From positions 48,112,001 to 48,176,000 of the forward strand of contig CM114271.1 of NCBI GenBank assembly GCA_050084515.1: 64,000 nucleotides of DNA. The letters run 5' to 3'. This stretch comes from Blasia pusilla. Lineage: Eukaryota. A program made the position numbers and the translations under genes. Shown here in pieces: positions 1-64,000 of the stretch. The notes beneath the pieces are model-generated. The model did no database searches and was not told the DNA's origin. It saw nothing but the letters and a program-made list of their open reading frames with translations. Numbering within the stretch: position 1 is the first letter of the stretch; each line of letters opens with the position of its first letter.

Positions 1-879
1 TATTCTTACTCTTCATACATCTTTCTGCTTTGTGAAGACTCTCGCTGATTCCTTCTTCTTCTTTCTTTTGCTTCTTTACTTTCTTAGTCTTTGCTCTTTG
101 TTCTTCGGTCTTCGTTTAACAATTCTTACCATCTTTCCACACTGCGGTCTTTGCTGTAGTCTTTGCCACAAAGCACCCGCACCCGCGCCTCGTACTCTTA
201 CGTCTTTCTTGTCGCTTCAGGGGAGCTTCTCCATTCCATACTTCCATGACTCAACATGCTTCAACACAATTTTTGCATAGCTTTCTTCTTTACCTCCCAT
301 CTTAAGCCTTTAGTCTTCAATCAGTGAAGACTTCCCTACAATTCTATACAAAAATAATCTTCCTATGAAAATTTCAAAGATGTGAGTGAGTACTTAAATT
401 AAATTTTCCAACTTTCTTTAGATAAGAGACGATCCTACATTTCAAGGGATATGGATGGTTTCCATGACTACACCTTGGAATTGCAAAGATGTCCAATAGA
501 GTTGCAAAGGCATTTGACTAGGAAGTGGATGCCGCGGAGGCTGATAGGTTAACTAAATTTTGTGCGCAACAAGGTGTTAACCTAGAGAGAGCATATGTCG
601 ATCTTAAGACATATAAGGATGAGAAGCAGAATGATGCAGAGTCGGCTCTCCTAGAAAGATTCTGTGTAGAGTTAAGAAGTGCGCAACATCTTTTGAGGGG
701 ACGTACTACTTCTTTGGGGATGACATTGACAATTTCATGTGCAATAACATTGATTTCTCATAAGAATGTAGTAGTAGGACATGATCCGAGCAATATTGTG
801 GGAACCGGTTTATTTTGTACCATTCGAAAACTTACGGAACCCATGGCTTTAGGGAAGAAATGTACTATTGCATGAAGGT

Positions 880-2150
880 GTTACCGTAGACTAGGTTATC
901 CATTAACAACTGTAATCAGGTGATATTCGTTGGTGTTGATGCCACGTCCCTGAGTAAGTTGTATGCTTCTAAAACCAATGGCGAGGTCAAGGTGGCTTGT
1001 ATTGTTGGCACCTTTTATGTCCTTTATCTTTCTCCTATCTGTTGTGACACCAGTTCTTGGCCTTGGTCTTGGCGGACTTGAGCACGTACCTGGTCCTCAA
1101 CATCATGATGAAAGTACTTGGGATGACTTCTATCAAAGGTCGGGTCCACATCTCCTTTGAGAATGGCCTTCCTTGCCTGGTAGGTGTCAGTGCTTTTCTT
1201 CTTGGAGTCTTTGACTTCGCAAAAAGACGGAGCCCCCTACCCTCGTCTTGGTTGTCTCAGCGGTCTTGGTCTTGGAACTCGTGGTGACATCGAAGGCTTC
1301 GTTTAGGAGTTCCTTGGGCCACTCCGAGGATTCTTCGGGTGCCTTTCTGTCGGACTCCTCTTCCCTGATGGTAACTCTCCTTCTCTTGGGGGATGCTAAC
1401 TCCTCCACTAGGACAAGCTGAATGTTTTTTTTATTCTTAGACTATGCTTGTGCTATTGGGGTGGTCACATACTTGACCAGCAACCGCGGAACCTTGGGCT
1501 CCGGGCACTCCATTGTAGTGTGCCCGCCCTTCTTGCAATTTCCGCACAAAAGATTCAGTCCTACTGGCCTCTTGGGGTTTGGGCAATTATTGACCCAAAG
1601 GTTGGCTGCCCCACAATTGTAACAACACTTCCTTTTTATTGGTGGCGTGAAGGCCACAGGGCCCATAATCTGTCTCAAGGATCTCTCTTCCCCGTATTCC
1701 AGGGGCACATACCTTGGGATCCAACTCCGTGCGGGATTAGGGGTTGGCATGGCCTGAATTGCATAACAACCTTCCCATTGGTTGGCTTCATACCACCCTT
1801 CTTCTATAGTTGGGTCTTCCTAGATCCAACGTAGATCTATCTGAAGGTGACACTCTTGGGCAGTATTCCCTTGGGTTCCGCAGGCACTGCACCATACGTT
1901 TGGCCTCATAAGACCTGGTCTTCTTCTAGGGTCCTTCTAGGCCGCCAAATGTACCTTCAACTCCGCCATTTTTTTACTTTACTCCTCAATGGCTGACTTG
2001 CCTACATTCCTCACGGTCCCTCGTACTGGACTTATAGACTTCTGGGTGACATGCTTTGCATGCCTAGTTTTCCACCCATGCTTGGAAGAGCGGTGGCGTG
2101 TGCTTTTTTTCTTCTTCTTGGATTTTGAGTCTTCTTCGGAGTCTGAGGAC
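880..2150 (-). mobile_element. Ty3/Gypsy gag relic with two CCHC zinc knuckles
   Basis: ORF 1442-1750 has CYNCGAANLWVNNC and CGNCKKGGHTTMEC. The minus strand of ~880-1100 (SPLVLEAYNLLRDVASTPTNIT*LQLLMDN) matches the gag region of the Gypsy at 41357-41550 (SPLVLEAYDLLRNLASTPANITLLQLLMDN). Confidence 0.8.
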
Positions 2151-2154
2151 TCCG

Positions 2155-2619
2155 TGGTATGTTGAAGTCTCCCAGCAAGACTATGTTCCCATTTGTCTGG
2201 AACCTAAGGCAATCAATTTTCACACTATTAAACGCTGCCTCTCTTACAACAGCAGATTCACTCTTTATGGGCATGTATATACACCCAATATACATATCTC
2301 GCGAGTTGCACTCTGCTCTGACTTTGACCCATATGTTGTGTTCATACTCAAGCCCTGTGCTGATGATCTCATACCTATCCGCCATGAAGTCCCAGATGAA
2401 GAACCTCATACCTCTATTGTTGTCCGCATGGGTACTGCACATCTTTCCAAACCATGCATAGTGTAGTACATGGTGTATCTCCATTAACTTAGTTTCCCAA
2501 GTTTCCTGACCACCGCATATATGTATTTGATTTTTCAGCAAAACTTCAACAACCTCCAGCCACTTCATTGCATGGGTTAGTCCACAGAAGTTCCAGGTAC
2601 CCAAACGGAGATCTGTCAC
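2155..2619 (-). mobile_element. LINE ORF2 apurinic-like endonuclease fragment
   Basis: APE-type motifs LRLGTWNFCGL, GGQETW, IGCIYMP and VLLGDFN. Truncated just after GDFN. Confidence 0.85.
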
Positions 2620-3635
2620 TAAGTGGGGTGGGGGTCAGCGGGCATGCTTTTGGCATAGGTGTGGGTGCTTGCAACATGGAACCCCTTCATTTGTAGGCTC
2701 TTCATCGCTAGTTCCTTGGAGAGCACTAAAGATATTAGGTGTCTAGATCACCACGGTTTTGTGGAGATGGGCCTTTCCTTCAAGTTGGAACCACCCTCAA
2801 CTACCATAGCCCTCCAACTGTAGGCACGTCTCAGTTCTTGAGACACCTGGTTTTTGTGGCAAGCCAAGTATTGGCCTGCCTTTGATAGACGCCTTGAAGA
2901 TACATTGATGGCCGTTCATCATCCGAGTAACCCCAGTTGTAGCCAGGAATTCAAAGCCCAAAGCTCCACACATTATCTGAAATGAGACAAAGTCTACAGT
3001 GGGACGTTCATTGAAAATGATCATGTGGAATCGTGGTCTCCTCTTGTAGACCACTTTGAACTCTCTGCCCAGATTTGGATTGTGGGGAGCCTTTGATCGT
3101 CTCACATAAACATGTCGGTATTCCCCATCCAGCTTGGGAATGTTGAACTTTGGTATGCGCCTTTGATAGGTGAACTGATACTCCTCACAAGCTTGGGAGG
3201 ACAGAGATATGTAAGGCTCAAGGCCGCTGAATATGTAGAGGTTTGGCAAACAATTGATTTAGGATCTGGGGAGAATGTTTAAGCTCCCAGCCCGAGAGTC
3301 CAGGCAGAGACTCGCTGTCCTGTTTGTGCAGAGGGGTTGCCTCCAAGCGGCAGGATGCCCAAAGAGAGCCCGCTTGTTACCCCCAAAGATCATCACTACC
3401 TGCCAAGGTGAATAGCCCTGGCATTAAGTTGTAGAGGAGGGCCCGTGAATCCAGCTTCCAAAGGAGAGGTCTCCATTTCTCCAACTAAGTCCACAGGACG
3501 CCTTACTTGTGGCACAACTGCCACAAGTCATATGGATTACATGACACAATAATCCACACCTACCAACTAGGGGAACAACATCGCAAGCTCACAACAGGTA
3601 TTGCTATATTTCTTGCACGCGCTTCACTCATTATA

Positions 3636-6489
<2,854 letters not shown>

Positions 6490-6490
<1 letters not shown>

Positions 6491-7030
6491 GTGAGGAAGC
6501 TGACATCATACCTTGAAACACCTTTAGCTACACCACTACAAGAGTGTCCCTTTCTTTGGTGTTGGCATCCCATAATGCTAAGCCATATTCCAATGAGGGA
6601 CAAGTGGTGTGTAGGATGACACAGCGCCTTGCAACCATAGACCCTGCACCCTAGTTGGATGGTGCTTGAGACTGGGTGTAAAGAAGAAGTGGAGAATACA
6701 CCCTATGAGAGGAAGGGGCCGCTCTCATATAGTGTGAGTGCTATCCATAGAAAGTGTTGGTGCAGCTTCCAAGAGTCCACCAGGAATCTTTTCACCAAAC
6801 CATCTACTTTACCTGATCGGGATCCCCATTACACATTATTCACCATTGCCGCAGCTTTGGGCAGTGAATCTGGGCTACTGAATGTGTTGAACACTTCTGG
6901 TGTTACCAGTTTAGCAATATCAGCATATGCTCTTGCTATGTGTTATAAATGATGTGCAGGAGACCGAGTAGTGACTTAAGGTTTCATCCCCATCATCACA
7001 CAAAGCACAAGAGTTTAGTTGTAGACTCTA
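6490..7030 (-). mobile_element. Scrambled, more diverged pieces of the same LINE family
   Basis: 6495-6625 resembles 4587-4715. 6625-7025 resembles the reverse complement of the 3' end of the copy at 15640-16060. Confidence 0.75.
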
Positions 7031-7387
7031 GCAAAGAGAGAAGAGAGGGTATTTTCCTTGGTTGGATTTTGCTCAGAACAGTAGAATGGTAAGAATTTTG
7101 CAGCGTCGTCCTAAAAGCTTGATATCAGACAAAAACGAAAACTGAAGTCACAGATTCTCTCATTGACATAACAACATTGTACAAAGGATGAGATGTACTC
7201 ATTTTCTTTCCTGGAAATCACTGCTCCTCTTTGAGTTAACAGCTATTCAACCACTCTATGTATCAATTTGGAATCAAATAAATCTGATCGCCCAATTGAG
7301 TTCTACTAGGGATGCCTAAGCAATGTGCAAAAGCTATACATACCATCTGGACCTTTCGCTATTCCTTACATTTAGATAGACAGATAC

Positions 7388-9589
7388 CTAAAGTTTACTA
7401 TTGTCTTCTACTCCTAAAGTCTTCTCGGGGTTGAGTTCAGAAGATGGCTCCTGTGTCTCTACCGTTTCACTTGGTGCTGGAGGGTCCGGCAAAGGATCTG
7501 CACCCCAAAAGAGCTGTATAGAGTACAATGCTAAGCCAATAGAGTTTGCTGCAAACACAAACGTCGCCAGATACAATAAACCATTTATGATAGTCCTGCG
7601 ATACAGTTGACCCACAAAATCATGAGGCATGTGAGTACTAGATAATAGTGTATGGAAACATGAAGCCAAACCAGGACACACTAACAAGATTGCTTTGAAG
7701 TGCCTGTCCCAGATGATCTCATTTAGAGAATGAATACGAGGCTACAGCCACAGCCATTATCAGCCCGTGATCTACAGCCAAGAGCTGCTGCAAGAAATGA
7801 CACAATTTTCCATTTTCATCTGCTGGAAATAGAGCCCACACAAAGTTTCTGTGCTGTGAATGGGAACCTTAAGTTCCGTGATAATTCCCTTATTTCACAC
7901 TATTTGTTTCCTCTTTCTACCCTTAGTTTCCTGTTAAAATTGCGGACTCCTATGATTCCATCTCTTCATTCTCCACTAATAGTTGGTTACTAAGTGCAGC
8001 ATGACTTTTCAGAAAATACAGGAAATCTTCAAAGCTAGAGTTCATGAACCTTGGCTTACCCTAAATCCTGAACTTACCTTATTGTAATTGTCAAGTTGCG
8101 AATCTGCAAGAAACAAGGTTGCTTTCACGTCAATTTTTGCAGAGCGTCATTCCTTACTCAAACAGAATGTATTGACTCACATAAAACATCCCATAACAAA
8201 TCACCAAGCTTCTTCAAACAAATACGCACACATATTCATACATGAATGTCAGTAATCCTCATTGTCAGGGAACAACCATCTAACAATTCTGTTCTTATCA
8301 GAAATACTCTGGACAAGTTCATACAGGCACCAAGAGATTTAATTCTAACAGCTCAAGGTCAAAAAATTACTGAATAGTTCGTGGAGACTGCTTTGCCAGA
8401 AAATCCCCCTTCCACTGTAGTTGCAAACTTGTAGAGCCCGAAAGCTATTACACCTGCTACCACAGCCCCGAACACAGTTTGCACAGCTGAAGGAGGGGGA
8501 GTTGGCACCTCTGGTGCTTTCTTCAGGTTATCAATGGCAGATTTTCTTGCCTCTTCCTGCACACTCTTCACCGCCTGTGCACCTGAAGACCGAAATTTCT
8601 GCACACAAATAAGCAAGGTTTGATTTAAAAGTAGCTGAAACTTAAAGGTCCAAGTTCCATGGTTGCACCCTCTCCCAGACATTAAGGAGGGCAGGGGACC
8701 AATAAATGATGCCTTTCATCCATCCCAGCTGCATTTCCAGTAAGGGAACTGCATCTGACAGCTCTGAGAAGAGCAAAACTGAATTTCAGAGATTGCAACT
8801 ACATGTTTTAGGTGTGATTGCAAAGTTCACAAGACCAATTGATGCTTTTAGCTTGTGTGCATCCACTCTCTTATAGACTGAAAAAGAGGATGCATGAGAG
8901 CTACTAGTCCATGTCTCCATTCTTCAAAAAAATGGATATTTGAATTTCACTTCAGAATGTCATTACCAAGTCCTTTGCTCGCTGTACCCTTCTACGAAAA
9001 CTCCGCAAGAGGAGCACACCAATGGTCCCAGTAAGCACAAAACTAGCAACAATTTGTGCTGGGTTTGCCTCTGGTATTTCAAATGGATCCATCTCTTCTT
9101 TGGAAGGAAGCTCTACTGGGCCTTCCTCAAATTCGCTTTCGTCAGTCACTTGAAAAACTGAATTCCCCTCATTCACACTGGCCCTTAATTGAGCGTCATT
9201 TGGTGATCTCAAAACACTTAAACTCTTTCTCAAAACTGATCTTTCTTTCCTGAATAGCAACTCTGTAGTCCACTCCCCCATAATCATAGATAGAGTCCAG
9301 TATCAGTGTCAAAAAAGCATTGTCAAAGACAGTTTGGAGAATAACAAAATGATCAAGACTACTGAAAGTTTTATTTCAACCTGAAGAATAAGACCTGGTG
9401 AAAAAACAAGACGTGATGGTCATCAATCAGCAATGTTCCAGGTTTTTTACAGGATTCGACATCTAATCTTCAAGAAATCAAGATGAAAAGGAAAACAATT
9501 GAACCTCACTTCATTAGATGTCGTTAAAGAGCTTCATGAACTCACTTGAATCAGTTTCCGGCCACTTGTCTCTGCTCGAGAATACTCCC
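7388..9589 (-). CDS. DUF3082-family plastid membrane protein (resembles Arabidopsis At3g15110). Spliced; N-terminal exons unresolved and may extend to ~10.3 kb
   Basis: GT-AG exons 9157-8967, 8598-8371, 8103-8078 and 7595-7388 join in frame as ...EANPAQIVASFVLTGTIGVLLLRSFRRRVQRAKDL|KFRSSG...PSAVQTVFGAVVAGVIAFGLYKF...STNYS|IRNLTITI|RTIINGLLYLATFVFAANSIGLALYSIQL. A probable additional exon lies at 9589-9546. Confidence 0.85.
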
Positions 9590-11786
9590 TACAGCAAAGC
9601 AGTGTTCACAGTGCAAACATAAGTGGCAGATCTCTCCACAATCATACGACTCCCACAGTGAACTCCTATCCTTCTACTTACATTCAACCTATGTTTCACC
9701 GTTCATGGAATGCTAATCGACTAGGTATTCATTAAACTCCAAGTCATTCCTCGAAGTCCCACGATTTCTGCAGCTCGAAAATATGCCACCACTACCACCC
9801 CTGTAAAGTACGACGAGCGGGGTTCAACCGAGTTCTAGAATGACACCTGCAGTTCCTCCAAGTTCTTTCTGGGATCCCTGCAAATAATTCCGACAATGAA
9901 ACATGTCAACATATTTTTGAGAAACTGGAAGGTTTGAGTGATTAGTACCGTTCTTACCTAGCTCGTGATGAACATTACAAAGTCGTAACACAGAAAACTA
10001 TAAAAGAAACTAAATTCCAAAATCCTTCTAGGAGCAAATGAAAAATTGAATCCCCAAGTTCAGATTTTCCCCGACTCCAGAGCCTCAAAGCAGGTCGACA
10101 AATCATTTTAAGTACACTAAATCATTTGTCAGAATTCTGACCACTGAATCTCTACTCACTGATCCATTGCTCTGCTGCAGCGCAAGAAGCTGGTTAAGAA
10201 AAACTGGAAGCAGAAGAGTTGATCATAACCGGAGAGTGGCTCGGAAAGGAAGATTTCCACGCAGCGCTCCATTCCTTCGCCAATTTGAAAGTAATTTCGA
10301 TCCTCTTCGCACAATCTGAGGAGTTGAGCAGGAGCGGCAGCAACCTGCAGTTACCAAGGCTCTCATGTTGCTGGCTGTCAAGTAAGCTTTACTACTCGTG
10401 CACGTTACGCGCTGCTACAGCATTGGGATCAGCTGCGTCGCCATATCTTCCACAGTTGAAATAAAACCTGTGAGAGCGGAATTGTGACGATATGATGGGA
10501 TGGATTGGCCAACCCGTCCCACCACCTTGAGTAGGGCCCACCTCCCCCGGCATTCTGGACACTCATCTCAACAACAGATCTATTCATAAGCGAATGGGCG
10601 GTTAATCGCATTTACGTCCCAAACGTTGTACGGGGAAATCAACTAATGAGGACACCTATGGATATAAACAATTATGCGGGCTTGGTTTTTTTTATTTTTT
10701 TTATTTTATTTCATATCTATATGGGTTCTTAAACACTTGACAAATGTCATTTGAAGAGAAGGAGTTCAATTAAGAGGAAAGGAGGTTTTTGAAAATCATT
10801 CGTGTGTAGCAACCCTCTAGTAGTATATAAAAAGAATACTAACAAGGCATTATGGCAGCGTAGTGGAGGAAAATCGTGTGGACTATGGAGTTGATGGAAC
10901 ACTAATACAGCATGAAGGAAGTAACACACTCCTACTACTTACTAATGTTGTGAAAAAAATTTAGAGTGGATGAATAGGTAAATACTAACACGGAGCATAA
11001 TGAGTCAAAATGTTTTTATTTTGGCTCACATCTCCATTCACATAAGAAATCCCAGTGGAATACGTGGCATCTAGAGAGAGAGAACCGATTCATACGGCCT
11101 AATAGTAGGGCCCGTAACTAGTGTAATCCCGTTTAGGGTTTAATAAGGGTTTAAATTAGTTCCTCGTGCGTATTCATCCTTGAGTTAAGCTAACCCAAGG
11201 GTACGACGGCGATGCCCAAGTTGTCCTGGACACGAACAAGAAACTGAAGGTGGCGAGAGGAAAGCGGCTAACGGCATGTGACAGAGGAGGCCGAAGGGGA
11301 GAGGAGATTGTAGGCGGCCGGGGGCGGCAGTAGGCGGGAGCAACTTTCAAAATTTCTTCAAGGTGGTGGAGGGAACATCCATAGAGGTCGTCAGGCAAGG
11401 CAGAGGGTGGGCTCAATCGGGCTTGAGGGGCTTGAGCGATGCATTGTAGGGGGAGGGGGAGGGGGAGGGCCTACATTTTATTGGCAGGTGAGACCATGGA
11501 GTACCTGAGGTTCACAAGTTATGGAATTCGAGGTACTATAGAGGAGGGTGCTACACATGGGGGGAACTCAATACGAGGTTGTCAGGGAAGGAGAAGTAAC
11601 TTCTGATTTTGTAAGGCCCAAGGTGAATCCTCGTCTTGCTTAATTCACTGCTTGTGGCAATGTTAGAGCTTCGATATTTTCCCCTCTTTAGTTCCCTTCA
11701 TCAATTCACTTGTCAGTTCTTGTCTTAATTTTTTGATTGGGACATTGATTGTAATATCATGTCACTTTTGAGCATTAGACTTAAAC

Positions 11787-13060
11787 ATGTTCAAACACCC
11801 TCAACATATGTTTCACATTCCTCCTCCAAGACCCTTTTTGTCGACTCATCTTAAATGGACGAAAGAGGAGGCCACAATCCGTCTGGATAGGTTCAACAAT
11901 TTTCTTGAAGGGAAGGGAAACAAAGAGAATTTCCATTGTGCCCTCAAGATTAGAAATTCTAGTGAGAGGACGACATCTTGGCACATAATCCAATATTATT
12001 ATGCATATGGACCATATGACTTTTGAAACATTGTTAAAAAAAATATCCCTAATAGTGTACAAAAAGGGAAAAAGAAATGTCCAAACAATAGACTGCTAGC
12101 TCAATTGACATTTCTTGGTACATGTGTTTCTCGAGGATGTCAAGGCCACTTTGCAAAGTTGGTGTATGTAGAAAGACCAAATTCGTGTTTGGTTCGGTGG
12201 ATGCATCTGAAACACACTGACAAGAATAATGAATTTTGTCACGGTACGTTGGATAAGAGTACATTTGTACCAAATGCTCATATTGCATCATGTCTATCTA
12301 ATAGATGTCATGAGTTTGTTGAACGTTTGTTTAGAGATAGTGTTTAGCCTGCAGACATTTAAAAAGAACACCACAAACACATTAGAGAGAGGTGTTCAGG
12401 AAGTACATTTGAGAACCTGATATTGTCAAGGGATATGAACCTCACCATGAAAGATATGTGTAACATCAAACTACAATTGAAGCTAAATTCACATCATTAC
12501 AGTCCATGTGATGCAATTGTAGTAAGAATGTAGGTCCAACAACATCCTGGTTTGGCTTTGTTGTATCAAGAATAGAACAAAGCACAACATGTTCCATTTT
12601 GCTTAGTAGTTGCAACGCCATGGATGCTTGAGAAGCTTGCTACTTTGAGCCAAGAAAGCGTAGTGGGAATGGATTCAACTTTTGGAACTAATCTTTATGA
12701 GGTAATACATTTCATCTCTCCACCAATCCAGTGTGAAAATATGGACACGGTAGGCAGTAAATATTTTGAAATTCAAGTAGTGAAGTATTTTTTTTATTCT
12801 ATTTCATATAAGAATGCGGAAGTTGCCAATTCAAACTAACTATATGAATTTTCTCCTTGTGATTATAGTTCCAACTAATTACACTTATATGCTACAACAA
12901 ATTTCAAAACGGAATTCCATTTGCTTGGGTTTTGATGGAGAAACACACGTAAGCTGATATTGTGGAGGTGTTAAGTGCCATCAAATTGCAAGTGAACTAT
13001 TACATAAGGGAAGTACTTCAATCTTTTGAGAAATGGAGGCCATCTTGTTTCATAGTGGTC
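11787..13060 (+). pseudogene. Degenerate Mutator-like (MULE) transposase
   Basis: Fragments YYYAYGPYDF, SRGCQGHF...H (WRKY/FAR1-like finger), TPWMLEKLA...GMDSTFGTN (first catalytic D), a likely intron at ~12702-12868, then NGIPFAWVLME and WRPSCFIV. Multiple stops and frameshifts. Confidence 0.75.
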
Positions 13061-13804
13061 ATAAACCAGTATTTTGTGACTACTTCCAAACCTATTGGCT
13101 TCCCAAGATCCAGAGAAGGCCACCCAAATATCGGAGCATCATGCACAAGGAGAGCAAATTAGAATATAACAGGTGTTGTGGAGCATTGGTATTCCATGTT
13201 GACAACTCACTTGAAAGCTTCAAAGAGAACTAAATATCAACGTCACCTATAATGGCTATTGCATGTGTTAGTGGGCAAAGTAGAGTTGTATTATTGGTGT
13301 ACCTCAAATTTGAAGATGCAAGGGTGTGTGTAGAATCGAATGGTGGAGAAAAATGTGCTCATGCTAAGTCCATCCCAAATGAGCATGTTACATGTACATC
13401 CATTAGCCAAAGGAAAGTTGAATTTGCGAGAAGTCAATCTAAACCCCTCCAAACTCATGAAGTGGTTGATTTTGACAAGGATGATAGCACTTGCACTTGC
13501 TCCACGGACGTGAATTTGATGTTCAAGAAACTAAACTCGCATCCACAATCTTGTTTTCTTATACATGTGAAGGCTCTTCTAATAGGAAGGTCCCATAGAA
13601 ACTGATATCCTACTATATTTGGGTAGAAAGAAGGGGATATTGGGGGGGGGATGAAACGGCTAATAGGTGAGAGCCACAGAGGTAGGGAACCCGCGACCCT
13701 CGTTGACTTTAATTTCCCTATGGTGGATGGTCAGGCCCCCAAAGTAGGTAGAGAGGAAGAATTGGTTTCTATGGTAGAAAAATGTCAAGATTGACTATTG
13801 TCCT

Positions 13805-14545
13805 CTATTCTGCGACCCGTCGGGTCCCAACGTGTTGCAAGACCCAGGAGCCACCTACTGCAACCCGTCCGATTCCGACGGGTTGCAAGAACCTTTGGCC
13901 ACTCCGGGCTGGAAGATCCAAGTGCAAGTCATCCGAAACCCATCCGGGTCAAACTATTTGCAAGCCTTGTATACATACGACTTGCATACTTGTATACGGG
14001 TTGCACCAAAATTCTTGATACAACCCGTCGGTTTCCAACTGGTTGCACACTCAAGAAACCCATCCGTTTCCGAAGGGTTGCACACTCGGGCAACCCGTCG
14101 CACCCGACCAATTGCTTGGTTTCTTTGGTTTGAAATCCCTATAGTTCCCACGCTTCTCAACTTGAGCTGCAACTTTTCAAACAATTCTCAGCATGAGCTT
14201 GACAAGACGAAATAGTGAACTCACCTGCCGCATGAAGTTTTCCCATTGTCTCATACGTACAGTCCACCAACTCAGCCAAGAGCACAACTCTTTGTACTTC
14301 CCCTCAATCGCATCCTTCCTCCACCACCCATGAAGTTCTTCTTGGCATTCCATGGCCTGTTTCAAGGTTTTTCTGTCCTTGCAGCGTTGGAGTAGAGTGA
14401 TGCTCTATCCTCTTATTCTCCTTGATGCAAGATTTGGTGTATCGGGTCACAGACTCTTGCCAATGGAAAGCATCCGACCTTTCCCTCTCCGGTTGAACCT
14501 CTCCACCCCAGAACACTTCCCTGATAGCAATCCACCCAGGTTGTG
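13805..14545 (-). mobile_element. Detached fragment of the palindrome-rich Mutator-like element (homolog of 53595-54298)
   Basis: Colinear, high nucleotide similarity to 53.6-54.3 kb. Encodes QPGWIAIREVFWGG...DAFHWQESV and carries the CAACCCGTCGG palindromes. Confidence 0.92.
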
Positions 14546-16084
14546 AAGAGTGGGACATTCGACATCAAGCAAGGAGTGGCTCAAGGATGCCCGCTCTCCC
14601 CCACCCTCTTCAACATTTTCGTGAATTCCCTATTGGAAGAAATGGAGGATAGTGGACTAGGCATACAGGTGGGCAACAACTCTATTGTTGCCCTCATGTT
14701 TGCTGATGACTTTGGTGGCCTCGAGGAAACAGGAGAGAAACTCCAAGAGATGATCTCCCTTACCAAAATCTGCTGTGACATGTGGGGCATGGAGGCAAAT
14801 GTACTGAAGTGCGGTGTGATGATTTTCAATGGCAAGGAGGAGGACCAAGACCAACAGTGGTAATGGGGTGACCAAGAGATCCCCCGTGTGGCTACCTACA
14901 CCTATCTGGGCATAGAATTCTCGGAAGATTGCATGTGGGATGCACACATCAAGAAGACTACTGAGAAAGGCCACAAGAAGGTGAACGGTCTGTCTAGATT
15001 CCTATAGTGCCGGGACATCACATCATAAGTAAAGCGTTGTGTCATTTTGCATACCATTCGTCCCTCGCTGGAATACAGGGCAGCAGTGTGGGATGCCAAC
15101 ACCAAACAAAGGGATAGGCTTGAAGCTGTGCAGCTGAAGGCGTTTCGGGGTATGATGTCAACTTCATCACAAACAGCCCGCGTTGGTGTGAGATCAGAAC
15201 TAGATGTGGAACCCTTGGAGGATAGACGTGACATCGCCAAGTTGAAATGGCGGAGGCAGCTGGAGACAATGGACTCCCATTGCTATCCTAAAGAGGTGAT
15301 GGGGAAAACCTGGACCCAAAGAAGACCCGTACAACAGGCCAAATCTTGGACGAAGAAGGTTCAAGAGATTGTGCAAGCATCCAAGCTCCCAGAAGGGCCT
15401 GAACTGTGGGAGCAAGATGAGAAAGCATTCGTGGATACCATAACCAAAGCAGTGGGCAAACGCTCACAGCAGAATAGCAAGGAGGAAGCCATGAAAATGT
15501 CTGACCTCTCTCTTTTGACGGTATATCCCGAGAGGGCAGAATTGAAGAACTACTTGCGGGACCCCTTGCTTGGGAACCCAGCTCAAGTTCAAGTTCAGGA
15601 CGGGGGCAATCCCCTTGAACCATAAGAAAAGCAGGATGGGAATACAACTAAACTCTTGCGCCTTGTGTGACGATGGGGACGAAACCTCTGGTCATTACTT
15701 GGTCTCCTGCGCAAAATTCACAACACACAGAGCAAGAGCATATGCTGATATTGCTAAGCTGGTAGCACCAGAATAGTTCAACACATTCAGTAGCCTTGAT
15801 TCATTGCCCAAAGTCTTTGACTGGTAAGTAATGTCTATTGGGGATCCCAATCAGGTAAAGTAGATTGTGTGATGAAGAGTTTTTGGTTGACACTTGGAAG
15901 CTCCGCACAAACACGTTGTTTGGTCAGCACTCACACTATATGAGAATGTCTCCCTCCTCTCATATGGTACCTTCTTCACTTGCTTCTCTCTCTACACCCA
16001 TCCCAGTCTCAAACATCGTCCAACCAGGGCGTGGGTTTAGGTCTATGGTCGCAAGGCTACGACAAGCACTACTTAATGAGTACA

Positions 16085-16140
<56 letters not shown>
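14546..16140 (+). mobile_element. 5'-truncated LINE of the same family as 3902-6490, with a C-terminal CCHC finger and a (TC)n tail
   Basis: QGCPLSPTLFNIF, MFADD and CALCDDGDETSGHYLVSC. Ends in (CT)n at ~16087-16140. The 5' junction interrupts the transposon fragment after CCAGGTTGTG. Confidence 0.93.
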
Positions 16141-16143
<3 letters not shown>

Positions 16144-16541
16144 CATAAATCCGTCTTTGCGTCGGCATCCATTCGTCCTCATCCTCTTAGAGAGTAATAT
16201 CTCTTTCCCTCTCTCCAATCTACAATGTGTCTGACTATGGGTGTGCTTATTAATATACTCTATTAATTTCTATTGTTATAAATTATTATTATGAGAAAGT
16301 ATATATTTTATGATTTTAAATCTGGACCAAGCCTACAATGAAACCATCTTATTTGATCTATTTGGATCTTTAGGAAATGATGGATGGTTGAACTGATGAT
16401 ACGTGGATCGCAACAAATTGAGTTGAGTTGAAAAACATATAAGAGAATCGAAGTGAAGTGAATTGAATTGAATCAAGGTGAGTTGAGTTGAGGACATTGA
16501 TGGTTGCGAGAGGTTATATTTAGTAGGAAATCAGGGGAGGA

Positions 16542-16660
16542 ATGGGGAAGTCGTTGGTGTTTTCTTTGAATGGAGAGAGAGTGGAGCTGAGTAGCGTGGA
16601 TCCCCAGACCAGCATCCTGAATTACATCCCCAACCAGACCAATTTTAAGGGCACCGAATA
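16542..16660 (+). pseudogene. N-terminal fragment of an aldehyde oxidase / xanthine dehydrogenase family gene
   Basis: MGKSLVFSLNGERVELSSVDPQTSILNYIPNQTNFKGT matches the plant AO/XDH N-terminus. Similarity breaks off before the KLGCGEGGCGAC Fe-S motif. Confidence 0.75.
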
Positions 16661-19414
16661 CAAAGAATGGATTTCGTTCATGGTTTTCAGGCCTATGTTG
16701 GTGGCGAGCTCATCCAAAGCTATGGTGAGTGAAGTGCAATGATGTGTGTTCTTTCAATGAAGTGTGCATTTCCGGTGGGGAGATATGGGGGATGCTATGC
16801 TGGGGAGTAGCGAGGGAGCGCGCCGACATGTTCTGTTTGTCTCAATCGGAGCGAGTCATACTTGTAAGGAGCTACTACTGCCCTCTAATTGTCATGAAAG
16901 AGCTTGCCTCAATTTGCGCCCTAAGTTTCCCACATCGTATGCTCTCGACTTCTGCGCCCATCTTGTGGTCACTCCACCACCAAATTTTCCCCTACGCATT
17001 GCCATGTCATATCCTAACATGGAAATCATACTATATGACTATGGTTTCACACGTGCAATGGCTTGATGACGTGTTAGTCATATAACAGAATGACTCCATG
17101 AGTCATCTCTAAATGACTCTAGTCATGACATGGTACATGACTAAGCTTTTGTGACTCCATGTGTCACCTGTCATGGCCAGTCATTTATGGTTATATATCG
17201 CTAAAATGAGTCATATGAGCCAGTTATTAAAACCATGATTTGTTCTAGTGTGCGTGGTGGAGAAGCGGTCACGTCGTAGATCTCTGTTAAGCTCCAATAA
17301 TTTCTCAGTAGGTCTGTGGATTGTGCAATCGTGGTTTGAGTAAGGACGGCCATCCTCCGAGAGATTAAATGGATACACTTAATCTCTTGGAGTATTTTTA
17401 GAGTTAGTTGAAGTTTCAAACCTTTTTTGTATATTTATAATTTGAAAGTAATAATTTTTTGAAAGTAATAAATATTTTTTTACATGGTGTATTTCATGAT
17501 AATGGTAGATCTTCATGAATTTTAAAAAATATATATATTTTTTGATGTAAGGTGATTAATTATTATCTAATTTATTTATATTTATTGAATGTTATTCAAA
17601 TATATTGATAAGATATTTATCTATTTTACATTTATGAAAATTATATAATAAAATTAAAATATCCTTCCAATATAGGAATAATATTTTAATTTAGCATGTA
17701 TTAAGGCATAAAGGATGTAAATCTGATGGAAGTAAAAAATGGAATAATCGAGTTCTATAACCAAATAATAATTAATGATTATATTTAACATTTAGAACTA
17801 TAATTTTCATTAGATAATCAACAAAGATTTATGATAAGAGTGGGATGGATGGTAAGTAAGAATATAATAAATCATCTTGTTATTTTATTTGGACAATCAT
17901 GATACGAAATTGGTATTGATTTTTGTTACTCAATTAGTATAAAAATTATGGCATTCCTTATGTATCTCTGTGATCATTTTGAATCCATATACATCATTAT
18001 TTATGTTTTGATTTTGATAAAAATACACATCATAATGATGAAGGATGGTCGTCGACTTTCTTTACTCTATTCATGCAATCTTTCACTAGTTTAGTGTTTA
18101 AATCAACACTGTTGGAAATGATACCAAATCAATGCAAAATATGGAGCCTCTTGGTTTTGTGATGTATAGCATAAGAACGTCTCAAGCGAATGATAAACGA
18201 GCTACTCTGACAATCTTTAAATACTGGTTCAAACTCAAGGGGTTCTTGAGATATGAAGCGCTTCTTTGTTTGTGAATATTTTTTTGGTTCTTCCTAACTA
18301 CTTCATCTATGGCCAAGTTTGATTTTCCTCTAATCCCTCAAAATCAGCTGAAGATAACCGTCATGTCCTTTCCAATTCTCCCAAAACGTTAAAACTCTTC
18401 CTAGCCTAACTACTCTAACGGTGCGCCTCTTGGATTCACTGTCGATCTTCTCCTTTTCAGGAAGATATTTCAGTCTTTGCAAAAATTGCATCTGGTCTTT
18501 GTTGCGAAGATCTTCTTTCTTTCTCTTATTTTGTTGCGAAGCACTGACTCTTCCTTTCTCATAGATCCACTCACGCACCTTTTTGAGGTCAATATATTCT
18601 GAACTTTTCCTTACCGTATTTATTTACAAATCTAGGTCAACTGCTTACAAAGATAAGCTGTTTTTTTTATTCCATGAAGATAAGGAAATAAGCATTCAAT
18701 TCACTATAAGTTATCGATGAATCGTTGCTAGTTGCAGCCGTACTTTCCAAATTCGACGAGTCACAGATCGAGAGTAAGTATCTTCGCAAATGAGTGCAAT
18801 CGATTGGATGACAATGGACGCTAAAGTTGTTTTTCACTTCAACCAATTGCAGCTTCATCGCTCATGCACTTCTAGTGGTACTGACTACAGATCATTGCAT
18901 CAGTCGCCATCTTCCCGAAAGCGCTCCAATCTCATTCATGCCGAAGTTGGGATCGAGACAAAGATTTTCCAACGAGATTATTTCACCATCATAGTTTTGG
19001 AGTATTTTCGTACATGCTCACATAAAAATGAGCCTCAGAAGAGTTGGCATCTTCTAGACTTCATTGACCAATAAATACACATCCATTGGTCAGTTCATCG
19101 ATGGAATGTGCACTTGCAGCAGGAGTTGATGTATCTGTCTGGAGGCATTGCCCGATAAGAAGTTCTTGCCATGACCTATGGTCAACGAGCAATACCAAAT
19201 TTCCTAGTCCCCCAACACAAGTCCTTGATCTTCCAATTTGTCCTTTCAATGAAGCTTCTCTTCCATCCATCAAATCTTCCATCACTACAATGCTCAAAAT
19301 CTTTAATAGAGAACTTCTTTATTTCTTTACAATCTTTACAAATCGTCTGTCTTTAGCCTTTAATCACCAAGACTCAGCATAATTCTATACAAAAATGTTC
19401 CGACCAACTTCAAG

Positions 19415-19930
19415 TGTACATGAGGTGCGGTCTTGGATAGGACCGGCTGTGATGTTGGATGCGGCGAGTGTTGGATTGCACACACACCGTCCACAATTGT
19501 GGTGGTTGAACCTTTTACCGTCCCAAGTTATTGAGTTATTGAGGCACGCTTATGATAAAGTCTTGAGACTATCACTACTTACAATGGATGCGATCTTGGA
19601 TCCAAGGACGAGATCTTAGGTTGTTACTCATGATGATTTACCACCGTTGGTAGTGGCCAATCAGGTGGGCTAGCAAAGGGCAATATTGCCTACGTTGGTG
19701 AGTTTTTGGTCGTCTCATGCTTTTTTTTAGGGAGGACGAGGCATGATATGCGATGAACAAGCATGTACATTGTTGGAATCCAACATCGATGAGCAAAAGC
19801 GAGCTCTAGGTTCTCTACAAGTACGAAGGTGATGTCTATGATGGTAGAGGCATCCCGCAGACAGGTATTGGGTCAGGATATGGACCTGAATTGTCTTAAT
19901 TGGGTGTTCAATCTTGGTTTAGATGAGCAA
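19415..19930 (+). pseudogene. C-terminal half of a C5-cytosine DNA methyltransferase domain within Gypsy pol
   Basis: LDAASVGLHTHRPQLWWLN (motif VIII-like), ESNIDEQKRALG (motif IX-like) and RRQVLGQDMDLNCLNW (motif X-like), located upstream of RT. Confidence 0.6.
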
Positions 19931-22900
19931 AGACGGATGCAAGAGGCCTGTGTGACATTACATCCACTTTGGAGCGCAGCAGCTCCCGGAACGGATGAGA
20001 CACTGGCTGGGGGCGCGATGGTGATGGAGAGGCATTCATGGACTTCATGGGACATGTCATGAGAGCATAGAGATATGGGAGTTCATTTCATTGATGCAAG
20101 ACATAGTGGAGTGCCTAGAGAATTGGTGTTAGAGTTTTGAGAGCATGTTGTTGCTCTAGAGGTTGCTAGCTAGCAACCACCACCCTCCTCTTCTCCAAAG
20201 GTCATGATAGAGACTTGGGAGCCGGTGATTGGTCCTAGGTTGACAAGAGCGGAGAGGATACGAGTGTTGCATTTCTTCTGGAGATTCAAGGACTGTTTTG
20301 GATAAAGTATGCACGATTAGGGTCCGCTGAAGGGTGTAGGTATTCGGATTGAGTTGAATAGTGATACTCCTATCTTCCGACAACCTTACAAGTATTACGA
20401 CATGGAGCAAGCCTTGATTCAGGGTAGAAGTCGAGACTTGGCTAAAGCTCGACTGGTGGAGAGATTTTCTTGAAGAGTATGCATTTGCCACAATTATGTT
20501 AGCAAAGAAGGACATGCATGGCCAGTGGACCGATAGGCGAATGTATGGGATTACCTTCCTATCAATCAGCATACGAAGGCTGATCACTATGCCTACTCTC
20601 GAGAAGATCTTTGATTCAGTGGGGCATGCAAGGATCTTCCGTTGTTTGGATCTCCATGCTACCTATCATCAGTTATCCATCTAGGTGGAGGACAAGGAGA
20701 AGAAAAAATAGATCCTTTCGAGAAGGATTTTTTGTACTAGTGACGGTTCTTACCATTTGGGTTGAAGAACGCCCTTGCGGGTTTTTAACGAGTTATGGAT
20801 AGGATTTTGGCTAGTTTGAATTTTGGGAGATGTTACACCAATGACATTATAGTCTTCGGTGCCACGGTTGAGGAGCATGAGAGACATCTGGAGGAGATAT
20901 TTAGAAAATTGCAATTACGTGGGCAGAAGTTACATCCAAGCAAGTGCAGGTTTTTCCATGACCACATCGAGTACCTTTGACACACCATTTATCCAGTGGG
21001 TTTTGGAGTTTAGCAGACAAAGGTGGAGGCCATAGCGCGCATTCCTCACCCTATACATGTGAGTCGAGTTTGAGCTTTCATCGGATTGACTCCTACCGAC
21101 GATACGTGAAGGGCTTTCGTGCAATTACAAAAGCACTGACTTTGCTGAGTAGGTTGGACCAAGATTTTTTTTGAGGAGATGATCAAGAGCGAGTATTTCA
21201 AGAGCTCAAGATAGGTTAACGTCCTCGCCCATTTTGAGGAGACCCATGCATGGTCATCCATTCCATTTACATACGGATAGGAGTATATCGGGGTTAGGCG
21301 GTGCTCACTGAGAGAGATGATGAGGGGAAGGAGTTCATAGTGGCATATGTGAGCCGCTCAAACAACGCTGGAAAGGAAAAGTACAATTCCTATGAGAGGG
21401 AGTGCTTAGCTGCAATGTGGGTAGTGGCCCATTTTAGATGTTATTTGTTTGGGAACCCTTTTACTGTCATCAGTAATCATCAACCATTTAGATGGTTGAT
21501 GGAGTGTGAAAAGCTTATAGGGAAGCTTGCCAAATTTTCACTCTAGTTGCAAGAGTAGGATTTTCATGTTTTCCATCGCCCACGACATGTGAACCATGAT
21601 GCAGACGGGTTGAGCCGTAACCCATGCACGAGTCGGAGCGATGTGACTAGAGTGGGGTGACATGGTGAGAGTGGTGTTGAGTTGGCACGCATTTGCCTAT
21701 TTGTGTCTGTTGGCTATGTTAGGTCAGGTGGAGGCATCCATTTAAGGAGGGAGGTTGGATGGTGAGTCCTCAGATCCAGATGCTAGTGAGGAGTTGACAA
21801 GGACTTGAGACATATACTATGATGAGATGGTCTTGGAGTACCTGTGCACTAGTGTCTTAGCGAGCATTGTGGGTGTTAGAGAGCGAGTCCTACAACAAGC
21901 CATGACGTTCAGGAGGGAGGGGACTCATGTGCTTTGAGTTTGGGAGGATGGACGAGTGTCGCATCCTTTAGAGCAAGCACGAGTTGTAAGACATGCTCAC
22001 GAGGAGTTAGGGCATTTTGGAGTCACGCGTATGTATAGCTTGATTCACATTCAGTATTGGTTGCATGGTATGTAGAGTGATGTTTAATAGTTTATAGCCA
22101 TAGGTATTGTATGTGATAGGGTGCGGGCATCGTTCAATGCTCTGACACCACACTTGCATCATTTACCAATTATGGGATGAGGATATTGATGGAATTTGGA
22201 CTTTGTAGAGCGTTTACCAGTAACAAAAAGCCATAGTCGGTACATGCTGGTCATGGTGGAGTACTTTTCAAAGTGGATTGAGCTGGTAGCGTTGTCGGAT
22301 AGGTTGAGTAAGGGAGCATCTTAGGCATTTCTTGATAGAGTACTTAGTCATTTTGGCGTACCAGCAAAGATGTTGACAGACCAGGGTATCGAATTTAGGG
22401 ATGACTTTGAGACCTTGTGTGATCAGGTGCTGATAGATCATTGTATGACTTCTCGAGATCATCCAGAGGCAAATGGTTTGGCAGTGAGAGTTTTGTAGAT
22501 TATGAATGGAGGATTGCCCAAGTATGGACTGCACAGAGGAAACTTGGGAGATTGGGACCTACCGTTGCCCTGGTTGGCAATGGGTTACCACTTGAGTCGA
22601 TAGGCATCCTTGGCATCATTTTCACCGTATTTCTTGCTCTATGGGAGAGAGCCAGAGTTACCGTCATCTATTTGATGAGTTGTGGTTGAGGTACTTGACC
22701 TCGACTATCCAAACGTATGGGTGCGAGCGTGTTCTCACCAAGTTGAGCTCTTTCAGAGAGTCATGCCTATGGTTTTTGAGAACTTGACTATCACTTAGCC
22801 TCACGATACTCTAAGATACGCGACTAAATGTGGAGGAGGCTATCGACCACGGATTTGGAAATTCCATCGTGGTGATTATGTCTACATATAGTAGACAACG

Positions 22901-23089
22901 TCAACGACATTGGAAGTGACGAAGAGATGCACAATTTTGCGAGTGGGAGATATTTTACCTTTAGGAGTCCTTGTTTTAGAGGGTTGTGATGGTACCGTTT
23001 GGAAAGATCATGTGCGTAACTGTGCGCCACATCATCTTTCAAACATGGATGGGAGTATTGATCCAAGCTTGGCAATTATTCCTGCAGGC

Positions 23090-23230
23090 TGGAGATGCAT
23101 GTTGCGTGGGTCCGCCAGAGGACCAACCACGATACTACTCGAGGGTGATGGGTGTTTTCAAGGATGTCATATTTCGTGTTTGACGCCGCCTCTTGACTTT
23201 GTTCCTCTCGGACGTTGGCTTTATCCCATA
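23090..23230 (+). pseudogene. Degenerate PHD finger at the integrase C-terminus
   Basis: CMLRG...LLEGDGCFQGCHISCLTPPLDFVPLGRWLYP has the PHD-like HxxCLxPPL...P.G.W pattern. Confidence 0.75.
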
Positions 23231-25324
23231 CGTACATAGGTGTGATATGTAGATTACAAGATGACTCTTGATGTTATGAATTGTAGGAAAGTGACTAACA
23301 ATGGGGCGACATAGCACCCAACCTCATGATCTTAGCTCCAAAAGATACATAGCATTTAGACTTATATTGTAGGCTATCTAGAGTTAGAGAGACCTAACCA
23401 CCAGCTAGGGGGGCGATTGGGATTGTCCAGTCATTCATGTGTAGAGATGTGATGATTCAGAGGTAGATGGATCTTAGACATATGTGTGCATGACAACCGA
23501 TGTATGTTGGCAGCAATGTGTATTCGTTTGAAAACTGTCATGGTAGATGAGGTATAGGGCGAGATAGTATCAAGGCCTTAGAGGGATCTCGTACTTTCCT
23601 ATTTTGAGAGGTCATATGTGACTTGCTCTTAGGATCTGACCTACAAGTGTAGGTAATCCTTCCCTTTATGAGGAGTGGAAACCTTGGAAAGGTTGACCCT
23701 CCCACGCATGTATGGCTCCACTTGGACCTATAGGGTCGTAGGTTATTTGGTAGTTGATCTCATGAGGGGACCACATGTGTAGTTGTTAGGGAGTTAGTAT
23801 TTATGTACTATAGGTCATTAGTTACCTGCTTGGAGGGAGGTGACTTGTGTGTACAGGTCACCAATGAGGTGCCCAAGGGGAGTATACCTTGGAGGAAGCT
23901 CATTTGGAGATTAACTGTCGATGTGTGTTGGCAACAATGTATATTCACACAACACTAGCTCTCTCTACTTGAATATATCCCCTTCCCTCTCCCAAGCTCT
24001 CTCCACGGTAATATATGCTTGCAGGTTACCTCCTTGGCTCTTGACTTGCTGTAAGAGGTCAAGGACCACTTCTAAAAGTAGAAAGTAAATATACAAAAAA
24101 TAGGAATTTACCCGAAATAGTAAGTTCCTCTATATGGCTCCAAATGAGCCAAAACGATGGGGAAACATGCTCTCTCAAATTACCCGTGGCCTCCACAAGT
24201 CATCTTTGACCTGTTGAGATTGTCTTCCACTATCCTTGAAAACGCTCTACTAGATCTCATTGATCTATCCCATAAGACCTGATAAGACACAATTGGGTCT
24301 TGTTAACTTTGGCTATGTATGTGAGACTTTGCCCAAGTATGCGACGCAGCTAAATCGCAAGATATGGTTAGGGTGGCAAAGACTGAGTTCAAGCCGTGAC
24401 GGCCAGGCGGCTGCTAGGGTAGAACAATCGAAAGTACGCTCGAGATGGAAAAATCAACTTTAGTCATGGTAAGCAAGGAATGGCTAGTCTAAAAAAAATG
24501 TAGTTGTGGCAATAGTTGTGTTAACGTCAAGTAGAAGCAATCGGCAATGGCCATTATGGACGGTGTCAAGCCATGGTCCAAGCTGGTCGACTCTCATGAG
24601 GGATAGAATATTGTGATCTCCTCCACATCCCCCCCACCCCTCCCTTTCTTTTTGTTTTACTATATCGATCCTTGCAAATCCCGATCATTGCTAATTTTTG
24701 TCTCTTACTTTATTAACCCCCCTCACATAGGCATGTCGAGTCCTTTATCTCTAACTAGGAACTTCCCATACAAATGGGGTCAACTCCCTAAATATATATT
24801 ATCACGTGCCTTCACCCTTAAATCAATTTTTTCCTTGTCCTATCCACTAAAATATGAAAAGGGCTTTTAAAATTTTTTCAATCCCTCACATAAGAAGTTA
24901 CTACAGAAATTCTAAATTTCACTCACAGGATGGTACGATGGCTATGATAGCTTGCGATGTTGGCCACAACTTTGTGCTTAGATGTCAAAATTTCACACCA
25001 TTTCTTTAACATTGTTCTTGCCTTCTCGATCTACAACGTCATCAAATGAGCTCTTTCAACCAATCTTCCATCTAAAATTGAGAATGATTGTCATGGAGCC
25101 CGCAATCTCAACTCCTACGAAACATTCTAGAGCACTCCCATATTGACTTTTCCCACAAAAAATGAAATCCTATGCAAATGAAATATAGCGAGCTAAACGC
25201 AAGCCCCAGCATTGAGAACATAATCCCTGTACTCAATTTCTATCCAAAATTGGGCAATGCTTTCGCATATCTCTCTCTTTTGTACCAAAAATTGAATAAC
25301 AAACAAGCGGCTCTTACTTCCGTG

Positions 25325-25713
<389 letters not shown>

Positions 25714-28055
25714 GCAAAACCAATGGTTTTGCAGCCTTGATCTCTTGAGGATGTCCGCCAATCTCCTCGAAGGTACTTTACCTAAAATCATCGATCTATC
25801 CTAAAAGACGAGACATTGGGGAAGAGTAGCCGCATATCCTACCTTCTACTATATAAACCAACCTCTCGTCAAAGAGTTGATCTTATTATGTCTCAAGTTG
25901 GATTTCATATTTTGGATGATGTGGTGGTTGCTAATCGAATAAGTTGTGACCGGGTGTGTCGAGATGTATGTACTACAGGTTTTGTGGCCTAAGTAGCAAG
26001 AATCAAGGAGTTCAGTTATGTCACGAGAGATGCAACCGATGGATATATATTTTCTTGAGTGGGAGTATTTGGGCACTTAGTGTCTTTTGATACTTTCTTG
26101 AAAACATGTGCTTACCATTCCCTTGAGAATCATCACCTTGCGCCTTCTTGTAGTCCTTCTCTCTCCTTGGTCACGACTTATTTACGACTACGCATCCCAA
26201 TGACTTTACAACATACATCACAAAAGTTAGAGGATGCTAAATTTGATATGCTTTTAACATGAAATTTGGTAGCGCTAACTTTCATATTGATTTGACATCA
26301 ATTAAATATTTTTTTGATATTGATTTTTTATATCAATAAATTTTCAATGCCAATCATATGCACAAATTTTTTAATAGAAAAAGTTTCAATACAAAAATGA
26401 CATCATAAATACATCAAATACGTATCATATTCTAATTGAGATCAAAGTGACGCAACTCCAAGTTTTGTGCTGTACATTGTCAAGTTCTAGCATTAATTTG
26501 TCAAACTGAATTGGTTGGGTGCCACTCGCCTCCTCATCCATTCAAAATTTTCCAACCACTAGTGTTCAATGTACTAGTCATATGGCTAACTACTAATGGT
26601 TTTTGTGTTGGTTGGTTCCATACTGATTTCCCTCTTTTCAAATTTTTTTTGTTAACGAATACATGGATTTGGATTTAAAAACATGTGTCACTCTCACGTT
26701 TTATAATATCAAAAGTTTCATATGATATGCAAGTCAAACAATCTGGTTATGATTTATTGACTTGTGTCATGATCTATTTTAGCTCGTCCTAGCCTTCATC
26801 GATTGCCCCTCTGTTCCGTCCCTACCCATTCCCCTATTAGGAGACGTCCCCATGGCACAAGTTTTGGGTCGTGGGGTCCCAGATCTTGGGGATAGCTGAC
26901 TGAAATTTCACGTAGCAAAGACCGGTCCCTAGTCCGTCCATGCCACAAAAATCATGACGCGGAAATTCCAAGGACGATCCTTGGAATGCTATAGCCTTTG
27001 TGAGTTCTTCACGGGCATCCCCGGTTTCGTGATCGAAACAGGTAGACCCGCTAAAATGGCCCATAATTGTTTTCGGAGCCACGGCTACATGGAAATGTCA
27101 AATGTCCTTCGGACTAGGTTCGGAGGAAGTTTTCGTGGGGAAGAAAATTTTGGTCTTAAGGAGTTACTCTCTTAGGGCTAATCCCATGTGGTTCAGGTAG
27201 CGGCCACTCATTTTCTGCGTCCAAAACGATTATCCAATGATTTATGTGGAAGAAAAATTTGGTCATCTATATTATTATGGGAGAGTGCCTTCTTGATTTG
27301 CAAACACCTCTACTCTTACATATAGCAATTGGGCAACAAGAAAATGTTTCACATACTATGGGCTGCAAGAAAAAAAATGAATCTCTAGGAAATATCATTA
27401 ATCTCTTTCATACAGGGGCTATACACTAGCTTTCCAATCACTTTTTTATTTACCGTGCATTGTGCGGGCACTTTATCTATGCTGTTGTGAGAGAGTGTCT
27501 TTTTAATTTACAAACACTTATATATATATTTTTACCAATATAAGAAAAAAAATTTGAATTTATGTATAATCATTGATCTCTTCCTTTTACAAAGGCACGG
27601 GCACCTTACTAGTAACTTTATGGCACCTTAACTCTACGGTCTCCATTAAATCCGACCCTTAAGGAAGGAATACCCTTATCCTGATGAGCAGGATCATCAT
27701 GGTTTGATCGTTGTGATTCTATGTCTATGGTCGGATTTCTATATTGCTCGTGTCTGCACACTGTCGTTACGAGGACAATTCGCATTCGCAACATCGCTCG
27801 GGAGAAGAATTCGATATGTCCAGCAACGCGTTGGTTGTGGTGTGTTTCAGGAAGTGTTTCAGATGACAGTTCCACGAAGAGGCTGTGAATTTGGAACTCC
27901 CGTTTTGTGCTGTCGTGGTAGCATTCGGAACTTCGAGTCGTGGCGTTGGCCTTCGTCCTGTTCTAAGGTTTCAGGAAATGTTAGTTCCATGAAGAGCTTG
28001 TGAATTTGGAAATACGCATTCCCTGCCACCGTGGTTGCATTCGAGACTTCGAGTA

Positions 28056-29604
28056 ATGGCGTTTGTCAATTTATCGGGCCCGCCGGGCGTATTTTCTTCA
28101 CGATTTAGTGTCGTGGCGGTAGAGCCGAGGTTTACCACCGAATTTCTGGGGAAACACAGCACGCACCTGAAGATATGTCGAGGTGGAAGGACAGAAGCTT
28201 TTTCTGGTGCCGAATACGTCGTCTGCAATGCGGTTTTGGCAACCCTTCCTTTCTCTTCCCCGTCGGCAGAAGAATTGCAAGAAACCTATGGTTGTCAAGG
28301 AGTGCGATTCGTGGAAGTAGCCGGGATGACTGCGACAGAGCTGAGGCTCAGAAATGGAAGCAGTACGCGCATGTTGCTGCCCAGGGCCCAAATTACTTCT
28401 TACAGGCCACACATGTGGCACGGGGGCGAAGAAGAGTTGCTGCACACTGTGCGCCCTGCGAGCAGGGTTGTAGGTACGGAAGCTGTTAGCGGTGGCATTG
28501 AACTCAAGTTCGCTCACACGAGAGATCCCTTGAGCTCTATACTACCCTCTTACTCTCAATGCTGGAGGGTAGAAAGTGTTACCGTTGAACCTTCAAACTA
28601 TGCACAGGTTGGAGCGCACACCCAGACTTTGAAGCTGTCGCTCATTGTTGGATACTTTAAAGAGCTGAAGACTATCACCCACCCGGAGCTTGAGTTTCTG
28701 GCAATGTAAGTAACTCCCTTTGTGACATGTTCTTCATTCTTGCAGATGACTCTCACGAACTTCTCGACACCTGATCTCGGAATCGGAGAGCGATCTACCG
28801 GTTCTCTTAAATTTCGATACGTGGTTACTCTCTCAGAGGACTCCTTGTCCACTGCTCTTGTAATCTCCAACATTGGCTCGATGCCTGTGGACTTCACAGG
28901 TTCAATGGTGAATCACCTTGCAGTAAGCTCCGAAAAAGCTGTTTTTGCGGTCGGGCTGAAAGGTTACAATTACCGCTCACTTTTGAAGACAAAAGCGAAG
29001 CCGTCCATCACTAACTTCTTCCCGCAAATCTGGGGCTCAAAGAAACCCGCTGAGAGCGAGAGTGCTAAAGTTATTCTTCAAGCACCTTCTGTTGCCAATG
29101 GAGACTCGGACACTCGAGATGCCATACATGATTTGGAGGGTGGTCAGTGGACAGTGGAAGCTGAAGCCTACTCTCAACTTCATGGGGACATGGTCAGATT
29201 ATACCCGACACCACCCGATTATTTTTCTGTTATGGACAGGGTATGTGTAAGCTATGAACTCAATCTCTTGAAATGTCATGGAAGGAGTTTGTACTTGCCC
29301 TCCACTCGGTAATAGTTGGACGTCTTGTGTCATCACGGATAATTGTTGATGGCGAGGACTAAACGGTTGTTTTCTTTTTGTTATCGTGGTTGTGCAGGGC
29401 TTCAGACGCTCGGTAGTTCTGAAACGATTTGGGTTCGAAGAGTTTTTCCTCTCAAATCCTGGACAAGATTCTAAGCTAACAGATTGTAGGACCTTCATGT
29501 GTGTGGGGCCGGCCCAGCAAAGCAATCCTGTGAGATTAGAAGAAAACCAAGAATGGCAGGCTGCTCAAACTCTTCTCAATCCAAGTAGTGCCGACGAGAC
29601 GTGA
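28056..29604 (+). CDS. NDF5: Chloroplast NDH-related NDF5/PnsB2-family protein (aldose-epimerase-like fold), 3 exons
   Basis: Exons 28056-28607, 28746-29240 and 29398-29604 with phase-0 GT-AG introns. Motifs ELRLRNGSS...ITSYRPHMWHGGEEELLHT, GSMVNHLAVSS and DR|GFRRSV...FLSNPG...FMCVGPA. Transit-peptide-like N-terminus. The WHGG motif favours NDF5 over PnsB2. Confidence 0.85.
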
Positions 29605-30869
29605 TAAGAGCACTCCTTGAGTGAGTCGCTATTTCTTTCCCTGGATCATATGAATATTTGTCCTTTTAATGAATCGCTCAATTTGAGCCTAAGGACGCAA
29701 ACATGAATAGAGGTGAGAAGAAACATGATGATCAGACAAGAGACCATAAAGAACCCACAAATATGGGAGAAAATATGTGTTATGTACGCTTACAATTGTG
29801 AGATTAGTATCATCACATACATTCTTGCTTGTGTTTAAGGAGACTTTCGCTAGTGCGATGTGATGCACATATGAATACCCACTTTAAATGGATAATTTAA
29901 TTCAAATGATACTAATGTCTAAGCATGGAGCAATTTGATTGACTGAAAAGGGCATATTTTTAAAAGAAAGATGATGTTAAAACAAAGAGGCACTTTCCAA
30001 TAATAATAAAAATTTGTATATGATTAGCGAGATATCTTACAACACACATTGTAGCCGGTTCATGTTTGGGATTGATCAAAAGATTATGAGGCTATGACCC
30101 TTGCTTCTACTTTTGTTTGACAAGACCTAATTGGACAAGTTCAAGAAGCCCACAATCTGGCACTCAAATTTCCTCGGTGACCAAAGGAGAAAATCTCAAG
30201 AGGAAATATTACTACCAAATCTCGAATAGGATACACTAGTTAGCATGCTTAAATGCCAAAATGATTTTTTAAAATTTAGAAATACTTTTATTTCAAAATT
30301 TCAATATAATTTTGATTTAAAGTCTACAGTAATAACATTTCACTTCTTAAATAATTTTATTTTCCAACTAAAATTGGAATAATACCTAATTCCCCTTAAT
30401 GATTTCATCTTTCCATAAAAATTTAAACAATACCTACTCTTCCCATTAAACTAATATGGGCCCCATGATGTGAAGGTAGTGGAATGTTTTTGAAATTATT
30501 AGTATTAATACCTGTAAATAAATGGATGCAAAATGTTGTTTAATTTCAATGAGTGTTATTTACTGAATTTCCATTTGTAAACATGTTACAATTGCAGTCT
30601 AGATAGGCTCGTGTATGAGGCAACTAGTGTTGTAGATTCATTGTTGAGGTCTGTAAAGCATATTTTCATGTGGTGTATTGCATTTTGCTTTCTATGAACT
30701 TTGGTGATAATTACATTGCACTAGAACAAACTATATACCTCCAAAAACAATGTGCGAAACTAAAATATTGTCACATGTGGGCGATAAAAGGATATGTATT
30801 CAAGTGTAGAGATATAGTATTTAATGGTAAGGAGGATAATTAAAATCAGCTTGTTAGTGGAGTGAAGAG

Positions 30870-33445
30870 AAGATTTTTGAAACTTTGCAAGAGAGCTACA
30901 TACACCACGGGGATGAAGTGCACCAACTTTCAGCTCTAGATGAGATACTTTGACAAGATAAAAAATGAAAAGATCCCATTTTGATTGAAGGTTTAATCGC
31001 GTGGGTTCAAAAAATGACTTAAAAATTTTTGAGCTTTTGGTCACAACTCCATTTTTCTTGAAACTTTGCAAAAGAGCTACATCCCTCTTGGGGTTCATGC
31101 CTACCAAATTTTAGATCTAGATGAGATACTTGGACATGATGAAAATTGAAAAGACCTTCTTTTCATTGAAGGTTTAATCGTGCGGGTCCAAAAATGACTT
31201 AGCAACTTTTGAGCTTTTGTTCAAAACTCCATTTTTCTTGAAAATGCAAGAGAGCTATACCTACCTTGGGGATCATGTGTACCAAATTTCAGCTCTAGAT
31301 GAGATACTTGGACACGATGGAAAATGAAAAGATCCCACTTTCATTGAAGGTTTAAGGGCGCGGGTCCAAAAATGATTTAGTAATTTTTTTAGCTTTTAGT
31401 CATAACTCCATTTTGATTGAAACTTTGCAAGAGAGCTACATACACCTTGGGGATCATATGTACCAAATTTCAGCTCTAGATGAGATACTTGGATAGAAAA
31501 TGAAAAGACATTCTTTTCATTGAAGGTTTACGGGCGCAGATCCAAAAATGATTTAGCAATTTTTTAGTTTTTGGTCAAAATTTCATTTTTGCTTGAAACT
31601 TTGCAAGAGAGCTACATAAAACCATGGGGATGAAGTGTACCAAAGTTAAGCTCTAGATGACATACTTGGACAATATGAAAAAAAAAAAAGGACCTAATTT
31701 TCATTGAAGGTTTTATTGTGCGGGTTCAAAAAATGACTTAGCAACTTTTGAGCTTTTGGTCACAACTCCATTCATTTTGCAAGTGAGCCACATTCACCCT
31801 GGAGATCATGTGTATCAAATTCTAGCTCTAGCTAAAATACTTGGAAAAGATGATAAATAAAAAGACCTTGTTTTCATTGAAGGTTTAATTGCACGTCTCC
31901 CAAAAAAATTGACAAAACAATTTTTGAACTTTTGGTCACAACTCCATTTTACTTGAAAATTTGCATGAGATATAAATCCACCTTGGGGATCATGTGTACC
32001 AAATTCTAGCTCTATATGAAATACTTGGACAAAATGAAAAATGGAAAAACCCCATTTTCATTGTAGGTTTAATGGCGCGGGTCAAAAAGTGAAATAACAA
32101 TTTTTGAGCTTTTGGTCACAACTTCATTTTGCTAAAAAATTTCAAGAGAGTTACATACACTTTGGGGATCAAGTGTACCAAATTTCAGATCTATATGACA
32201 TACTTGGACAAGATGAAAAATGAAAAAACCCCATTTTCATGAAGATTTAATGGCGCGTGTCAAAAAGTGAATTAACAATTTTTGAGCTTTTGTTCACGAC
32301 TTCATTTTGCTAGAAAATTTGCAAGAGAGCTACATACACTTTGGGGATCAAGTGTACTAAATTTCAGCTCTAGATGATATACTTTGACAAGATGAAAAAT
32401 GAAAAGACCTTTTTTTCATTAAAGGTTTAATGGCGCGGGGGTCAAAAATGACTTAGCAATTTTTGAGCTTTTGGTCACAAATCTATTTGAAAATATTCAA
32501 GAGAGCTAAATCCCTCTTAGGGATCATATGTACCAAATTTCAGCTCTAGATGAGAAACTTGAACAGGATGGAAAATGAAAAGACCTTCTTTCAATAGAAG
32601 GTTTAGTCACGCGGATCCAAAAATGACTTAGCAAGTTTTTTAACTTTTCTGCATGGCTTAATTTTGCTTGAAAATTTGCAACAAAGCTACATATATCTTG
32701 GGGATCAAGTGTACCAAATTTCAGCTCTAGATGAGATATATGAACATGATGAAAAATGAAAAGACTTTGTTTTCATTGAAGGTTTAATCGAGCGGGTCCA
32801 AAAATGACATAGCAATTTTTGAGCTTTTGGTCAAAACTCCTTTTTGCTTGAAACTTTGTAAGAGAGCTACATAAACCTTGAGGATAAAATTTTCCAAATT
32901 TCAATTCTAGATGAGATACTTAAACGGGATGAAAAATGAAAAGACCTACTTTTCATTGAAGGTTAAATCGCGGGTCCAAAAATGACTTAGCAAGTTTTCA
33001 GCTTTTGGTTACTACTCCATTTTGCTTGAAAATTTGCAAGAAAGCTAAATACACCTTGGGGATCAAGGTACCAAATTGCAGCTCTAGAGGAGATACTTGG
33101 AGAGAATGAAAAATTTAAAGACCTTTTCATTTAAGGTTTAATTGTGCGAGTCCAAAAATGACTTAACAATTTATGAACTTTTGGTCATAACATACACCTT
33201 TGGGATCAAGTGTACAAAATTGGAGCTCTACAAGAGATACTTGGACATGATGAAAAATGAAAAGACATTCTTTTCATTTAAGGTTTAATCGCAAGGGTCA
33301 AAAAATGACTTAGCAATTTATGAACTTTTGTTCACAACTCTATTTTTCTTGAAACTTTGCAAGAGAACTACATAAATCTTGGGGATTAAGTGTACCGAAA
33401 TTCAGCTCAAGTTGGACAAGATGAAAAATGAAAAGACCTTCTTTT
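30870..33445. repeat. Tandem satellite with a ~180-bp monomer, ~14-15 diverged copies
   Basis: Recurring GCTCTAGATGAGATACTTGGAC...AAAATGAAAAGACC...TTTTCATTGAAGGTTTAA...CCAAAAATGACTTAGC at ~175-185 bp spacing. Confidence 0.95.
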
Positions 33446-35039
33446 AAAAATCCATTCTTCACTCTTTAAAAAATTCTATTCCTCAATTAAAATTTATATG
33501 ATACCCTACTCACTTAAATAATAGCATCCTTCCTAAAAAATTTCAGTAATATCTACTCTTTCTCCATTAAAATTAAAATTTCCTTCTTATCAAATATTAA
33601 TTCAGGGAATAAATTATTAAAATTTTATTTTTTGTCTAATTATCCCATTACTCTTATGGTATACCCAAGATAAAATGTTATCATGTAAATTAATGAAAAT
33701 AAGAAATAATTAATACAAATATTATAGTCTATCTTTGAAATTCATTTTCCCTACCCATTTGATATTAGTCAAGGTACAAAATTCAACCATGTTGTTATTT
33801 TGTCTTAATGTACCACATATTTCTCTTACTATATATAGGGTCTCTAGTTATAATATAGATTTCCAAAATAGGAAATAGTTTTTTTTTCAAATTTCAAATT
33901 TAGAATTTAGAATTTTTTTAATGATTAAATCATTCCCCTCGTTCTACTTTTCACTTTAATATAGGCCCATGGGGAAAATTTTCAAAATAGACTTCTACAA
34001 TATTCATTATTTTCTAAAATAATTAATCAGATCTCCTTATCAAGTAGAAGTCAAAAATATTCAAAAATATGCAAAGTTTTTTTAATATAATGAATACAAA
34101 TAATAAAATTTATATCAAAGAAACCTTTCTATCATTGTACCTTCCACCTTACCTAAGGACTTATAACCCTCGAGAAAACTTTGATCCATTTCATGAACTT
34201 ACTTCATGGACAACATTCATAATTGGCTCACATTCACAGTTTTCCGAAGTGAAATATTTTGAAATGTTTTTACAAAAATGGGTGGTGCCCCACAAAACAT
34301 CTGGATTGAGAGGAACCTCATACTTATATACATTACAAAGATATAAATATGAACTCATTCTATCTAATCTGATTTATCATCAAATATATGTTACACCGAT
34401 CCAGATGTCTCACCAACTCTTCCTCGTCTTCTCCTAGCTCTAGTCATGTGCGTTCCCCCTCCACAAGGAATAGTCCTCTCCAACTCAACATCGACTTCGC
34501 CATCATCTGTTTCTTGTGTTGGCTGTGTTGGAAACATCTCCCAATCTCTCTCGAAGAATCCAAAATTTTCCTCCTGCATTCGACGAGGATAATGGTATGT
34601 TCGAGGATACCCCCCTTCCATCCTTTGAGGAATATCTTGCCATAAGAAAGGTGGCAAGATCAATTCGAGTCTCCTCAAAACAATATCATCTATCAATGGA
34701 TTTTGATGTTGAGGCCATTATGAACTTCTTGTGGATTCAATCCCTGAGCAAAGAAGAAGTTTTTCTGCCTCTCGATTGTGGAGATCTATGGCAGTTTCGT
34801 GAATAAGGTCTCCTCAGTCGTACATGTCAATTAAGCGAACCAACCACGCTCGCATAGCCCGATCAATCCTTTGCTGACTTGGAGTTTTTGCGTGAACTAC
34901 CCCATCTATGTTCACTTTGGGGTTGTAATTAGATCAGGGTCTACCATGTCCCAAAGTGAAAGTGAACTTTTCTTGCTTTTGGGTTTGCGTGCGATACGTA
35001 GGAGGTGCATTACTATCAGAAAGATATGTCAAAAGGTGA

Positions 35040-35195
35040 TAGATTCTTCTTGACCAAGCTTGTCTACAAGTTGGACACTTGTGAGATAGTAACATGGTCT
35101 TTTGAAGACAATATGGATGCCAATAACAAGCTTTAATGTTTGTAGCAACCTTCTACGACAATGGGGTTGAAGCATATCATACATTTGGGCCATTT
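35040..35195 (-). pseudogene. Frameshifted RING-finger remnant
   Basis: WPKCMICFNPIVVEGCY, then a frameshift, then CYWHPYCLQKTMLLSHKCPTCRQ. Confidence 0.55.
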
Positions 35196-35769
35196 ATTTG
35201 GTGTGAGGGCCCCTCCTTCAGCTATTGCGATTGCCTTCATCTAGTCAGGCAGATCTTGCTCTTGTGTGCTTGGATTCAGAGGTGTTGGGACCAACATCAA
35301 AGAAGCATAGTTGGTAGCGTTTGGATCCACAACATTGTCCCATGCTGCGTGTAGAGAAAGAGGCCATAACTGCTAGATAGGTTGAAATAAGATCATATCA
35401 ACCTCCTTCATGAGACGACCCTCAAGTAGGATTGTGTCGGGGGTGAGTTCTCCCACGTTACCCCTTGCTCTCTATCACACCGATTCATCCATTTCTTGCT
35501 TTCATCTTGCCATGATGGATTCATATGCCCTCCTCCAATGCTCTGTGTGGTCAACCATTACATCTCTGTGTCTTCTATAGAGGTCATCTCTGGAAATTGA
35601 TTCATTCATGATTCTCTCCATCTCTATCTTAAGTCTGTCATGCTCCTTAGAAAATTATTGGTGCTTCCCCTTCAAAATGTTGATGTGCGCCCCTTCATAA
35701 GTGGCTCCCATGTGTGTTAGATACTTTTGGGACTCTAGTTAGGTGAGTAGAAGGAGCTAGAACAACAAT

Positions 35770-38014
35770 CTGCAATTTAAATGGGATCATTGGTGCTATT
35801 TGGATCAAGATGGTGGCAGCTCACAAATCAGATTGGGATAGGAAATTAGCTTCAGCTGTCCATGTTTACAACACAGCTGAGAAGAGTACCACAGGGAAAA
35901 GTCCCTACTTCTTGGTGTATGGGCAGAACCCTCTCTCGGTAGTAGAGTTGGAGTTGAAGACTGATCATACTCTAGAAGGGCACTTCCAACCTGAAGGTGG
36001 CATAGATAGTAGGTTGGATATGATTGATGCCCTAGAGGAGGAGAGAAAGGCAGCATTAGAGAAGACCAAGGCCATTCATCAACAAAGGAAGATGAGGTTT
36101 GATAACCGAATACAACATGATCCAGTGAAGGAGGGGGACATGGTGCTGATGTATGATAGTCGACCCCAAAAGTTTCCAAGAAAGCCGCACATTTGACTGC
36201 TTGGGCCTTATCAACTGAAGAGCATCCAGGGGAGTAATGAGATCAGGTGAGGAGCATCCAAGGAAGTGATGAGATAAGGTGAGGAGCATCCAAGGAAGTG
36301 ATGAGAGCAGGTGGAGCTGAGGAGCATCCAAGGAAGTGATGAGAGCAGATGGAGCTGAAGAGCATCCAGGGGAGTAATAAGATCAGGTGAGGAGCATCCA
36401 AGGAAGTGATGAGAGCAGGTGGAGCTGAAGAGCATCCAGGGGAGTAATGAGATCAGGTGAGGAGCATCCAAGGAAGTGATGAGATCAGGTGAGGAGCATC
36501 CAAGGAAGTGATGAGAGCAGGTGGAGCTGAAGAGCATCCAGGGGAGTAATGAGATCAGGTGAAGAGCATCCAGGGGAGTAATGAGATCAGGTGAGGAGCA
36601 TCCAAGGAAGTGATGAGAGCAGGTGGAGCTAAAGAGCATCCAGGGGAGTAATGAGATCAGGTGAGGAGCATCCAAGGAAGTGATGAGAGCAGGTGGAGCT
36701 GAAGAGCATCCAAGGGAAGCTCGATCCAGCTTGAGAAGAAGCAAGCATGGGAAGAATGTAAAGGTGGGTCTTACCTTCAAGCATGTCCAAGAGACAAGTC
36801 GAGTCTATGCCATGAATGCTCAAGAGACTTTAGTTAGGACAGGTTCAGAAGTAGATGAGGTAGAAATTTCATGCAGTAGATGCCTTGGAGTAGATGCTTA
36901 GGGGGAGGTAGATTTGTAGGAAGGTAGGAACCCAGAATGCCAGAGAAGCCCAAGGGGGAAGAGGGCTCTCAGCTTCACTTATAAATACTCTGTTGGGTTT
37001 GCTTGAAGGCGGGCATATACATGCTGTTGGCTAGTAGACACTCGATCTCTTGAGCCAAAATAACCAGCAGAGTTATGTGCTCCCAGATCTAGGTAGTGTG
37101 TAGTGTGCTTGAAGGGGGCTGAGATTGAGAAGGTCTCCCATGTACTCGATGATTTTGTGATACACAGAAGGTAGCCCTGTGAAATGAGTTCACTCCATTG
37201 CCCTGTATCTGAGTATGTGCATGATTGAGTGATGAGTTGTGGGGCTTGATGAAGGGAGATTCTTGGAGCTGATTCAACTAATCATTCACAAGTGCAGTGA
37301 GTGGACAAGAGGCTGTACCAGTAGAGGGGAGGCAAGCTTGGGTTCCAAGATTGTGCTCCACCAAGGTGTGCTTGGAAAGCTTGCTGTTCTGCCCACCTAA
37401 GCTTGGCCTTTGACACCAATCACTTACCAGACCTGGACTTCCAGGTCTGGTAAGTGATAAGAGTTAGTGAGTGGAGAGAGAGAGAGGGTCATGCTTGAGC
37501 TCCCCTATAGGTAGAAGACCATGGGCTCAGCCTGTTAAGTCTCCTACTACCTGAACAAGAAGGGAGAACAAAGGATCAGCAAGGTAAGAGGAGAAGAAGA
37601 GGGTGATTGCACTACCTGATCGGTTAGGAGTTGGGTGTACTTTAGAGGATATCCTTGGTACATTCAACTCGTCCAAGGCAGCACATTGGAAGACCTTATG
37701 TTGCCCTGGTCATTCTTGACTGAGATTTCTAAGTAGAGTGTGCTTGTTGGGTTCCACTGGCCACTCCACTCAAAGCACTCAAGAGAAAGGAAGGAGTTTT
37801 GGTTAGTAGGGTGAGGATAGGATTGTGATACTTAAGTGGAGAGAGTTTCTCCAGCCTCTCAAGGTAAAGAGGTGGGGTTTACAGTAGTTAAGGAGTACAT
37901 CTTATAGATCTGATCTTCTGATCTAGCCCTAAGCTCTTACATTGGACCGAACTGGTGGAACTAGCAACATCTTCACCTAGGTTGTGTGCTGGCCATGTAT
38001 TACCTGGTGAGACA
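35770..38014 (+). mobile_element. 3' part of a Ty3/Gypsy element: integrase end, minisatellite, PPT and 3' LTR (36915-38014)
   Basis: DWDRKLASAVHVYNTAEKSTTGKSPYFLVYG and the GPY motif. PPT AGGGGGAGG at ~36900. LTR-like segment runs TGTAGG...GAGACA. Confidence 0.8.
36215..36720. repeat. Compound minisatellite of alternating 32-bp and 38-bp units
   Basis: GAGCATCCAGGGGAGTAATGAGATCAGGTGAG and GAGCATCCAAGGAAGTGATGAGAGCAGGTGGAGCTGAA, ~14-15 units. Confidence 0.93.
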
Positions 38015-39299
38015 GTTGAATTCCGCTTCCAAATCAAAAGTGCGTTAGGAATTTGTTATTAAACTCTCCAATAGTGATAGATGAGACATAACCTCGCTAT
38101 TATCTAGAGCACTCTCCCCACAAAAGGTTATGGGAACAATGCCACCATGTACAAGGCGATCAGAATTCTCTCCAGGCCTTTCAAAGCTCATCTTATGACC
38201 TACAATTAGGTCATTCAGAACATCTCGTATATCCTTAAAATCCTCCACCCCCATCTAGACTTGCCCTTCGTCTTCATTCTCATCATGTATCTCTTTTTCG
38301 GTCGGCCGATTTGTTCTGTGTCCATCCAAGGAAGATAGTATGCCTCTAACGCTTCTTGACAATCCACTTTGCCGGTATTGGCTTGATGACGCTCGTGGTG
38401 ATGAAGTTCCCACTCTTGGTCGTTTTGACTATGGTGATGGGGTTATACTATCTTCAACTTTGGGTCTCTTATCTCTTCTCCAAGACCCATCCTCCACATT
38501 GCCATAGTGAACCTCCATGTCCTTCATCAACTTCGTGACTGTGAGCTTAACAAATACCTTGCTCACTAACTTCCTCTTCTTTGCGGGGAGGTCCTCATAA
38601 TTTGGAAGGCCATTGAATAAGGCCCAATCCTTTTTCCTCTCATTTTCTTCCACTTTCCTTGCAAATTCTCCAATCGCACGCTCCGGTGACTTGAGCCGCG
38701 ACTTCTTCAACTCTGCTTCCATAACTTGTGGGTTAAGGGCTTTATCCATGTGCACCTTCAATTCATGTTCGGTGATGAAAAGTGAGAAAATATTCTTGTT
38801 CACCTTCATATACGTCGATTTTCTCAGTGTATTGTGGGATTCTTCCCTCTTCCGTCACCCTATTTGTCATAAGGAATACGGTCTTCCTGAGATGGGAACT
38901 CCATCTTGTCTTTTACCAACATCCAAAAGTAAAGGGTCATTTAGAAAGGATTCCAATAACAGTGACACGATGACATACAATACGTGCATGGATCAACCAA
39001 GCTTTTACAAACATTCATAGTCACACATTCACCTTTTTCAATCAAGTCTTCCATTTCTCATGAAAAATATATATTCCTCAAACGGATTTACAATCACCTT
39101 ATCGTAGTTACTGGCCTTAATCCCAAATCTGCATCGTCTACACCTAATATTTTCGCATTTGCTCTAATATATGCAATAAGATACTCTAAGCTTTTGCGAT
39201 CAGAGGGGTTCGGAGCTATTGCCCACTTTCAAATCTTTTCCAAATAAGTAAATCTCACATTTGCATGGGCATCCACAACGAGGTTGTATGTCACATAGT

Positions 39300-39830
39300 T
39301 CAATTTCTTCACAATCATTCCTAGGGCATAGATTTCAGTGGCTATGCTAAAAAGAAGATTCTTAGGCCCTACGGTCAACTCCGGTGCTATGTGCCCAACC
39401 TGGTTTTTTTGTTCATGCTACTACCATCTATGAGGTGACTCTAAGCATTCATCAGCCCACAAAGCATTTCCCCAATCTCAAAACCCCAAAGTATGGGTTT
39501 GAGTTGGATCCAAAATGGATGAAAATGTTCCTAGCATGAAGGTTGGTATGAAGAACTCCACGCTTGTGGACAATCTCTATGGTACCAAGAAGGGCAACCA
39601 ACAAGCTGGATGATATTAGATGTCATCGCGAGGCATCTGATCTTTTCCAACTCTCCTAAACTAGCCCCGCCATTCTTCAAGGTATCGCATGCTTGCAACC
39701 AATTTTCAAGGTGCCCAATATTCCAATATAGATAGATGCAACACAATGGATCCTCGATCAACCTTCCCACCATGTGAACAAAAACTCGATGTAAAATAGT
39801 CACAAGCATCTCCTCACGCATCGTCAATTT
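39300..39830 (-). pseudogene. Degenerate protein-kinase domain
   Basis: VLHTNLHARNIFIHF (catalytic loop), DWG (DFG-like), HIAPEL and SIATEIYALGMI, with frameshifts and stops. Confidence 0.7.
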
Positions 39831-40977
39831 TCTTGAAAAGGTGTTTAGGAATCCAGATGATTCCGAAATACCTTAATACAATAGTAAATATATGCACTAA
39901 AGCCAAGGGTTTGGTTTATTTTACATCGATACACAGTTTTGTGTAAACGTGATCCCATAATATCCTCAGGATCATCTCCTACTACTATGTTCTTGTAAAA
40001 AATCCATGTAACTCCACATGGAACTAATATTGTCTGCCCCCCAAAGAGGTACTATGTCCCTTGAAAGGACCAAGGTTTCACGCGGACTTGTCCGTGCAAG
40101 CTCGGGTACGGGCTCCATGAGCTCGTGGCCCGCACCCGAGCCCGCTCCGGACCGCAAGCCCGCCCCCTGCGACCCCCCCTTTCGGCCTGCATGCGGGATT
40201 GCAAGCCTGCCCGCCGTAGCCCTTCGACCGTCGTCCCCATCGTAGCCCGCCGTCAACAGCCTAATCATTGGCGCCCATGTGCGGGCCCGTATGGAGCCCA
40301 TGTCTCGTGAACCCTGGAGGGACACATGGTGGCCTAGGAGTGGTTGGGCCAAGTTCAAACTTGGCCCCATCCCCCTCCCCTCCTACTAGGAATTTTGGAG
40401 AAATCCCTTGGGTGCCTTTTGGGGATACTTGGATTTTATTTGGGACCAACTTGGATATTTGCGCTCCTTGTTGCATCCTAAGGAAACTCCAATTGACTCC
40501 ACATTAGGTGAGTGTTTGTGAATGTGGAAATCTCTTGTTTCACTTGACTTTTTTGGTGATTTTGAGATTTCCGATTCATAGACCGGTGTTTTGATTTGTT
40601 TCATTGGTTCTCCTTAGCACATTAGGGATGTGGAGGTGATCAATGAACCTTATCTTAACATGCCCATATCTACCTAATCCCTTTGAGTGCCCAACCCTAA
40701 ACATAGACCGACGTTTCATCATTCACGCACCCGTACATTCTAAGCCGTTGTTTTAGCATCTCGCGTGATTATCTTTTCGGTATTTTCTTATCTCAACTCG
40801 TACATTTCTTTCCCTTTTATTTTTAAAAGATTTTCTTATCTTCTTCATCTGAGGGAAATTTCTAGTGGGGCTAGGTCATTGAGAGCGAGAGAGAACCAAA
40901 ACAAGTCCAACGTTGGTGCCAAGAGGCAAAGAGAAAATTCGAGGAATGATTTTAACATGGTCGTAAGAGAGGCATGG

Positions 40978-41120
40978 TGTCTCACCAGGTAATACATGGC
41001 CAGCACACAATCCAGGTGAAAATGTTGCTAGTTCCACCAGTTCGGTCCCATGTAAGAGCTTAGGGCCAGATCAAAAGATCAGATCTACAAGATGTACTCC
41101 TTAACAGCTGTAAACCCCAC
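40978..41120 (-). mobile_element. Inverted fragment of the LTR end at 37872-38014
   Basis: TGTCTCACCAGGTAATACATGGCCAGCACAC...TGTAAACCCCAC is the reverse complement of 37872-38014 with few mismatches. Confidence 0.88.
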
Positions 41121-44100
41121 AGGAGTTCCAAGAAATTGTTCTGGCTGTCACCACGAGGTCCAAGAGTCAGACCGCGGGGACCCCCAAGGCAGGGAAAGGT
41201 GCCTCGTCTTCGCGCGAAGCTAAGGACCCCAAGACAAAAAGTGTCGACGCCTTCCGCGTCGAGAAGGCCATTCTAAAAGGCGATGTTGACCCGGCCTTCG
41301 ATCAAAGTCACCCTAAGTACTTCCATCAAGATATCGAGGACCAAATTTGGGCTCAAGTGCGTCAGGATCAGGGACCAGAAGGGAGGCAGACCACAGAGAA
41401 GACGAGAACCGGAATGACTCCTGCAGTGCAAGCCATCGCGACGTCACCGCTGGTCTTAGAAGCCTACGACTTACTCAGGAACTTGGCGTCAACCCCAGCC
41501 AATATAACCTTGCTGCAATTATTAATGGATAACCCGGTGTACGGCAAAATTTTGCAGCACCGGAAGATAATCCCTAGAAAACCCAAGAAGTCTGCAAAGC
41601 ATCTACTAGTAGTGGATCTGTTCCGTATCGAAGTGGAAGACTTGGGAGCACCAGAGGTAGAGGTGGAGATTGAGGGACACACCACTAAGAAGGTTCCCAT
41701 TGACTCACGAAGTGAAATTAAAATTATGACAGAACAGACAGCTCGGGCACTAGGATATACGGAGTACGAGCCCAGCGATAAGTATCTGCGGTTTGCAGAT
41801 CAGTCCCGAAAGTGAACCCTCAGACAACTCACTCAGATCCCGACCATGCTCGGCAGGGTGCTATTTAAGTTGGACTACTTAGTATTGCAGCCCCTAACAA
41901 CCACTGGCTATCCTTTGCTCATTGGAAGACCCTGACTGTATGGTGCAGGAGTGACTACGGATTGGAAAAGGAGACGTTTCACGTTCCAGGCTCCGGACCA
42001 GGTCTCCAAGCGGCTCATCAAGCTGTCATGGAAATCACGACCACTCCAAGGAGAAATGCCACCGACCAACGAAGGCTATACGTCAGATCAAGAGCAAACT
42101 ACAGCTACTGAGTCCTCGTCCAATGTGTATTATTTAGAATGTTACGAAATAGACGAGGAGTCGATACCTAGCAAACAGAAGTCGAACCGAGAAGAAGAGA
42201 AGCTGGGTCATAGCACATTCCAGTTTACAAAAAGTATGGTTCAAGAAAAAGGACTACATACAGGTCTTAATTACAGGTCAGAAGTCTCTACGCCTCTTGG
42301 CAGATTTGTCTCCCACCGAACTCATGAAGTATAAAAGATTATTGTTTGAGTATTTGGATGTGTTTGCATACTCCATGGATGAAATGACAGGAATTCTAGC
42401 ACAATATTTTGAACACCGAATTGACCTAAAAGAAGGTGCGGTCCCGGTACGAATGAGGCAGTTTCGCCTCAACCCGAAGTACTCGTTGTTAGTCAAGGAT
42501 GAGATCGACCAGCGTCTCGGGGCAGGAATAATTTATCCGGTGTTAAGTAGCGAGTGGATGTCTCCCATTGTGATTGTACCCAAAAAAACAAACGGAAAAA
42601 ATTAGAGTGTGCCAGGATTATTGGAAATTGAATGCGGCCACCTTAAAGGACCATCACCCCCTACCTTTCACTGACAGTATTTTGGACAAAGTTGCCGGCC
42701 ACGAGCGTTATACCTTTCTGGATGGATACTCGGGTTATAACCAGGTATCCATACGAGAAAAAGATCGGCCCCTCACCACTTTCACCACGGACTGGGGAAC
42801 TTTCGCGTATCGCGTGATGCCCTTTGGGTTATGCAATGCCCCAACTACATTCCAACGAATGATGATCTCCATCTTCCAAGAGTATCTGCGGAAGTTTGTT
42901 GAAATTTTCCTGGACGATTTTTGTATCTTCAGTACAGAAGCCGAACACTTGGAAAAATTAGAATTAACCCTTGCTCGTTGTCGTGAAGTGCATTTGTCCC
43001 TTCATCCGGAAAATTCGTATATTGCTATGAAACAGGGATTTTGTTGGGACACAGAGTGTCGGCTCAAGGAATTGAAGTCGACAAGGCCAAGGTGGATATT
43101 ATCGTCGCATTGGAACCACCCACCAATCTCCGAGAATTGAGAGGATTCTTGGGACACGTCAGATATTATCGACGGTTTATTAGAGATTATGCGGTGAAAG
43201 CAGGAGCTCTTACTGCATTACTTAAAAGAGCTACCGAATGGGAGTGGACCCCACCTTGCCAAGCGGCATTTGACGCTTTAAAGGGAGCATTGCAAAAGGC
43301 TCCTGTACTATGGTCCCCCGATTGGACCAAACCCTTCCACGTATATGTGGACACATCCTCGTTTGCCATTGGAGTGGTGCTCAGCCAACTGGATGAAAAC
43401 AAACATGACTTTCTGGTTTACTACGCAGGTCGGCAACTATCTTCAACGGAACAGAAATATACAACTACCGAACGAGAGGCGCTAGGCATGGTCTTCTCGT
43501 GTAAAAAGTTCCGACACTATTCATTAGGGTATGAATTTGTCTTCCATGTCGATCATTTTGCGCTCAGACCATTAATGGTGAAGGTAGACCTGTCTGGTCG
43601 CATTGCGCGATGGATCCTGCTGCTCCAAGAATTCACATTCAATGTCGTTCACCGTGCCGGCAAGGTTCATACCAATGCAGATTTTCTTTCCCGGTTGAGG
43701 ATGACGAACGCGGACCTGGCACAATCCGTCGATGACACCTTTCCCAACGAAGACCTGTTCCAGATCAAGGAGGACCGGTTGTGCCAATCTTTTTATGAGG
43801 ATATTTTGCGTTTTTTAATTACTCTGCGACTTCTCACCCCTATGACAGCGGAGGAACGAGCAGTTTTCTTACATAAGGTAGGACCATATGAGATATGTCA
43901 GGGGATCCTATTCAAATTAGGTGCGGATGAAGAGTATCGGCGATGCTTGGAAGCAGAAGAAATCCCCCACGTCATCAGAGCCATGCATACGGCTGATTCT
44001 GGTGGACACTATGCTGTAAAAAATACCGTTAAGAAAATCTTGGCCGCACGTTACTGGTGGCCAACTATATACAAAGATGTAGGTAACTTTATCCAGAGTT

Positions 44101-45270
44101 GTGATGCCTGTCAAAGAGCAGGTTGACCAACGGCAACCTCGCGGTGGCCTTTGGTACCCATCATGCCCCTAGCTCCTTTTGAAAAATGGGGTATTGACTT
44201 TGTGGACCCTATCTCCCCCGCTACTCGCCAAACACGGCGGAAGAATGTCCTTATAGCCACCGACTATTGTACCAAGATAGTCGAGGCGGTGGCCACGCAA
44301 AAAGATGACAGTGAAGCAGTGGCCAAATTTTTATACAAGATGATTATCACTTGGTATGGCTGCCCATTGGAATTAGTAAGTGATTGTGGCACTCACTTCT
44401 TAAACAAGACTATTGAGTCTCTAACTTCCCACTTTCTCATTAAGCATTGAAAAACCACGCCCTACAACCCTAAAGCCAACGGGTTGACGGAAAAATCTAA
44501 CGGCCTGATCTGCGGATATTGAATCGATTGACACTAACGTATTCATATGATTGGGACATGAAAATCGCCGCGGCATTGTGGGCATACCGAACATCTGAGG
44601 AGGTTACTACAAAGTATACCCCGTTCTTCCTGACTTATGGCGTTCATCCCTTGACACCTATTGAATGGAACCCACTTATTGAGTATTGGAAGGAACGAGA
44701 ACGGAGGCCGTTGGTGAAGTTTTCCAAGGAAGGAATGAGACCTTAGTTGCATTGGAAGAAGCACGCACGTTAGCTTTACGCCAGACAGAACATGTGCAAA
44801 ATGAACTCAAGCAACGTTACGATCGACATCTCCGGCCACAATCTATAAGCGTTGGAGACTTGGTGCTGTTGTACGATAACCGGTGGCTCAAGTTCCCCGG
44901 AAAATTAAAATTAAATTGGATGGGACCCTATCGGGTATTGGCCATCTATGATAACGGATCACTACAGTTGGGGAGCTTGCAAGGAGAATCCCTGCCCACT
45001 CGTGTCAATGGAATGCATGTTCGTCGATATTATGAGCCTCAACCCTACACGGACTGAAAGAGGAGGAAGGGGGTGAGCGACTGCCTCAAGCTTTGCAAAA
45101 GCACGAGGATACTGGGACTTTGCAAAGCGTGATGGATGGGAGCTTTGTAGAAGCGCGAAGCACAAGAGTTCTTGAGCTTTGCAAAGAAGTGAAGCGCCAA
45201 ACTAACTCTTACAGTTCCGGCGCCAACACCAACAGACGCTGGGACTATATAAGCGTCCCTACGGAACCAG

Positions 45271-47062
45271 ATGGGTATTTTCATGGACAGGGTCAACACA
45301 AAGTTGCGGAGCAGACCAAAGCGGGGCGTTCACCGAGATCGACATACCAGCATGCCTCGTGAAGACTCCACGCCCATTCTGCGACGTGCGGCCATGCCTA
45401 TGGTCAAGTTGTCCCCAGAACTGGTCGAAGCATTGGAAGAGCGATCTTTGGCGACTTTCTTTCAATCTAATTGGACATTGACATCAGGAGAACTCCTCGG
45501 GGAGCTTCGCTCCTCAATTGCAGCAGCCAAGTTTTGAAGAAAGGGTCTTCACTATTGAGCTCAGCCCCAACAATGGACACCGGATGATTGGCGAGCCACT
45601 TATATGCTCCCGGCTGCTCCAGAGTATGAGTATGATACTGAGGCCCTAGTAAAACACGAAGATTTATTGGCACTTGGTTGTGTCACATCTGATCGTTTGG
45701 GCAGGAATGGTTATAAGGCTGCGTCGTTGTCTCCGCCATTGTTTGGACAGTTTTGTAAGCATTTGATGATGTTATTTTATCCCGCTCGATCTTACTACCT
45801 AACAAATAAGCTCGTCAGGATGTGCTATATCCTTTGGAATCAGCACCTGGACCCCGAACCACCGGGAGTCGACTTCGCTTCCTTTGTCGACGGGCACGTA
45901 AGAGCAATGGTGGAGGCGCTTCATCCGAGCACGAAGTCATTCTTATCTCCTTTTTTAATCCATCTATATATTCATAAGCAGGAATTGACGGCACACGAAG
46001 CGCTCGATTGGTCGCAGGTCACTCCCATCCGCTTACCAAGAAAGAGCGGAGCGGCCACTAGTGGGAGCCGTGAAGTCACACCGCCATGCAAAGCAGCCCT
46101 AAGGCAACATCCGCATACTTCGGCTTCAGGCAAAGTCGAGGAATTCACCCAACTGCCGAGACCGAAGCGCGGCAGGGTCAATTTCAAAACACCCTCGGAA
46201 CTAGAACCTGCCACTCATGAGGACTCCGACGAGATGCCTTCGTGCTAGCCATCACCGTCCAGCACTTCGTCTCATGTCCTAGACAACCAACGATATGGTG
46301 TGGTTCCTGAATTTAGGTGTTCCGGTCATGAATCAACTTCAACACGTTCTCCACCTGGACGACACAGCGACGGTGGACGAGTATTTACAAGGCCTAGATG
46401 ACCTCAATTGTAGGGCCCAAGCTTCATCAAACAACGAAGTACAGCAGAAAGCGGTGGAAATAACTCTTCACCTGCGGGATCAAGAACTCGAAGACACGAA
46501 AACCACGCTTCACAAAGTTCAAAGCGACTTAGTCCAGAGTCAGTACGAGGCACGGAACACGCGCCAATGGGAGAGCTTGGAAATTAACCTAGAGTGTGGA
46601 GCTGATCAGTTAGCTTCGCAGGTCAAGGAAGCTTCACAACTGATTCAACAATATCGACAGCAGATGCATCGTGTTCATAACGAATTCAAGAAATTGGCCA
46701 CCCAACATGTTGAATCTTCGAAATTGCTTCAAGAACATCAAGAAACGAACAGAGACTTACTGGCGCAGTGGTCAGAGGTTACAGGGAGGATCGTTGTCTT
46801 GGAGGCAGAGCAGAAGCTACTCAACGAAGTGCAATTAGACCCTAAAGATGTCAAAGAGTTAATCGAGGAAGCATCCAAGAGCTTGGAACAACAAATGAAT
46901 GAAGAGATCGACTATATCAACAAACATTGGAAGTGCCAATTCGACAATTATACGAAGTCTCTTCCAGAAGTTGTGCCCACTCTTTCGATTACTCTTGAAG
47001 ACTTACCATTATTTACTCCATCTGATGTCTTAGTCCAGAATGAAGTACTAGGGAGTAAATAA
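45271..47062 (+). pseudogene. Extra ORF downstream of pol (env-like position) with a C-terminal coiled coil, interrupted
   Basis: Consecutive ORFs 45271-45537, 45604-46248 and 46295-47062 lie between the integrase stop and the PPT. The last is Q/E/K/L-rich. Confidence 0.6.
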
Positions 47063-47245
47063 GTTGTTAATAAATCGCGAGAAAGAATGCGCAATCATAC
47101 CCCCAACATAATCAACAAACCTTCTCCTATTCACGGTCGTTTTGCACCTACACCTGAATTTGATAGTTTAGACGATACTTTTATGGAGTTAGGAGAAACA
47201 TCATGAAGTGTTCGCCGGGGCGCCTCACATTTGGGGGAGGGGGTA

Positions 47246-48525
47246 TGTCATACCCACAATTTTGTACTCTTGAAGAATATATCTTTTTATTCAACGAAGA
47301 CTCTTGTACATTATGATTTTGATTATGATTATTTATTATTATGAGGAAGAATGAGTAAGATTATAGTGAATCACGAAGCTCCTGGGACAAGGCAGAGAGA
47401 TGGAAGATCAAGGATTTGCCTTAGAGGAGAGGAAAATACAATAACAAAGTCTCAAGACTCAGCAAGAAGCTTCGGAACGTCAATGAAGCTCAACGAAGCT
47501 CTGTCTACGAAATGCTTCGCTCTATAACGAAGCATAACGAAGCAGGAAGAAGAGGAGAAAGAAGTACTTTGCTCTTGTAGGAAGCACGAAGAACGAAGCA
47601 CCTGGAACAAGAACCAAGAATGGAGCGCTTTGTCTTCAGATCAGGAGAAAGAGCTTCGTGCTCAAGCAAAAGAGGTCCTGACTTAGCAGCGAAGCGAAGC
47701 TAAGACTGACAGTGATTTCAAGCGGCACATAGTTAGAACAGTTAATATAGGAAGAGACGCAACCCTTTGTATCAAATAGGTAGTTAAGACAGTTTTGTTC
47801 TGCGGATTCATAGGGATCATAGGAAAAGCAAAGAGCACCATAGATCTAGGTAGTTACAAAAGTTGAAGAGACACTAGCTTCATCAAGAATGCTTCAAATC
47901 TTTGGATCACTTCTACTCCAGCGAGTATTTAAGAAGCAAGATAGGAGCCATAATCATTATTCTCTTACGAAGTCCTTATACTGTAGGAATGGTCCGAGCA
48001 AGGGAGTAGTACCCTCTCGAGCTTGTATACACTTTGAAGCTTTCTCATTCTTGATGGAGTAGTAAAGCAACCATTCATTCATTCTGATGTGCAATGCTTA
48101 TGTCTGAGTATTCTTTTTGGGTCTGTAGAGTGAAGAGTGAATCAAGCAAACCTTTCTCATCAATGAAATAATCAACTTGAGTTGTAGGAAATCTGTTTGA
48201 CAGAGAATAGCCTGCCGAGACGGATTGAGTTCCGAAAGTAGGAGAAGCCAACTTTCATGTTGAGGTCTCTGTGAGGTTTTTTGATGTCGAGAGGAAAATC
48301 TACCTGAACATGCTATCAATTCCACTAGAGAGAATCGAGAAAAGATCCTTTGGTACTAAGAAAGATCAGCAGATATTGATACGATATTGAATATAACTCA
48401 TACACATTTAAATACAACTATTACAACATAATTGTAATTTCGAACTCTCTTTTCATCAAACAATGATCCTCTTGGGGATCGAACTTATTAAAACGATTGT
48501 AAAATAGAAACTCTTGTACATTACA
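47246..48525 (+). mobile_element. 3' LTR (~1280 bp) inserted into the last exon of the methyltransferase gene
   Basis: Starts TGTCAT just after the PPT and ends TTACA. Homology to 63640 onward resumes at 48526. Confidence 0.8.
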
Positions 48526-51500
48526 TGTCACTACCAATGGTGGGTCTGGAACTGGAGCTCTCGGCTTCGGAGGAGAGTTTTACGCTCCAACTAGCCAATC
48601 GTAATTTGCCTCTGCCTCCTTGCAAAGGTCAAACAGTTGTTGCCTTCCCTCAAGGTAGAGAATGTTCTTGCCACTCTGCCAGGCGCCTCTGATACTCGCC
48701 CCTGAAAGGCCCACTAAGTCGAACACCAAGTCACCCGACCTTGAGCAGAGCTCGATGAGCGTTTGCATCAGGGCTGGCGACTTTTCCCTTCCTCCAAGTA
48801 ATGGGGTACCGTCTTGCATGAAAATTCCCGGGGGAAAATTGTATAAACTATCTAAGCTGTACCCATCGGAGCATGGATCCACAGGATCCAGGATCTTAAA
48901 CACCTGGAAGCTGTGCTCGAGCCGAACAAAGCAGTAAACATAGGAGTGGTCCATCTGTAAAGAAGCACGTTGGAAACAATGTCAGCAACAAACAAAGAGC
49001 TACTTGGCCACTGGTCTACTCTCAGTATGGTGACATAATGTGCAACACGTCCCCAAAGAACTTTGCTTAACCCCAACAAACTTCTTTATAATCCTAACAT
49101 TGGAGCAACCTGTCGGAGTCCGACGGGTTGTTTCACAAGTGTCTTGTGATTTTTTTGTCCATGAGCAACCCGTCGGAAGGCGAAAGGTTGTTCGCTTAGA
49201 GCAACCCATGGTTGGCTAAGAGCAACCTGTCGCTTTCACACGGGTTGCATCATTCCAGAAAATTGCAAAAGCATTAGCACTTGCAACTCGTCGGGTTCTG
49301 ACGGGTTGCATTCACCCAATGGAGACTTACGGTAAATTTGCAACCCGTCTCTTTCAGACGGATCGCAAACAGACCCAGCTCAAAAAATACGACGAGTTGC
49401 ATGCAGAGATGCAACCCGACGGAGAAAGAAAATTTGGATACAAATTTAGATCCCTTACCCGAATTTGACTCGTTGCGGATCGGAGTGGGTACTCGTTCTT
49501 GATGACCCACGATTGCGCCATCCTCCACTTCAGGGATCTCTTGACGCATTGGAGGTTGAAGAGCTTGTCCTTGCTCCCTCCAGTCAAAACTAAGAAACAA
49601 TCCGTGTCACTGAGATAAGCGTTTGCAAAGGAAAACAGGAGCGCAATCTGGTCATAAGAAAGAGGGACATTCCAGTCTGGGACTCGGTCGGACGGATTCT
49701 TGTCCCACAAGCGCAACCTCAAGGGCAAATCAGCGACGAGGAGATCCACCGCCACCTCTTCGACCTCCCCATGGACCGTCCAGGGAGCGTGGCCGTTTCG
49801 TTGAAGCTTTCGTCCCAACGTTGTCAATTTTTCGAAGGCGGGTGTTGACGCTTGGGAACTGAAACTTTTCAACTCATCCAGAAGATTCGTGTAGTGAAGG
49901 ATGATGCTTGTCCGGGTCGTTTTTTTTCTATGTCTTCCCAAGGATGATGGAATGTATTCCACATCGTGGTCTGCTCCCTGGGACAACCCTGGCGCCTCTC
50001 ACTTCCGCTTCTCCCGAGTCTACAGTCGGCTTGTTGGGGTCTCTATGACCTCAGACTTTGGTGGAGTTTTTTTTGCGGAGGACCTGGTCCGACCCTCTCT
50101 CCCCGCTCGCCCCAATGATTCTGGCTCTTGCCTTGAATTTTCAGCCTCTCTATGGGAAGACTTGGCCTCAAAATTCTTCGATCCCCTCGCCTTGGCTTTG
50201 AGACCCGCTGTAGATTTGTCCTTGGCGGTGACAACGACCTTGGACACCAACTCTGCTGTCTTGAGGGCTTGCTCCTCTGCATCTCCTTCGAAAAAGTCTT
50301 CAGGCTGCACAAAATTGGGGATATCGTCCCTACCTGCGGCCACTGCATCATAGAGCAGGCGTAGATCTTTCTCAGTTATGTCCTCGGGGTCGTTGAAGTC
50401 CAGCCAAATCGGGAAATTCTCCACCTCCCAATCGGACATGCTTTGAGCCATCTCCATGTCATACATGGAAAATGTCTCTCCATCAGGCGGAGAAGCCCAC
50501 AATTTGCAGGCTGCCGGTATTTTTTGCCATGTACCTCCATTCTTACAATGGACAAGGTACCTGAACACCATGCGTTGGGAAGCTCTTAGTCGAGATGCAT
50601 CGGCCGCATGCTCCTGAAGATTTCGCTTCTTCTTTGCGAAATCCCTTTTTTTTGCCTCTATTTCTTCGTCAAGGTCTGCCTGAGGGAGGATGCGATTATT
50701 GAACATCGCCTTGAAACCTGGGTTTCTTCGGGGCTTGTCCCGCATGTCATCCAACCAAAGTTCAAAATCTTAAGCACTCTCTAGGTTTGCTTCCTCCGGA
50801 ACTGGCTCTATTCTTTTCAGCTCCGCTTGGAGACCCACGAGGATGGACTTCCCGAGAAGCCGCAACGCGTCCCATAATGACCATTCACAGAGCCAGTGGG
50901 AGATCACAGGATCAGAGATACCCGGAGTATGGTGTGCCGCCCTCTTTTGGGCCTCTGTGCCCTCGAGACTGATTTTCATCTGTCGGATTCTCCTAAATTT
51001 GCTAATTCCAGACAAGGCAAATGGATGCATGAGATCGAGAGACACTTTCTCCCCAATCCGACCCTACGGATCTTCATCCCTCTTCCGTTGGCGCTTGATG
51101 ATTACTTTCAGCTCCTTGTAGAAATCAGAGCCAAGTTCGTGGTTGAGAATGACGATGTAGCGCTGCATCTTGCTTGCCGTGTACTTCGTAGCTGCAGATA
51201 CTGCATCATGGATGAACTTTGCACGCTCAGACATAGACACTTTCTCCCTCCGCTCCAGCTCCAATGCATCGCTCTTCTTGGCGGTTAGTATCTTCGACTA
51301 GCAAAGGATTGCCACGGCTGCATCTTGGGAAATAAACTTATTTGCCCAAGTCTTTTTTTTTATTTGAGCACCCTTTGCGAGCATCTCATTTACAAGGGCG
51401 TCGCCCAAGAACCCCTTGTTTATTGCCGGGTGCGTCGTTAGCACTTTCTTCACCCGATCGCAATCCTGGATCCAGTGGTGGGTGACATTCCCCTCCGATA

Positions 51501-51530
51501 CAATCCTGCACATCCAAACTCAATATTAGA
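48526..51530 (-). pseudogene. Copy 1 of the transposon cargo gene: middle region plus beta-class N6A/N4C DNA methyltransferase (no ParB exons)
   Basis: VDLLVADLP (motif IV-like), CFLVL (VI), WVIKN, intron 49458-48955, DHSYVYCFVR (VIII), REKSPALMQTLIELCSRSGDLVFDLVGLSGASIRGAWQSGKNILYLE (X, I, II). Internal stops. Confidence 0.75.
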
Positions 51531-52005
51531 AATTTTGCAATGTACATGGGTTCCTGCAACCCGTCGGACTTCGACAGGTCCTCACAACTGAGGTGCTGTA
51601 AGAGGAGAGGAAGAGAGGAAGAGAGGAGAGAGGAAACTACCTTCAACCGAAATAGATACTTTTTTTTTAAGAAAGTTTCCTCTGATTTGAAGAGAGTTTC
51701 CGTTGGGTTGAAGAGAGGAAACTTTTTGTGTGAATTTTTTTGCACTTTTTTGCTCAGTTATTAAGTAGTCCCACAATTTTTTTTTCTCTTCCATATTTTG
51801 GCAACCCATCTGAGTCCGACCGGTTGCAAATTGCACAAAATTTACAAAACTGAAAAATCAGTGGAATCATAAGTGTGGAACCAATCACTTTTTCCATCCA
51901 AGGTCTGGAAACAATCTATCATTTGCCCTGGGCTGAATAGAGTTCAAGCTCAAAGTGATGGTTCTTGAAGAATGAAAGTACAATCTAAAACCTCATTTTG
52001 CATCC

Positions 52006-55000
52006 TCAAAGTGGTTTGTTTAAAATACTTCGCACTTCTTTGAGGGACAGAATTGGTTGGTGGATTCCTACTCCTACCTCCGACTCTCTTAAAACTACCA
52101 GCAACACATAGTACATGTGCTTACAAGGGAAATACCTTTTGCCTCTCTCTTTGGACAAAGTCATCACATGAACATGTGGGAAAGCAACAGATATGCACCA
52201 CATACACCCCTGTGACACTTGTTCTTGACCCAATACATCCTTCCTATTCCATTGCCACTCAAGACATCTTTCGTGGCGATGATCTCCATTTTTGCCTCTC
52301 GAGCTGATGCAATTCGCTTTGCTCTCTCCACCGTTGGCCTACACATTCTGTTTCTCTTCACCCCATTTCTAGACTCAAACAGAAATAATGGATTGAGATC
52401 ATCCATCTTCTCCGGTACATGTTGACATCAATCTTGGGTTGAATACAAAATGCGAAGGTCTCTGTAATGCGAACATGCTCCGAACTTCCTCCGTCTACGA
52501 GTCTGAAACCGACACTTGTAAGATTGTCCACTTCGTCTTGAGTGCAGTTCGTACCTGCGGCGATGGGCCAAATCGTGGGGGTATTCCCGGGAGCTCCAAT
52601 GGCAGCCGGATAAGACTTCCGGAAAGTGCAAGATTCATTTGAGCAAAAGAAGTACTTCAATTGATCCCCGGTCCTCGTGAAACAATCAAAGGTTTTGAGT
52701 CCCCAAAACCCAGGCAGTGGTCGTCCAGTCCTTGTACAGTTCTTATTTAGGAAAGTGCCGCATGCTCTCCTAATGCCATCAGATCCTACCCTGCAGGTGG
52801 GTCCACGTCCTGGATTGCTCTGAGATATATGCCATCGTTTTAGGTTGCAATCCACCTCCATTAACGGAATCCCATATTGTTGAACCACCCGAGTGACCGG
52901 ATGTAGGGAACTTCCAGCAACGGAGGGCTTTTGAAATAAAACATTCACTGATTTTGGAAAAGGGTCTCCATCACAGATTTGGGAGCGTCCGGGGTCCCCG
53001 AATACCTGGGCGGCGTAATTTCCTCATCCAAATCAATCACCAAATTTGTTCCTCGATGCTGCCTCTTCACCTGCCTGAAGTCAAGATACTTATTTGGCCT
53101 CCACGAGTCTCGCTCCGACTGCTCTACCACCATCTGTATGGGACGTCTTGAAACCCGCCCACAAATATCCCCACCAATGTGTACGTCTTGCTCGAGGGGA
53201 GTTCCACTTACGCACCGGTTGAAGGCTTCCACATACAATTTTTCATCACTAGATCTCACAGCCTCTTTGACATAGAGCTCGTAGATCGACGGCCCCCTTC
53301 CTTTTGTTATGCCTTTTATGAGGAAGATATGGGATGCTGCAGACTGTAGCATTGCTCTTGCCTGGTCTTGTTGGCATGCCTCCACAAGTGAAATTCCTTG
53401 GCATGCTTGTGACGACCTCTAGGAGGAATGAACACTTTCTACTCCACTTGTGTTGGGGCAGAGGGCATTTTCATGAATGTTCAATCCCTGCAACGACGAC
53501 AATGTTAGAAGGGAACGAAAATAGCTCAAGAGTCAAAGAAATAAGCTACCTATCAGAAACAGATGGGTTGCAAGGCCAAGGCATCCCATGAACGACTCTG
53601 CGACTCGTCGAGTCCCGACGTGTTGCAACTCTAAACCCAACTACTTCAACCCGTCGGATTCAGACGGGTTGCAAGAACCTTTGGCCACTCCGGGTTGGAA
53701 GATCCAAGTGCAAGTCATCCGAAACTCATCCGGGTCAAACTATTTTCAGGTCTTGTATACATGCAACTTGCATACTTGGATACGGGTTGCACCAAAATTG
53801 TGGATGCAACCCGTCGGATTTCGACGGGTTACACACTCGGGCAACCCGTCGCATCCGACAACTTGTTGGGTTTCTTCGGTTTGAAATCCCTATAGTTCCC
53901 ACGCTTCTCAACTTGAGCTGCAACTTTACAAACAATTCTCAGCGTGAGCTTGACAAGACAAAATAGTCAACTCACCTGCCGCATGAAGTTTCCCCATTGT
54001 CTCATATGTACAGTCCACCAACTCAACCAAGAGCACAACTCTTTGTACTTCCCCTCAATTGCATGCTTCCTCCACCACCCATGAAGTTCTTCTTGGCATT
54101 CCATGGCCTGTTTCAAGGTTTTGCTGTCCTTGCAGCGTTGGAGTAGAGTGACATGCTCTGTCCTCTTATTCTCCTTGATGCAAGATTTGGTGTACCGGGT
54201 CACAGATTGTTGCCAATGGAAAGCATCCCACCTTTCCCTCTCCAGTTGAACCTCTCCACCCCAGAACACTTCTCGAATAGCAATCCACCCAGGTTGTGCA
54301 TTGTCCGCCATGAACCCATAAATTTCCGGAGGAGGCCTTTTGTTTTCCTTCACCACCTCCAATAAGAGTAACCAGCACATCTTCAAACTGCCAACGTCTT
54401 ATGCTTTTACTTCACAAAAAAATATAGTTTTGAGTCCCTTCTCCACATGGTCATAAACGTGAGCACCCATTGTCAACCATCCGTTCAGCACTCTATAGCA
54501 AATATCAAAGCTTACCCAGCTACCGTAAAGATCTTCCCCTTCCCTCATTCGATCTATAAGATTGAGGCCACCCAACGGACCTGTGGTTGACATTTTGAAG
54601 ACATAGGCCCTAGATCCCTCGCCTCCTTGGCCCATGAACTGCCATCTCTGAATGAATGGAAATTTGGAGTTGGCCTTGATTCTGGCGATGGCATCCATTT
54701 TGGCCGTCTTTCCATCCAGAACCCATATTTGACGCAGCAAATTCCGGAAGCATTCAGGATCAGCGAGAAATACGAGATTTTCCGAGAGTTATTTCTCCTC
54801 AGCCGCCGTGATCTCGCCCTGTCCACGGATTCCAAGTAATTGTTCAAAAATTTGTGATGTTGTTGTGAGCTTGATCACTCCGGGCTTTGAACCTGGAGAG
54901 TTTCTGTAGACCTCGCCAACTTTCTTCGCCACATCCTCCTTGATGTGTCTCTGAATTGCATCGGTCATAGGATGAGTGTGGGAGCCAACATGAACTGCCA

Positions 55001-55850
55001 CCCTTGTGTACTCCGACGTAGAGCCCAAGTGGTGGACAATGAAAAATATGTATGCAGGACACGCTCCAACGTAGAAGGGCGATGCCTGACAATGAGGACA
55101 TCGATGGCCTCCCGGCGGTATGGTGGCACCGACCTCGTATGGAGTTTCTGCATTCTTGGGGGGGAATTGCGACATATTGACTTGCTCGTTGCGCTCTAGA
55201 TACGTGCATGCTGGACTTCTACACTCCAAGGCTCCAACGCATTGGCGACGGGAAAAAATCCAAGGACCATATGGAATTGAAGCACTAGTCCGTTGAAGCC
55301 TGCACCATCGATAACAATCAGACTGTATGTCCATACCCTTCAGGAGTCCTCCATCTTTCTTTTGAGCAGGAGCAACAAGTGGAGGCTACTCAAAAATGCA
55401 ATTACCATCGTAAGTGGGCGGCTGCTCGTCGACAAGAATGTGCTTGAACATTTTCAAGGCCAGAGACCATAGCAAACTATTGCCTGATACTCGCAAGAGG
55501 AACGAGTAGGCAGATAGAGGGCCCGGTTGGTGTCTGACATATCCACTGAGGTTGATAACATCCGGAATCTCTTCAGGAAGAACAACATTGTTACGAGCGT
55601 GTGAAGTTGGAGTCAAAGCCAGATCTATTGAGCTAGGAGTTGCAAACGTAGAGCTTGGTGCACTAGGAAATTCTTGATTGTCTACTTGGGAAACAGAGGA
55701 ATTCAGGGGCAAGCCGTAAACTCTGTATTGACCATTTGCTAGAGGTAGGAGATTCCATACTTTACAGTCTGAAATCAATGGCTGGACTGTCTCACCTATA
55801 ATGTCCTCCATACCGTCCACACTAACATCCTTGGATACAAAGATGGTTCC
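52006..55850 (-). mobile_element. Mutator-superfamily transposase pseudogene: GCM-like zinc finger, DDE core, SWIM finger
   Basis: CVGALECRSPAC...CPHC...C...HVGSHTHP; SFDICYRVLNGWLTMGAHVYD; GFMADNAQ; DAFHWQQS; CSC...PCKH (frameshifted). Intron donor near 53975. Stops at 55386, 54789 and 54399. Confidence 0.75.
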
Positions 55851-55899
55851 AATTTGGAGAAGAAATCAGAGACATGGGTTGCGAAGCACACTTCATTTT

Positions 55900-56900
55900 G
55901 TTGGAACCCGTCGGAGTCCGTTGGGTTGGTACCCCCTTCTTGCCGACCGAAGATCTTTTGAGGCGATTTTTCTAGCATCAAACATAAGATATCGCTTGCT
56001 TATGCTAGGGCAACCAATCGTTGGGGACTTTTGCGGGATTGTCCAACTCAGGGTACATCTTGTGACCCGTCGGATTGCAATGGGTTTCCTCGGAACAATA
56101 CGTTGTCGCATTGTTTCCCGAGGGATAGGAAAGAGTGTAGCCTATCGATAATCGATGGGTTGCCCTGGTACCTCGCCTATTAACCCAAGATAAGCGAAGT
56201 GTGCAACCCGTCGGCTTTGGGGTTGCACGCTTCTGCCTCACCTTGTAACGCAAACATGAACGAAGCTGGCAACCTGTCGCTCTCCGACGAGTTGCGCAAG
56301 TACCGCGCCTTCTTGCCCGAAGACAGTGGAGGCGCCCAACCCGTTGGCCTCAGAGGAGTTGCGAAATTATCTCACGGTGTAACACTTACATTAAGGAAGC
56401 GTGCAAACCGTCTGTTTCCGACGAGTTCCGCGGGTGCCGCACCTTCTTGCCCAAAGACGGCGAGGCGTGCAACCCGTCGACCTCAGACGGGTTGCGCAAG
56501 GGCCTCGCCTTGTTTTACTTACATGAAGGAAGCGTGCAATGTGTCGGCCTCCGAAAAGTTGCACGGGAAGCCCGTGTTGTTATCCCTTGACGAGGGAAGT
56601 GTGCAACCCAACGGTCTCCGAAGGGTTGCGCGGGTACCTCGCCTTCTTGTCTGAAGACGGCGGAGGCGCGCAACCTGTCGGTCTCTGACGGGTTGCTCAG
56701 GCACCTCGCGTTCTTGTCCCTAGGACCGCGGAGGCGCGCAACCTATCGGACTCCGACGGGTTGCCACGAGGACGGATGCCTTGAACCCTCGGGAAGCGTG
56801 CAACCCGTCGAAGCCGTCGGGTTGGTGTTTTTCACGTCCAGACTTCTGTAACGGCTGGCACGTCGCGGTCGGAAGGACGATGCAACCCAACGGTCAGTCC
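55900..56900. repeat. Array of ~66-67-bp units, each containing the palindrome GCAACCCGTCGGA-n-TCCGACGGGTTGC
   Basis: Degenerate palindromes at ~56203, 56269, 56335, 56402, 56469, 56535, 56603, 56669, 56738 and 56800. Confidence 0.88.
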
Positions 56901-56914
56901 AATGGCTCGAAAAG

Positions 56915-56922
56915 TATAAATA
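56915..56922 (+). promoter_or_regulatory. Candidate TATA box of the ParB-MTase gene
   Basis: TATAAATA just after the palindrome array, followed by a pyrimidine-rich initiator-like stretch, 335 bp before ATG 57250. Confidence 0.5.
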
Positions 56923-57022
56923 GGGGAGAAATCACTCATTTCCAGTTTTTCATTTTGCGATCTCAATTGCTCTCCCGTGCACCAACTGACCTGATACCAA
57001 GGTGCGCTTTACACGGCGACTC

Positions 57023-57161
57023 ATCGCGAGACGATTCGAGCGAACGATCGTGAGACGATACGAGTGAACGATCGCGAGACGATACGAGGGAACGATCGCG
57101 AGACGATTCGAGCGAATGATCGCAAGATAATTCGAGCGAACGATCGCGAGACAAATCGAGC
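57023..57161. repeat. 24-bp CpG-rich tandem repeat, ~5.8 copies
   Basis: ATCGCGAGACGATTCGAGCGAACG units starting at 57023, 57047, 57071, 57095, 57119 and 57143. Confidence 0.92.
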
Positions 57162-58423
57162 TACCCATCAAGGCGACTCATCTTGACATCAGCAAGGCGA
57201 CTCATCAAGCGATTCATCGTGCACATAGGTGGAGGCATTTCCGGGAAAAATGATGAGGAAAAAATCTCAAGCAAACAAGGCTGGGAGCTTCACTCCCAAG
57301 TCCATCAGAACTCCTGCGTCACCATCTCCAAGGCCTCGTTCGGCCAATGAGATAAGGCAGCAAGAAATCGAGGAGCAAGAAAGGGAAGCGGAGATGCACA
57401 AGCAGGAGCTTCTTGCAAAACGTGTATAGGAGGCGCTCAAAAAATAGAATGCAGAGGCTGAGGCGTCACAGGCCTTGAAGAAAAAATTATTTACGAAAGG
57501 CGAGAAAAGAAGCGTCCGGACGCGTTGGTGAGGAGAGAAGAATTGGCTAAAGCTTGGAGGGAAAAAGAAATAGCCATTGAAGAAAGCCCTGCCCGTCCAG
57601 CCGAAAGTGTTGAGATGCAGGAAATGTCTCCGATGAAGTCCGGGGACACAATCAATATAGCGGAAATGGCCGAAGTTCAAGTCACGGACGATGAGGTCAT
57701 GAGGACCGCCAGCGTGGAGATGGTGGACATCGCTGAAGAAGTAGGAGAGCGGTCATCCTCGTCTCTAAGCCCGGTGGAAGAAATCGACCTCTATCGGATC
57801 GACAAGTTTCCAGTGGACTTGCCAAAGCAGTTGGCTGGCCAAGACACTGACCCAATCTTCGAGCGGGTAAGAGAGGATCTGTGTTTTTTGAATTATGTGA
57901 AGGCCCATGTTGCAATTCATTGGCAATTCAGTGTAGCTTATTGATCTTGTTCCCATTGTGACAGGTGGTAAAGCAGATGGCACTGATGGAGGGCCACAAC
58001 GCCCCGAGAATTCCACTCTGCCGATTGCGGACAATGGAGTACGTCCGTAAAATTTAGTCTGACGAGGATATTGCGAAGCTCAAACAATCGGCGGCGACAA
58101 CATCCTACGTCGACAGCTTCCCTCCATTCTATGTTCAGCCTTTTGATGACCATGGAACCCAAGCGCTGGTTACGGGGGAGGACTTGGAATCGCTCGACAC
58201 ATTCTGGAGGATGAGAGATCAGGAATTCAGAAGGGCGATAGAGGGGACGGAATTCAGCTGGATGAGGAATCTGTATTTCTTCATTTGGGATGGAAATCAC
58301 AGGTTCATGGCGTTGTCATGTCGAGAGTCTTTCTTCGAGCAAGGGCAGGCCTTCTAGCTGCGGTAGATGCGGTCGATGCAAGGTGAACTCTCTAATAAGT
58401 TCTCCTTTTTCAATACAAAATTA

Positions 58424-59541
58424 TGATGTACACTCTCCATTCTCTCACGACAGGTATCACAAATGGAAGTGCCGAGGCGATCACTTCTTTGTAACATCGG
58501 ACCCCGAAATTCCTAACTATAAAATCCCTATAAACTATTTTATGTTTGTACACGAGGAAGATAGCACAACTAGTGTTAAACCCTACTTGACCAGGCCTAT
58601 TGACATCCATGGATCGCTATATAAGGACATACAAAGTACAATCCCATGTCCTTCCATATGTGACGATAGGAAGAATCACGGAGTTGGAGATTGCATGACC
58701 TGGTTCATGAACGCCTCCCCAAAGTGATAAACTAAATAGCGAGTGAACCAGTGCCTATCTACAAAGAGTACCTTGACATGGTAAGGATTGAGGAAAGGAA
58801 AGTCGGGCACAGCTCGTGCTCCACCCCTATCCATGCTTGACAGACATTCTCTACTCTCCTCAAGAATGGGTTTTGGCGGAGTTATTCTCCCAAGAGGGGT
58901 AATCCACTCTCATTGGGAAAGTAACAAGCCAAAACATCCGCTATTTTAGTATGACTAGACTCCTCTACGGTGACAAACCTCTCATGCCCCCCACACACAC
59001 ACACCACACTCTAGAAACCTCTCGAAGAATAGACCATGATCAAGTTACTCTCCCAAGAGGGGTGATCCACTCTCATTGGAAGAGCAAGCAATCCCAAAGC
59101 CATACACTCAAGAGAGACACGAGAGACTCAAGATGTGGAATAGAAGGTGATGAACCCTTGAAGGTCCCTCCTCTTTATATACTCACAAGGGATCCACAAG
59201 AGTACGAAATAGAGCTTATCTTATCTTGTGCCACATGGCTTCCTCTCAAGGCTTAGCCAATCACATTTTGACACAAGTAGATTTCCTCTTATCTCTTCCA
59301 AAATATCCTCTTTTACCCACATGATATTTTCCAAATTACCCCAACTAACCTAGCCACCAACCAAGACTACTTTTGTTTTTCATTAAAGCAACTACTTTAC
59401 TTTTGTAAAGTCATCTTTTATTTATTACCTACTTTTCCTAAAGTTGGGCCCGCATAAAAGAGGCACCATAAAGAGGTTTAAACATAAGAATCTCCTTTTT
59501 CTAAGCCAATTTACTTAATACTAATGAAACTCTATCTAACA
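58424..59541 (-). mobile_element. Probable solo LTR inside an intron of the ParB-MTase gene
   Basis: Minus strand starts TGTTAG and ends ACATCA. It has a TATATAAAG box and lacks the host element's palindromes. No clean TSD seen. Confidence 0.55.
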
Positions 59542-59734
59542 CTTAATGACGACGGAGTTTACACACTGGTCGATTTTACTATACGACAGCGTGGACAAAG
59601 TTTGCAGAGGAGCGCCCAAACTCATTGGAGGCACATTTTTGCGTGAAGGCAGTGGTGCTACATCCATACCCTCATCACATGGCGACGGTGGAGATGGCCA
59701 TGCATGCCATGAACACGTAAGTTTCTTCTTGCTG

Positions 59735-60432
59735 CAAACCGTCGGACTCTGACAAGTTGTTTGAGTCGCCATTATTTTTGGGATGTTTTTGGCCAAAAGC
59801 AACTCGTCGGACTTCGACGAGTTGTTTGACTGACCACAAGTTTAGGATGTTTTTGGCCCAAAGCATCTCGTCGGAGTCTGACGAGTTGCTCGACTGGCCG
59901 CATTCTTTGGATGTATTTTGAAGAAATCAACTCGTTGGACTCCGACGAGTTGCTTGAGTGGCCGCATTCTTTGGATGTATTTTGAAGAAAGCAACTCGTC
60001 GGAGTCCGACGAGTTGCTCGACTCGCCGCATGTTTTGGATGTTTTTTGAAGAAACAAACTCGTCGGAGTCGGACGGGTTGCTTGACTCAAAGCTGTTTTT
60101 GAATGTTTTTTGATGTTTTGGCTGAAAGCAACTCGTCAAAGTCTGACAGGTTGCATTCGGAAGTTGGGAGCTACATTTTTGGCGTCAAATTGCAGCTTTC
60201 ATTGAAATTGCGCAACCTGTCAAACTCCGACGGGTTGATATGTTCACTTTTTTCGCGGTAACCACTATGTAAATACGGACTATCTGACAACCCGTCGGAC
60301 TCCGACGGGTTGAAACCAGGCAATCAAAAATCTGAATGCAATCCGTCGGACTCCGATGGGTTGCAAAATTTAGCTCGTTGCTACAATCCAACCATGAGCT
60401 GTGACGACCTGTCGGAGTCCGACGGGTTGCAA
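59735..60432. repeat. Intronic array of ~64-bp units with the same palindrome
   Basis: GCAACTCGTCGGA-n-TCCGACGAGTTG variants at ~59735, 59799, 59862, 59927, 59991, 60055, 60128, 60211, 60288, 60338 and 60405, lying between the GTAAGT donor (59717) and the CAG acceptor (60480). Confidence 0.9.
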
Positions 60433-63400
60433 GAACCCATGTACCTTACAAAATTTCTTATATTGAGTTTGGATATGCAGGATTGTATCGGAGGGGAATG
60501 TCACCCACCACTGGATCCAGGATTGCGATCGGGTGAAGAAAGTGCTAACGACGCACCCGGCAGAGTACAAGGGGTTCTTGGGTGACGCCCTTGTAAATGA
60601 GATGCTGGCAAAGGGTGCACAAATAAAAAAGAAGACTATGGCAAATAAATTTATTTCCCAAGATGCAGTCGTGACAATCCTTTGCTGGTCGAAGATACAC
60701 GCCGCCAAGAAGAGCCCTGCATTGGAGCTGGAGCGGAGGGAGAAAGTATCTGTGTCTGAGCGTGCAAAATTCATCCAAGCTGCAGTATCTGCAGCTACAA
60801 AGTACACGGCAAGCAAGATGCATCGCTAAATCGCCATTCTCAACCCTGAACTTGGTCTTGATTTCTACAAGGAGCTGAAGGCGATAATCAAGCGCCAGCG
60901 GAAAAGGGATGAAGATTCGCAAGGTTGGATTGGGGAGAAAGTGTCTCTCGATCGCGTGCATCAATTTGCCTTGTCTGGAATAAGAGAATTTAGGAGAATA
61001 CGACTGATGAAAATCAGTCTCGAGGGCACAGAGGCCCAAAAGAGGCCGGCACACCATCCTCCGGGTGTCTCTGATCCAGTGAAATCCCATGGACTTCTTG
61101 AGAAGACGTGTTGCGGCTTTTCAGGAAGTCCATGCTCAACGGTCTCCAAGCGGAGCTGAAAAGAATAGAGCCACTTCCGAAGGAAGCAAACGTGGAGAGT
61201 GCTGATGATTTCGAACTTTGGCTTGATGACATCCGGGACAAGCCCATAAAAAATCCAGGTTTCAGGACGATGTTCAAGGATCGCATCCTCCCTCAGACAG
61301 ACATTGACGAAGAAATCGAGGCGAAAAAAAGGGGTTTCGCAAAGAAGAAGCGAGATCTTCAGGAGTAGGCGGCCGATGCATCTCAACTAAGAGCTGCCCA
61401 ACGCATGGTGTTCAGGTACCTCGTCCATTGTAAGAATGCAGGTACATGGCGAAAAATACCGACAGCCTGCAAATTGTGGGCTTCTCCGCCTGATGGAGAG
61501 ACATTTTCCATGTACGACACGGAGATGGCTCATAGCATGTTTGATTGGGAGGTGGAGAATTTCCCGATTTGGCTGGACTTCAACGACCCTGAGGACATAA
61601 CCGAGAAAGATCTACGCCTGCTTTATGATGCAGTGGCCGCAGGTAGGGATGACATCCCCAATTTTGTGCAGCCTGAAGACTTTTCCGAAGGAGATGCGGA
61701 AGAGCAAGCCCTCGAGACAGCGGAGTTGGCGTCCAAGGTCCACACAACCAAAGACAAATCTACATCGGGTCTCAAAGGCAAGGCAAGGGGATCGAAGAAT
61801 TCCGAGGCCGAGTCTTCCCAAAGAGAGGCTGAAGATTCAAGGCCAAAGCCGGAATCGTCCAGGCGAGGGGGGAGAGAGGGTCGGACCAGGTCTTCCGCAA
61901 GAAAAACCCCACTAGAGTCTGAGGTCATAGAGACCCCAACAAGCCGACCGCACACTTGGGAGAAGCGGAAGCGAGAGGCGCGAGCGTTGTCCCAAGGAGC
62001 AGACCAGGATAAGGAATATAGTCCATCATCCTTGGGAAGACATAGAGAAACAACGACCCGGAAAAGCATCATCCTTCACTTCACGAAACTACTGGATGAG
62101 CTGAAAAGTTTCAGTTCCCAAGCGTCGACACCCGCCATCGAGAAATTGACAACGCTCGGATGGAAGCTTCAACGAAACGGGCACGCTCCGTGGACGGTCC
62201 ATGGGGTGGTCGAAGAGGTGGCGGTGGATCTCTTGGTCGCTGATTTGCCCTAGGGGTTGCGCTTGTGGGATGAGAATCCGTCCGACGGGGTCCTAGACTG
62301 GAATGTCCCCCTTTCTTATGACCAGATCGCGCTCCTATTTTCCTTTGCAGACGCTTATCTCAGTGACATGGGTTGTTTCTTAGTTTTGACTAGAGGGAGC
62401 TAGGACGAGCTTTTCAACCTCCAGTACGTCAAGAGGTCGCTGAAGTGGAGGACGATGCAATCGTGGATCATCAAGAACAAGTACCCACTCCGATCCGCGA
62501 CGAGTCAAATTCGGGTAAGGCTCTATTCCTCTCTCCAGATTATATTTCTCCGACGGATTGTTTTTGTCCATGAGCAACCCGTCGGAAGGCGACAGGTTGC
62601 TGGTTGAGAGCAATCCGTCACTTTCCGACGGATCGCATCATTCCACAAACACAGGGAAAACGCATTACCACCTGCAACCCGTCGGAACCCGACGGGTTGT
62701 AGGTGGTAATGCATTTTCCTTGTTGGAAAAATCTCGTTTTTTATTACCTCCGAAGGAACCTCGGAAATGTACATTTGATGTAGTCTATGATTTCTTCAAC
62801 CTCGTCATCTACAAATATACTCCTAACTCTCCTAGGTTCCTCTACAAAAGGAATGTCTTGGGATACAAGTGGCTCCTGTGGCCGATTATAGACGGGGATC
62901 GAAAATGTTAGCGAATTTGAGAGCCTTGGCCCCCCCCTAGGTACACCATAACGGTCCCATGTAACCTGATTTGAGTCCCACCGCCTTCCTCGGTGGTATA
63001 TCTTGTACGCTCTATAATGTGACACCCATCCAGTATCAATATGTGCTTCGTCCTTGAAAATACCATGATGGCAATCCCACAAGTAGTAGGAATCCAGCAC
63101 GTCTGAGAGAAGAGAAGAAGCCTACGCCTTGTTTGACGATACTAGGGGAAGGTGCCAAAGTGAAGAAGCCGGCCAAACTGCCTCTTAAGTTGGACCAAGA
63201 GGGAAAGAGTCTGATCACTCACTTAACCAACGTGTTGGAATCCGACAGGTTGCCTAGAAGTGGTTAAAAAGGTGCAGTGGTCAAAAAGTGAAAAGTTGCA
63301 AGTCGTGGAAATCCGACGGGTTGCAAATTAGAAGTCCTCGGAGTACATAGACAATCACAGTCGAAAAGACACAAAAGATATTCAGCAAACTTTTAGAAAC

Positions 63401-63555
63401 ACCACCATCGTTCGAAAAAATTTTGTCCTTTATTAGATCCGAAAGAAGCTCGGAACTGTACATTTCATCTATTCTATGAATTATTTTGCCCTCGTCATCA
63501 AATAAATCCCTACTCCAAACGTTGCAATCAAGCTGGGTCCTTGAGTTCTTTGAAC

Positions 63556-64000
63556 TCACTCATCATTGTTCGAGAGCTCTTGCAAAATTACTTTCCGCCT
63601 TGCCCTCCCGATTTTTGGAATCGTGTTAAGTGACGATGGTGTCACTACCAATGGTGGGTGTGGAACCGGAGCTCTCGGCTTCAGAGGAGAGTTGTACGCC
63701 CCAACTAGCCTCTCGTAATCTGCCTTTGCCTCCTTGCAAAGGTCAAATAGTTCCTGCCTTCCCTCGAGGCAGAGAATGTTCGTGCCACTCTGCCAGGCAC
63801 CTTTGATACTCGCCCCTGAAAGGCCTACTAAGTCAAACACCAAGTCACCCAGCCTTGAGCAAAGCTCGATGAGCGTTTGCATCAGGGCTCGCGACTTTTC
63901 CCTTCCTCCAAGTAGTGGCGTACCGTCTTGCATGAAAATTCCCGGGGGGAAATTGTATAAACTATCTAAGCTGTACCCATCGGAGCATGGATCCACAGGA
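63556..64000 (-). pseudogene. Copy 3: C-terminal methyltransferase exon (continues beyond the window)
   Basis: REKSRALMQTLIELCSRLGDLVFDLVGLSGAS. 63640-64000 is a direct repeat of 48526-48886. This exon has no internal stop, so the status of the full copy is unknown. Confidence 0.75.

Follow-up and report, generated by a model that had tools for sequence, protein, structure and literature searches.

The question raised by this locus is whether a segment of the Blasia pusilla genome is a DNA transposon that carries a prokaryote-type DNA methyltransferase as cargo, and whether a protein of this kind could still mark DNA. The window is the whole stretch of DNA that was analyzed, 64,000 nucleotides in length, and the segment of interest occupies its right-hand part from 48,526 onward. 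A first-pass annotation had proposed a Mutator-like transposon in which the transposase gene stands head-to-head with a spliced gene for a ParB and amino-methyltransferase fusion that may deposit 6mA or 4mC. The reading favored here, with a probability of about 60%, is that a single multi-copy, DNA-transposon-like element of a land-plant genome survives in the segment as three pieces, all decayed and rearranged, and that the element has two divergent genes, a transposase-like gene (gene 1) and a methylase-derived cargo gene (gene 2) whose product has probably lost catalysis.

Gene 2 is represented by two large copies in inverted orientation and a partial third one. The right copy (57250-62514, plus strand) begins with a Lys/Glu-rich 5' exon region, identified by ORF reading from an ATG at 57250 to position 57866, in which the frame switches between 57429 and 57462 through either decay or a small intron. 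A GT..AG intron read from the sequence (57867-57964, plus) leads to the exon with the WDGNHR motif (57965-58382, plus, translated as far as 58354), which reads ...FIWDGNHRFMAL; the motif lies at 58286-58303 and an in-frame TAG is found at 58055-58057 of the same exon. The multi-exon gene with WDGNHR that had been described from 57250 onward on the plus strand is confirmed by this start codon, intron and motif. Two phase-2 donors, a GT following 58302 and a GT following 58382, match the phase of the acceptor at the 60480-60481 boundary, with one frameshift required for the second donor. The large exon beyond this acceptor (60481-62514, plus) is inverted relative to its left counterpart and contains four stops and three deletions of 10, 3 and 1 bp. 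It is followed by a remnant of the last intron (62515-62723, plus) with palindromes at 62579, 62615 and 62679, beyond which no last exon is present.

The left copy (48527-51505, minus strand) lacks the 5' part. Its large exon (49459-51505, minus) is a single frame with five in-frame stops that encodes a middle region and then the putative catalytic half of the methylase-like domain (~49459-49800), where VDLLVADLPLRL occupies the expected place of motif IV. The last intron (48955-49458, minus), for which both splice ends were located, is of the GT..AG type in phase 0 and has palindromes at 49110 and 49288. Annotated proteins of the moss Ceratodon purpureus bridge this last splice junction, which bears out the earlier statement that the gene now has introns, and the gene structure is observed at two splice sites in all. 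The last exon (48583-48954, minus) encodes the AdoMet-binding half with motifs X, I and II, as recognized by profile and hhalign matches. Its 3' flank (48527-48582, minus) extends to the point at which homology to the third copy breaks off sharply. The third copy is a partial last exon of ~360 bp (63641-64000, minus) that leaves the window at its edge; positions 48526-48886 and 63640-64000 share 92.8% homology with an abrupt start at GTCACTACC. On the other side, an intron remnant and spacer (51506-52005, no strand) with palindromes at 51561 and 51806 fills the interval between the truncated left copy and gene 1, on the side of the gene 1 3' end, and the right copy is homologous as far as 51589.

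No whole cargo copy is present in the window: the right copy is frameshifted and without its last exon, and all copies are broken by in-frame stops, frameshifts or truncation. Identity between the two large copies is 89.6% in the exon and 64-73% in the intron remnant, and Ka/Ks between them is 0.47 (669 codons). Each of the five stops in the left copy corresponds to a sense codon in the right copy, as does each of the four right-copy stops in the left copy. Together with the alignments to the Ceratodon proteins, these figures point to a genuine protein-coding family. The gene 2 product is ~1,200 residues long with a C-terminal methylase-like domain, and ~700 residues lie between this domain and the WDGNHR part.

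Both genes share a 25-bp palindrome, GCAACCCGTCGGA-N-TCCGACGGGTTGC, with 28 matches in the window versus 0.13 expected, a count reached in none of 100 shuffles. All but two of these sites (26/28) lie within 49.1-63.3 kb and the remaining two lie in a transposase-like fragment at 13.8-14.1 kb, with none elsewhere in the 64 kb. Introns of gene 1 and of gene 2 contain the palindromes, and for each gene this holds in two copies. The divergent intergenic region (55866-57249, no strand) contains six of them (55908-56759) together with 67/134-bp tandem units (56236-56764) and a 24-bp tandem repeat (57023-57161). The long intron of the right cargo copy contains an array (59740-60425, no strand) in which a 64-bp tandem unit occurs 5.8 times (59740-60113) with one palindrome per unit, followed by four more sites up to 60425. 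The proposal that shared palindromes in introns and intergenic region link the two genes is upheld by this enrichment, which is specific to the element; the palindrome was not found in viral and prokaryotic contigs.

Gene 1 is a transposase-like pseudogene (52006-55865, minus strand) defined by ORF reading as a main frame with further open pieces. The main frame, from 55865 to 53967, has 633 codons with three internal stops and a terminal stop; an intron-like stretch (~53419-53966) with palindromes at 53651 and 53811 separates it from the open pieces at 52006-53418 (minus). A second fragment of such a gene (13809-14545, minus), comprising an intron with two palindromes and a piece of exon, is 88-93% identical to the gene at 52.0-55.9 kb. 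The series SFDICY ... FMADNAQ ... WDAFHW ... VEAFN was read by eye in gene 1 and has no profile behind it; the two aspartates are spaced as D(71 aa)D, D-A-F-H follows 28 residues on, and V-E-A-F-N is in the next exon. The catalytic signature of MULE transposases consists of D, D, [C/D]xxH and E, which this spacing presumably fits. The frame has no Pfam match up to E 10 to MULE, Transposase_mut, SWIM, FAR1, WRKY, KDZ or other transposase families and no match in NCBIfam or PDB, GCM is without profile support, and a word-index protein search with the read-through translation ('near' length band) returned no homologue. From the GCM-like/DDE/SWIM transposase described at 52.0-55.9 kb on the minus strand, the long transposase-like frame is retained, and the MULE, SWIM and GCM assignments are without a profile match. 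Gene 1 would encode a large transposase-like protein, of putative Mutator type by the residues listed.

The label 'Mutator-like' is unconfirmed: the motifs were read by eye, no Pfam match was obtained and no terminal inverted repeat (TIR) was found. The sharp end at 48527 has no inverted partner anywhere in the window, so the element is only putatively mobile. The head-to-head pairing of the genes is seen once, and the minus-strand left cargo copy is placed tail-to-head after the transposase-like gene. The window is also rich in other transposons. Assignment to a superfamily other than Mutator is possible but rather unlikely; examples are Kyakuja-Dileera-Zisupton, Plavaka and CACTA, which in fungi and red algae include elements with DNA-modification cargo. 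The KDZ and other transposase families are as unmatched as the Mutator ones, and the D(71 aa)D, D-A-F-H and V-E-A-F-N spacing would fit a MULE. In favor of another superfamily are the failure of the MULE, Transposase_mut, SWIM, FAR1 and WRKY profiles even at E 10 and the red-algal elements, in which methylase and ParB cargo is described on Plavaka, Zisupton and Mutator transposons alike (10.1101/2025.02.11.637652).

The C-terminal domain of gene 2 is, on the evidence of profile comparisons, a homologue of prokaryote-type beta-class N6A/N4C methylases (PF01555-type), in agreement with the amino-methyltransferase domain that was first proposed. A family profile built from 14 sequences matches eight PDB entries, all of them beta-class N6A/N4C methylases, with E values of 3e-5 for DpnA, 0.02 for CcrM, 0.07 for M.RsrI and 0.8 for N4CMT. 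Using hhalign against four phage methylases, all above the PF01555 cut-off, the global alignment is collinear over 228 columns (Prob 97.9, E 2.3e-12) and the local alignment of the C-terminal (AdoMet) half gives E 4.7e-11 over 59 columns. The Pfam N6_N4_Mtase profile matches the last exon of the window at E 0.026 and 14.9 bits, under its gathering cut-off of 26.7 bits, and the same end of the profile matches four of five relatives (E 1.8e-4 to 0.063, 13.6-22 bits). All six PADLOC matches of the last exon, and all six of the Ceratodon protein P0010, are to MTase_II or MTase_III models, and a tblastn search of the last exon against phages yields 175 records with a best E of 1e-3. About 60 residues can be aligned to bona fide methylases, and the AdoMet half conserves G-x-R-E-K, G-D-x-V-x-D, G-A-S and the motif II Glu. 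The N-terminal (catalytic) half taken alone gives a weak hhalign match (E 0.057) that lands on motif IV, has no tblastn match in phages, and is assigned to MT-A70 at 0.88 in a protein atlas, which is treated as a lead. The fold of this half has no support from structure prediction, because mean pLDDT in the two predictions is only 30.4 and 37.9.

The motifs themselves are altered. Motif IV reads A-D-L-P-L in both window copies and A-D-A-P-E in all four Ceratodon proteins, aligned to D-P-P-F of the phage enzymes, and it has neither the second proline nor the aromatic residue of (D/N/S)PP(Y/F/W). Motif I reads [ST]-G-A-S in place of G-S-G-T-T, so that another residue stands for its first glycine, both in the window copies and in all relatives that align at this position. 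Catalysis is doubtful because motif IV is D-L-P-L or D-A-P-E and not (D/N/S)PP(Y/F/W), and it is the motifs that point to its loss; unusual active sites do exist. The motif set that had been assembled from a composite of copies 1-3 is therefore real as to its methylase-like motifs, but no single copy is whole and motif IV is not of the DPPY type. Compared with characterized beta-class methylases (5hek DpnA/M1.HpyAVI, 6pbd CcrM, 1eg2 M.RsrI and 8s9m bdelloid N4CMT), the AdoMet half is homologous and, by the collinear global alignment, the domain would have their permuted order of a catalytic half (IV-VIII) before the AdoMet half (X, I, II), whereas here motifs IV and I are changed as described, the exon scores under the Pfam cut-off, and the domain ends a ~1,200-residue protein encoded by an intron-bearing eukaryotic gene.

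The arginine-rich box II of the ParB/Srx fold is of the GxxR or DGxHR type, and by a rough estimate DGxHR is expected ~0.4 times by chance in the six frames of 64 kb, so WDGNHR alone is weak evidence for ParB. The exon that contains it has no ParB match in Pfam, PDB, NCBIfam, PADLOC or a phage tblastn search; a plasmid tblastn search gave four unrelated matches (E 4-9) and no ParB, and the protein atlas assigned no family. An hhalign comparison with a 24-sequence ParB_N profile (PF02195) gives E 0.53, with the best local match on the expected first segment. This profile consists of the F-plasmid query and 23 of 62 loci, L063 having been excluded for a stop codon and the others as near-duplicates, as short pieces or by choice; the phage search with the F-plasmid ParB part had returned three records only. 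The Ceratodon gene models begin downstream of the supposed ParB part, and none of the four contains one. From the earlier claim the WDGNHR motif remains, without statistical support for ParB in seven negative searches and the hhalign comparison, and a ParB-like N-terminal part is carried forward as a motif-level lead.

These results also bear on the original proposal that the cargo of a Mutator-like transposon is a ParB-methylase fusion still able to write 6mA or 4mC on the transposon or its targets. Descent from a methylase is in its favor, as are the position of the WDGNHR exon upstream on the same strand with splice phases compatible with the large exon, and the best local ParB_N match at the expected first segment. 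The center of 14 of the 28 palindromes is GANTC, the sequence on which CcrM and beta-class enzymes of the HinfI type act, and CcrM is among the PDB matches. Against this proposal, motif IV lacks its second Pro and aromatic residue in the window copies and the four moss proteins, motif I has another residue for its first glycine in all sequences aligned there, ParB is unmatched in every database searched, the moss proteins start past the supposed ParB part, and every copy in the window is a pseudogene. Also in its favor, phages often encode fusions of ParB with N6_N4 methylases (PMC12704722). As a whole the proposal is unlikely, and deposition of 6mA or 4mC as stated is improbable here.

A HMMER search with the last exon against 1.84 billion representative proteins gave nine matches at E <= 1e-3, and five of these are true relatives. 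P0005, P0006, P0007 and P0009 were dropped as repeat proteins. The only named relatives are the four 'hypothetical proteins' of Ceratodon purpureus, which are 76-94% identical and carry locus tags from four chromosome series (1G, 3G, 6G and 9G); P0014 as a query retrieves only its three Ceratodon paralogues, and P0002 can be aligned to the Ceratodon proteins over the full length. The large exon of the left copy is 23-24% identical to P0010 and P0014 over its whole length, and a tblastn search of the Ceratodon proteins against the window matches both halves of the methylase domain, with E about 1e-10 for the last exon. Metagenome scans found no relative, and the word-index protein search with the cargo read-through ('near' length band) returned nothing. 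Membership of gene 2 in a dispersed multi-copy family is supported by the four paralogues on four chromosome series, and the extra transposase-like fragment at 13.8 kb likewise speaks for a multi-copy element. That gene 2 is instead an ordinary host gene family beside a transposon, repeated by local inverted and tandem segmental duplication and not by transposition, is quite unlikely: the large inverted arms lie 8.8 kb apart, two copies of the last exon are 15,114 bp apart, no TIR was found in the window and the moss annotation treats the relatives as ordinary genes, but the same palindrome occupies the introns of both genes and a separate transposase fragment at 13.8 kb, all copies are pseudogenes among many other transposons, the moss paralogues are dispersed and un-named, and only five true relatives among 1.84 billion proteins are a poor fit to a conserved host gene.

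On the favored reading of a decayed, methylase-derived cargo gene, the accessory protein would no longer be a standard base-flipping methylase and would more likely act as a DNA- or AdoMet-binding factor. Its target would probably be the 25-bp palindromes of the element itself, in the shared promoter region and in the introns of both genes. Such self-binding would be comparable to that of the accessory proteins of VANDAL and red-algal PAG elements. VANDALs are Mutator-like elements of eudicots with an anti-silencing protein, VANC, which is thought to bind short motifs across its own element; compared by description only, the Mutator type and a self-motif-binding accessory protein are alike, and VANC is not known to be related to methylases.

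PF01555-type methylase domains are very rare in eukaryotes. A precedent is found in the giant Plavaka, Mutator and Zisupton transposons of red algae, for which a bioRxiv preprint describes the accessory genes PAG2 and PAG3 with methylase and ParB-like products (10.1101/2025.02.11.637652), so the idea behind the first-pass annotation is already in print. In a layout similar to the one proposed here, these DNA transposons, mostly degenerate, carry genes for a ParB-like protein and a putative methylase of the N6-adenine type beside tandem inverted-repeat arrays. In the PAG elements, compared by description only, two separate genes encode a methylase-SET fusion and a fusion of the ParB part with a 2OG oxygenase, whereas gene 2 is one gene without a SET or 2OG match in Pfam and belongs to a land-plant lineage. 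Phage and prophage ParB-N6_N4 methylase fusions have the same proposed order, ParB-like and then beta-class methylase (PMC12704722, PMC4738411), but here the ParB part is motif-level only and the ~700 residues intervene. The DIRS1 retrotransposon, whose methylase domain was judged inactive from motifs (PMC4738411), and the DAM-LTR retrotransposons, reported absent from Streptophyta (bioRxiv 10.64898/2026.05.21.726589), share a prokaryote-type adenine methylase domain on a eukaryotic mobile element; they are retrotransposons with methylases of other clades, whereas this is a streptophyte DNA element. The rotifer N4CMT is stated to have no eukaryotic homologues (PMC8885841). A non-exhaustive literature search of main texts found no paper on this family or on a methylase-like accessory gene of a land-plant DNA transposon.

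The significance of the locus is limited because all of its copies are pseudogenes, the catalytic motif has been lost, and mobility and activity are only putative. The combination of an intron-bearing methylase-derived family with a transposase-like gene and palindromes nevertheless extends the theme of DNA-modification cargo to land plants, and the Ceratodon proteins now filed as hypothetical gain a name. It is a long shot that intact bryophyte members encode one ParB-like and amino-methylase-derived protein that acts on the GANTC-centered palindromes, either marking them with an unorthodox active site or clamping them, and so lets the element escape 5mC and small-RNA silencing. If true, a prokaryote-type amino-methylase system would be on record for the first time in a DNA transposon of land plants, in parallel with the PAG cassette of red algae.

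A transposon-like element of a moss-type genome is present in decayed copies between 48.5 and 64 kb. The element carries a characteristic palindrome of its own, and the end of its accessory (cargo) gene is, on profile evidence, a divergent descendant of a beta-class DNA methylase. The first-pass annotation had described a Mutator-like transposon with a spliced ParB and N6A/N4C methylase gene; its observations are partly confirmed and its interpretation is partly supported. Self-comparison of the window gives a 2.2-kb inverted pair (49412-51589 versus 60397-62560, 89% identity), a direct pair (48526-48886 versus 63640-64000, 92.8% identity, spacing 15,114 bp) and a separate fragment at 13809-14545 with 88-93% identity to 53597-54298. 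Taken as genes, these repeats resolve into three partial copies of one cargo gene. The left copy, on the minus strand, consists of a large exon (51505 to 49459; one 681-codon frame interrupted by 5 stops), a GT..AG intron (49458 to 48955) and the last exon (48954 to 48583), and is without the 5' part. The right copy, on the plus strand, starts with an ATG at 57250 and continues through an intron (57867-57964), an exon (57965-58354) that encodes WDGNHR (58286-58303) and is interrupted by an in-frame TAG, a long palindrome-filled intron, and a large exon (60481-62514) with 4 stops and 3 deletions of 10, 3 and 1 bp. It is without the last exon, and a short intron remnant runs to about 62723 before unrelated DNA begins. 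Of the third copy, only the last exon is present (63641-64000, minus strand), and it continues beyond the window edge. Between the left and right cargo copies lies the transposase-like gene (55865 to 52006, minus strand), whose main frame has 3 internal stops. The earlier "composite of copies 1-3" describes the arrangement correctly, but every single copy is incomplete, and all cargo and transposase-like copies in the window are pseudogenes.

Two further repeats accompany the right cargo copy. About 90 bp upstream of the ATG, positions 57023-57161 contain 5.8 copies of a 24-bp tandem repeat, ATCGCGAGACGATTCGAGCGAACG. This repeat does not belong to the palindrome family and is possibly promoter-proximal. 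Within the long intron (58880-59090), two directly repeated segments of about 35 bp (..CTCCCAAGAGGGGTRATCCACTCTCATTGG..) lie about 165 bp from one another and may be the mark of an unrelated small insertion.

The cargo gene is a real gene family on four lines of evidence. All 5 stops of the left cargo copy and all 4 of the right align with sense codons in the partner copy. Comparison of these two copies over 669 codons (14 codons skipped) gives a Ka/Ks of 0.47, and exon identity is 89.6% versus 64-73% where the last intron can be aligned. A full HMMER search with the last exon against 1.84 billion representative proteins returned 9 matches at E <= 1e-3, 4 of which were discarded as repeat proteins. 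One of the 5 true relatives is P0010, a 758-aa protein of the moss Ceratodon purpureus ("hypothetical protein M758_9G084500"); the other four are short fragments that come from metagenome or run assemblies. The locus tags of P0010 and its Ceratodon paralogues P0014, P0020 and P0021 belong to the 9G, 3G, 6G and 1G series, and identity to P0014 is 76-94%. These proteins give a whole-length alignment with the window's large exon at 23-24% identity, and their tblastn matches in the window cover the last exon (E about 1e-10) as well as the catalytic half of the methylase-like domain, the part with motif IV (E 4e-5). The last cargo intron is supported because the Ceratodon proteins extend across its splice junction.

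The strongest argument for placing both genes in one unit comes from the palindromes. Their consensus is GCAACCCGTCGGA-N-TCCGACGGGTTGC, with arms of 12 bp, and the window contains 28 sites versus 0.13 expected, all of them non-coding. As had been proposed from the sequence, the family is common to both genes: sites occur in the transposase-like intron and in the last cargo intron, each time in both copies. Another 6 sites fall in the intergenic region that the genes share, and 10 lie in the long cargo intron as a 64-bp tandem array plus neighbours. A GANTC centre is found in half of the palindromes (14 of 28), and CpG-to-TpG decay in many. The motif was not found in viral and prokaryotic contig collections.

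The transposase-like frame is long, decayed and represented by a second fragment elsewhere in the window, which is what a transposon gene would show. By eye, it contains D...(71 aa)...D followed by D-A-F-H and V-E-A-F-N, a catalytic-type pattern, with CxxC...CxH near the end, but it has no match in Pfam, NCBIfam, PDB or a protein word-index search. One sharp homology end lies at 48527, 54 bp beyond the stop codon, and no inverted partner of it was found in the 64-kb window. With neither a profile match nor an inverted partner, "Mutator-like" is a reasonable guess and not a finding.

The window is eukaryotic and rich in remnants of mobile elements. A LINE-type element with a reverse transcriptase (RVT_1, 4839-5867, minus strand, E 2.4e-28) is present in two inverted copies (4086-5204 and 14546-15659, 92%), the second of which adjoins the transposase-like fragment at 13809-14545; this contact may reflect insertion of either element into the other. 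A Gypsy-type LTR retrotransposon pol (41114-44123, plus strand; RVT_1, RT_RNaseH and Integrase_H2C2, with RT/RNase H/integrase at 42.6-44.1 kb) is probably decayed, since it is split over overlapping frames. An AT-rich satellite (30877-33191, extending to about 33445; GC about 0.31-0.33), built of about 13 copies of a 181-bp unit with 79% matches, is a possible centromeric or pericentromeric repeat. Two long microsatellites, (GA)n/(TC)n, at 3636-3901 and 25407-25640 (about 230-265 bp) owe their 99.5% similarity to being simple repeats. Positions 36215-36717, within a minus-strand open frame, are tandemly repeated with a unit of 32-34 bp and higher-order periodicities of 70 and 102 bp. Just upstream of the element, two long plus-strand open frames, next to each other and of 229 and 259 aa (45559-47059) have no Pfam match.

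Homology of the cargo protein's AdoMet-binding half (motifs X, I and II) to beta-class N6A/N4C methylases is established by sequence comparison. Pfam N6_N4_Mtase gives sub-threshold matches at profile positions of about 165-217 of 221 for the window exon and 4 of the 5 relatives. The last exon matches 175 phage records by tblastn at E <= 1 (best E 1e-3); among the 15 listed, 13 are annotated DNA methylases and 2 are without annotation. A 14-sequence family profile matched 8 sequences in PDB, all beta-class N6A/N4C enzymes (best E 3e-5), and hhalign aligns this half with four phage enzymes, each above the PF01555 cut-off, at E 4.7e-11. The case for homology of the catalytic half is much weaker, with no HMMER or phage tblastn match, an MT-A70 lead at 0.88 in the protein atlas and a weak hhalign E of 0.057 for this half alone, the match falling exactly on motif IV. 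The global hhalign is collinear over 228 columns, with W-x-x-K-N aligned to the usual W-x-K, and the previously proposed motif order is plausible to that extent. At motif IV, canonically (D/N/S)PP(Y/F/W), both window copies read A-D-L-P-L and all four moss proteins A-D-A-P-E. In motif I, the first Gly is substituted in the window copies as well as in all relatives that align there; the Glu of motif II is retained, as is the Asp that follows strand 1. Two structure predictions are of low confidence (pLDDT 30.4 and 37.9). A standard methylase is unlikely on these residues.

The ParB identity proposed for the N-terminal part is a lead. The WDGNHR exon of the right copy has sound splice sites, and the phase-2 donors 58302|GT and 58382|GT both match the phase of the acceptor before 60481. 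Use of 58382|GT requires one frameshift in this decayed copy and would give the reading ...RARAGLLAAVDAVDAR-IVSEG, which is ParB-like by eye only. Every ParB test was negative: the exon has no ParB match in Pfam, PDB, phage or plasmid tblastn, NCBIfam, PADLOC or the protein atlas, and hhalign against a ParB_N profile of 24 plasmid proteins (seed above the PF02195 cut-off) gives E 0.53, with the best local match on the expected first segment. The Ceratodon gene models start downstream of the would-be ParB part.

Giant Plavaka, Mutator and Zisupton elements of red algae are reported to have PAG2 (N6-adenine methylase plus SET) and PAG3 (ParB-like plus 2OG oxygenase) adjoining tandem inverted repeats (10.1101/2025.02.11.637652). 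Phages are described as typical carriers of ParB-methylase fusions (PMC12704722, PMC4738411), and the DIRS1 methylase domain is considered inactive (PMC4738411). Streptophyta are reported to be without DAM-LTR retrotransposons (10.64898/2026.05.21.726589), and eukaryotic homologues of the rotifer N4CMT are said to be lacking (PMC8885841). Searches of main-text literature turned up no description of the plant cargo family. The methylase-derived cargo domain is probably non-catalytic and may have retained AdoMet or DNA binding; the palindromes are the likeliest candidates for cis sites used by the element's proteins.

What the first reader, a model, noticed from the sequence alone, without database searches (positions are those of the whole stretch)
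55900..60432. Periodic ~27-bp palindrome arrays restricted to the promoter and introns: candidate parS-like or transposase-binding sites
The consensus GCAACCCGTCGGA-n-TCCGACGGGTTGC recurs dozens of times (13.8-14.1, 49.1-49.4, 51.55-51.83, 53.6-53.9, 55.9-56.9, 59.7-60.4, 62.55-62.7 and 63.2-63.3 kb). Spacing is often ~64-67 bp, about six helical turns. The palindromes are largely excluded from exons. Some arms covary (CCC/GGG versus CTC/GAG), so symmetry appears to be maintained. Inference: these could be loading sites for the ParB-MTase (by analogy with palindromic parS), binding sites for the GCM-like domain, or intronic RNA hairpins that feed small-RNA pathways.
Basis: partly seen in the sequence, partly recalled or inferred. 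Interest (0 to 1): 0.8.

Follow-up and report, generated by a model that had tools for sequence, protein, structure and literature searches.

The report
Transposon-specific palindrome arrays in non-coding DNA
A 27-base palindrome is repeated about forty times in the promoter, introns and flanks of decayed copies of a Mutator-like plant transposon, most likely as clustered docking sites for a DNA-binding protein the transposon itself encodes, much like the motif arrays already known from Arabidopsis VANDAL and Spm elements.

Summary
The palindromes are real. The half-site occurs 61 times against 0.75 expected, and there are 41 full 27-bp palindromes in eight clusters. All 41 lie in the 16.2 kb of one repeat family, and none overlaps coding evidence.

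The family is a decayed Mutator-like transposon. Its transposase pseudogene (minus strand, 55865-52006) has no Pfam match. It folds as a WRKY/GCM-type DNA-binding domain followed by an RNase-H-like core closest to the IS256-family ISCth4 transposase.

The claimed arm covariation fails. Pairing is 82.2% against 81.5% when shuffled, and the CTC/GAG variant is one event copied by tandem duplication.

Three results suggest constraint on the DNA sequence. Palindromes are better kept than spacers within arrays. They are the only sequence shared between clusters, at 71% against 29% for flanks. Some related transposases carry different palindrome arrays, one in the homologous intron, while most do not.

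My best reading (about 0.5) is clustered binding sites for the element's own DNA-binding protein, as in VANDAL/VANC or Spm/TnpA. The ParB-MTase/parS idea is poorly supported. No RNA, small-RNA, methylation or genome-wide data could be obtained.

The parts
55903..56764 (.). Array 1: 10 palindromes between the divergent transposase gene and gene B. Eight of them follow a 66-68-bp period from 56269 to 56764. The array ends about 150 bp upstream of a TATAAATA box.
56914..56921 (+). TATAAATA box, with CCAAT at 56900-56904, upstream of the gene B start region. This is a promoter inferred from sequence only.
   Evidence: read from the sequence; no RNA evidence
59734..60430 (.). Array 2: 11 palindromes filling the putative gene B intron 59717-60480 (GTAAGT...AG). 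The first six follow a 64-bp period.
53545..53832 (.). Array in the putative transposase intron (minus strand, about 53971 to 53489): 4 full palindromes plus half-sites.
   Evidence: exons on both sides supported by tblastn/tblastx
51556..51827 (.). Two palindromes in the 3' flank of the transposase gene. The one at 51556 is the paralogue of 60404, at the edge of the copied gene B segment.
49105..49366 (.). Five palindromes, 57-61 bp apart, between the methylase-like exon fragment and the inverted copy of the gene B 3' half.
62574..62700 (.). Three palindromes just 3' of gene B.
63227..63324 (.). Two palindromes between gene B and the methylase-like exon fragment.
13812..14081 (.). Four palindromes in a truncated paralogous fragment (13809-14545, 88% identical to 53597-54298), cut off at 14545/14546 by a retroelement.
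52006..55865 (-). Transposase pseudogene. The first large exon, 55865-53970, carries 3 in-frame stops (P0001). Further exons at 53499-53200 and 52957-52018 carry many stops. It has a WRKY/GCM-like domain (residues about 154-303), an RNase-H-like core (about 400-620) and a SWIM-like CxxC...CxH near 52.1 kb.
57250..62253 (+). Gene B, an accessory gene of unknown family with a DGNHR motif at about 58.3 kb. It has an in-frame stop at 60827-60829, and the intron holding array 2 lies at 59717-60480.
49390..51589 (-). Inverted copy (89% identical) of the gene B 3' half (60397-62584).
63559..64000 (-). Exon fragment with a weak N6_N4 DNA-methylase motif-I match. A 93% identical direct copy lies at 48526-48886, within ORF 48583-48981.

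Best explanation
The 27-bp palindromes are clustered recognition sites for a sequence-specific DNA-binding protein encoded by the transposon itself. The most likely candidate is the WRKY/GCM-type N-terminal domain of its Mutator-like transposase, binding as a symmetric dimer with one subunit per GCAACnnGTCG half-site. The sites have accumulated in every non-coding part of the element: the region between the two divergent genes, introns of both genes and the 3' flanks. They spread there by tandem duplication of 64-67-bp units. A dense cluster gives the protein a long, element-specific address that a short motif alone could not give. The address would recruit the protein for assembly of the transposition complex. 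It might also serve self-specific transcriptional activation or anti-silencing, as shown for VANC on VANDAL, TnpA on Spm and the AtMu1 transposase. Shown here: the palindromes, their restriction to non-coding family DNA, their better conservation than surrounding sequence, the fold of the transposase, and different palindrome arrays in some relatives. Inferred: that any protein binds them, which protein it is, and what binding does. The copies in this window are dead (in-frame stops, about 11% diverged), so any function belongs to the active ancestors.
For: (1) The geometry is fixed at 13+1+13 in all 41 copies. The best-kept columns are C2, A4, T9, C10 and their mirror G18, A19, G23, T24, T25, G26. 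The centre is the most variable part. This fits two contacted half-sites around an uncontacted centre. (2) Symmetry is kept by each arm staying near consensus, not by compensatory change. That is expected for double-stranded DNA read by a dimer, not for a selected hairpin. (3) Within arrays the palindrome is better conserved than the spacer: 76% against 52% and 81% against 71%. With the last unit of array 1 dropped, the figures are 75% against 60%, and the palindrome block ranks 2 of 68 (array 1) and 9 of 65 (array 2). (4) Between clusters the palindrome is the only shared sequence. Over 640 pairs it is 71% identical, while 54 nt of flanks are 28.7% identical against 28.4% for random 54-mers. 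The clusters are therefore not uniformly decayed segmental copies. (5) Array 1 ends just upstream of a TATA box. (6) The transposase has a DNA-binding fold. Foldseek matches GCM 1odh_A with prob 0.97; VIA-align gives Z 6.5 with 140 of 157 aligned. WRKY domains align over their whole lengths at Z 5.8-6.0. The core matches ISCth4 with Foldseek E 1.8e-4, prob 1.00, and Z 7.2-7.5. (7) Some relatives have their own palindromes. L011, the closest locus (47% in the best segment), has three copies of a different 24-bp palindrome 84-90 bp apart in the positionally homologous intron. The L053 family has a 51-bp-period array. L078 has a 64-bp-period array. By my criterion 9 of 80 loci hold three or more related palindromes, against 0 of 80 shuffled loci. 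I count only two of those nine, L011 and L078, as clear arrays. That scan also missed the low-GC L053 array. (8) No gene-B-like sequence was found in those 80 loci, so the arrays go with the transposase lineage. (9) There is precedent. VANC-bound motifs form tandem repeats in introns and upstream regions of VANDAL21 (PMC5735166, passages read). TnpA binds dense motif clusters and the AtMu1 transposase binds and activates cognate copies (bioRxiv 10.64898/2026.08.24.746577, sections 4 and 7 read). Galileo THAP sites lie in tandem repeats within the terminal inverted repeats (PMC3688188, abstract read).
Against: No binding was or could be tested. The trait is patchy: none of the homologous intron regions in 8 other relatives has a short palindrome array. 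Most of the 80 loci show no arrays, although many are short contigs. Paralogous palindromes in the window diverge about as fast as their surroundings; by eye, that is 12 of 81 positions for three pairs, against about 12% overall. So there is no sign of constraint after these copies died. In the L053 family the inner three pairs show weak compensatory variation (13 cells against 6.5, 20 of 500; covariation score 11 of 500), which points towards structure or arm-to-arm correction. Exclusion from exons is expected under any hypothesis. The fold matches have Z under 8, a range where unrelated matches occur (note). GCM and WRKY domains are known (recalled) to bind as monomers to short motifs, so dimeric reading of a 27-mer is my inference. 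The element's ends were not found, so the relation of the arrays to its termini is unknown.
Confidence: 0.5

Rival explanations
1. The arrays are structure-prone palindromic minisatellites with no protein partner. Once a palindrome exists it is multiplied by slippage, hairpin-mediated template switching and arm-to-arm correction. It survives only where it does not break coding sequence.
For: The two main arrays are plain tandem repeats. In L011 the middle palindrome is the centre of a longer inverted duplication. The L053-family unit consists of two interleaved palindromes. There is weak inner-pair covariation in that family. Paralogous palindromes are no better conserved than their flanks. 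Exclusion from exons needs no special function.
Against: This reading does not explain how the same 27-mer was seeded in at least eight clusters whose flanks are no more alike than random sequence. It also does not explain why the palindrome is the best-kept block of each unit. In the window, symmetry is not maintained beyond consensus conservation.
Confidence: 0.2
2. The arrays act as RNA. Transcribed intronic arrays fold into hairpins or long imperfect double-stranded RNA that feeds small-RNA pathways, either as a host silencing trigger or as an element-encoded decoy.
For: A single palindrome folds at -20 kcal/mol. Neighbouring palindromes pair with each other into stems of about 27 bp (95 nt, -51 kcal/mol, z = -7.5). 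The 764-nt intron folds at -332 against -220 kcal/mol for shuffles (z = -16). Rfam gives miRNA-precursor-like matches below threshold (26-32 bits against gathering scores of 70-200). Tandem repeats in VANDAL non-coding regions are targets of RNA-directed DNA methylation (PMC10398659, passages read).
Against: There is no compensatory covariation in the window. The strong fold follows automatically from repeating any palindrome. Array 1 lies upstream of the inferred TATA box, so it would not be in the mRNA. No Rfam family reaches threshold. No RNA data could be examined.
Confidence: 0.15
3. The arrays are loading sites for the accessory gene B product, read as a ParB-methyltransferase, in analogy to parS.
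For: A DGNHR motif lies in ORF 58058-58354. There is a weak PF01555 motif-I match in 63559-63999(-) (E 0.014). The arrays flank gene B and fill its intron. A Riccia gene model (P0131) joins a transposase N-terminus to a gene-B-like exon, so gene B travels with this family in another species.
Against: No ParB, DGQHR or methylase family reaches threshold in Pfam or NCBIfam. Three database searches found no homologues of gene B or of the methylase-like exon. The methylase-like exon is on the opposite strand to gene B in the right-hand copy. Relatives carry palindrome arrays although no gene-B-like sequence was found in the 80 loci. The palindrome centre, which holds GANTC in only 15 of 41 copies, is its least conserved part.
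Confidence: 0.07
4. The arrays are binding sites for a host transcription factor or CpG-rich regulatory modules captured by the element, acting as enhancer or promoter repeats.
For: The arrays are CpG-rich islands (observed/expected 1.14 and 1.21 against 0.45-0.85 elsewhere). Array 1 abuts a TATA box.
Against: All 41 copies lie in this family and none in the other 48 kb of the window, which includes a host gene. Related elements carry different palindromes. That fits co-evolution with an element protein better than use of a conserved host factor.
Confidence: 0.05

Closest known systems
VANC target-motif arrays of Arabidopsis VANDAL21/VANDAL6 (Mutator superfamily); PMC5735166 and PMC10398659, passages read
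   Same: A short element-specific motif is concentrated in the element's non-coding regions: introns of its own genes and the region upstream of the transposase gene. It is organised as rapidly changing tandem repeats and differs between related families. The host element is Mutator-like and carries accessory genes.
   Different: The VANC motifs are 8-9-bp asymmetric words, whereas this is a 27-bp palindrome. No VANC homologue was sought or seen here. Binding and hypomethylation are shown for VANC and only inferred here. The host appears to be a bryophyte-like plant, not an angiosperm.
TnpA motif clusters of En/Spm (CACTA) elements and AtMu1 transposase sites; bioRxiv 10.64898/2026.08.24.746577, sections 4 and 7 read
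   Same: Dense clusters of a family-specific motif are needed for target-specific binding by an element-encoded protein. The motifs co-diversify with element lineages. A Mutator-type transposase alone can bind and activate cognate copies.
   Different: Those clusters lie at the element termini. Here the termini were not located, and the arrays also fill internal introns. The tail-to-tail dimer arrangement of maize TnpA sites is recalled, not checked.
Internally repetitive terminal inverted repeats of Foldback-like elements (Galileo, PMC3688188 abstract; Tm1 Mutator/Foldback, PMC3169594 abstract)
   Same: Tandem repeats carry multiple transposase-binding sites that are thought to supply binding specificity. 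Some such elements encode Mutator-type transposases.
   Different: In those elements the repeats make up the terminal inverted repeats. Here arrays lie between genes and inside introns, and no terminal inverted repeats were identified.
Bacterial parS/ParB centromere sites
   Same: Both are palindromic DNA sites proposed to load an element-encoded protein.
   Different: No ParB family match was found for any ORF. parS is a 16-bp site present in few copies (recalled), not arrays of dozens. The sequences are unrelated.

Membership tests
Mutator superfamily (MULE) transposon | RNase-H-like DDE transposase core of the Mutator/IS256 type | tested here: inconclusive
   There is no Pfam match (PF10551, PF00872 or any other) for P0001 or for the 24 aligned family members, P0001 among them. 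The AF2 model (mean pLDDT 73.7) matches the IS256-family ISCth4 transposase best: Foldseek E 1.8e-4, prob 1.00, and VIA Z 7.2-7.5 over model residues 400-620. Hermes and retroviral integrase cores are within 1 Z. D454, D521 and a D/C-x-x-H motif after the second D are conserved. That this is the Mutator signature is recalled.
Mutator superfamily (MULE) transposon | N-terminal WRKY-GCM1-type zinc-finger DNA-binding domain (Babu et al. 2006, PMC1702500, passages read) | tested here: met
   GCM domain 1odh_A: Foldseek prob 0.97; VIA Z 6.5 with 140 of 157 residues aligned. WRKY domains 5w3x_D, 7z0r_A and 2ayd give Z 5.8-6.0 and align over 73/73, 80/81 and 76/76 residues, on model residues about 154-303. 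Conserved Cys/His columns are seen in A1. All Z values are under 8, so the support is moderate.
Mutator superfamily (MULE) transposon | C-terminal SWIM zinc finger | tested here: inconclusive
   A CxxC...CxH pattern occurs in ORF 52009-52338(-). It aligns by tblastn to the C-terminus of P0039, which UniRef labels 'SWIM-type domain-containing protein'. No Pfam SWIM match was found.
Mutator superfamily (MULE) transposon | Long terminal inverted repeats (or none) and 8-11-bp target-site duplications (PMC6446971, passages read) | tested here: inconclusive
   The element ends were not found. The copies are rearranged, one runs off the window, and no genome is held.
VANC-type anti-silencing target arrays | Element-specific short motif concentrated in tandem repeats in the element's non-coding regions | tested here: met
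VANC-type anti-silencing target arrays | The motif differs between related element families | tested here: inconclusive
   The window's palindrome is absent from 80 related loci (747 kb; no match with up to 6 mismatches). L011, the L053 family and L078 carry other palindromes. Most loci show none.
VANC-type anti-silencing target arrays | Bound by an element-encoded protein that removes DNA methylation | not testable with these tools
   This needs ChIP or DAP-seq and methylomes.
parS/ParB partition-type site | A partner protein with ParB N-terminal and helix-turn-helix domains | tested here: not met
   No ParBc or related family was found at E up to 10 (Pfam) or up to 1 (NCBIfam) for ORF 58058-58354 and the other gene B ORFs. 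Only a DGNHR motif is present. The one structure job on gene B used ORF 57462-57941 and gave pLDDT 54, which is unusable.
N6_N4 DNA methyltransferase (PF01555) | Pfam match above the gathering score, with motifs IV and I | tested here: not met
   ORF 63559-63999(-) matches only model positions 165-220 at 15.8 bits against a cut-off of 26.7 (E 0.014). ORF 61369-62250, which holds 'ASPPDG', gives no match. No homologues were found.
miRNA / hairpin-RNA precursor | Match to a curated RNA family, or covariation that supports the stem | tested here: not met
   The Rfam best hit is 32.5 bits against a gathering score of 70. There is no covariation in the window.

The most novel reading that the evidence does not exclude
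A large, so far unclassified clade of Mutator-like transposons exists in bryophyte-type plants. It has 298 representative proteins, at least 333 metagenome loci and no Pfam model. On this reading it uses lineage-specific palindromic 'address' arrays. The window, L078 and the L053 family share a CAAC...GTTG outer frame with different inner bases; L011 has the reverse frame. The arrays are spread over the promoter and introns and are read by a dimer of the transposase's WRKY/GCM domain, giving each lineage self-specific activation or anti-silencing. This would be an ancient, independently evolved counterpart of the angiosperm VANC and TnpA systems. It would also be a natural series of matched protein-motif pairs.
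Probability: 0.25. Interest if true: 0.7.

Novelty: new variant of a known kind. Interest (0 to 1): 0.45.

Why it matters
Element-specific motif arrays that let a transposon recognise only its own copies are documented for a few angiosperm families (VANDAL, Spm, AtMu1). A palindromic version in a distant, unclassified Mutator-like clade would suggest the strategy is old and recurrent in land plants. Related lineages carrying different palindromes, one at the same intron position, would add to that picture. Together they would supply many natural pairs of DNA-binding domain and motif for studying how specificity co-evolves. If instead the arrays are only self-propagating palindromic minisatellites, they still mark hot spots for deletion and rearrangement inside the element.

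Tried and rejected
- **GANTC idea.** I considered the palindrome centre as a CcrM/HinfI-type GANTC methylation target. Only 15 of 41 palindromes have GANTC, and the centre is the least conserved part. Rejected.
- **Helical phasing.** Spacings range over 35-84 bp in many phases. Rejected.
- **Palindrome-bounded inversion.** I considered an inversion of the gene B 3' half bounded by palindromes. Array spacers align weakly in both orientations because the palindromes are symmetric. Left open.
- **Whole genome.** None is held, so no genome-wide motif count was possible.
- **Sequencing runs.** No RNA holder is listed.
- **Read laying.** No read evidence on introns, expression or small RNAs exists.
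- **Exact 27-mer in JGI metagenome contigs.** 0 matches. The perfect consensus does not occur in the window either.
- **Word-based homologue searches.** Nothing was found for P0001, ORF 61369-62250 against longer proteins, or ORF 63559-63999(-) against longer proteins.
- **Sequence families and solved structures.** Pfam, NCBIfam and PDB sequence searches gave nothing for the transposase family or gene B.
- **Second structure job.** I sent ORF 57462-57941 by mistake instead of the DGNHR ORF 58058-58354. It gave pLDDT 54, so the ParB-fold question was not tested by structure.
- **Earlier findings of this scan.** Nothing was found by place, sequence or words.
- **Supplements.** None of the cited papers' supplements were opened. 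The motif maps of VANDAL, Spm and AtMu1 that they may hold were not seen.

Full report
**Observation**

The half-site GCAACCCGTCGGA, allowing up to 2 mismatches, occurs 61 times in the window against 0.75 expected from shuffles; the largest shuffle count was 4. Scoring every 27-mer against the full consensus gives 41 non-overlapping palindromes, all with 13+1+13 geometry.

TRF reports a 67-bp array (56603-56764, with a 133/134-bp higher order from 56236) and a 64-bp array (59740-60113). Of 31 neighbour spacings, 12 are 64-68 bp. The others range from 35 to 84 bp, plus three of 159-160 bp. The 'six helical turns' is therefore just the unit length of two arrays, not a general phasing.

**What the surrounding DNA is**

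No genome is held for this window. It is eukaryotic, with GT-AG introns, a Ty3/gypsy element at 42.5-44.5 kb, other retroelement copies and a DUF3082 gene.

A self-comparison shows that the palindromes lie in one repeat family:
- 49390-51589 is an inverted copy (89%) of 60397-62584.
- 48526-48886 is a direct copy (93%) of 63640-64000.
- 13809-14545 is a copy (88%) of 53597-54298, cut off by a retroelement.

All 41 palindromes lie in this 16.2 kb of family DNA. None lies in the remaining 48 kb.

**The transposase**

The minus-strand frame 55865-53970 is one 632-codon reading frame broken by three stops (P0001). A word-based search found nothing. A full HMMER scan of 1.84 billion representatives found 298 proteins with E up to 0.001 and 16 with E up to 1e-30. 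The hits that carry a name come from the liverworts Riccia sorocarpa and Calypogeia fissa, and one is labelled 'SWIM-type'.

None of the 24 aligned family members (P0001 included), nor the three further hits scanned, matches any Pfam family. A profile search of PDB sequences is also empty.

tblastn of the hits shows that the gene continues through 53499-53200 and 52957-52018. It includes a CxxC...CxH SWIM-like stretch.

An AlphaFold2 model built on the 24-sequence alignment has mean pLDDT 73.7 and is good from residue about 120 to 620.
- Foldseek's best matches are the IS256-family ISCth4 transposase (E 1.8e-4, prob 1.00) and, for the N-terminal part, the GCM domain bound to DNA (1odh_A, prob 0.97).
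- VIA-align gives ISCth4 Z 7.2-7.5 over residues 400-620.
- It gives GCM Z 6.5 with 140 of 157 residues aligned.
- Three WRKY domains score Z 5.8-6.0 and align over their whole lengths on residues about 154-303. Hermes and integrase cores lie within 1 Z of ISCth4, and all values are below 8.

A WRKY/GCM domain, then an RNase-H-like core, then SWIM is the architecture Babu et al. describe for Mutator-like transposases (PMC1702500, passages read). I therefore call the element Mutator-like. Its ends, terminal repeats and target-site duplications were not found.

**The accessory gene**

On the plus strand, ORFs from about 57250 to 62253 form 'gene B'.

The evidence is thin. There is a DGNHR motif in ORF 58058-58354. 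There is also a sub-threshold PF01555 match (E 0.014; 15.8 bits against a cut-off of 26.7) in exon fragment 63559-63999. In the right-hand copy that fragment lies on the opposite strand to gene B.

Pfam and NCBIfam give nothing else. Searches for homologues were empty. My one structure job on this gene used the wrong ORF and was of low confidence.

A Riccia gene model (P0131) joins a transposase N-terminus to a sequence like exon 60467-60907. Gene B therefore does accompany this family in another species. Both genes carry in-frame stops, so the copies here are dead.

**Where the palindromes sit**

- Array 1 (55903-56764) lies between the divergently oriented transposase gene and gene B. It ends about 150 bp upstream of a CCAAT/TATAAATA pair at 56900-56921.
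- Array 2 (59734-60430, 11 palindromes) fills a putative gene B intron bounded by GTAAGT at 59717 and AG at 60480.
- The cluster at 53545-53832 lies in a putative transposase intron (CAG|GTGAGT near 53971, AG near 53489). Homology-supported exons lie on both sides.
- The other clusters lie in 3' flanks.

None of the 41 palindromes overlaps homology-supported coding blocks or my putative exons.

**Hairpin or double-stranded site?**

On the 41 aligned palindromes, 82.2% of cells form a pair against 81.5% after shuffling; 103 of 500 shuffles reach the observed value. Cells changed on both sides number 12 against 8.3 expected (52 of 500). Symmetry is therefore kept by each arm staying close to consensus.

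The best-kept columns are C2, A4, T9, C10 and their mirror. The centre is the most variable part. Of 164 deviations from consensus, 41 are CpG transitions, about three times the rate per possible change elsewhere (my arithmetic from the counts). The arrays are CpG-rich.

As RNA the palindromes would fold strongly, and neighbouring palindromes can pair into stems of about 27 bp. This follows from repeating any palindrome. Rfam gives only sub-threshold miRNA-like matches.

**Signs of constraint on the DNA word**

Within arrays the palindrome is better conserved than the spacer: 76% against 52% and 81% against 71%. With the last unit of array 1 dropped, the palindrome block is 75% against 60% and ranks 2 of 68 (array 1) and 9 of 65 (array 2).

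Between clusters, over 640 pairs that exclude known paralogous clusters, palindromes are 71% identical. Their 54 nt of flanks are 28.7% identical, the same as random 54-mers at 28.4%. The clusters are thus not uniformly decayed copies of one segment. The 27-mer alone is shared.

Against this, paralogous palindromes between the dead copies differ about as much as their surroundings.

**Relatives**

A pattern search of JGI metagenome contigs with a tighter alignment found 333 loci encoding relatives. The best 80 were kept, totalling 747 kb. None holds the window's palindrome, allowing up to 6 mismatches. None holds gene-B-like coding sequence.

Some relatives have palindromes of their own:
- **L011.** This is the closest locus (47% in the best segment). 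It has three copies of a different 24-bp palindrome at about 1106, 1190 and 1280, with unrelated flanks. They lie right after the exon end ...WGNYIRLV|gtaatg and before an exon that matches the window's next exon (tblastx 44%, E 1e-12). This is the same intron that holds the 53.5-53.8 kb cluster in the window.
- **The L053 family.** L053, L028, L037 and L056 are about 80% alike over more than 12 kb. They carry a 51-bp-period array of a 26-bp palindrome.
- **L078.** It carries a 64-bp-period array of a 28-bp palindrome.

By one criterion, 9 of 80 loci hold three or more related palindromes against 0 of 80 shuffled loci. I regard only L011 and L078 among those nine as clear arrays, and the scan missed the low-GC L053 family.

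The trait is patchy. The homologous intron regions of eight other relatives have no such palindromes, and many contigs are short.

The window, L078 and L053 palindromes share an outer CAAC...GTTG frame; L011 does not. That is a lead, not a test.

In the L053 family the inner three pairs show weak compensatory variation: 13 cells against 6.5 expected (20 of 500), with a covariation score reached by 11 of 500 shuffles. This keeps a structure-based or arm-correction process in play.

**Reading**

The pattern most resembles what is documented for VANDAL. There, VANC-bound 8-9-bp motifs accumulate as fast-changing tandem repeats in introns of VANB and VANC and upstream of VANA, and they differ between families (PMC5735166 and PMC10398659, passages read).

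Two further precedents come from one preprint (bioRxiv 10.64898/2026.08.24.746577, sections 4 and 7 read). TnpA needs dense motif clusters in Spm. The AtMu1 transposase alone binds and activates cognate copies. In Foldback-like Galileo, THAP sites lie in tandem repeats within the terminal inverted repeats (PMC3688188, abstract read).

I therefore favour, at about 0.5, clustered binding sites for an element-encoded DNA-binding protein. The WRKY/GCM domain of the transposase is the best candidate. The rivals are self-propagating palindromic minisatellites (0.2), an RNA or small-RNA role (0.15), gene B loading sites (0.07) and host-factor sites (0.05). All functional steps are inferred; nothing was or could be bound, expressed or mapped here.

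**Novelty**

I rate this a new variant of a known kind. It is a palindromic, 27-bp version of element-specific motif arrays, in an unclassified Mutator-like clade whose named members are liverwort proteins.

My literature searches covered liverwort, Mutator, ParB and methyltransferase terms. They also covered ParB, N6_N4 and transposon terms and foldback, Mutator and subterminal terms. None turned up a description of this family or its arrays. These are word searches of an open-access library only.

Noticed in passing
window 52006-55865 (-); proteins P0002-P0165; loci L001-L080: The transposase belongs to a sizeable family with no Pfam or NCBIfam model. It has 298 representative proteins (E up to 0.001) and at least 333 loci in JGI metagenome contigs. 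The members that carry a name are liverwort proteins.
   Followed up: partly
P0131 (Riccia sorocarpa) against window 60467-60907: A Riccia gene model fuses the transposase N-terminal region to a gene-B-like exon. This mirrors the left-hand copy in the window, where the transposase gene is followed in the same orientation by the gene B 3' half. It could reflect a shared deletion derivative, alternative splicing or a merged gene model.
   Followed up: partly
window 61480-61500 (ASPPDG in ORF 61369-62250); 63559-63999(-) and 48583-48981(-): An SPP-containing motif in gene B, together with a weak PF01555 motif-I match in a separate exon fragment, hints at a degenerate N4/N6 DNA-methylase relic carried by the element. 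Marchantia sperm 4mC methylases have TSPPY motifs (bioRxiv 10.1101/2021.02.12.428880, passages read). No relationship was tested.
   Followed up: partly
window 57023-57161: A 24-bp tandem repeat (5.8 copies of ATCGCGAGACGATTCGAGCGAACG) lies between the TATA box and the start of the gene B reading frames. It is a second, different repeat in the leader.
   Followed up: no
L053 2150-2545; L028, L037, L056 equivalents: In this related element family the 51-bp unit consists of two interleaved palindromes. The inner three pairs of the main one vary between AU, GC and GU, which is weak covariation.
   Followed up: partly
window 62741-62830 and 63431-63516: Two similar stretches of about 90 bp lie about 690 bp apart in the region between gene B and the methylase-like exon. 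Each is followed or preceded by palindromes. The origin is unexplained.
   Followed up: no
window 42574-44447 (+): A Ty3/gypsy-type retrotransposon pol region with RVT_1, RNase H, integrase zinc-binding and rve domains, lying next to the transposon cluster.
   Followed up: no
window 3888-5867 and 14546-15987: Two inverted copies (about 92%) of a retroelement with RVT_1. The right-hand one truncates the transposon fragment at 14545/14546.
   Followed up: partly
window 30877-33191: An AT-rich 181-bp satellite of 12.9 copies, with a 359-bp higher order.
   Followed up: no
window 36215-36721: A 32/70/102-bp tandem repeat lying inside an open minus-strand frame.
   Followed up: no
window 3638-3901, 25411-25640, 16087-16140: Very long perfect GA/AG/CT dinucleotide runs (132, 115 and 27 copies) flank the retroelement copies.
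   Followed up: no
window 7391-8715 (-): A split DUF3082 gene of a plastid/cyanobacterial type. It is the only evident host gene in the window.
   Followed up: no
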